The translations under genes and the position numbers were made by a program. Of a DNA stretch of 32,000 nt, positions 1-32,000 are shown in pieces. The stretch comes from Ignicoccus pacificus DSM 13166 (lineage in GTDB: Archaea > Thermoproteota > Thermoprotei_A > Sulfolobales > Ignicoccaceae). The stretch lies in the NCBI GenBank assembly GCA_025340205.1, contig CP006868.1:930001-962000 (forward strand), given 5' to 3'. The stretch's first letter is position 1. Every line of letters starts with the position of its first letter. A model generated the notes under the pieces. The model had not been told where the DNA came from. It was given only the letters and a program-made list of their open reading frames with translations, and ran no database searches.

Positions 1-203
1 GTAGCGGGAACCCCGAGCGCCGCGAGCACGTCGTCCGGCAAGCTACCCTTTATCGCTTCCAGCACGTCCTCGGCTTTTTCTTCAGGTACTATTACATTTA
101 ACGTTATCTCATTGTTACATTCCTTGTAAACCAACTTGGGGCGAGTATCCACTTCTCTTATCTTGAGGGTTCCTGACGTTACATTGTAGAATATCTCTTT
201 CAT
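1..203 (-). CDS. hypothetical protein, N-terminal part only (continues past left window edge)
   Basis: Not in the ORF track because it is truncated. My minus-strand translation from the ATG (rc of cat 201-203) gives MKEIFYNVTSGTLKIREVDTRPKLVYKECNNEITLNVIVPEEKAEDVLEAIKGSLPDDVLAALGVPA.., 67 codons open to the edge. No family recognised. Confidence 0.35.
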   Translation of the reverse strand, partial: MKEIFYNVTSGTLKIREVDTRPKLVYKECNNEITLNVIVPEEKAEDVLEAIKGSLPDDVLAALGVPA

Positions 204-252
204 GTTTCGAACCCATGGAGGGGAGGAATGAGGGGAGAAAATGTTAGGGGCT

Positions 253-265
253 AAAATCTCAAAAA
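253..265 (-). terminator. T-rich tract (TTTTTGAGATTTT on minus strand) immediately after the thermosome stop codon
   Basis: Plus strand aaaatctcaaaaa at 253-265, one nt downstream of the TAA stop (267-269, minus strand). Oligo-T runs are the usual archaeal termination signal. Confidence 0.35.
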
Positions 266-266
266 G

Positions 267-1880
267 TTACTTCTCCTTGCTTTCCTCCTTCTTGCCGGCG
301 GCCACGATGTCGTCGATCCTCAGTATTAGGGTAGCGGCCTCGGTTCCGCTCTTGATGGCGTTGGCCGGTACGGCTACGGCTTCAAAGGCACCTCTCTCGA
401 TCATGTTGGTTATCTCACCGGTGTAAACGTCAACGCCGCAGTGCTTACATCCCTCGGTGTGCTTGGCCCTCAGTTGCATCAGCTTCTCGACGGGGTCGTA
501 GCCGGCGTTCTCTACTAGTGCCATCACGATGCCCTCGAGGGCCTTGGCGAAAGCTTCGATAGCTAGCTGCTCCTTTCCACCGACCTTCCTTGCATAGTCC
601 CTTAGGTCTAGGGCCAGCTCTACCTCAGGGGCTCCTCCAGCTCCTACTATCTTGCCGGCCTTCACTGCGTCAGCAACAGCGCTTAGGGCGTCCCTTAGGC
701 TCCTCTCAGCCTCATCTACTATCCTCTCGAAGCCTCCCCTTACCAATATGGCCACAGCCTTGGGGTTCTTAGCGCCCTCGATGAAGACCATCTTGTCATC
801 GCCAACCTTTCTCTCCTCGACTAGCTGAGCCTCTCCTAGGTCGTTGGGAGTGATGTCCTCAATGTTGCTTATGATCTTAGCACCGGTGGCCTTAGCTAGC
901 TTCTCTAGGTCGCTCCTCTTCACCCTCCTTATCGCCATTATGCCGTTCTTAGCTAAGTAGTATTGAGCGACCTCATCGATGCCCTTCTGAGTTATGACGA
1001 CGTTGGCTCCTACCTCCTTTAGCTTCTCGACCTTCTTCCTCAGTATTTCCTCTTTCTCCTCTAGTAGGATCTTTAGTTGCTCGGGACTGGTGATCCTTAT
1101 TTCAGCGTCTAGCTCAGGCTTCTCTAGTTCGAGTGGGCAGTCTAGGACGGCTATCTTGGCGTTCTCAACCCTCTTGGGCATGCCGGGGTGAACTACCTCC
1201 TTGTCGAGTATTACGCCCTTGATTAGCTTGGTGTCCTTCAAGCTACCGCCGTGCTTCTTTACTATCTGTACGTAATCTAGGTCGACGTACCACTTGTCAC
1301 CTCTCTTCTCCTTGACGGTATCGACGGCCTCTACGGCTATCTCGGCGAAGTGCTCCCTGGCCTCTTGCACTCCCTTGCTAGCCAAGCTGGTCAGAGCGAT
1401 CTTCTTCAGCTTCTCCTTGTCCTCGGGGTCTATAGGCTCGGCGATCTCATTGATCTTGTCTAGGGCCCTCTCTAGGGCCTTCTTGTAACCTTGAATGATT
1501 ATGGTGGGGTGGACGTCCTTGCTCAACAAGTCCTCGGCTTGCTTGATTAACTCGCCAGCGAAGATCACCGCTCTCTTAGTTCCATCTCCTACCTCCTCAT
1601 CTTGGCCCTTGGATATCTGTACCAGTAGCTTGGCGGCGGGGTGCTGTAGGTCCATCTTGTCGAGGATAGTAGCGCCGTCGTTGGTGATGGTTATGTCACC
1701 CAAGCTGTCGACCAACATCTTGTCCATTCCCTTGGGGCCGAATGTGGTTCTCAATACCTCAGCCACAGCTCTGACTGCCATCATGTTGCTCCTTAGAGCC
1801 TCCCTTCCGTAAGTCCTGCTGGAACCCTCCTTCAGAATCACTACCGGAACACCCATGCTTTCGATAGGCCTTACCGCCAT
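267..1880 (-). CDS. thsB: thermosome subunit (group II chaperonin, beta-like)
   Basis: Signatures [33 protein letters not shown] and GDGTKRAV. From memory it closely resembles the Sulfolobus thermosome beta subunit. I trimmed the track start 1955 to ATG 1880 ([19 protein letters not shown]): an SD-like GGTGGGTGAG lies just upstream and a TATA-like box sits at 1917-1924. ATG 1856 is an alternative start. Confidence 0.95.
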
Positions 1881-1916
1881 CGTGCTCACCCACCATGAAG
1901 CGGTGCTCAACGCTTC

Positions 1917-1924
1917 TATATAAG
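1917..1924 (-). promoter_or_regulatory. TATA-like box (CTTATATA, preceded by AAAA) for the thermosome gene
   Basis: Minus strand reads CTAAAACTTATATAGAAGCG. The box ends 36 nt upstream of ATG 1880, which fits a short SD-containing leader. Confidence 0.4.
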
Positions 1925-1965
1925 TTTTAGTTGTAGTTCGCTTGGAACACTCCAACTTTAAAGAA

Positions 1966-1986
1966 ATACCTCGGTATCCGAGGTAT
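1966..1986. promoter_or_regulatory. perfect 21-nt palindrome ATACCTCGG-TAT-CCGAGGTAT in the thermosome/CPBP divergent region
   Basis: Read directly: the 9-bp arms 1966-1974 and 1978-1986 are exact reverse complements with a 3-nt spacer. It lies just after a TTTAAAGAAATA TATA-like element (1957-1968) and 10 nt before ATG 1996. Confidence 0.4.
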
Positions 1987-1995
1987 GGGATCCAG

Positions 1996-2811
1996 ATGCG
2001 ACCTCTCTTTCTCTATTTAGCACTCCTAGCCATCTTTAGCGTAGCAATGTATGCAGCTTTGACTTCCTTTAAGATGTCTGGAGCTTCAATAAAAATATTA
2101 TCAATAATTTACATGTGGACTCCTACACTAGCTACCGTGATAGTTCTGAGGAGCGGCAAGGCGATATTGGATGTCTTAGGAGAGTTTAGGTTAAAGTGGT
2201 ATTTGATAGCCGGTCTAGTTCCCTTAATCCACCTAGCTCTCGTAAGGCTAATCTTGTCATCTCAATGGATTGACCCGTCCTTAGTATTGTTCTTACTCAA
2301 GGGCATTAATGTATCAACCACGAAACTCTTGGTAGAAGGTCTGGTAGCTGGTTATACAGTTAACGCCGTCGTTGCGCTGGGAGAGGAAATAGGATGGAGG
2401 GGATTCATGTTTAAAGTGCTTAGGGGTAACAGGCTGACCAAATCAATAGTAATAGGAACAGTTTGGGCTCTTTGGCATTGGCCCTTAATAGTTTTGGGTT
2501 ATTTGAATTTCCCCCAGTCGAAGGCTCTAGGAATCCCGATATTTGCGCTAACGTTAATCCCGATGACTTATGTAATGTTGTTCTTTAGGGAACGAGAAGG
2601 CGTGTATAGTACAGCAGTATTGCACGGCGTCACGAATGGTGTTCTAGGTATGGAATATTTGGCACTTTCTCAGCTTCCCGATTGGCTTAGGCCACCTTCG
2701 GGGCTATGGGGAGCATTGGCTTGGATCATAATTGCAACTGCCATAACAGCTATAGAGAAAATGATTAGTAGATCTTCGAGCCTGGCGCTACCGGTTCGAT
2801 CGGAGCGATGA
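1996..2811 (+). CDS. CPBP family intramembrane glutamic endopeptidase (CAAX protease / Abi-like), polytopic membrane protein
   Basis: Motifs [12 protein letters not shown] (EExxxR), WALWHWP (FxxxH-like) and AVLHGVTNG (HxxxN/D) in a multi-TM protein. I prefer start ATG 1996 ([11 protein letters not shown]) to track start 1942, because 1942 would read through the palindrome and the thermosome promoter. Confidence 0.8.
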
Positions 2812-3109
2812 AGACGGGTTTCTCACCTTCCTTCTCTTCAGCCATTAGGATCATTCCTTGCGACTCTAGGTTCGCCATCTTCTTAGGCTTTAAATTTGCG
2901 ACGACTACTACGGTCTTTCCCACTAACTCCTCGGGTCGGTACCATTTCTTTATTCCGCTAAGTATTTGTCTTTTGCCCAAAGGTCCTAAGTCAACTATTA
3001 CCTTAATGAGTTTCCTGGAGTTAGGCACGTCTTCGGCTTCTATGATCTTTCCCACTCTCAAATCAATCTTTGAAAAGGTTTGAAAATCCACGTACTCCAC
3101 GCGTTTCAC
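2765..3109 (-). CDS. tRNA-binding domain protein (Trbp111/CsaA/MetRS C-terminal-domain type OB fold)
   Basis: Sequence FSKIDLRVGKIIEAEDVPNSRKLIKVIVDLG...ILSGIKKWYRPEELVGKTVVVVANLKPKKMANLESQGMIL is typical of this family. I set the start to in-frame GTG 3109 (about 114 aa, the family-typical size). Track start 3220 (TTG) or ATG 3196 would overlap the divergent gene that starts at 3138. Confidence 0.72.
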   Translation of the reverse strand: MKRVEYVDFQTFSKIDLRVGKIIEAEDVPNSRKLIKVIVDLGPLGKRQILSGIKKWYRPEELVGKTVVVVANLKPKKMANLESQGMILMAEEKEGEKPVFIAPIEPVAPGSKIY

Positions 3110-3137
3110 CGCTCGTAGCGGACTGTAGGGGAGGTAA

Positions 3138-4334
3138 ATGAGTGAAGGTAAGATCAGGATAACGCCTAGATCGGTGGACTTCGGAGCAGTCGCCATAGAG
3201 CTCGAGTGCTCGGGATACAAGATATCCTTGGATGCGGGGACCGAGGTTAGTACCGAAGACGTCCTCTTGTCCCACGCTCATCTAGATCACAGTAAGATGG
3301 CTGTAGGGAAGAGAATTCATGCTACCTTACCTACCTTAGCTTTGGCCAGATTGCTCTGGATAGATTCTAAGAAATTAGATCCGGAAATACCATGGGAGGT
3401 GAGAGATGTCCAGCTTACCTTAAACAATGCACATTGGATTAATTTACATGAAGAGTTCAAGGTAGGTCCCTTTATCATTAGAACTCATGAAGCTGGGCAC
3501 GTCTTAGGCAGCGTAGTCTTTGAAATAGAATGTAAAGGAAAGAGCATCATCTATACTGGGGATCTAGGAAGTAGCAGCTTCCTATTAAATTATTGGATAA
3601 ACGACGTTCCCCGAGGCGACTACCTAATAATCGAATCCAGCTACTTATGCAAAGATAGACCATCACAAAAGACCGAGTGGTCAAAGCTGTTCACGTTCCT
3701 AAAATCTACCCTTCCAAACTCTCCCGTTTTGATAGCTGCTAATGCCGTCGGCAAAGTCCAAGAGGTAGTGAAGTTTCTGATGAACTACAGTAACAATCTA
3801 CCACTTGAAAGGGTAGTCGTGGAGGGCATGGGTGTAGATGCTACTAAAATCTACGACGATATGGTAAATTACCTTAAGGACACGGAGATCAGCTCATGGC
3901 TTAACGGCAGCCGTAGAATGTTAATGGACTTTATAGAGATTCCAAAAACCATAGGTGAGAGAAAGAACATGTTAACGCCGGGCACGGTAATTGTGGCTCC
4001 CTCTGGTTCTCTAAGTGGAGGAATGAGTGTCTGGTGGGCTTCTCATAATATACCGTATGTCTTACTAGGCCACGTCTTTGAACCGGCATCGAGACTCCTA
4101 GAAGGTCAAAGTGTCGTTGTAGAGGATCCTTTAGGAAACCAAGTTAAGTTAGGACCCCCCTCACTGCATCTACAGATTTCGAGACATGCGTCACGACAAG
4201 AACTCTTTCAATTCATTAGTAAGAGTGAAGCTAGCGAAGTATTTTTATTTCATGGCGACGAAGAATGTCTATTCACTGCTAGTAGTGAGTATGACTTTAC
4301 TCCTCTCCAGCCGATGAAGACAATAGAACTATAG
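3138..4334 (+). CDS. metallo-beta-lactamase fold, beta-CASP family nuclease (aCPSF2-like)
   Basis: MBL motifs SLDAG, SHAHLDHS (HxHxDH), HEAGHVLGS and YTGDLG. Beta-CASP motifs IIESSY (A), GSLSGGMS...LLGHVFEP and ISRHASRQEL (C), then FHGDEE. Confidence 0.7.
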   Translation: MSEGKIRITPRSVDFGAVAIELECSGYKISLDAGTEVSTEDVLLSHAHLDHSKMAVGKRIHATLPTLALARLLWIDSKKLDPEIPWEVRDVQLTLNNAHWINLHEEFKVGPFIIRTHEAGHVLGSVVFEIECKGKSIIYTGDLGSSSFLLNYWINDVPRGDYLIIESSYLCKDRPSQKTEWSKLFTFLKSTLPNSPVLIAANAVGKVQEVVKFLMNYSNNLPLERVVVEGMGVDATKIYDDMVNYLKDTEISSWLNGSRRMLMDFIEIPKTIGERKNMLTPGTVIVAPSGSLSGGMSVWWASHNIPYVLLGHVFEPASRLLEGQSVVVEDPLGNQVKLGPPSLHLQISRHASRQELFQFISKSEASEVFLFHGDEECLFTASSEYDFTPLQPMKTIEL

Positions 4335-4374
4335 TTTCTCTTACGAATATAAACCCAGTTAATAGAAACGGGAA

Positions 4375-4382
4375 GTATAAAT
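4375..4382 (+). promoter_or_regulatory. TATA-like box GTATAAAT upstream of the cytochrome gene (a second one, AATATAAA, at 4346-4353)
   Basis: Read directly. The proximal box is only 13 nt from ATG 4395. If it is the one used, translation would more likely start at in-frame GTG 4413 or 4422, and GGGTGGA precedes 4422. Confidence 0.3.
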
Positions 4383-4394
4383 CCTCTCCATTTC

Positions 4395-6320
4395 ATGAAG
4401 ATAACACGAAGGGTGGATAGTGTGAAGAAGCTGGCATTCCTTCTGGCTATCCTATTCATTGGCACCACCCTACTCGCCGCCAAGGGACTAGCGACCCCCG
4501 CTCTGCTGCAGAAGCTAGAGGCCGAGGGCAAGGTCAGCCCTCAGACCCAAGCGTGTCTAGCGTGCCACATGAGGGTCACCCCCGGCATAGTGATGGACTG
4601 GCTGAACAGCAAGCACGCCCTCAATCCTCCTGCTAACGTCGAGAAGCTCTATGAGGCCATCGGTGCCGGACCTCAGCCCATAGCCAAGAAGTTCCAGAAC
4701 TACAAGTATGTGGTTGGATGCTATGAGTGTCACGGAATGTACAAGGTCAAGGACAGGGTCGACGCTGTAAACCACTTCGGCTTCAAGATAGTGACCATAG
4801 TCACCCTACAGGACTGTAGCCAGTGCCACCCCAAGGAGGCCAAGGAGATCAGCTGGACTTGGCACGCCTTTGCCGCCCTGAACACCAACCTGAATCCTTG
4901 GTACAAGAAGATAGTCAAGTATGCTAAGGACCACAACGAGATGGACATGCTACCTCCGGTGTTCAAGCTAACCCACAAGGGACTGATCACTTGGCAGTGG
5001 TACAAGGACTACGCTAAGGCTCTATACGACTACCTAAACGGCAAGCCTGTGAGCGCCAAGTGGATGAAGTACATCAAGCTCTTCGGTACTCCTTATGACT
5101 ACGACTTCAAGAACATCGTCAGCCCGCTATACCCTGCTAGCGGTGGACTAAACACCACTGTAGCTGCCAAGGTAGGTTACAAACCCACCATAGGTGCCGT
5201 CTGTGCTGTTGGTAAGTGGAACTACTATGAGCAGATTAGCAACCCCATGAGCCACCCGATGTTCAAGAACGCCTATGCCTACCACGCCTGCTACGAGTGC
5301 CACGGTACCCTAGTGGTGCCCTACAAGACTGAGACCAAGATGATCAAGGGCTTCCCCGTCACTAGGATGGACTACTGGGGCTGGCCCAGCAACGGAGCTG
5401 GAAGGATTGACCCCGACGGAAGCCTAGGCACTTGTACTGCTTGCCACCCCAGGCACAGCTTCAGCGTGGCTCAGGCTAGGGAGCCTTGGACTTGTGGTCA
5501 GTGCCACCTAGGATATGACCACCCGCACATTGAGATCTATGAGGAGAGCAAGCACGGAAACATCTATGACGCCAACAAGGAGAAGTGGAACATGGAGGCC
5601 ATACCTTGGAAGGTCGGCACTGACTTCAACGCACCCACTTGTGCTACCTGCCACATGAGCACCATCGCTAGCCCCGACGGAAGCCAGATACTAGTGAAGG
5701 GTACCCACGACCTAAGGGCCAGGCTAGTGTGGGACCAGATGCACTTCTTCACCTACCCGAAGGCCGACTACCCAGACAACGTGCAACTAGCTGTGATCAA
5801 GGGCGTAAGTGTGCTAACTGGTGCTAACATACAGAAGGCCGTCAGCGGAGGGTTCAAGGTGATACCCGGACCCAAGGCCGGAGAGCTAGCCTTCCCGAGG
5901 CTAGCTACCATCAAGTACTACGGTGCCCTAGCCCAGAAGAGAGCTGCTATGGAGAAGGTCTGTACCCTATGCCACAGCACCCAGTGGACTAAGAACTTCT
6001 TCAGGACCGCTGACCAGAACATGATAGACTATGACATCGTGGCCCACTATGCCTTCGACCTACTGAAGAAGGCTTGGAAGGAGGGCATCCAAGATCCTCA
6101 CAACAAGCTAGACGAAGTAATGGAGGTCGAGTGGTACTACATCTGGCACCACCAGGGCAGGAGGTGGAGGAACGGAGCCTTCATGATGGGACCCGACTTC
6201 GCCCACTGGTTCGGTATAGTCGACACTGTCATGGAGGCCCTCAACAGGATGCTAGGATACTACCAGATGGCCAAGGAGGTCAAGATGCTACAGACTCAGC
6301 TACAAGCCCTAGCCAAGTAA
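4395..6320 (+). CDS. exported octahaem c-type cytochrome, hydroxylamine-oxidoreductase (HAO)-like family
   Basis: Eight canonical CxxCH motifs: aa 54 CLACH, 109 CYECH, 141 CSQCH, 299 CYECH, 347 CTACH, 367 CGQCH, 416 CATCH, 523 CTLCH. N-terminal signal/anchor KKLAFLLAILFIGTTLLAAKGLA. Size and haem spacing resemble HAO-type octahaem proteins. The start could be 4395, 4413 or 4422. Confidence 0.9.
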   Translation: MKITRRVDSVKKLAFLLAILFIGTTLLAAKGLATPALLQKLEAEGKVSPQTQACLACHMRVTPGIVMDWLNSKHALNPPANVEKLYEAIGAGPQPIAKKFQNYKYVVGCYECHGMYKVKDRVDAVNHFGFKIVTIVTLQDCSQCHPKEAKEISWTWHAFAALNTNLNPWYKKIVKYAKDHNEMDMLPPVFKLTHKGLITWQWYKDYAKALYDYLNGKPVSAKWMKYIKLFGTPYDYDFKNIVSPLYPASGGLNTTVAAKVGYKPTIGAVCAVGKWNYYEQISNPMSHPMFKNAYAYHACYECHGTLVVPYKTETKMIKGFPVTRMDYWGWPSNGAGRIDPDGSLGTCTACHPRHSFSVAQAREPWTCGQCHLGYDHPHIEIYEESKHGNIYDANKEKWNMEAIPWKVGTDFNAPTCATCHMSTIASPDGSQILVKGTHDLRARLVWDQMHFFTYPKADYPDNVQLAVIKGVSVLTGANIQKAVSGGFKVIPGPKAGELAFPRLATIKYYGALAQKRAAMEKVCTLCHSTQWTKNFFRTADQNMIDYDIVAHYAFDLLKKAWKEGIQDPHNKLDEVMEVEWYYIWHHQGRRWRNGAFMMGPDFAHWFGIVDTVMEALNRMLGYYQMAKEVKMLQTQLQALAK

Positions 6321-6330
6321 AACACCTAAT

Positions 6331-6338
6331 TTTTTATT
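6331..6338 (+). terminator. oligo-T tract (TTTTTATT) 11 nt after the cytochrome stop codon
   Basis: Read directly in the 19-nt gap between the convergent stops at 6320 and 6340. Confidence 0.35.
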
Positions 6339-6339
6339 A

Positions 6340-8256
6340 TTAAGACGACCTACCCTTCCTATTCCTCCAAGCTCCTTCAGCTAGTCTCTGTACCACTTCT
6401 TTATGTGGTCTCTGAGATCTCTTCCAAGCCTTAGGGTTGTTGTAAAGCAGCGTAGCGAAGAGTCTGTCCGCTACTATATCTGCTGAAGGACATAGGTACA
6501 TGCAGAGCCTACACCCCTCACAAGCGTTCGGATCAGCTAAGACCGGCCTGGTTTCACCTTTTTCTTCTATTACCTTAATCGCGCCAGTGGGGCACCAAGT
6601 TTCGCAGATTCTGCAGCCGGCACAAGCGTTGGAGCTATGTACTACCCTTAGGGCTTCAAACGCCTCTTCTATTCCTTTCACCTTAGGGGAAACTATTACT
6701 CTATCTTTGTAGAACTCATATCTCCCCCTTGGTCCCTCTATTATCTGGCCCCTCCTCTCCGTTCCCAGCAATTTGGCTAGCTCAAGGGCCTTTACTTTAT
6801 CGTACTTTAATTTTAAGATAATTTTCTTTACTCTCTTCTTTTCCCTTATCACTTTATAATCTAAGAGCTTTACCTTAGATTGTCTCTTCTTGTACTCCTC
6901 CTTCCAATCTATGGTTTCACCGGCCTTTGAGGCCAAAACCTCTTTAGGATGCTCGGGGGCCAACCACCTCCAGCCCCCTCTAATCCACCATTTACCGTAT
7001 CCGAGCCTCTTCCTCCATTTTTCTAAAACATTCTCCCATCTCTCCCAGAGCTCTGGATGAAGTCTCTTTACGAGCTCGTACTCCCATTGGGTAGCTCCAG
7101 GACACATGAAACAGCCGACGCGATCGAAACCCTTGAAGTAGAGCTCGTTGAGAGGAACGTTCCTGTCAATCAAGTACGCTAACTCCAGCAGCTGAGGCCA
7201 AGGTAGTATAGGACTGACAGTGGTTACCGTTGGGAAGTACTTCATCTTCATTATCGGCGGTGTCCTAGATCTCTCTAAGCTCTCCCACCATCTATTGCCC
7301 ACGAAGTTTGTGACGTTCTCATACCTCTTCATGAACCTAGCTATGGGACCTAACTTGAGTACCTTACAGCACCATCGAAAATCTCTAGCGGGTGGAGAGA
7401 AAAGGTCTACAGCTCTCCAGAACCTGTCCTCTGCTGAAGCTATCTCAAGCTTCATATTGAAAAATCGCGCTTCCTCCTCTACAGTTTTTATTGTCTCCGG
7501 AAGTTCTATTCCAGTATCATTGAACAGTAAGATAGCATCCATATCGTATTCCTTGAGAAGTTGAGCCACCAGAGCGGAGTCCTTCCCCCCAGACAGCGAA
7601 AGTATGGGAGTTCCTTTAGGAGCCCTCTTCAGTACCTCGAAGCTCCACTCTCTGAGTTCCTCGATGAAACGCTCATTCGCCTTTAGGATATCCTTTAAAT
7701 CTTGCTTCCTCGTGCTGAGCGCCCCTCTTCTGGGATGTTTCCAGACCTTGTCGACTCTCAACTTCCCTCTTTTCGGAATGGCTATTCCGACGACCTTGCC
7801 TTCAGAATCCACTAAAGCGACTTGCTTGTTCCCCTTCCCCACGACATCTCCAGGCCTTGGATTATCCACCTTTATGGAATTGATGTAGCCGCGCTCTAAA
7901 GCCCTTAGAGCACCTAAGTACCCTAATCTTATTCTCCACTTGCCAGCCAATGGGTCGTATAGCGCTCTAGCCAAGATGTCTCCATCTACAATTATCTGGT
8001 AAGCGTGATCGACGTAGGATGTTCTATTAAGAAAGACCATTCTCCCTTCAGTTAGCTTTTCCCACGAACCCTTCCCTACCTCCTCATCAAAGGCATTGGA
8101 GAGGTATTCGTAATCTCCTTCCCAAGCGATCCTCAAGTCTCTAGGCTCAAATAAGCTGAGTCTGAGTGCTCCTTCACAGTCCTCCCTCCTGAACACTGGC
8201 ACGTTGAGCTCTGGGCACCAGAAGACCTCCAGCTCTCTTTGCCACTTCCTCTTCAT
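6340..8256 (-). CDS. PAPS/APS reductase-family PP-loop protein with an N-terminal PUA-like region and a C-terminal 2x[4Fe-4S] ferredoxin domain
   Basis: PP-loop LSLSGGKDS (aa 220-227). Fe-S type APS-reductase cysteines WCCKVLKLGP (C296-C297) and GCFMCP (C382, C385). C-terminal CAGCRICETWCP and CEGCRLCMYLCP. The N-terminal segment PRPGDVVGKGNKQVALVDSEGKVVGIAIPK looks PUA-like. No ECG(L/I)H catalytic tail. Confidence 0.85.
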   Translation of the reverse strand: MKRKWQRELEVFWCPELNVPVFRREDCEGALRLSLFEPRDLRIAWEGDYEYLSNAFDEEVGKGSWEKLTEGRMVFLNRTSYVDHAYQIIVDGDILARALYDPLAGKWRIRLGYLGALRALERGYINSIKVDNPRPGDVVGKGNKQVALVDSEGKVVGIAIPKRGKLRVDKVWKHPRRGALSTRKQDLKDILKANERFIEELREWSFEVLKRAPKGTPILSLSGGKDSALVAQLLKEYDMDAILLFNDTGIELPETIKTVEEEARFFNMKLEIASAEDRFWRAVDLFSPPARDFRWCCKVLKLGPIARFMKRYENVTNFVGNRWWESLERSRTPPIMKMKYFPTVTTVSPILPWPQLLELAYLIDRNVPLNELYFKGFDRVGCFMCPGATQWEYELVKRLHPELWERWENVLEKWRKRLGYGKWWIRGGWRWLAPEHPKEVLASKAGETIDWKEEYKKRQSKVKLLDYKVIREKKRVKKIILKLKYDKVKALELAKLLGTERRGQIIEGPRGRYEFYKDRVIVSPKVKGIEEAFEALRVVHSSNACAGCRICETWCPTGAIKVIEEKGETRPVLADPNACEGCRLCMYLCPSADIVADRLFATLLYNNPKAWKRSQRPHKEVVQRLAEGAWRNRKGRSS

Positions 8257-8307
8257 CTTAGAGCTCCAGCTCGGGAATGGGGAGCGGAAAGGTTAATTGA
8301 TAGAGGG

Positions 8308-9456
8308 TTAGTGAACAAAGGGATCCTTGAACGATAACACTACCTTAGCTACCTCCGGCCTCATCATGTACTCCGGAGGCATCCTTCCCTCCATTATCAT
8401 CTTCCTTAGCTTAGTTCCGCTTATCCTTATCCTATATTCTTCTGGGTGAGGACATATCTTCTCGTTCACCATACCTCCGCACTTCTTGCAGTAGAAGGCC
8501 TCCCTCACGAAGAGGGGCGTTATCCCTAGATCCGGGAAGTTCTTGAAGATGTCCCAAGCCTCATAGGGACCGTAGTAATTACCTACCCCGGCGTGGTCCC
8601 TTCCCACTATGAAGTGGGTCGCTCCGAAGTTCTTCCTGACTATGGCGTGGTGAACCGCTTCCCTGGGCCCGGCGTACCTCATCTCCATCCTAAGGATCGA
8701 GAAGGCTACTACTCCCTTTGGATAATAGTTCTCTATGAGCGCCTCATAGGCCTTGATTATTACTTCATCCTTGAAGTCTCCCGGTTTCTTCCACCCGACT
8801 AAGGGGTTAATGAACAAGCCGTCGGTGAAGGTAAGGGCAGCCTTCTGGATGTACTCGTGGCCCCTGTGAGGCACGTTCCTGGTTTGGAACGCAGCTATCC
8901 TCTTCCAGCCCCTCTCGAGGAAGAGCACCCTCGTCTCCTTGGGCCACAAGCGATACCTCTCGTACGGCTCCGGCAAGTCCTCTATCTGAAGGACGTCCCC
9001 TCCTATTAGGTAATCCTTCCTCTGGAAGGTCTTCTTGACTCCGGGGTGGTTTATATCATCCGTCTTGAAGACCTTTCTGGAGTATTCCCTCTTGTCCCAG
9101 GGGTAGATCTCCTCAACTCTCATTATCGCTATGGGCTTGTCCTTATAGAAGAGAGCTATTTCATCCCCTTCCTTTATCCTATTCTTGAATTCTTCGTCTA
9201 CGTCCAATATTATTGGAATGGTCCAAGGTAGGTCGTTGGTGAGCCTCATTTGATCTAAGACGCTCTGATAGTCGTCCCTAGTTAGGAAGCCCTCCAAAGG
9301 AGAGTAGACGCCGTGGGCTATGTTGGCGATGTCAGCAGCTAAGCCCTCCGTGAGGTCAACCCTTTCCATCTCCATAGCCTCTTTCATTAGCCTTTCCTTT
9401 GACTTCTCGCTAACAGTTCTATCGATAAGCTTACCTCCGTGAGGCTTGGATACCAT
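8308..9456 (-). CDS. sat: sulfate adenylyltransferase (ATP sulfurylase)
   Basis: Motifs QTRNVPHRGHEY, HFIVGRDHAGVG and N-terminal KPHGGKLI. I prefer start ATG 9456, which has GAGGTG 8 nt upstream. Track start GTG 9465 is 3 codons longer. Confidence 0.92.
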   Translation of the reverse strand: MVSKPHGGKLIDRTVSEKSKERLMKEAMEMERVDLTEGLAADIANIAHGVYSPLEGFLTRDDYQSVLDQMRLTNDLPWTIPIILDVDEEFKNRIKEGDEIALFYKDKPIAIMRVEEIYPWDKREYSRKVFKTDDINHPGVKKTFQRKDYLIGGDVLQIEDLPEPYERYRLWPKETRVLFLERGWKRIAAFQTRNVPHRGHEYIQKAALTFTDGLFINPLVGWKKPGDFKDEVIIKAYEALIENYYPKGVVAFSILRMEMRYAGPREAVHHAIVRKNFGATHFIVGRDHAGVGNYYGPYEAWDIFKNFPDLGITPLFVREAFYCKKCGGMVNEKICPHPEEYRIRISGTKLRKMIMEGRMPPEYMMRPEVAKVVLSFKDPFVH

Positions 9457-9468
9457 GGAGCCCACACC

Positions 9469-9681
9469 TCACAAGTACCCCTTCTCCTTTAACCTCTTCA
9501 CTATCTCCTCCCTCTCCTCTTCAGAAACTCCAGCGCTGAAGATCTCTTCTTCGACCTCGCTGACCCTCTCTCTAAGTAACCTTACCAAGAGCTCGTTTAC
9601 GTCTTCGCAAGAGATCTCCTTACACAGCTTCTCGACCCTAGTGTAGAGCGATTTTGGAATAAGCACTTGTACGCTCTCCAA
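9469..9681 (-). CDS. small ribbon-helix-helix (CopG/Arc-like) protein with an acidic C-terminal half
   Basis: N-terminus VQVLIPKSLYTRVEKLCKE..VNELLVRLLRERV fits a beta-strand/helix/helix pattern. The only in-frame starts are TTG 9681 and GTG 9666. Its TGA stop overlaps the SD of sat. Family call is by eye only. Confidence 0.45.
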   Translation of the reverse strand: MESVQVLIPKSLYTRVEKLCKEISCEDVNELLVRLLRERVSEVEEEIFSAGVSEEEREEIVKRLKEKGYL

Positions 9682-9734
9682 AGCACTCTCCCTTCGGTCT
9701 GGGATAGGTAGGAGCCAGTTAAAGCGAAGTGAAT

Positions 9735-10511
9735 TTATTCAAACAAGTCAAGTAATCTGGAATACTCTCGTTCAAATCCATGTTCCCTCGCTATCTTTAG
9801 GAAAAGATTTTCCAGTTTTGTATCGTCATAGACTCTAATCCTCAAGGGATTGTTTTTGATGAACTCTGTAAATCGAGGAAGTTTGTAGAAACTTTCTTCT
9901 TTATTGTAAATGATCAATTTGTCTTCACCTACGGCCTCTATAGCTTCTATGTTTGAGAAGGTCCATACCATCAAGAACCATCCTTGAAGGCTTGAAGGTC
10001 TTGGTATATTCCTTATTACTGAATAAACCTTGGCCATCTTCGCCAAAGGATCTAAGGGCTGAAGCAACTTAGCTATAATACCTAGCTTCTCTCCTATCCT
10101 CAGGTACTTTCCATAGGTCGTTCCGCTGTGGAACAGATTCTTGAACGAATGGTAAACTGAGACGGGGTCTCTAATTATGTGATAGACGTCCCAATGTTCC
10201 TTAATCCAGTCCTTTCCCAAGAATCGATGCAAGGTAGTCTCCTTGATCGGATAGCCTCTCAACCCCTCCATGAATTTCCTTAGAGTTTCCTCATTATGGA
10301 AGAACCAAAGGGTAGTATTCACAGAAGGATCCGTGAGATATGGATGATAGTAGCTAAACCACTTCGCGAGCTCCGGTATTCTCTTAATAGTGCCTTTAGG
10401 AGTAGCTAACGGCTCGTACACCACTCTCCCATAGAGCCACTCCAAGTATCTGGAGAGATACGTAGTCCCCGACCTAGGAAATCCATTTATCATGATGGGC
10501 TTTTCCGTCAC
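9735..10511 (-). CDS. sulfotransferase family protein (PAPS-dependent type)
   Basis: N-terminal 5'-PSB loop INGFPRSGTTYLSRYL, then a 3'-PB-like IIRDPVSVYHSF. Soluble, 258 aa. Start is GTG 10511 or ATG 10493. Confidence 0.7.
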   Translation of the reverse strand: MTEKPIMINGFPRSGTTYLSRYLEWLYGRVVYEPLATPKGTIKRIPELAKWFSYYHPYLTDPSVNTTLWFFHNEETLRKFMEGLRGYPIKETTLHRFLGKDWIKEHWDVYHIIRDPVSVYHSFKNLFHSGTTYGKYLRIGEKLGIIAKLLQPLDPLAKMAKVYSVIRNIPRPSSLQGWFLMVWTFSNIEAIEAVGEDKLIIYNKEESFYKLPRFTEFIKNNPLRIRVYDDTKLENLFLKIAREHGFEREYSRLLDLFE

Positions 10512-10549
10512 TCTCGGCTCCCTTGCGCTTTGGTTAGCTATCAGAGCAT

Positions 10550-11104
10550 TTATCTTAGTTTTCCGAGGTCGCTAAGGTAAGGCTCTGATGTGGCCACTTT
10601 TATACACTTCCTATAATGTTCTTCGTCAAGTAGACCCAATTTGTAAGCTAGATCACAAAAGCAGTGAGATCTTGGATTGTACTTGCCGTCAGAGAGCACA
10701 TATTTCATGTGTTCTCTCAGTGACTCTTCGCTGCACTTCTTGCATTCCTCGCTGCACTCTAGCTTTCTATGAAGAAGTGCCACCGGAGTCATTATGGCTC
10801 CCACAAACCTCTTCCTCTCAATAAAAGTAGGTCTTCTCCAGTAAGGATTAGTTTCATATGTGCTTTTCGACACGAGCTTCTTAGTATCGTAGTATCCTAA
10901 GAGAACCGCTAGAGGTGTGTAAATCAGGAAGAAGAGACCTAGGAATTCGGGAAAACTCAAATACTTTCTTAAGGAAGTAAAATACCAAACAAGCGAGGCA
11001 GTATTAAATAGTGATATTAAGAAGGTAAAATAGTTAGTCATACCAAATCTCATATAGACATAGATCCTTAGCAATTTCCTTATTATCATCTTCGCGTTAG
11101 GCAC
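10550..11104 (-). CDS. uncharacterised 2-TM membrane protein, paralog B (Cys-rich C-terminal domain)
   Basis: Basic N-terminus, two hydrophobic helices (YFTFLISLFNTASLVWYFTSL and FLGLFFLIYTPLAVLLGYY), NPYWRRP, then CSEECKKC (CX3CX2C), HCFCD and KC. AGGTGGGA lies upstream of GTG 11104. Similar to the adjacent gene. Confidence 0.55.
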   Translation of the reverse strand: MPNAKMIIRKLLRIYVYMRFGMTNYFTFLISLFNTASLVWYFTSLRKYLSFPEFLGLFFLIYTPLAVLLGYYDTKKLVSKSTYETNPYWRRPTFIERKRFVGAIMTPVALLHRKLECSEECKKCSEESLREHMKYVLSDGKYNPRSHCFCDLAYKLGLLDEEHYRKCIKVATSEPYLSDLGKLR

Positions 11105-11116
11105 GAGGTCCCACCT

Positions 11117-11713
11117 CTATCTATACTCAGATCTTTCTTTAACGAACTTTAAATACTCCTCCACTTGTCTCTCATCGAAGCCTATATGTACAAGAAGTTT
11201 CTTTATGCAATCGTCAGAGGGTTTAGGGCCCCTTACTACTACATCGAAGGAACTTTCATAGAGCCAATCTACAACTGCTTGAGCGGCCTCTTTGTAACAC
11301 TCCTTTAGCTCTCCTTCTGTGCCTTCAGCCATTGCTACTATAAAGGGTAAATCTATAGAAGTGAAGGTTAATTCTCTCACTACTTTCCATGGAGGTTTAT
11401 ACCAATAGACATTCTTCTCAATTATCTTTCTCTGCGTTCCTGCGTTAAGATCAATCCATCCCAACATTACGGATAATACCACTAAGATAATTATAACGGC
11501 TAGTGTTACGTATATCTTCATGGCTCCTTGGATCCCTATTGCTGGAAGCACGACTCCTTGGAGGAGTACTATTGCATTTATCGCTGTGAGCAAGAAGGCA
11601 ACGTAATTCATGTGAGTTACTCTAAGATATACGATGATATCAAAGTATTTTGACTGGTAGATTGATCTGCCGATTTTTCTAAGAAAAGAGTAGAACTTGG
11701 ATTTAATTTGCAT
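11117..11713 (-). CDS. uncharacterised 2-TM membrane protein, paralog A
   Basis: Same layout as 10550-11104: basic N-terminus, HMNYVAFLLTAIN (compare MTNYFTFLISLFN), LGWIDLN (compare LGYYDTK), NVYWYKPP (compare NPYWRRP) and C-terminal IGFDERQVEEY (compare LGLLDEEHYRK). ATG start with GGTG 6 nt upstream. Confidence 0.55.
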   Translation of the reverse strand: MQIKSKFYSFLRKIGRSIYQSKYFDIIVYLRVTHMNYVAFLLTAINAIVLLQGVVLPAIGIQGAMKIYVTLAVIIILVVLSVMLGWIDLNAGTQRKIIEKNVYWYKPPWKVVRELTFTSIDLPFIVAMAEGTEGELKECYKEAAQAVVDWLYESSFDVVVRGPKPSDDCIKKLLVHIGFDERQVEEYLKFVKERSEYR

Positions 11714-11723
11714 CTATTGCACC

Positions 11724-12878
11724 TCAGCCTTGAAGAACTTCTCTCAAGACCTCAACGGAGTGCCTTATGTTATCCTCCGTGACCACGTAGGGTGGTAGGA
11801 ACCTTATTACAGTTAAGCCAGCCTTTAACGCCAAGATCTTCCTCTTCTGAAGCTCCTCGATGTACTTTCCGGGCTTTACCCTTAGCTCGGTTCCTATCAT
11901 TAGACCGAAGGCTCTGACCTCTCTCACTATTCTGAGGGGAGCTACCTCTTCTTCAAGCATCTTCTGGAACAGCTGGCCCTTCTCTTCTGCTTGCTTAGGT
12001 ACGTCGTCTTCCAGAAGCACGTCTATTGCCCCGCTCATCGCTGCCAAAGCCATAGGATTGGCTCCGTAAGTGGAGCCGTGCATTCCAGTAACTATGCTCT
12101 CAGCAATCTTATCGCTGACGGCTACCATGGAAACGGGGAAACCATTGCCTATGGCCTTGGCGCTTAGTAGGATGTCCGGCTCGGGCGCACCTAGCTTCTG
12201 GAACGCCCATATCGCTCCCGTCCTCCCGAAACCACACTGAATCTCGTCGTAAACTAGGACCGCCCCTACCTCCCTAGCTCTTCTCGCCACAGTTTGGATG
12301 AACTCAGGGGAGGCAGGATTGATTCCGCCTTCTCCTTGAACGGGCTCTAGGAAGACGGCGGCAGTGTTCTCATCTATGACCTTGTCCACCTCCTCTACAT
12401 TATTGAACGTCGCGAAGTGTACGTTCTTGTAAAGAGCTTGTTCGGCCGGAGTTCTGTACTCCCTCCCCCACGTTAAGCTTAGGCTACCCAAGGTCCTTCC
12501 ATGGAAGGCCTTCTTGAAGGCGACAACCTTCTCTTTCTTCGTGTAATTAAGAGCTAGCTTCAAGGCGAGCTCAGCTGCCTCGGTGCCGCTGTTCTGGAAG
12601 TAGACGTTAAGTAAGCTTTGAGGAAGTATCTTCGGAAGCTTCTTGAGAAGCTCCTCCTTGGCAGGATCGTCAAAGGAGGGAGAGTTAATCATTAGACTAC
12701 CTAACTGCTCAACGAGCTTCGCAACCACTCGAGGATTCCTATGACCGAGGAAGCCTACACCATATCCGTTGTAATAATCCAAATACTTGTTCCAGCTCTC
12801 ATCCCACACGTACTGCATGTAAGCCTTGACTATCTTGATGCCTCTGGGAGCGTAAAACCTTAAGAGCTTGGCTTCCAT
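11724..12878 (-). CDS. class III PLP aminotransferase, ArgD/LysJ (acetylornithine / LysW-aminoadipate semialdehyde) type
   Basis: Motifs NSGTEAAELALKLA, FHGRTLG, EPVQGEGG, DEIQCGFGRTG and LSAKAIGNGFP (PLP lysine). I prefer start ATG 12878 (MEAKLL) to track start TTG 12890. Confidence 0.88.
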   Translation of the reverse strand: MEAKLLRFYAPRGIKIVKAYMQYVWDESWNKYLDYYNGYGVGFLGHRNPRVVAKLVEQLGSLMINSPSFDDPAKEELLKKLPKILPQSLLNVYFQNSGTEAAELALKLALNYTKKEKVVAFKKAFHGRTLGSLSLTWGREYRTPAEQALYKNVHFATFNNVEEVDKVIDENTAAVFLEPVQGEGGINPASPEFIQTVARRAREVGAVLVYDEIQCGFGRTGAIWAFQKLGAPEPDILLSAKAIGNGFPVSMVAVSDKIAESIVTGMHGSTYGANPMALAAMSGAIDVLLEDDVPKQAEEKGQLFQKMLEEEVAPLRIVREVRAFGLMIGTELRVKPGKYIEELQKRKILALKAGLTVIRFLPPYVVTEDNIRHSVEVLREVLQG

Positions 12879-12996
12879 AATCCGTCCCAAGAGGAGCTAT
12901 AGTAGGAAGCTATATCCTTTGGTAAGTCTAAATCTATTATTAGAAATACAAAAGGTGTATAAGCATCGCTAAGTAGTCATATACGAGGTACTGGTC

Positions 12997-14940
12997 TTGG
13001 CCGAGGAGACGAAAACCGTATTACCCCTTGCTAAGGGGGTTGTTCCTACTGGAAAGCTACACGAAATGAGGAAGAGGGCCCTAGAGGACCCCGAAGGCTT
13101 CTGGTCCGAAATAGCTTCTGAACTGTATTGGAAGAAGGGTTGGGATAAGGTAGTTGAAGGAGAGCCTCCCTACTTCAAGTGGTTCGTAGGAGGTAAGACC
13201 AACCTAGCCTACAATGCCTTGGATAGGCATGTTAAGACTTGGAGGAAGAACAAGGCCGCTATAATATGGGAAGGTGAGCCTGGAGAGACCAGGGTACTCA
13301 CTTACTATCAGCTTTGGAAGGAAGTAAACAAGTTTGCCAACGTGCTAAGGGATCTGGGAGTCAAGAAGGGAGACAGGGTAACCATCTACATGCCGATGGT
13401 ACCCGAAGCTGCTATAGCGATGCTGGCCACTGTTAGAATAGGAGCAATCCACAGCGTCGTGTTCTCCGGATTCTCTGCTAAGGGACTAGCTGAGAGGATC
13501 AACGATGCCCAAGCTAAGGTCGTAATCACCGCTGACGGAATGTACAGGAGAGGAAAGAAGCTCAACTTGAAGGAGATAGTAGACAAGGCGCTTCAAGAGA
13601 CTCCCTCAGTTGAGAGCGTGGTGGTTTACAACAGGCTAGGCCTCGACATCAACATGGAGGAGGGAAGGGATTACTGGTGGAATGACCTAATGGAGGGAGC
13701 TGAGACTTATGCCGAGCCCGAATGGGTAGAGAGCGAGCACCCCTCCTTCATTCTATACACTTCCGGAACCACTGGCAAGCCTAAGGGAATAATTCACGAC
13801 ACCGCTGGTTACATGGTAGGAGTTTACGCTACTATGAAGTGGGTCTTCGACATTAAGGATGAAGACATTCATTGGTGTACCGCCGACGTCGGATGGATCA
13901 CCGGTCACTCCTATGTCGTTTATGGACCTCTGCTCCACGGAGCCACCACACTAATGTACGAGGGAGCCCCCGACTACCCCAAGCCCGACCGCTGGTGGAG
14001 CATCATTGAGAAGTACGGAGTCAGCATATTCTGCACCGCTCCAACCGCGATAAGAATGTTCATGAGGTACGGAGAGAAGTGGGTCGAGAGGCACGACCTT
14101 AGCAGCTTAAGGATCCTCGGAAGCGTCGGTGAGCCCATAAACCCCGAAGCATGGTGGTGGTACTTCAAGCACATAGGGAAGGAGAAGTGTCCTATAGTGG
14201 ACACTTGGTGGCAGACCGAGACCGGTCACATAATGATAAGCCCCGCTCCCGGAATAGAGCTAGTGCCTCTGAAGCCTGGAAGTGCTACCTTCCCGCTACC
14301 CGGCGTCGACGCCGACGTGGTAGATGACAACGGAAACCCTGTACCTCCCAACACCAGAGGGTACTTGGTAATCAAGAAGCCATGGCCCGGCATGCTACAC
14401 GGAGTTTGGGGAGACCCGGAGAGATACAAGAGGACTTACTGGAGCAAGTTCCCAGGATGGTACTTCACCGGAGACTATGCCATGAAGGACGAGGATGGAT
14501 ACTTCTGGATACTAGGAAGAGCCGACGACGTGATCAAGGTAGCTGGACACAGGCTAGGAACCATGGAGATAGAGAGCGCCTTCGTCGCCCACCCCGCGGT
14601 GGCTGAAGCGGCCGTGGTAGGAAAGCCTCACCCAGTCAAGGGAGAGTCCATAGTGGCCTTCATAGTCCTCAAGGAGGGTCAGCAGCCCAGCGACGAGCTT
14701 AGGGAGGAGCTTAGGAAGTGGATAAGGGAGACCATAGGTCCGGTGGCCACTCCAGACGAGATACACTTCGTCACCAAGCTACCGAAGACCAGGAGCGGAA
14801 AGATCATGAGAAGAGTGCTGAGGGCAGTGATAAGCGGCAAGGAGCTTGGAGACCTCAGCACCCTAGAGGACGAGGCCTCCGTGGAGGAGGTAAAGAGGGC
14901 AGTAGCGCAGCTGAGGAAGGACCTAGGACTTTCCGAGTAA
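12997..14940 (+). CDS. acs: acetyl-CoA synthetase (AMP-forming)
   Basis: Motifs [49 protein letters not shown] and [11 protein letters not shown]; 647 aa. TTG start with GAGGT upstream. In-frame ATG at aa 24 is an alternative. Confidence 0.95.
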
Positions 14941-14942
14941 AA

Positions 14943-15344
14943 TCATTCGAATTTAGGACCTTCTTTTTCTACTTCTACCTTCCCATCCTCACTAACCCTA
15001 TAATGAAAACAAGAGTGGTATCCTTCATGGCAAGCGATTAGTGATGCTTGTCTTACCACAAGCAAGACGGTATCCCTATCGCAGTCTATGTAGAACCCTT
15101 CCACCACTTGGATGTGACCACTCGTTGCTCCCTTAACCCAAAGTTCTTTTCTCGATTTGCTCCAATAATGGGCTATGCCGGTGGTCAGAGTCCTCAGCAC
15201 TGCCTCCTTGTTCATTGATGCTACCATTAGCACTTTTCCGCTGTATTTTTCTTGAACAACGGCGACGACGGTGTCGTCGGGCCACCGATAGTTCAGTTGT
15301 TCAGCTATTCTCTTTGCTTGCTCTTCGTTTAACTTGAACATCAT
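14943..15344 (-). CDS. hisI: phosphoribosyl-AMP cyclohydrolase
   Basis: Motifs VLMVASMNKEAVLRTLTTG, SKSRKELWVKGATSGH, DCDRDTVLLVV and ACHEGYHSCF. Its ATG overlaps the upstream gene's TGA (ATGA). Confidence 0.9.
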   Translation of the reverse strand: MMFKLNEEQAKRIAEQLNYRWPDDTVVAVVQEKYSGKVLMVASMNKEAVLRTLTTGIAHYWSKSRKELWVKGATSGHIQVVEGFYIDCDRDTVLLVVRQASLIACHEGYHSCFHYRVSEDGKVEVEKEGPKFE

Positions 15345-16489
15345 ATCCCCCTCGGGGTCTTTAGCTCCACTTCCCCTTCCATGGGAGATTTAACGTAGAG
15401 ATGGTTGCCCTCCACAACGCTAACCTTGAGAAGCTTTCCGTTGACGTAGAGCCACTCCGGTCTGCCAAGTATGGTGTGAAGCAAGCTGGAGAGCTCGACT
15501 TCATCTCTGTCCCACTTCTCAGAAAGAGTTGTTACTAACTCGAGCTTAGTTATGTAGCTAGATATGGGTCCGCACTTGAGGACTGAGAGAACCTTCAATC
15601 TCTCGGTTGCTAAAGCGATCTTAGCTCCCTTCCAGTCTAAGGATTGTATTCCCTCTTTGTATTTTTGGGAGATTATCTCGTTCCCATCTATCCCTATGAG
15701 TCCAAACTTACCGTTAGAGGCATCTCCATAAGCTAAGAGGGTACAATCATCGTTAAAGCTCAAGCCCCACACGTTGTTCAGACCCTCCTCAATTTCCCAT
15801 AATAGAGTAGGATTTCTGGGATCCTTGGTATCGTATAGCAGAACCTTTCCAGGCTTGAAGGTCGCTACAGCTAGCTTGTTCCCGCACCACTTAACCTTGT
15901 TTACAGCCTCCGCTACCTCTTCCTTCCATATAGCAGTAGGCTTCTTCAATATGTAGACATTACCATCGTGACTAGCGACGGCCAACATCTCCTCGTCTAC
16001 ATGCCAAGAAAGGCCCCACACGTTGTCGTCGGTCAAGAACTCCCACAAATGTTCAAAGTTCTTGTCGAGTATGCTTACCTTCCCTCCTCCTTCACCTTCG
16101 GTAGCTATAGCTACCCTGTTTCCATGAGGGGAGAATGCGCAAGAGTAAACGGGGGTGCCGAATTTTATTGTAGTTATCAAGGTACCATCAAGATCGAATA
16201 TGTAGACGTTCCCGTCGTCATTCCCAAAGATGACCCTTTCATCTACGGGGTCAAAGGCAGCGCAGTTGAAGCCTTGGGGCGAATCATATCTCCACGAAGT
16301 GATCCTACCGTCGACACGGGTCAATAAGTAGGCGAAGCCGCCGAACTCCTCCTCACTTGAAGCAAGGGGATGCGCTGAGGAGCTGGAGACCGCTAAGGCT
16401 ACAGTTCGGCTATCTCTCAGAGCTAGGGAATACGTCCCCCTTTCTGGCGTGAATATCCAAGAGGTTTTAATATTAATCTCTTCCTCCAT
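15341..16489 (-). CDS. WD40-like beta-propeller repeat protein with an extra C-terminal domain of about 80 aa
   Basis: About 6 repeats of the type CAFSPHGNRVAIATEG..GKVSILD, LSWHVDEEMLAVASHDGNVYIL and LSFNDDCTLLAYGD. I trimmed the start to ATG 16489 (MEEEINIK), since track start 16621 would overlap rpiA. Confidence 0.7.
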   Translation of the reverse strand: MEEEINIKTSWIFTPERGTYSLALRDSRTVALAVSSSSAHPLASSEEEFGGFAYLLTRVDGRITSWRYDSPQGFNCAAFDPVDERVIFGNDDGNVYIFDLDGTLITTIKFGTPVYSCAFSPHGNRVAIATEGEGGGKVSILDKNFEHLWEFLTDDNVWGLSWHVDEEMLAVASHDGNVYILKKPTAIWKEEVAEAVNKVKWCGNKLAVATFKPGKVLLYDTKDPRNPTLLWEIEEGLNNVWGLSFNDDCTLLAYGDASNGKFGLIGIDGNEIISQKYKEGIQSLDWKGAKIALATERLKVLSVLKCGPISSYITKLELVTTLSEKWDRDEVELSSLLHTILGRPEWLYVNGKLLKVSVVEGNHLYVKSPMEGEVELKTPRGI

Positions 16490-16567
16490 AGGTCCACATC
16501 CCTTAGTTAGTGAAGCCTTCAGAGTCCTTAATAGTAGCTGACAACATAGTGCTCGCGGACTGAGACC

Positions 16568-17227
16568 TTGGGCAAGCGTGAGGCCGCCAAGATGGCCGTT
16601 AAGAGAATTCAAGAGCTTCAACCGGAGATCCTGGGCGTTGGTTCGGGAACTACTGTAAGGTTGTTCATAGAGGAATTGAGCAAGATAGGGTTCAAGGGTC
16701 TGACGGTTTCTACAAGCTACGACACGTCGTTGTTGTTGGCATCTAAAGGCTTCAAAGTAATCGAGATCGAAACCGTTGAGAAGGTAGACGTCAGTGTCGA
16801 CGGTGCAGATGAAGTAAGCAAGGATTTATACTTAATCAAAGGTGGAGGAGCTGCATTATTAAGAGAGAAAGTTCTAGCAGAGCTTTCAAGATATAGGATA
16901 TACATAGTTGACGAGAGCAAGGTAGTTGAAAAGCCCTGTGGAAGGAAGTTCCCGATACCAATAGAAGTGGTCCCAGCTGCCTATAACTCTGTAATAAAGA
17001 AGTTAAATGAGATGGAGATAAGGTGGAAGCTTAGGGAAGCGAAGGGTAAGCTAGGTCCGGTAATAACGGACAACGGCAACTTCATACTAGACTTGGAATG
17101 CGAGGACGCGTTCAGTAAGATCGAGGAGGTGAAGGGATTAAATGGAGTGGCCTCGGTGGGAGTGTTCCCTCCTTCGCTCGTCGATGAGGTGATAATCGGT
17201 GGAAGGAAGGTGCTACGAAGAGGTTGA
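16568..17227 (+). CDS. rpiA: ribose-5-phosphate isomerase A
   Basis: Motifs GVGSGTTV, VDGADEV, IKGGGAALLREK, YIVDESK, PIPIEV and ITDNGNFILD. TTG start; ATG 16592 is possible. Confidence 0.9.
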   Translation: MGKREAAKMAVKRIQELQPEILGVGSGTTVRLFIEELSKIGFKGLTVSTSYDTSLLLASKGFKVIEIETVEKVDVSVDGADEVSKDLYLIKGGGAALLREKVLAELSRYRIYIVDESKVVEKPCGRKFPIPIEVVPAAYNSVIKKLNEMEIRWKLREAKGKLGPVITDNGNFILDLECEDAFSKIEEVKGLNGVASVGVFPPSLVDEVIIGGRKVLRRG

Positions 17228-17648
17228 GTGGAGGTGTGAGAGGAACGAATACCTTTCGGTAACGGAGCTCAAGTTGGGCGAGTACTCCTTCCATATATAC
17301 AAGAGTCCTCATGGGGATTACTTGGTCTGGGATGACTTCTGTACATGTAAGTCCTTCATGCTCAACTTGGGTAAAGGTATCGTAAGGCCTTGTAAACACA
17401 TGTGTTCCCATAGGAGGCCCATAAAAAGAATTGAAATAAGTTCCGAGGAAGCCTATGACATACTCCTCTCGGTGCTTCTTTACGCCCATAGCAACCTTTT
17501 AAGAATACTGGAAGCTCGTGAGAGGGAGAGGAGACGTGGGAAGGAGGAGAAGGAGGAGGAAGGTGATAAGGAGAGTACCGAGACTACCGACGATGTTTCA
17601 GTGTCCTCACTGCGGAGCTCAAGCGTTGCTGATAGACATAAGGACTGA
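17199..17648 (+). CDS. small SWIM-type zinc-finger protein with a charged low-complexity tail
   Basis: CTCKSFMLNLGKGIVRPCKH matches the SWIM pattern CxCx(n)CxH. The only long ORF filling 17228-17592. GTG start overlaps the rpiA 3' end, so the start is uncertain. Confidence 0.5.
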   Translation: MEGRCYEEVEWRCERNEYLSVTELKLGEYSFHIYKSPHGDYLVWDDFCTCKSFMLNLGKGIVRPCKHMCSHRRPIKRIEISSEEAYDILLSVLLYAHSNLLRILEARERERRRGKEEKEEEGDKESTETTDDVSVSSLRSSSVADRHKD

Positions 17649-17883
17649 TAGGAGATCTAAAAAGAGAATAGCTCAGATAAGGTGCGGATCTTGCGGCCTT
17701 CACTATGAGATGGACCTAACGGATAACCCTATAGCTGATAAGGCTTGGGTTTACGGAAAGTTCATTGACTTGTATTATGCTGGCGAGATCAAGGTAGAGG
17801 AAGCGGAAGAGGAAGAAAAGGAGGTGGAAGAAAGTGAAGAAGGAGAGGAAGGTGGAGGACTACCTGAGGAAGAGGAGTGGTAG
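17593..17883 (+). CDS. Elf1-like transcription elongation factor zinc ribbon
   Basis: MFQCPHCG-x23-CGSCG zinc ribbon, then DKAWVYGKFIDLYY (compare eukaryotic Elf1 PIDVYSxWID) and an acidic tail of about 30 aa. In-frame upstream GTGs at 17563, 17536 and 17518 would add a basic tail (RGRGDVGRRRRRRKVIRR). Confidence 0.65.
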   Translation: MFQCPHCGAQALLIDIRTDRRSKKRIAQIRCGSCGLHYEMDLTDNPIADKAWVYGKFIDLYYAGEIKVEEAEEEEKEVEESEEGEEGGGLPEEEEW

Positions 17884-18589
17884 GGCCCTATTCTTTCTCC
17901 TAGACCCCGATAAGGTAGTTAGGGAAGAGGAGAGGTATAAGGAGATAGTTGAGGAGTTATGCCCATATGCCACGGCCTTCTTCGTCGGAGGTAGTACCGG
18001 GTTTTCCCAATTAGAGGAAGAACGCACGATCAGAATGATAAAAGCGGTATGTGATAAACCTGTCGTGATATTCCCCGGAAGTCCTGCGCACGTCGCTCCC
18101 TCTGCCGATGCCATACTATTCATGAGCTTGCTGAACTCCCGCAGCAGGAAGTTCTTAATCGAGGACCAATTAGAGGGAGCACTCCTAGTTTGGCGCTACG
18201 GTCTCGAAGCAATTCCAACCGCTTATCTGATAGTGGGCGAAGGAGGTACAGCGGGTTGGGTAGGCGACGCCAAGACAATCCCCTTAGAGAAACCGGAACT
18301 GCTAGCCATGTACGCCCTAGCCGCTAAGTACTTGGGTTTCAGGGCGATATACGTGGAAGCGGGCTCAGGGGCTAGGACTCACGTGCCTCCACAAACGGTC
18401 GCTATGATAAAGAAGTTGCTTGGTAATGAAGTGTTCTTGATGATTGGTGGAGGGATAAAGAATGCCGAGACGGCACTTTCAATACTGAAGGCCGGAGCAG
18501 ATGGTATAATCATCGGAACTTTGATAGAGAAGGAGCCAGAGAAGGCAGTTGAACTAGCCAAGGTGGTCAGGGAGAGCTTAGGAGAATGA
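17834..18589 (+). CDS. geranylgeranylglyceryl phosphate synthase (PcrB/GGGPS family)
   Basis: Motifs FFLLDPDK, FFVGGSTG, YVEAGSGA and MIGGGIKN. GTG start with AGGAGGTGGA 9 nt upstream. Overlaps the Elf1-like gene by 50 nt. Confidence 0.88.
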   Translation: MKKERKVEDYLRKRSGRALFFLLDPDKVVREEERYKEIVEELCPYATAFFVGGSTGFSQLEEERTIRMIKAVCDKPVVIFPGSPAHVAPSADAILFMSLLNSRSRKFLIEDQLEGALLVWRYGLEAIPTAYLIVGEGGTAGWVGDAKTIPLEKPELLAMYALAAKYLGFRAIYVEAGSGARTHVPPQTVAMIKKLLGNEVFLMIGGGIKNAETALSILKAGADGIIIGTLIEKEPEKAVELAKVVRESLGE

Positions 18590-18625
18590 TATAAAGCCCA
18601 CCCTCGACCCACCAGCGGTGACGAT

Positions 18626-19669
18626 ATGGAGTGCAACAAAAGGCCTTGGCTCAACGAGATAAAGTCATACAAGCTCCCATCAAAGCCTCCTAAGATACTA
18701 GCTAGACTCCACATGAACGAAAACCCGTTCCCTCCTCCGCCGCCGGTCGTTGAAGCTGCTTACAAGGCCGCTCAGCAAGGTAACTTGTACCCTGATCCAG
18801 AGAGGTACTGGAAGTTAAGGGAACTAGCGGCGAAGTACTACGGTCTTCCAGGACCCGAGTGGGTTTTGCCCACCCTCGGCAGCGATACCGCTCTTAAGCT
18901 GTTCTTCGAGGTATGCACCTTAGCCTCTGACGCTACCTTTCCCTTTCCCAGCTTCCAAGCATATCCTCACTTGGCGTCAGTGGCCGGTACCAAGATGATA
19001 TACTCTAATTTGAAGATAGACGGAAATAAGTTCGTATTGGATATAGAGGATTTCATAGATAAGAAGTCTTCAGCTGCTGTAATAGATTCTCCCAACAATC
19101 CTACCGGTTCCTTACTTGTCAACGAAGAAACTTTGGAAAGGGTGGTTAACGCCTTTCCTGTAGTCCTCTTAGATGAGGCTTACGGGGAATTCGCTCCATA
19201 CGACCTCGTGAGGAAGGTCGAGGAGTTCAAGAACTTAGTGGTAACCAGAACCATGAGTAAAGCGTTTGCTCTAGCGGGCTTCCGGATGGGGTTCTTCATC
19301 TCAAATCCAGAGTACGTGGATAACGTTTCAAAGTTGCTAATGCCTTACGACATTCCATCAATGACTATAGAGGCCGCAATAGCAGCGTTTAGCTATCTTG
19401 ACTATGTAAAAGACTATATCAACTATGTGAACAATGAGAAACGCAAGCTTTACGGGAAGATGGAGGAGCTTGGATGGAAACCCTTCCAGAGCTACACGAA
19501 CTTCGTGTTAGTGAAGGCTGTAAAAGACATAGTAAAGATGTTTAAGGAGAGAGGAGTTATGGTCAGAAGGGTTCCGCTGGGAGACGAGTGGTTCAGAGTT
19601 AGTATAGGCAGCCCGGAGGAGATGAGGATATTCTACGAAACGGCGGAGGAGATAGCCAAGAGATTATGA
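18626..19669 (+). CDS. hisC: histidinol-phosphate aminotransferase
   Basis: Motifs LHMNENPFPPP, DSPNNPTGS, LLDEAYGEF and RTMSKAFALAGFRMG (PLP lysine). Confidence 0.9.
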   Translation: MECNKRPWLNEIKSYKLPSKPPKILARLHMNENPFPPPPPVVEAAYKAAQQGNLYPDPERYWKLRELAAKYYGLPGPEWVLPTLGSDTALKLFFEVCTLASDATFPFPSFQAYPHLASVAGTKMIYSNLKIDGNKFVLDIEDFIDKKSSAAVIDSPNNPTGSLLVNEETLERVVNAFPVVLLDEAYGEFAPYDLVRKVEEFKNLVVTRTMSKAFALAGFRMGFFISNPEYVDNVSKLLMPYDIPSMTIEAAIAAFSYLDYVKDYINYVNNEKRKLYGKMEELGWKPFQSYTNFVLVKAVKDIVKMFKERGVMVRRVPLGDEWFRVSIGSPEEMRIFYETAEEIAKRL

Positions 19670-19939
19670 TTCTTCCTCTAGTTTACTTGATGCCTTAAGG
19701 ACCTTCTTCAATACCTCCTCGTGCTCCCTAGCAAGCTCCTCCGGCGACGCTGGTGGAGAGCTCTTCAGCAACTCGATCCCTCCAGCGAGCATAATTCCAG
19801 CAATCGGAACCGCTAGCTCCAAAAGGAGAATGTCTAAGAGTATTTTCGAATTTGTAATAATGTAGAGTATGAAGGTAGAGATTATTAGTAGCGCAGCCGA
19901 TATTAACATGAACGCTGGTACAATGACCTTCTTATTCAA
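19664..19939 (-). CDS. small membrane protein (2 predicted TM helices, charged C-terminus), hypothetical
   Basis: Hydrophobic VPAFMLISAALLIISTFILYII and LELAVPIAGIMLAGGI, then a K/E-rich tail. TTG start (ATG at codon 11). No family recognised. Confidence 0.4.
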   Translation of the reverse strand: MNKKVIVPAFMLISAALLIISTFILYIITNSKILLDILLLELAVPIAGIMLAGGIELLKSSPPASPEELAREHEEVLKKVLKASSKLEEES

Positions 19940-19944
19940 CGCCT

Positions 19945-19992
19945 CTCTCCCGCGAAGGTTAAGGGAAGGTAAGATATATCCGCGAGGGAGAG
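19945..19992. promoter_or_regulatory. imperfect inverted repeat CTCTCCCGCG ... CGCG(AG)GGAGAG bracketing a TATA-like AAGATATATC element upstream of the GT2 gene
   Basis: Read directly. 19945-19951 ctctccc pairs with 19986-19992 gggagag, and there are cgcg/cgcg inner arms with a 2-nt bulge. The A/T-rich element at 19971-19980 lies 16-25 nt before TTG 19996. Confidence 0.3.
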
Positions 19993-19995
19993 CAA

Positions 19996-21195
19996 TTGAA
20001 CGTAAAGGTCGTCAAGGAAGACGATGTAGAGATAAGGGCTCTCAACTTTGAGAAGTGTAAGAGCGCGGAACTCGTATCAATCAGCGTTTACTTCAACGCC
20101 GCCAGAAGTGAGAAGAGGAAGGAATTAACTATAAGAGCATTGAGAAGTTTTATTGATATTGAGATAGAAAACCATGCCTTAGTCTTAGTGGATAATGGTT
20201 CCATCGATTCCACTATAGAAGTGCTGATGGATGAGGTTTTGAGAAGCGGATCCGAGAAGTGTGTATTAATAGTAAGGTTGCCCAAGAACTTGGGATTTGC
20301 CAGAGCAAATGAAATAGGGTATAAGTTGGCAAAAGGTCTATCAAAGCAGATGAAATACGTTGCATTGATAAACGATGATGTGGTTGTTGATGAGAAGAAG
20401 TTTAAAGAATTATATAGGATATTGGAGGACACGGACGTCTGTGGTGTTCAGGGAATATTGCTCCATCCTACCGGAAAGCTAGACAGTGCCTCCCTCTATT
20501 TCTCTCCATTGCTCGCATACGGAGGAACTGTAGGATCAGCTGAGTATCTTCCAGCATTGGCCCTCTTTCCAAGTTTTACCTCGTATCTCGACGGTGCTTT
20601 ATCGATATATAATGAGGAGTGTCTTAAAGGAAAGCTCTTCGAGCCTTATTGTTTCATGTACGGAGACGATTACGAGCTCGGAACGAGATTGACTTCAGAG
20701 AATGGGAAACTTCTATTCGTGCCTATAGTTGTGGGCACTCATCATAGGGGCCTCACGAGGACCTCCTCCACAGAACTTCATCGTAAGATAATGTGGTGGG
20801 GCGGATTTTGCTCCTCGAGCCTCTCCATGTCGCTTATCAATGTCCCTAAGTCTTTATTCTTCTTAGAACTCCTTTTGAGAAATTTTTCGATAACGATGGT
20901 AATCGCACTGAGCAAAGTAGGTTTGTTCAAGAATATCAAAGAATTAGTACGATTAAATAAATCTTTCATGGAGGGTTCACTTTTCGCTCTTTTCAGACCA
21001 GCGCCGTTTAGGAGAAGAAAGAGTGTCTTGTTGGAACCAAATGTGATCGAAATGATTTCTTCGCTTTCCCTTAGCGTGATTCCAGCTTGCTTCGTGTGTA
21101 GGCTCTTCCCTCCATGGAAGAGACTTAGAAGACTTTTAAGAGAATTAGAGAAAACGATTCACCCCTTATCCTCCGGAGAGCGGAGAGAGGCATAG
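19996..21195 (+). CDS. family 2 glycosyltransferase (GT-A fold) with a hydrophobic C-terminal half
   Basis: Motifs VSISVYFNAA, LVLVDNGSIDST, GFARANEIG, ALINDDVVV and GDDYELGTRL. No in-frame ATG precedes these motifs, so a TTG/GTG start is required. Confidence 0.8.
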   Translation: MNVKVVKEDDVEIRALNFEKCKSAELVSISVYFNAARSEKRKELTIRALRSFIDIEIENHALVLVDNGSIDSTIEVLMDEVLRSGSEKCVLIVRLPKNLGFARANEIGYKLAKGLSKQMKYVALINDDVVVDEKKFKELYRILEDTDVCGVQGILLHPTGKLDSASLYFSPLLAYGGTVGSAEYLPALALFPSFTSYLDGALSIYNEECLKGKLFEPYCFMYGDDYELGTRLTSENGKLLFVPIVVGTHHRGLTRTSSTELHRKIMWWGGFCSSSLSMSLINVPKSLFFLELLLRNFSITMVIALSKVGLFKNIKELVRLNKSFMEGSLFALFRPAPFRRRKSVLLEPNVIEMISSLSLSVIPACFVCRLFPPWKRLRRLLRELEKTIHPLSSGERREA

Positions 21196-21548
21196 GGATC
21201 TTCTATCCTCACCCTCTCGTTGAGGGGCTGCGTGGAGACCTCAATCAACCTGACGTCCTCCAATGCTATGAGTTGATGTACTGTGTATGGTTCTATGGTT
21301 ATTTCCTCACCCTCCTGAACCAAGAACTCGTTGGGACCACTTCGTACCTTTAAGGTACCCTTATCGACGTATATGGTCTCCTTCTTCTGTCTATGGTAAT
21401 GGACGCTGGTGCTGTAGCCTTTCTTTATTTCTATTATCTTACCGCCATACTCGGGTTCATCAGCTATCCAGATCTCCCTACCCCAAGGCTTTTCTACTAC
21501 CTTTACCCTCTTGACGTTTTCTTGACTCAAGTACTTTAGTTCATCCAA
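21159..21548 (-). CDS. cupin-domain protein, type II phosphomannose-isomerase-like
   Basis: VVEKPWGREIWIADEPEYGGKIIEIKKGYSTSVHYHRQKKETIYVDKGTLKV...HQLIALEDVRLIEVS is the typical ManC-type cupin pattern. TTG start. Confidence 0.7.
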   Translation of the reverse strand: MDELKYLSQENVKRVKVVEKPWGREIWIADEPEYGGKIIEIKKGYSTSVHYHRQKKETIYVDKGTLKVRSGPNEFLVQEGEEITIEPYTVHQLIALEDVRLIEVSTQPLNERVRIEDPYASLRSPEDKG

Positions 21549-21599
21549 GGGATCTGCACCGCTGAAGCCTTCGCAGAAGGGAAATAATACTCTAGGACC

Positions 21600-22325
21600 T
21601 CAGAGGAATATCCTCAGTAAGTTGAGTATAGAAGCCAATAGGAGCAGACCTTCTATCATCCTCTCATCGCTCTTGACCCTCTTCAAAAGCTTAGGCGCGA
21701 TTGTGAGCGAAAGGAGTGAACCAGCACTCATGAGCAAGACCGCTCCGAAGTCAATACCCTTCATAGCACTCAGGTAACCCAAGGCTGTGGTTAGGGTAGG
21801 TATAAGCTTCAGCAAGGGTGTCATCGCTATGGCATTTTTCAAGTCAACGTTGAATATTGTCTGAATAGTAACAAATATTATCGAAAGACCTCCACCGACG
21901 GTGCTCTTATCTAGAGCTGCTATTAGGGCGAAAAACGAGAGCACGTATCTGCTCCTTATCCACACCCTCTTCCTTATTTCAAGCACGGCTAAAGCGGCTA
22001 GTAAAGTCAAGGAATACAGAACTCTTCTTTCTATTATAGACATTGATAGAATAAAGAACGGTAATATGAACGAGAGGACCGAGGTCATCGCTATGAATAC
22101 CAATACGGGCCAAGGTATGCTTAACGATACGTTGCCCTCTCTTAAATGGGCGATGAAGGCGGGGATGAGGGTAAGTAATTGAGAGAAGACGATAACGCTT
22201 ACCGCTTGCTTAGGGTCCATTCCTAATATAGGTACAAGGATTAGCGAGGCGGTGAGGCCGTACCCTAACGCTAATGTGTAATCCAATAAGCCCGCCACGA
22301 AGCCAATCGCTAGCCACGTCAGCAT
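21600..22325 (-). CDS. TauE/SafE (TSUP) family anion permease
   Basis: Polytopic protein with an internal duplication. N-terminal IGFVAGLLDYTLALGYGLTASLILVPIL and second-half LDKSTVGGGLSIIFVTIQ resemble the G-rich TSUP repeats. ATAAAAG TATA-like box about 35 nt upstream. Confidence 0.65.
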   Translation of the reverse strand: MLTWLAIGFVAGLLDYTLALGYGLTASLILVPILGMDPKQAVSVIVFSQLLTLIPAFIAHLREGNVSLSIPWPVLVFIAMTSVLSFILPFFILSMSIIERRVLYSLTLLAALAVLEIRKRVWIRSRYVLSFFALIAALDKSTVGGGLSIIFVTIQTIFNVDLKNAIAMTPLLKLIPTLTTALGYLSAMKGIDFGAVLLMSAGSLLSLTIAPKLLKRVKSDERMIEGLLLLASILNLLRIFL

Positions 22326-22428
22326 TCTTCCTCACAAGCCCCTCCTAGGATTAGCTTTTATCGACCTCCGAAGGTGTGAGACACAAACCGAGAAAGCACA
22401 TGAAGTCCACAGAGCCTCCGATGTCGGT

Positions 22429-22992
22429 GTGATCGAAGTGAAGTGCTTGGAGAAGGCTCCGGTAATCTGGTTGACGGGCTTGCCGGGCAGCGGAAAGAGT
22501 ACCTTAGCTAAGAACGTAGCCAAGAAGCTAAAGGAAATGGGCTACAAGGTGGAGGTGCTCGATGGAGATTGGGTAAGGAAGACGATCAACCCCGACGCGG
22601 GGTACACCAAGGAGGAGAGGGCTAGACATTTGAGGAGGGTCGCTTGGATAGCTAGGTTGTTAGCTAGGAACGGAGTCATCACCTTGTGCTCCTTCGTATC
22701 TCCCTATAGAGAGGTAAGGAGACAGATAAGGGAGATAGTGGAGGAAGAGGTACCCTTCTACGAGATCTACGTGAAGTGTCCGGTGGAGGAGTGCATCAAG
22801 AGGGATCCTAAGGGTCTGTATAAGAAGGCCTTGAGGGGAGAGATAAAGCACTTTACTGGAATAAGTGATCCCTACGAGCCTCCCGAAAATCCCGACTTAG
22901 TGATCGATACCGTTAACGAGAGCGTGGAGGAGAGCACCGAGAAGTTATTGAGGTTCGTTTTAGATAAAATATCTAAACTCTCAGAGGAGTAA
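22429..22992 (+). CDS. cysC: adenylylsulfate (APS) kinase
   Basis: Motifs IWLTGLPGSGKSTLA, VLDGDWVRK, FVSPYREVR, DPKGLYKKA and FTGISDPYEPP. GTG start; there is no in-frame ATG before the P-loop. Confidence 0.92.
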   Translation: MIEVKCLEKAPVIWLTGLPGSGKSTLAKNVAKKLKEMGYKVEVLDGDWVRKTINPDAGYTKEERARHLRRVAWIARLLARNGVITLCSFVSPYREVRRQIREIVEEEVPFYEIYVKCPVEECIKRDPKGLYKKALRGEIKHFTGISDPYEPPENPDLVIDTVNESVEESTEKLLRFVLDKISKLSEE

Positions 22993-22998
22993 TTTTTC
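22993..22998 (+). terminator. oligo-T tract (TTTTTC) immediately after the cysC stop
   Basis: Read directly (taa 22990-22992, then tttttc) in the 20-nt gap to the convergent uL23 gene. Confidence 0.3.
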
Positions 22999-23012
22999 TG
23001 AATACAAATAGG

Positions 23013-23276
23013 TCATATCAATCCTATCCTGCTTGCTACGTCCGCGGCCTTGTACTCCTTGCTCAGCTTTACGTAAGCCTTCTTCTCTCCCTCTGGGGTG
23101 ATCATGGTATTTACTTTCTCTACCTTAACTTCATACATCTCCTCAACAGCCTTCTTTATCTCTGGCTTGGTAGCATCCCTTCTAACTATGAATGTCAACG
23201 TGTTGTTGCTCTCTATTAACGCTATCGCCTTTTCGGTGTGTACAGGCCTTATTATGATCTCTTCCGGGCTCCTCAT
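23013..23276 (-). CDS. rpl23: 50S ribosomal protein uL23
   Basis: [50 protein letters not shown] is the typical archaeal L23. ATGA overlap with the uL4 stop. Confidence 0.93.
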
Positions 23277-24049
23277 GGTGTGAACCTCCTCCCTATCTCC
23301 TCGAGAGCCTTTTTGCTAATGATAGTTAGCCTTCCGGGAACTCCTCCTGGAGCCAAGTGCTTGACGCTGAGGACCCTTACTGCTACGGCTTCAGTTCCGG
23401 GGAAGGCTCCTACCGCCTTCCTCACGGGAGCGTTCTCATCGGCTATGACCAATAGAGGCCCAACCCTCTTCTTGTATCTCCTCCCCCTCATCTTACCCTT
23501 AGTGCTTCTCTGCCTCCACTGGGAGGCCCTTTCCACGTCCTCCCACACACCAATCTTCTTGAATATCTCCTTTAGCTCCTTGCTCTTACTCACGTTCTCG
23601 AGGTCGTCTACTACTATTACCGGGAAGCTCTTGACATTGGTAATTATATGACCTCTAGCCTCTACGAACTCCTTCCTAGCAGTAGCAGCTAGGGCACTCA
23701 TTATGGCCATTCTTCTCTCTTTCTTGTTTATCTCTTCGTGGATCTTCTTGTCAGGCCTTGGAGGGAAGGCTAGGTGGCCTCCGACAGCGGAGTTGATGAA
23801 AGCAGCCCTGTTGCTTCCCTTTATTCTTGGAACTCTAGCTATTCCGTAACCTATACCTAGGCTCTCAGCGGTGGTCCTCTTACCAGCCATAGGATCCCTT
23901 CCCTTGGGCTGTAGTCTAGCAGTGAAGGCGCTGAGGAAGGCCCTCCTAATTAAGTCAGCCCTTACTGGTACGGAGAATACGGCCGGTAGTTCTACCTCTC
24001 CTACCTCCTTACCCTCGAGGTCTATTAAGGGCCTCTTCAAGTCCTCCAT
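23273..24049 (-). CDS. rpl4: 50S ribosomal protein uL4
   Basis: Archaeal L4 pattern ([12 protein letters not shown].., [30 protein letters not shown]). I trimmed the start to ATG 24049 ([13 protein letters not shown]); track start GTG 24085. Confidence 0.93.
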
Positions 24050-24096
24050 TCCCAACACTCTACTATGGAACCATAACGCGTTCACGTACCATCACC

Positions 24097-25173
24097 TCAG
24101 TTACCTTGCTTAGAGCTCAAGCTGATGTAGTTGATCGGGGGCGGTCCAGCTGGCTCCCAGCTCGGAGGCCTTACGGGAAGCCTTAACACTATCGGTCTCT
24201 TAGGCGGACCGAACACGCTTCCCGCCAGCACTACGTACTTGCTCTTTACTAGGCCGTAGTGTAGCCATCCACCCTTTACGTTGATCTTGCTGGGGTCGTC
24301 ACTTATCATGAGTACCCTCTTGTTGTAATCGGTCCTCCTGTGGTAGCCCATCTGGCCGGGCTGGGGCACATAGCTGGAGGTACCCTTTCCGGAGGACCTA
24401 GCTCCTATCCTCCTTGAACCCTTCCTGTGCTTGTGCCACTTAGGCAACTCCTTGACTCCGAACCTCTTGATCACGCCCTGGAAGCCCTTACCCTTGGTAA
24501 CTCCTATTACATCTACGAACTTACCGGCCTCTATTACCTCCTCCACGTCCACTAGGTTACCTAGCTTCTCCTTTGCGAAGTTGAAGGCATCCTCCACTCC
24601 TCCTCCTACCTTGACCTCAAGGATGTCGACAGCCTTCTTGCTTACCCCTCCGGCTAGGAAGGGTATAGAGGTCATTATCAAGGCCACCTTCCTTACCTTG
24701 TCTAAGTCCACGTCGAACTCCTTCTCGGGGACCTTGAACTCGAATCCCTTACCACTTCCGAGAGACTCGACCATGTGAGGAAGTCTCTTGCTTAGTCCTA
24801 GGAGGTACTTTCTGGCTACATCCTCTCCTAGCTTCTCCTTAATTACATCAGTGGGGTTCCTCCAGACCTCCCCCATCACGAAGTGTCCTCTATTGGGATC
24901 GTAGCCGTATACCCTAGCTCCCAGTACCACCATAGGAGGGGTCTCGACCACGGTGACGGGTACGAATATCTCTTGTCCAGCGGTGTCCACGTGCTCTCTG
25001 TCGTCCACCATGAGCACGTGGGTCATTCCCACTTTATAGCCCAAGAACGCTAAGGGTTTCGCCACGTCTACCTTGGGCCAGCTCCTAACCCTAGGTACTA
25101 TGTCAGCGGCTCTCTTCCTCGGCCTAAGCCCCGCTGAACCTCGACGAGGCGCCTCTTTCTTTCGTGCTCCCAA
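24097..25173 (-). CDS. rpl3: 50S ribosomal protein uL3
   Basis: (M)GARKKEAPRRGSAGLRPRKRA is the N-terminus typical of archaeal L3, plus FQGVIKRFG and HKHRKGSRRIG. A TTG start is required to keep the conserved N-terminus. Confidence 0.95.
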   Translation of the reverse strand: MGARKKEAPRRGSAGLRPRKRAADIVPRVRSWPKVDVAKPLAFLGYKVGMTHVLMVDDREHVDTAGQEIFVPVTVVETPPMVVLGARVYGYDPNRGHFVMGEVWRNPTDVIKEKLGEDVARKYLLGLSKRLPHMVESLGSGKGFEFKVPEKEFDVDLDKVRKVALIMTSIPFLAGGVSKKAVDILEVKVGGGVEDAFNFAKEKLGNLVDVEEVIEAGKFVDVIGVTKGKGFQGVIKRFGVKELPKWHKHRKGSRRIGARSSGKGTSSYVPQPGQMGYHRRTDYNKRVLMISDDPSKINVKGGWLHYGLVKSKYVVLAGSVFGPPKRPIVLRLPVRPPSWEPAGPPPINYISLSSKQGN

Positions 25174-25237
25174 GAGTTCTCCCCCTTCTCCACCCGACGC
25201 GAGGGCTTTTTGAAGACTTCAAGTCCCTCCAAAGTCC

Positions 25238-25741
25238 TCACTGCTGGATCACGAACTCACAGTACTCGTCACCGGAAGGCATATGTGCAGTTCTCTTTAT
25301 TATAACCTCAGCGTCAGGAGCCCCCAACTTTCTTCCATTCTCTAACTCTAAACGAACCTTCTTACCAGTCAGCCTCTCTATTATGCCAGCCTTTATGGCT
25401 CCACAAGCGGTGCATGCCAGAGGCTTCTTCTCGGTAAAGTCGTAGTGCGGACACTTCTTCACTCTGACAGTCAAGGGATTCTCGCTCACTATCTCGTATT
25501 CGAAGGGCTTACCTATCTTTTGATAGGGTAAGTAGCAAGCTAGCAAGGCGTCTTTGATATCTTTTATATTCATTAAGTCGACCATTAAGTCTCCGGCGCT
25601 GTTCTTGGTTGCCTCCTTTACTATCCTGAATATCATAGCAGTTGTCGCTCCCGACCCTATGTGCTTCTCGAGTTCGGTCGGCATGTACTTGAAAAGTAAT
25701 CGCTCCAGCGCGTCTGAGAAGAATTGGCAGACGGAGTCCAA
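25238..25741 (-). CDS. hypothetical protein, possibly V4R-type small-molecule-binding domain
   Basis: VRVKKCPHYDF..PLACTACGAIKAGIIERLTG resembles the Cys/Gly-rich core of V4R domains. Weak by-eye call. The ORF itself is well supported by its length and position. Confidence 0.45.
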   Translation of the reverse strand: MDSVCQFFSDALERLLFKYMPTELEKHIGSGATTAMIFRIVKEATKNSAGDLMVDLMNIKDIKDALLACYLPYQKIGKPFEYEIVSENPLTVRVKKCPHYDFTEKKPLACTACGAIKAGIIERLTGKKVRLELENGRKLGAPDAEVIIKRTAHMPSGDEYCEFVIQQ

Positions 25742-25834
25742 ATGACATCCCTACCTTACTTTAGTCAAAAAGGATTTTTAGACATGGACCTCATGGATTC
25801 TCTTCATTTCTCCATGAAGAAGACCAAAGAGAGC

Positions 25835-25857
25835 GCTTTTAGTCAATCGCTAAAAGC
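25835..25857. promoter_or_regulatory. 8-bp perfect inverted repeat GCTTTTAG-N7-CTAAAAGC 19 nt upstream of rmlC
   Basis: Read directly (arms 25835-25842 and 25850-25857). The arms are themselves TATA-like (TTTTAG / CTAAAA). TTTAGTCAA (25838-25846) also occurs at 25760-25768. Confidence 0.3.
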
Positions 25858-25875
25858 TCCATATGGATTGGAAGC

Positions 25876-26442
25876 ATGCCGTTCCTCGAGTTCAAGAGGC
25901 TCGACATCCCTGACGTAATACTCGTAACTCCCAAGGTCTTCCCAGATCAGAGGGGCTATTTCAAGGAGATATGGAAGAGGACCCCCTTCCTAGCGGAGGG
26001 GATACCTTACGACTTCGTTCAAGCAAACGTCAGTATGAGCAAGAAATACATCCTTAGGGGGCTCCACTATCAGCTCAAGCCTTCCGAGATGGGTAAGTTA
26101 GTAACCGTGCTAAAAGGAAGAATATTCGACGTAGCGGTCGATATAAGGAAGGGATCCCCTTACTATGGGAAATGGGTAGGTGTGGAGCTCAGCGAGGACA
26201 ACCACAAGCTACTGTGGATCCCTCCAGGCTTCGCCCACGGCTTCCAAGCCTTAGAGGACGATACAATAGTTTTGTACCTAGTCACGAAGGAGTACGACCC
26301 AGAGAGGGACGCTTGCATGAGGTGGGATGACCCAGAAATAGGGATCGAATGGCCATACCCGGATAAGGCCATCTTGAGTCAGAAGGATTCCAAGTGCCCT
26401 CCTCTTAGGGAGGCTCCCAATAACTTCACCTACCCTATATGA
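25876..26442 (+). CDS. rmlC: dTDP-4-dehydrorhamnose 3,5-epimerase
   Basis: Motifs DQRGYFKE, QANVSMSKKYILRGLHYQ, KLVTVLKGRIFDVAVDIRKGSPYYGKW and WIPPGFAHGF. Confidence 0.92.
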   Translation: MPFLEFKRLDIPDVILVTPKVFPDQRGYFKEIWKRTPFLAEGIPYDFVQANVSMSKKYILRGLHYQLKPSEMGKLVTVLKGRIFDVAVDIRKGSPYYGKWVGVELSEDNHKLLWIPPGFAHGFQALEDDTIVLYLVTKEYDPERDACMRWDDPEIGIEWPYPDKAILSQKDSKCPPLREAPNNFTYPI

Positions 26443-26454
26443 GGTGTTTTGAAG

Positions 26455-27366
26455 ATGAAGCTTCTGGTCCTCGGCGGGGCGGGCGTCACAGGGAAGCGAG
26501 TGGTCGAGATAGCCCTGAATAAAGGAATGGAAGTTTATGCCACTTATCGACATACCCCTCCTCCGAAGAGCTTGAGAGACGCCAACTGGCTCAAAGCCGA
26601 TGTCGATGAGATAGATACTATTAGAAAACTTCTGAACGAATTAAAACCTGAAGCTGTAATAGATATGCATGCTTACAATAAGGTGGATGATTGTGAGGAC
26701 GTTGGTAGGGAGGACTGTTGGAGAACGAATGCCATGTCTCCCGGGTTGTGGGCGAGGGAATGTTCAAAGAAAGGCATTAAGTACGTGTGGGTGAGCACAG
26801 ACTTCGTCTTCGACGGTGAAAATCCCCCTTATGCAGAGGGGGACGTTCCCAGACCTCTCTCTCAATACGCTGTTAGCAAGCTGGTAGGGGAGCAGAGAGC
26901 CTTGCTAGAAGGAGCGATAGTGCTGAGAACAGCAGTTGTGTACGACTCCGACCCTAGGAGCAAGTTCCTAGGATGGGTTATTAGGAGACTGGCCGAGGGG
27001 AAGGAGGTTCCGGCGTTCGTGGATCAATGGAACAACCCTACTTGGGCGAAGGCGTTGGCTCAAGTTTCGATAGAAGCTCTAAGGTTGGAGGGGCCGAAGC
27101 TCCTTCACGCCGTCGGAAAGGAATGCATGAGTAGGTATGAATTCGCTAAGGCGGTCGCGAGGGCTATGGGTTACAGCGAGAACTTAGTAAAACCCTCGTG
27201 CTCATGTGAGATAAAGCAAAAGGCTAGGAGACCCAAGAGGAATTGTCTACTCACCGAAAAACTAAAGGAGAAACTAGGGGTGGAGATACCGTCGCCAAGG
27301 GAAGTGATCAAAGAAATATCGAAGGAGCTTAAGGAAACTTACTTGAGCTCCAATGAGCTCTCTTGA
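26455..27366 (+). CDS. rmlD: dTDP-4-dehydrorhamnose reductase
   Basis: Motifs MKLLVLGGAGVTGKRV (Rossmann), VSTDFVFDG, YAVSKLVGE and DQWNNPTW. I prefer ATG 26455 (GAGGTG 8 nt upstream) to track start TTG 26449. Confidence 0.85.
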   Translation: MKLLVLGGAGVTGKRVVEIALNKGMEVYATYRHTPPPKSLRDANWLKADVDEIDTIRKLLNELKPEAVIDMHAYNKVDDCEDVGREDCWRTNAMSPGLWARECSKKGIKYVWVSTDFVFDGENPPYAEGDVPRPLSQYAVSKLVGEQRALLEGAIVLRTAVVYDSDPRSKFLGWVIRRLAEGKEVPAFVDQWNNPTWAKALAQVSIEALRLEGPKLLHAVGKECMSRYEFAKAVARAMGYSENLVKPSCSCEIKQKARRPKRNCLLTEKLKEKLGVEIPSPREVIKEISKELKETYLSSNELS

Positions 27367-28412
27367 GCGGCCATCATCTTTATTATTGTCCTTAAACTCG
27401 GATCTACGTACACTTGGGACTTCATTCCGATAATACTATCTATCATCCTCGAGACTCCTAAATTCAACGAGGCCTCATCCAATATCAACGACCTGGATAT
27501 GGATCCTCCTTGAACCCTAGAACCTCTCTCCAAGTCCACGTAATGCTCTATTACGGAATCCGGACCTACTACGACGCCCTCTCCTATGTAGGCAGGGCCG
27601 TAAACCTTACCCTCTATTATCGCTCCCTTCTCTACGTAAACATTTCCTATTACCTCCCCCTTGACCTCTCCGAGTATCTTTGGCTCCTTCAAGTACATAT
27701 CCATTAGTATTATCATTGCTTCAATGAGATCCTTCGGCTTTCCGGCATCCTTCCACCACCTCTCTATTGTAACAAAGCCTATCTTCTTGTTATTCTTTAT
27801 GTAGCAGTTAATGATATCGGTTATTTCATACTCTCCTCTAGCGCTCGGTTTCAATGTAGAGAAACACTTCATGTACTCCTCTGGATCTCTAAAGTAATAG
27901 AGACCGATGAGGGCGTACTGAGAAGGAGGCTCCTTCGGCTTCTCTACGAATCCCACTATCTTTCCATCTTTGATTATCGCTACACCAAACCTCCTAGGAT
28001 CGGGTACTTTGGCTAGGAAGATAACGGAATCATAGTCCTCTTTTTCAATTAGCTTCTTGAACTTAGGCACCCATTCCTCATCTATTATATTGTCTCCCAA
28101 GTATACGATGAAGTCCTCCTTGAGGTCTCTTTCCTTGATTACCAAGGATATTGCATGAGCTATGCCCAATCTCTCCTCTTGAGTTACGTAATCTATCTTA
28201 ACTCCTAGGAACTCGTTTCCTAGTCTCTCCTTGAAGGCGAAGCCCAGCCATCCGACTACTAGGCTCACCTCGTTTATTCCAAGCCTCTTGAGCTGCTCTA
28301 TTCCATATGCGAGAAGGGGCTTGCCTAGGAGGGGGATTAGGGGCTTTGGCAAGGAGAAGGTTATAGGCCTTAACCTCTTACCCTCTCCAGCAGCTAAGAT
28401 GATGCCGTGCAT
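27339..28412 (-). CDS. rmlA: sugar-1-phosphate nucleotidylyltransferase (glucose-1-phosphate thymidylyltransferase-like, long form with C-terminal left-handed beta-helix)
   Basis: MHGIILAAGEGKRLRPITFSLPKPLIPLLGKPL, LGDNI and EKPKEPPS. The C-terminal hexapeptide-repeat region is GEVIGNVYVEKGAIIEGKVYGPAYIGEGVVVGPDSVI. The symbol is tentative. Confidence 0.85.
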   Translation of the reverse strand: MHGIILAAGEGKRLRPITFSLPKPLIPLLGKPLLAYGIEQLKRLGINEVSLVVGWLGFAFKERLGNEFLGVKIDYVTQEERLGIAHAISLVIKERDLKEDFIVYLGDNIIDEEWVPKFKKLIEKEDYDSVIFLAKVPDPRRFGVAIIKDGKIVGFVEKPKEPPSQYALIGLYYFRDPEEYMKCFSTLKPSARGEYEITDIINCYIKNNKKIGFVTIERWWKDAGKPKDLIEAMIILMDMYLKEPKILGEVKGEVIGNVYVEKGAIIEGKVYGPAYIGEGVVVGPDSVIEHYVDLERGSRVQGGSISRSLILDEASLNLGVSRMIDSIIGMKSQVYVDPSLRTIIKMMAAQESSLELK

Positions 28413-28435
28413 CCAAGCTTCCCTGGGTGAGTAGG

Positions 28436-29638
28436 TTATGGAGATGATAAAGGTTGGATTTCATTCATAAGTCTCTCCAAGTCTTTAGTGAAGTTCTCTG
28501 CCAGTTTCCTCCTCTTGAACCTCTCGGGAAATTTGAAGCAATATTCGGGAACGTCTGCCTCTAATGCGTTGTTTATTGCCTCCTTCCAGCACCTCGGTGA
28601 CATAGGGTCCTTAACGAAGAAGATGCAATCTTCAGGATAGATTTCGGTAAAGGGAGGTATCCTCGGGAGGACAACCTTTGTCCTCAAGCTCAGAGCTTCT
28701 AGCGGCGGAATCCCAAAGCCCTCTGCTAAGGTGGGAAATACAAACGCCCTAGAGACGCTTATCACAGAAACTGAGACCGCGTCCGGTGGACACCTTATCA
28801 CTTTTAGATCGACGTTGCTCGGCACGGAGGCTTTTACCAACTCGAGCTCATCCTCCCTAAAACATCCCATTAGTACGAACTCAAAGTTATTATCAATAAG
28901 AGATAGACCATCGAGCATTCTAATAAGCGGGTAAAGCCTCTTTGGTTCCAACGATCCTAAGTAGCTGAGCGTGCTCCTTCCGCTTATACCATAGGTCCTC
29001 AGAATTCTCTTCATGGTCTGTACGTCAAGCCTAGGTAAGTCCCTTAGTGGAGGAGGAAAGAGCAAGTAGGGTTTGTTTACGTTTAGTGCCTTTCTCAACT
29101 GCTCGTAAGTATGTTTAGTTGAAACTATGAGGGCATCGGAAGCCTCTATAGAACTCTTCAACACCTTTAGTATTCCTTCAACTCTTGAGGAATCAAACAA
29201 CTTCATGCGGCTCAGCTCTAACGGTACCAAATCATATATTATGCTTAGTTTCAGTTTCGCCTTTTGTTTTGAGAACATCTTTCTCAAAGAATAGGCATGG
29301 CGTGCTAGGATGAATACGCCTTCGTTAAGTTTGTTCTTTTTGATAAACAATGCTCCCTTAATCATCAACTGAAGTGAAGTTAGACCCAAGGATATCTTTT
29401 GGACGGAGTTGGTTACTTTAGGAGCACTCACAATCAACGCGTCTTCACTGATCTTCTTGAGTTCCTTTAGTCTTCGTCTGTTCGTCTCGCTCGCGTAACC
29501 GAAGGGGGAATCCTCAACGATGAAGAAAATTTCGTGGCCTACCTCTTTCAGTCCCTTAGCCATTTCCAAAACGTGAAGGAACTGACCGGCGGAGGACCTC
29601 GTGCTAATGAATATCGTAAACTTTGTTCGAAGACTCAA
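28436..29638 (-). CDS. GT-B fold glycosyltransferase (GT4/GT1 family)
   Basis: C-terminal FVFPTLAEGFGIPPLEALS (EX7E-type motif) and N-terminal FISTRSSAGQFLHVLEMAKGLKEVGHEI. TTG start. Confidence 0.8.
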   Translation of the reverse strand: MSLRTKFTIFISTRSSAGQFLHVLEMAKGLKEVGHEIFFIVEDSPFGYASETNRRRLKELKKISEDALIVSAPKVTNSVQKISLGLTSLQLMIKGALFIKKNKLNEGVFILARHAYSLRKMFSKQKAKLKLSIIYDLVPLELSRMKLFDSSRVEGILKVLKSSIEASDALIVSTKHTYEQLRKALNVNKPYLLFPPPLRDLPRLDVQTMKRILRTYGISGRSTLSYLGSLEPKRLYPLIRMLDGLSLIDNNFEFVLMGCFREDELELVKASVPSNVDLKVIRCPPDAVSVSVISVSRAFVFPTLAEGFGIPPLEALSLRTKVVLPRIPPFTEIYPEDCIFFVKDPMSPRCWKEAINNALEADVPEYCFKFPERFKRRKLAENFTKDLERLMNEIQPLSSP

Positions 29639-29645
29639 GGGCTCT

Positions 29646-30035
29646 TCAGTCCCTACTCACGCCTAGGAGAAGCGGATAGATAGCTGTTCCCTTGACCTTT
29701 CTCACCTTTTCAACAACGTCCTTAACCTTTTCTATTTCACCCTTTAGCATTGCAGTAATTATGTACGACTTACCCTCTTTTGATATACAGAAAGAGGAGG
29801 TTAGCGACGAGACCAATTCTATGAGTTGTTGTAACGAAGAGCCGCTATGCACAATTACCAAAACCATCAAGCCTTTCGAGGAACCTCCTTCGATGAGCGA
29901 TAAGTAGCCTATGAACGACCTTATAGCTATCTCTATGAGCTTGGACCTGCTCACGCCTAACGCGCTGGCTCCTCTTTCCAGCTCTTCCAACAAGTCTTTC
30001 GGTATCGATATGCCGAAGCGCACCAACTCAGTCAT
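29646..30035 (-). CDS. NikR-family regulator (RHH DNA-binding domain plus ACT-like C-terminal domain) without recognisable nickel ligands
   Basis: MTELVRFGISIPKDLLEELE...SRSKLIEIAIRSFI is a typical NikR/CopG N-terminus. The C-terminal ..AMLKGEIEKVKDVVEKVRKVKG parallels E. coli NikR [22 protein letters not shown] (from memory). The C-terminal domain holds only 1 His and 1 Cys. Confidence 0.65.
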   Translation of the reverse strand: MTELVRFGISIPKDLLEELERGASALGVSRSKLIEIAIRSFIGYLSLIEGGSSKGLMVLVIVHSGSSLQQLIELVSSLTSSFCISKEGKSYIITAMLKGEIEKVKDVVEKVRKVKGTAIYPLLLGVSRD

Positions 30036-30044
30036 CTTGCTTCG

Positions 30045-30074
30045 AATAAGGACTTGTACTATAACCTAATAAGG
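30045..30074. promoter_or_regulatory. direct repeat AATAAGG (30045-30051, 30068-30074; CCTTATT on minus strand) flanking a TATA-like GTTATAG element upstream of the NikR-like gene
   Basis: Read directly. The repeats are 23 bp apart, start to start. The proximal copy lies 10-16 nt upstream of ATG 30035, with the TATA-like element between the two. Confidence 0.3.
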
Positions 30075-30193
30075 TAGTGAGAGTTAAGCGCTCGAAGGAC
30101 GCTAAAGGTAAAGGGGATGACCACGACTTGCCCCCCTGGAGCTTCCAGCTATGAAGAAATTACCGCGATGGGACCCCCAAGAGGTGAAATACC

Positions 30194-31138
30194 TTGAAGC
30201 TCAAGGATCTCCCAGTAAGCGACGTCGGGGAGTTCGCGGAAGCGGTGGCGAACCTCTCCTGGGATGAGGTCTACGAACTGTTGTTAGAGGGAGCCGAGCT
30301 CCTGAAGAGGCTCCCCGAAGGGGGAATATTCCCCATAGCCTACACCGCTCCCGATTCCCCCTATGCCTTTCATGGGGATCTGCACGGAGATATAGTCACC
30401 GTGTTCGAGTTATGGGAGAAAATAGGAACACAAAGGATACTGAATGAATACAAACTGGTCTTCCTCGGAGACTACGTGGACAGAGGACCTAAGCAGCTTG
30501 AAGCTTTGCTCCTCCCTCTGGCTCTGAAGGCTAGGAGACCCTCAGAGGTAATAGTGCTAAGAGGGAACCACGAGCCCGTTAGGGGACTAGAACCTCTCCC
30601 TCATGATTTTCCCCATTACTTAGCTAGGAGGTTTAGAGGGAAGGGTGAGAAACTATATTCTGTAGCGAAACAAGTATTTGAGAACATGCCGCTGGTACTT
30701 TACGTTGAAGGCTCCGTCGTCGCCTTTCATGGTGGACCACCCACCGTTCTGGTCAGGAGGGGGTGTGAGGGCACTAGCTGTTTGTTCGACGATAAGATAA
30801 GGCATTTGGTAGTAGAAGAGATATTGTGGAACGAGCCCGGGGAGATATGCTCTTGGGACGACCCTCCAGAAACTTGTTGGGCACCAAGTCCTAGAGGGAG
30901 AGGATATCTCTGGGGACCTGGGGTCACTAACGCTCTCTTGAGGTTCACGAAGACAAAGTTCCTTGTAAGAGCAAATACCCCAATAGATGGGGTTAAGTTC
31001 TTTCACATGGGTAGGGGAGTTAGCGTGTTCAGTAGGAGAGGCATGCCCTTTGCTAATGAAAAGGGTGGGATTTGGGCACCGAACTTCTTGGACAGACAGT
31101 GGTGGGCCAAACCCGACAAGTGGGTCTATCTTACCTAA
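30194..31138 (+). CDS. PPP-family serine/threonine protein phosphatase (PP1-arch type metallophosphoesterase)
   Basis: Motifs GDLHGD, FLGDYVDRG and LRGNHE. TTG start with a perfect SD (GAGGTGA) 7 nt upstream. An in-frame TGA at 30185 and the absence of an ATG before the motifs force a non-ATG start. Confidence 0.88.
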   Translation: MKLKDLPVSDVGEFAEAVANLSWDEVYELLLEGAELLKRLPEGGIFPIAYTAPDSPYAFHGDLHGDIVTVFELWEKIGTQRILNEYKLVFLGDYVDRGPKQLEALLLPLALKARRPSEVIVLRGNHEPVRGLEPLPHDFPHYLARRFRGKGEKLYSVAKQVFENMPLVLYVEGSVVAFHGGPPTVLVRRGCEGTSCLFDDKIRHLVVEEILWNEPGEICSWDDPPETCWAPSPRGRGYLWGPGVTNALLRFTKTKFLVRANTPIDGVKFFHMGRGVSVFSRRGMPFANEKGGIWAPNFLDRQWWAKPDKWVYLT

Positions 31139-31179
31139 TTACCTATAAGGAACCTCACATCAACTCTTAGCGATTGAGG

Positions 31180-31959
31180 ATGATAGAGAGAGTGGAGGTA
31201 CTAGGAAGAGAGCATTTGGTGAGGGCTGTCAGGGCATCTTCTGGTTTGGTAGCGGTAGCCAGCAGCCTAGGAAGAGGTTACGTCCTTAGGGAAGGAAGGA
31301 TAGTCGAGGAGATAAGCGTTGACATACCACTCTTATCCACTGATATCTCTAATAAGGTAAGCTTCGGAGGGTTAGGAAAAGTGATAATCATTAACGATGG
31401 AAAGAGGACACTAAGGGTTGGTGGAACGGCCTTATACGTGCGCAAGGGTAAGTATGCCTCGGTATACTATGGAGGCTCATCTAAGGTATACGACTTGGAA
31501 AAGAATGAAGTGATTATAGAGATAAAAGATGTCATTAGGTCAATAGATTACAACGACCGATACTTAGTGTTGGTCGGCGCAAACGCTACGAGGATATATT
31601 CGGAGGGGGAGCTCTTATTCGAGATAACGCTAGAGAAAGGGAGAGGCGTGGTGCTAAGCGAGAACGAGATGAAGCTCTTGGTCCGCGATCCTTATTTCAT
31701 AGACGTTTCTCATGTATACGATTATACCTTAGGTAATAACATAGAACTGAAGAGAAAGGTTAGTTTAGAAGGTACTGCCTACGACCTTCATAGCGATAAT
31801 GAGACCATAGCTATCGCCACTAGCGATTACGTCTATCTATTAGATAATGACTTGAACGAGATAAAGAGGATAAGGGAGGGCGCCATATCTGCAAGTGTTG
31901 ATAATGACTTAGTGTGTTATGCTTCCAAAGGCGCTCTGAGGTGCGGGATCTTCAAATAA
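31180..31959 (+). CDS. hypothetical protein, possibly a compact beta-propeller of about 7 blades
   Basis: Seven units of roughly 35 aa, such as GLVAVASSLGRGYVLREG, RYLVLVGANATRIYSEG, ETIAIATSDYVYLLDND and DLVCYASKGALRCG. By-eye repeat call only. Start is ATG 31180 (track start TTG 31174). Confidence 0.45.
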   Translation: MIERVEVLGREHLVRAVRASSGLVAVASSLGRGYVLREGRIVEEISVDIPLLSTDISNKVSFGGLGKVIIINDGKRTLRVGGTALYVRKGKYASVYYGGSSKVYDLEKNEVIIEIKDVIRSIDYNDRYLVLVGANATRIYSEGELLFEITLEKGRGVVLSENEMKLLVRDPYFIDVSHVYDYTLGNNIELKRKVSLEGTAYDLHSDNETIAIATSDYVYLLDNDLNEIKRIREGAISASVDNDLVCYASKGALRCGIFK

Positions 31960-32000
31960 ACCCCTCCTCTCTCCTCTCTGGGATGCTCAGATGATCAAGG

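Follow-up and report, generated by a model that had tools for sequence, protein, structure and literature searches.

Archaea that respire sulfur in sulfide-rich settings retain sat, cysC, and a PAP phosphatase for reasons acknowledged to be unsettled (PMC8268124, PMC10322725). Ignicoccus pacificus DSM 13166 has a gene string in which a 258-aa sulfotransferase-like protein (hereafter ST258), a small ribbon-helix-helix (RHH) gene, sat, and a gene with a PAPS-reductase-type domain follow one another. A preliminary description had read this string as one functional unit, in which PAPS may be used for sulfation and not only for assimilation. We examined this reading in a window of 32,000 nucleotides, i.e., the whole stretch of DNA analyzed here. 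The host had been guessed correctly as a sulfur-respiring hyperthermophile: I. pacificus belongs to the order Desulfurococcales, and the genus grows only by H2/S0 respiration (PMC2614490). The remark that no crenarchaeal sulfotransferase had been characterised likewise agrees with a 2024 review stating that none from archaea has been characterised (PMC11625862).

A sulfotransferase-fold protein in a seven-gene string

Seven co-directional minus-strand open reading frames run from 12890/12878 to 6340 with gaps of 10, 12, 38, 53, 3, and 51 nt, matching the layout first reported (3–53 nt). The calls of sat, APS kinase, and TauE were upheld by Pfam and NCBIfam, as was the position of cysC and TauE amid glycosyltransferase and NDP-sugar genes. 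The relevant features are:

12890/12878-11724, minus strand: class-III aminotransferase (open reading frame list)
11117..11713, minus strand: TM198, an orphan small membrane protein of 198 aa, hydrophobic segments at 36-93
10550..11104, minus strand: TM184, an orphan small membrane protein of 184 aa, one hydrophobic segment at 49-72
9735..10511, minus strand: ST258 (IPA_05445), a divergent cytoplasmic sulfotransferase-fold protein of 258 aa (Pfam, AF2, Foldseek, residue conservation)
9682..9734, minus strand: 53-nt spacer, probable RHH70-sat promoter, holding a TATA-like box (TTTAAC, 9723-9718) and a Shine-Dalgarno-like GGGAG
9469..9681, minus strand: RHH70, a CopG-type ribbon-helix-helix protein of 70 aa whose linker is acidic and whose C-terminal tail, RL+xLGYL, is invariant
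8308..9465, minus strand: sat, ATP sulfurylase, with PUA_2 and ATP-sulfurylase domains
6340..8256, minus strand: PP-loop/PAPS_reduct-superfamily Fe-S protein of 638 aa, its C-terminal part a 2x[4Fe-4S] ferredoxin domain
19996-21195: GT2 (Pfam)
21159..21548, minus strand: small cupin gene, 81% identical to the cupin gene adjoining TauE in the related metagenome-assembled genome L002, and also found in L007
21600..22325, minus strand: TauE/TSUP permease (Pfam TauE E=1.1e-15), divergent from cysC
22429..22992, plus strand: cysC, APS kinase (Pfam APS_kinase E=6.1e-63)
25876-28412: RmlC/RmlD/RmlA (Pfam)
28436-29638: GT4 (Pfam)

ST258 is 100% identical to IPA_05445 of I. pacificus DSM 13166. The profile-HMM check suggested for it gave a divided answer: Pfam Sulfotransfer_3 (PF13469.12) scored 26.8 bits, just under its cutoff of 27.0, with a match spanning residues 5-33 only, while 10 of 20 family members matched the same model at E<0.01. 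Sulfotransfer_1 (PF00685) reached E=0.076, and a precomputed PF13469.13 match and a UniRef name are on record for ST258. The structure-prediction check came out in favor of a sulfotransferase. Since AlphaFold on the single sequence gave an unusable model (pLDDT 38), we used an AF2 model built from a 20-sequence family alignment (pLDDT 91.2, pTM 0.88). In a Foldseek search of this model against the PDB, ranks 1-28 were all PAPS-dependent sulfotransferases (probability 0.82-1.00), led by schistosome SULT-OR (E=5.6e-5) and including Alicyclobacillus 3RNL, SOT16, SULT7A1, SULT1A1, and CurM-ST; P-loop kinases first appeared at rank 31 (E ~0.03). A phmmer search of ST258 against PDB sequences returned RecA-concatemer matches only, which were spurious, with ~4 bits per stretch summed across repeats.

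Both PAPS-binding signatures originally read in this protein are present and conserved. The 5'-PSB loop, GFPRSGTTYL, occupies residues 10-19, with P12-R13-S14-G15-T16-T17 directly after strand 6-10 of the model, and R13, S14, G15, and T16 occur in 18/18 family members having an N-terminus. The 3'-PB motif, IIRDPVSVYHS (residues 112-122; R114-x-P116-x5-S122), spans the junction where strand 108-113 gives way to helix 116-128; R114 is found in 20/20 members, and P116 and S122 in 19/20 each. An aspartate at R+4 in 13/20 members reproduces R-x-P-x-D-x3-S, the residue in ST258 itself being S118. K90 is invariant (20/20), E91 (17/20, plus one D) and H95 (16/20) are not, and W183, N187, and Y202 in the C-terminal half are family-specific. 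A Walker-A GK[ST] is absent from ST258, whose loop is the sulfotransferase-type PRSGTT. When the family profile was run against PDB sequences, SULT1A3 gave E=0.24, which is not significant and served for motif register only: HMMER placed the loop on PKSGTTW and the 3'-PB motif on RNPKDVAVS, with R114 on R130 and S122 on S138. Because they hold the most conserved positions of the family, the two motifs are not chance matches, and the fact that R13, K90, R114, and S122 are the most conserved residues in a family just 25-45% identical indicates purifying selection on a PAPS site.

Compared with the sulfotransferase superfamily (PF13469, PF00685; nearest structures 8E5Q and 4MUA, i.e., SULT-OR, and 3RNL from Alicyclobacillus acidocaldarius), ST258 has the same fold by Foldseek ranking, the PRSGTT loop after strand 1, the R-x-P-x(D)-x3-S motif at a strand-helix junction, and a soluble form of ~260 aa; no signal peptide or transmembrane segment was found (pI 9.3). 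Its conserved Lys lies 24 residues before the Arg, as K106 does before R130 in human SULT1. The catalytic base is a His in cytosolic sulfotransferases and a Glu or Asp in others. Unlike the superfamily at large, ST258 shares just 14-18% sequence identity and TM-scores of 0.44-0.48 with solved members, its Pfam match covers the first ~30 residues only, and its His is not invariant. ST258 is a real sulfotransferase-fold protein carrying both PAPS-binding signatures, and calling it a sulfotransferase is supported.

History of the string and of sulfate activation

Rather than a conserved functional unit, the string is an I. pacificus-specific mosaic. Third-position GC content (GC3) divides it into separate segments: ST258 forms a low-GC3 segment with TM184 (0.449) and TM198 (0.397, the lowest in the window), whereas RHH70 resembles sat and not ST258. 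TM184 and TM198 are paralogs (blastp E=1e-8), and neither matched a family in Pfam, NCBIfam, PHROGs, or PADLOC. The 12- and 38-nt gaps between TM198, TM184, and ST258 each hold a Shine-Dalgarno-like motif (GGGAG in the 38-nt spacer) and no TATA-like box, and ST258 is probably co-transcribed with these two genes. The 53-nt spacer downstream of ST258 is the probable promoter of RHH70-sat itself, a role suggested by a TTTAAC/TTAAC box that precedes the start of the RHH gene by a similar ~35-45 nt here as in L001, L002, and L007. A sigma-70 promoter and intrinsic-terminator scan was disregarded as not applicable to an archaeon, and neither Rfam nor tRNA scans gave a match in the window.

The small RHH gene held up as such: its family profile matched the RHH domain of P. 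horikoshii NikR (E=4.9e-4), with single members sub-threshold for Pfam RHH_1 (16.5-17.4 vs 20.5 bits). RHH70 ends 3 nt before sat, and in ~16/25 loci the gene immediately preceding sat is a homolog; RHH70 is thus the conserved upstream partner of sat, and a probable regulator. ATP sulfurylase is identified by NF003166 (548.8 bits vs a cutoff of 387) and PF01747 (E=2.3e-95) and is 66-83% identical to Desulfurococcales orthologs; with sat and cysC both intact, PAPS can be made.

An archaeal CopG-sat-pApase-phosphodiesterase-cysC-TauE cluster was published in 2021, including a possible PAPS feed to sulfotransferases (PMC8268124). In Pyrococcus yayanosii, it spans PYCH_17520-17570 (CopG, ATP sulfurylase, DHH pApase, type I phosphodiesterase, APS kinase, TauE), with the RHH70 equivalent named CopG factor and the DUF81/TauE gene also noted (PMC8268124). 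The window shares CopG/RHH-sat and the divergent cysC/TauE pair with it, and orthologous compact versions, with contiguous sat, TauE, and cysC, occur in the closest Desulfurococcales metagenome-assembled genomes L001, L002, L007, and L010. In contrast, the I. pacificus genes are split by 12 kb (8308-9465 vs 21600-22992), ST258 lies upstream of CopG, and no phosphodiesterase homolog was found in the window by tblastn with the 445-aa Phosphodiest protein of L002; the window ORFs scanned with Pfam gave no DHH-family match. cysC is 80-81% identical to its counterparts in L001, L002, and L007, where it forms a compact cluster with sat, and it adjoins ribosomal L23/L4/L3, the ancestral cluster position. 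In L002 and L007, TauE orthologs and RHH-sat are divergently oriented, and the small cupin gene accompanies TauE in the closest relatives. The CopG-sat pair was relocated 12 kb from the ancestral cluster, and ST258 stands beside sat only because this module moved out: their adjacency is a recent, species-specific rearrangement.

Other genomes gave no sign of the proposed unit. Neither an ST258 nor a 638-aa homolog adjoins sat in any of 25 sat loci of relatives, and neither sat nor cysC was found in six independent contexts of the ST258 family. In addition, ST258 is missing from many relatives in which sat-cysC is retained and therefore cannot account in general for PAPS synthesis in this clade. 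Operon-level coupling of ST258 and sat is not supported; a PAPS producer and a PAPS consumer in one genome make a real metabolic link, the operon-like link being a lineage-specific juxtaposition.

The 638-aa neighbor deserves its original label of "PAPS-reductase-family gene" in part: the superfamily domain (PAPS_reduct, 126.9 bits) and two 4Fe-4S motifs are there, but it fails CysH-specific tests, scoring below all curated CysH/APS-reductase cutoffs (NF002537 57.2 vs 154; TIGR00434 42.9 vs 165.1; TIGR02055 42.2 vs 235.3; TIGR02057 31.9 vs 254.2 bits). CysH enzymes carry their catalytic cysteine in a C-terminal ECG[LI]H motif, and ECG occurs nowhere in the 638-aa protein. It has a canonical ATP-type PP-loop (SGGKDS at 222), as well as CC at 296 and CFMC at 382, which align with ECC and GCAPC of M. 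tuberculosis APS reductase 7LHR (E=3.8e-7). BrxP (153.8 bits, the best library score) and SspD (E=7.5e-16) both fit better than CysH models, and relatives of the protein carry a classical PUA domain. With BrxP, SspD, and DndC enzymes it shares the PAPS_reduct-superfamily domain, an SGGxDS PP-loop, and Cys ligands; unlike them, it is encoded by a conserved chromosomal gene outside any BREX, Ssp, or Dnd operon and has an extra N-terminal region of ~200 aa and the C-terminal ferredoxin domain. Its orthologs lie away from sat, with a hydantoinase gene upstream in I. islandicus and a ROK protein gene in the metagenomic relative L040, and in three genomes the 638-aa gene and a multihaem cytochrome gene are convergent. 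The 638-aa protein is probably not a PAPS reductase and probably stands outside any sulfation or assimilation unit despite adjoining sat.

The ST258 family and its possible acceptors

Clustered at 50%, the ST258 family amounts to ~22 representatives in a set of 1.84 billion proteins, and it sits on archaeal contigs; it was recovered only by exhaustive HMMER search, a word-indexed homolog search returning ST258 alone. To our knowledge, no member has been characterised. Three of the six independent contexts are in or beside glycosyltransferase genes:

L032/33: DUF2079, 198 aa, GT4, sulfotransferase, 383-aa multi-TM protein
L034: GT2, GT2, GT4, 708-aa GT-C-like protein, sulfotransferase
L036: sulfotransferase beside GT4 and a methyltransferase

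Glycosyltransferases are the only recurrent neighbor class across the family. The members linked to them are only the more distant, very low-GC ones (28-30% GC); closer relatives (L026, L028, L030) have no glycosyltransferase neighbors, and their contexts are not conserved among themselves.

Several further histories were considered. A viral or mobile origin of ST258 was rejected, with no tblastn match in 50,697 phage records, no IMG/VR relative, and no PHROGs or PADLOC match for ST258, TM184, or TM198. TM184 and TM198 were dismissed as companions of the family, having no homologs in any other family locus. Co-acquisition of ST258 and RHH70, whose best homologs both lie on contig L026, was judged weak: the two are 3.5 kb apart there on opposite strands, RHH70 matches sat and not ST258 in GC3, and the organism behind L026 is only remotely related, its GlutR being 41% identical to that of I. 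islandicus.

On balance, we favor ST258 as a genuine, very divergent cytoplasmic PAPS-binding sulfotransferase that most likely sulfates a sugar hydroxyl of a glycoconjugate, with a lineage-specific adjacency to sat. It is rather unlikely that the acceptor is instead a membrane lipid head group, a small metabolite, or TM184/TM198. The probable co-transcription with TM198 and TM184 and their common low GC3 point that way, as do a geranylgeranyl-reductase family gene adjoining a closer relative in L028/L035, a CDP-archaeol synthase gene ~6.4 kb away in L030, SBP_bac_1 and CitMHS permease genes beside the relative in L026, and the small-molecule enzymes (schistosome SULT-OR, cytosolic SULTs) that are the best structural matches. 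However, the membrane proteins have no counterparts near other family members, and glycosyltransferases alone recur among the varied contexts. Least probable is that ST258 is a sulfotransferase-fold relic or a kinase-like, non-sulfotransferase P-loop protein, beside sat by coincidence and with no function in sulfation. Such a protein would suit the sub-threshold Pfam score, TM-scores <0.5, low GC3 like that of other accessory genes, the unconserved adjacency, and the lack of any named I. hospitalis or I. islandicus protein among the homolog matches, but its loop type, the conservation of R13, K90, R114, and S122, and kinases ranking below 28 sulfotransferases argue against it.

A different proposal, which we consider improbable if somewhat less so than a relic, keeps the unit assimilatory: sat, cysC, and the 638-aa protein would make sulfite for cysteine, with ST258 as a bystander. 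The PAPS_reduct domain, the 7LHR-like ligands, and a position 51 nt downstream of sat speak for it, and archaeal homologs that bear additional Fe-S domains group with M. jannaschii enzymes for which reduction of APS or PAPS has been reported (PMC6286981). Against it stand the failed CysH models, the PP-loop and missing ECG[LI]H tail, the better BrxP and SspD scores, the PUA-bearing relatives, and the separation of this gene from sat in 25 related loci, I. islandicus, and L040. Such homologs also occur in numerous genomes without sulfate activation (PMC6286981), and no sulfite reductase is encoded in the window. Finally, the genus lives on H2/S0 and produces sulfide (PMC2614490), and would have little need for assimilatory sulfate reduction.

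For the favored reading, a PAPS-dependent glycoconjugate sulfotransferase, sat (8308-9465) and cysC (22429-22992) would supply the PAPS, and ST258 would be an accessory gene of I. pacificus. The loop P12-R13-S14-G15-T16-T17 may bind the 5'-phosphosulfate, the 3'-phosphate may be bound by R114, where strand 108-113 ends, and by S122 in the next helix, and the invariant K90 could act in catalysis with E91 or H95. Beyond the established fold, motif conservation, synteny history, and composition, PAPS as donor, a glycan as acceptor, and the transcription units are what we infer; on the cytoplasmic side, the acceptor could be a glycolipid, a lipid-linked oligosaccharide, or the precursor of a polysaccharide.

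Sulfation as a possible outlet for PAPS in sulfur-respiring archaea

The other archaeal route to be compared is assimilation in Methanothermococcus thermolithotrophicus, which likewise starts with sat and cysC to give PAPS and has a DHH-type PAP phosphatase (PMC10322725). It reduces PAPS by a dissimilatory-type APS-reductase-like enzyme and Fsr, neither of which is encoded in the window, and the study explicitly found no sulfotransferase (PMC10322725). Sulfate metabolism is not treated in the genome paper of I. hospitalis. That PAPS serves sulfation, including a route to sulfated cell-surface sugars, is plausible, although the idea is not new, having been suggested in 2021 (PMC8268124).

The value of ST258 is limited in that its superfamily is well known, its adjacency to sat is not conserved, and PAPS synthesis in relatives without it is left unexplained. 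It nonetheless offers a concrete, small, soluble candidate enzyme with defined residues (R13, K90, R114, S122). We know of no sulfated compounds from Ignicoccus. Since only I. pacificus appears to have ST258, the three species of Ignicoccus lend themselves to a comparison of sulfated glycolipids or glycans. More speculatively, and with real doubt, the ST258 family may be the first PAPS-dependent sulfotransferase family of Thermoproteota, sulfating envelope glycoconjugates, and the widespread CopG-sat-pApase-cysC-TauE cluster of sulfide-bathed hyperthermophiles may make PAPS for sulfation, not assimilation. The relocation of CopG-sat would then be an early step to a dedicated sulfation operon, which would give rise to a sulfated glycolipid or glycan in the unusual outer membrane of Ignicoccus.

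Gene content of the string

The 258-aa protein ST258 is 100% identical to IPA_05445, a hypothetical protein of Ignicoccus pacificus DSM 13166, a member of the Desulfurococcales (Thermoproteota). Since I. hospitalis, the sequenced species of the genus, grows in the laboratory only via H2 oxidation coupled to S0 reduction (PMC2614490), the preliminary description had guessed correctly at the lineage and lifestyle of the host, i.e., a sulfur-respiring hyperthermophile. Its seven co-directional minus-strand genes were reproduced in our ORF list, with gaps of 10, 12, 38, 53, 3, and 51 nt.

Genes of the string, from upstream to downstream
Upstream of 11713, minus strand: LysJ, class-III aminotransferase gene
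11117-11713, minus strand: TM198, orphan membrane-protein gene
10550-11104, minus strand: TM184, orphan membrane-protein gene
9735-10511, minus strand: ST258
9469-9681, minus strand: RHH70, 70-aa CopG-type gene
8308-9465, minus strand: sat, ATP sulfurylase gene
6340-8256, minus strand: 638-aa protein

Family scans recovered sat (548.8 bits), the APS kinase gene cysC (22429-22992), TauE (21600-22325), and the glycan and NDP-sugar genes GT2 (19996-21195), RmlC/D/A (25876-28412), and GT4 (28436-29638), and described the 638-aa protein as PAPS_reduct plus two 4Fe-4S motifs. Both sulfotransferase signatures were present in ST258, GFPRSGTTYL at residues 10-19 and IIRDPVSVYHS at residues 112-122. What had been observed is thus confirmed; its interpretation, namely PAPS used for sulfation by the string as a set, is supported in part.

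The CopG-type ribbon-helix-helix assignment of RHH70 is supported: the profile of its family matches the RHH domain of Pyrococcus horikoshii NikR at E=4.9e-4, with weaker matches to RelB, E. coli NikR, and Arc, while single family members score under the Pfam RHH_1 cutoff. In the sat-linked family an acidic linker is followed by an invariant C-terminal tail, RL+xLGYL, whose match to the C-terminus of APS kinase structure 7YQ0 is non-significant (E=0.45). The closest RHH70 homolog (56% identity; L026, 14310-14516) is not sat-linked and precedes a Csa3_N gene; P0003, the closest long-contig ST258 homolog (42-44% identity), is 3.5 kb away, although P0002 scores marginally above P0003 in the HMMER search. 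A second CopG-type gene in the window (29646-30035, 129 aa; RHH_1 E=3.9e-8, clearly above threshold) lies directly upstream of GT4 (28436-29638), co-directional with it, and is a possible regulator of the neighboring glycan and rhamnose genes.

ST258 and the sulfotransferase fold

From sequence alone, the sulfotransferase case for ST258 is borderline. The protein scores 26.8 bits against Pfam Sulfotransfer_3 (cutoff 27.0) in a match confined to residues 5-33, an NCBIfam scan returned no match, PDB sequence searches were uninformative, and a word-indexed search of 5.8 billion proteins matched nothing except ST258 itself. When 1.84 billion cluster representatives were searched exhaustively with HMMER, a small family emerged: 22 proteins reached E<1e-3, and identity to ST258 within a 20-member alignment was 25-45%.

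In this alignment, the most conserved positions are those expected of a PAPS site: R13-S14-G15-T16 is kept in all 18 members having the N-terminus, K90 and R114 in 20/20, and P116 and S122 in 19/20, while position R+4 is Asp in 13/20. The canonical 3'-phosphate-binding motif is recovered in the family consensus, IIR-H-P-x-D-x3-S, which the HMMER register places on RNPKDVAVS of human SULT1A3, with the N-terminal loop on PKSGTTW; this profile match is non-significant and was used for register only. Candidates for the catalytic base are E91, present in 17 of the 20 members, and H95, present in 16. K90 lies 24 residues N-terminal to R114, a spacing equal to that of K106 and R130 in SULT1 enzymes.

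Modeled with the alignment in AlphaFold2, ST258 gave a confident structure (pLDDT 91.2, pTM 0.88; pLDDT 38 from single sequence). In a Foldseek search of this model against the PDB, ranks 1-28 were all PAPS-dependent sulfotransferases, at modest TM-scores of 0.44-0.48, and included schistosome SULT-OR (E=5.6e-5), Alicyclobacillus 3RNL, SOT16, SULT7A1, SULT1A1, CurM-ST, SULT2A1, and SULT1A3. Further sulfotransferases, among them 3-OST-5 and Cpz8, appeared lower in the list, and P-loop kinases from rank 31 down only (E about 0.03). We conclude that ST258 genuinely has the sulfotransferase fold, although in a very divergent form, and the earlier sulfotransferase call is upheld by the conserved PAPS-site residues and these Foldseek ranks. 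Since ST258 lacks a Walker-A GK[ST], has zero TM segments, and has a pI of 9.3, it is predicted to be a soluble cytoplasmic enzyme. Taken together, fold and motifs make ST258 part of a new, very divergent small family within the PAPS-dependent sulfotransferase superfamily.

A mosaic rather than a functional unit

That the string is a functional unit is contradicted by sat synteny, the synteny of the 638-aa gene, GC3, and the spacer upstream of RHH70; on these four lines of evidence, the string is a recent mosaic. Among 25 sat loci obtained by scanning GTDB species genomes, none had an ST258 or 638-aa homolog near sat. Orthologs of the 638-aa gene in I. islandicus (L039) and a metagenomic relative (L040) follow a hydantoinase or ROK gene, not sat, and keep a convergent neighbor encoding a ~640-aa multihaem cytochrome c, an arrangement found in 3/3 genomes examined (window, 6340-8256 and 4395-6320; L039, 10001-13904; L040, 10001-13836); in I. 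islandicus, the Rce1 and thermosome genes past the cytochrome are also kept. GC3 shifts along the string, from 0.60 in LysJ to 0.40, 0.45, and 0.50 in TM198, TM184, and ST258, 0.65 and 0.68 in RHH70 and sat, and 0.54 in the 638-aa gene. Finally, a TTTAAC box (9723-9718) is present in the 53 nt that separate ST258 from RHH70, and a TTTAAC/TTAAC box is similarly placed (about 35-45 nt upstream) at orthologous RHH genes in L001, L002, and L007; RHH70-sat probably retains its own promoter. The short spacers upstream of TM198, TM184, and ST258 hold only Shine-Dalgarno-like GGTG or GGGAG motifs, which suggests a LysJ-TM198-TM184-ST258 transcript.

In Desulfurococcales MAGs, sat belongs to a compact cluster of conserved order: [cupin]-TauE (divergent), RHH, sat, (DHH pApase), a ~445-aa Phosphodiest-family protein, cysC, and a second small RHH paralog, intact at L002 (7470-12157) and L010 (8167-13537). 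It corresponds to the cluster already described from Pyrococcus yayanosii and further archaea, I. hospitalis among them, i.e., CopG, ATP sulfurylase, pApase, type I phosphodiesterase, APS kinase, and TauE (PMC8268124), and I. pacificus carries its CopG-sat/cysC/TauE module, but split. The cluster directly adjoins ribosomal L23/L4/L3 in L002, which is the nearest of the relatives examined in detail; in the window, a cupin-TauE-cysC remnant (21159-23276) still does so, RHH70-sat is displaced 12 kb from TauE-cysC, and neither a phosphodiesterase homolog nor the second small RHH paralog was found. At the edge of the remnant, the GT2 ORF (19996-21195, plus strand) and the cupin ORF (21159-21548, minus strand) share 37 nt at their convergent 3' ends (21159-21195). 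Among sat partners in these archaea, none is as constant as the ~445-aa alkaline-phosphatase-superfamily protein (L002, 10083-11420; Pfam Phosphodiest, E=3e-43), whose orthologs occur at 14 further sat loci (L001, L003-L010, L012-L014, L016, and L020). PPi degradation by this protein is literature speculation only; as reductase genes are never part of the cluster, a role for the protein in handling PAPS or APS is conceivable.

A reductase encoded beside sat would instead make the string an assimilatory sulfate-reduction unit, and the 638-aa protein had been described as PAPS-reductase family. Its membership holds at the superfamily level only: the CC...CxxC Fe-S ligands are kept and align with M. 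tuberculosis APS reductase, and two ferredoxin motifs are present, while its scores fall far short of the cutoff for every curated CysH and APS/PAPS-reductase model. Its PP-loop is the canonical ATP-type SGGKDS, the CysH catalytic tail ECG[LI]H is absent, its top scores are to BrxP (153.8 bits) and SspD, many homologs carry a classical PUA domain, and archaeal homologs of this type are present in many genomes without sulfate activation (Yu et al., PMC6286981). We therefore consider the assimilatory reading improbable; the 638-aa protein may be a nucleic-acid thiolation-type rather than a sulfate-pathway enzyme. The ST258-sat adjacency in this mosaic is an I. pacificus-specific rearrangement, not a conserved operon.

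Neighborhoods of the ST258 family and possible acceptors

We recovered six independent genomic contexts for ST258-family members, three of them in or beside glycan-biosynthesis genes, with sat and cysC absent from all six. Complete MAGs carrying the family are GCA_054016895.1, GCA_054005295.1, GCA_054017055.1, and GCA_054011835.1.

Genomic contexts of ST258-family members (ST, family homolog)
L032/L033/L037: DUF2079, 198-aa gene, GT4, ST, 383-aa multi-pass membrane protein; all co-directional
L034: GT2, GT2, GT4, 708-aa GT-C-like membrane protein, ST; last two overlap
L036: ST, convergent with GT4 and methyltransferase
L026/27: EF-1alpha, ST, SBP_bac_1, CitMHS permease; no glycosyltransferase neighbor
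L028/29/35: radical SAM, ST, geranylgeranyl-reductase family; no glycosyltransferase neighbor
L030/31: HTH, ST, DUF2208; no glycosyltransferase neighbor

As the glycosyltransferase-linked members lie on contigs of 28-30% GC and the closer relatives of ST258 on contigs of 45-49% GC, a glycan acceptor is suggested for the family, and less strongly for ST258 itself. According to a 2024 review (PMC11625862), archaeal sulfotransferase candidates were still uncharacterised, even though Halobacterium and Thermoplasma are known to have sulfated N-glycans. The L036 GT4 (2125-3330) barely passes Pfam 'GT4 in conflict systems' (27.0 bits, cutoff 26) and has a weak type I restriction-enzyme-like match nearby; this context is possibly a mobile or defence island instead of an envelope-glycan locus.

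The small membrane-protein genes TM184 and TM198 are paralogous (E=1e-8) and fill the tight space between LysJ and ST258. Their GC3 values (0.45 and 0.40) are the lowest of the window, and they have no family in Pfam, NCBIfam, PHROGs, or PADLOC and no homologs beside other ST258-family members; they were possibly acquired together with ST258. Because the homolog searches drew no ST258 relative from the named I. hospitalis and I. islandicus proteomes, ST258 appears to be an accessory gene in I. pacificus.

That archaeal PAPS may serve sulfotransferases has already been proposed (PMC8268124; route 1c in PMC10322725), and ST258 cannot explain why sat, cysC, and pApase are retained in many relatives that lack it. 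What is new here is the evidence, at the level of both structure and family, for IPA_05445 as a sulfotransferase-like protein, the recurrence of glycosyltransferase genes in the neighborhood of its family, and the recognition of the ST258-sat adjacency as a rearrangement specific to I. pacificus.
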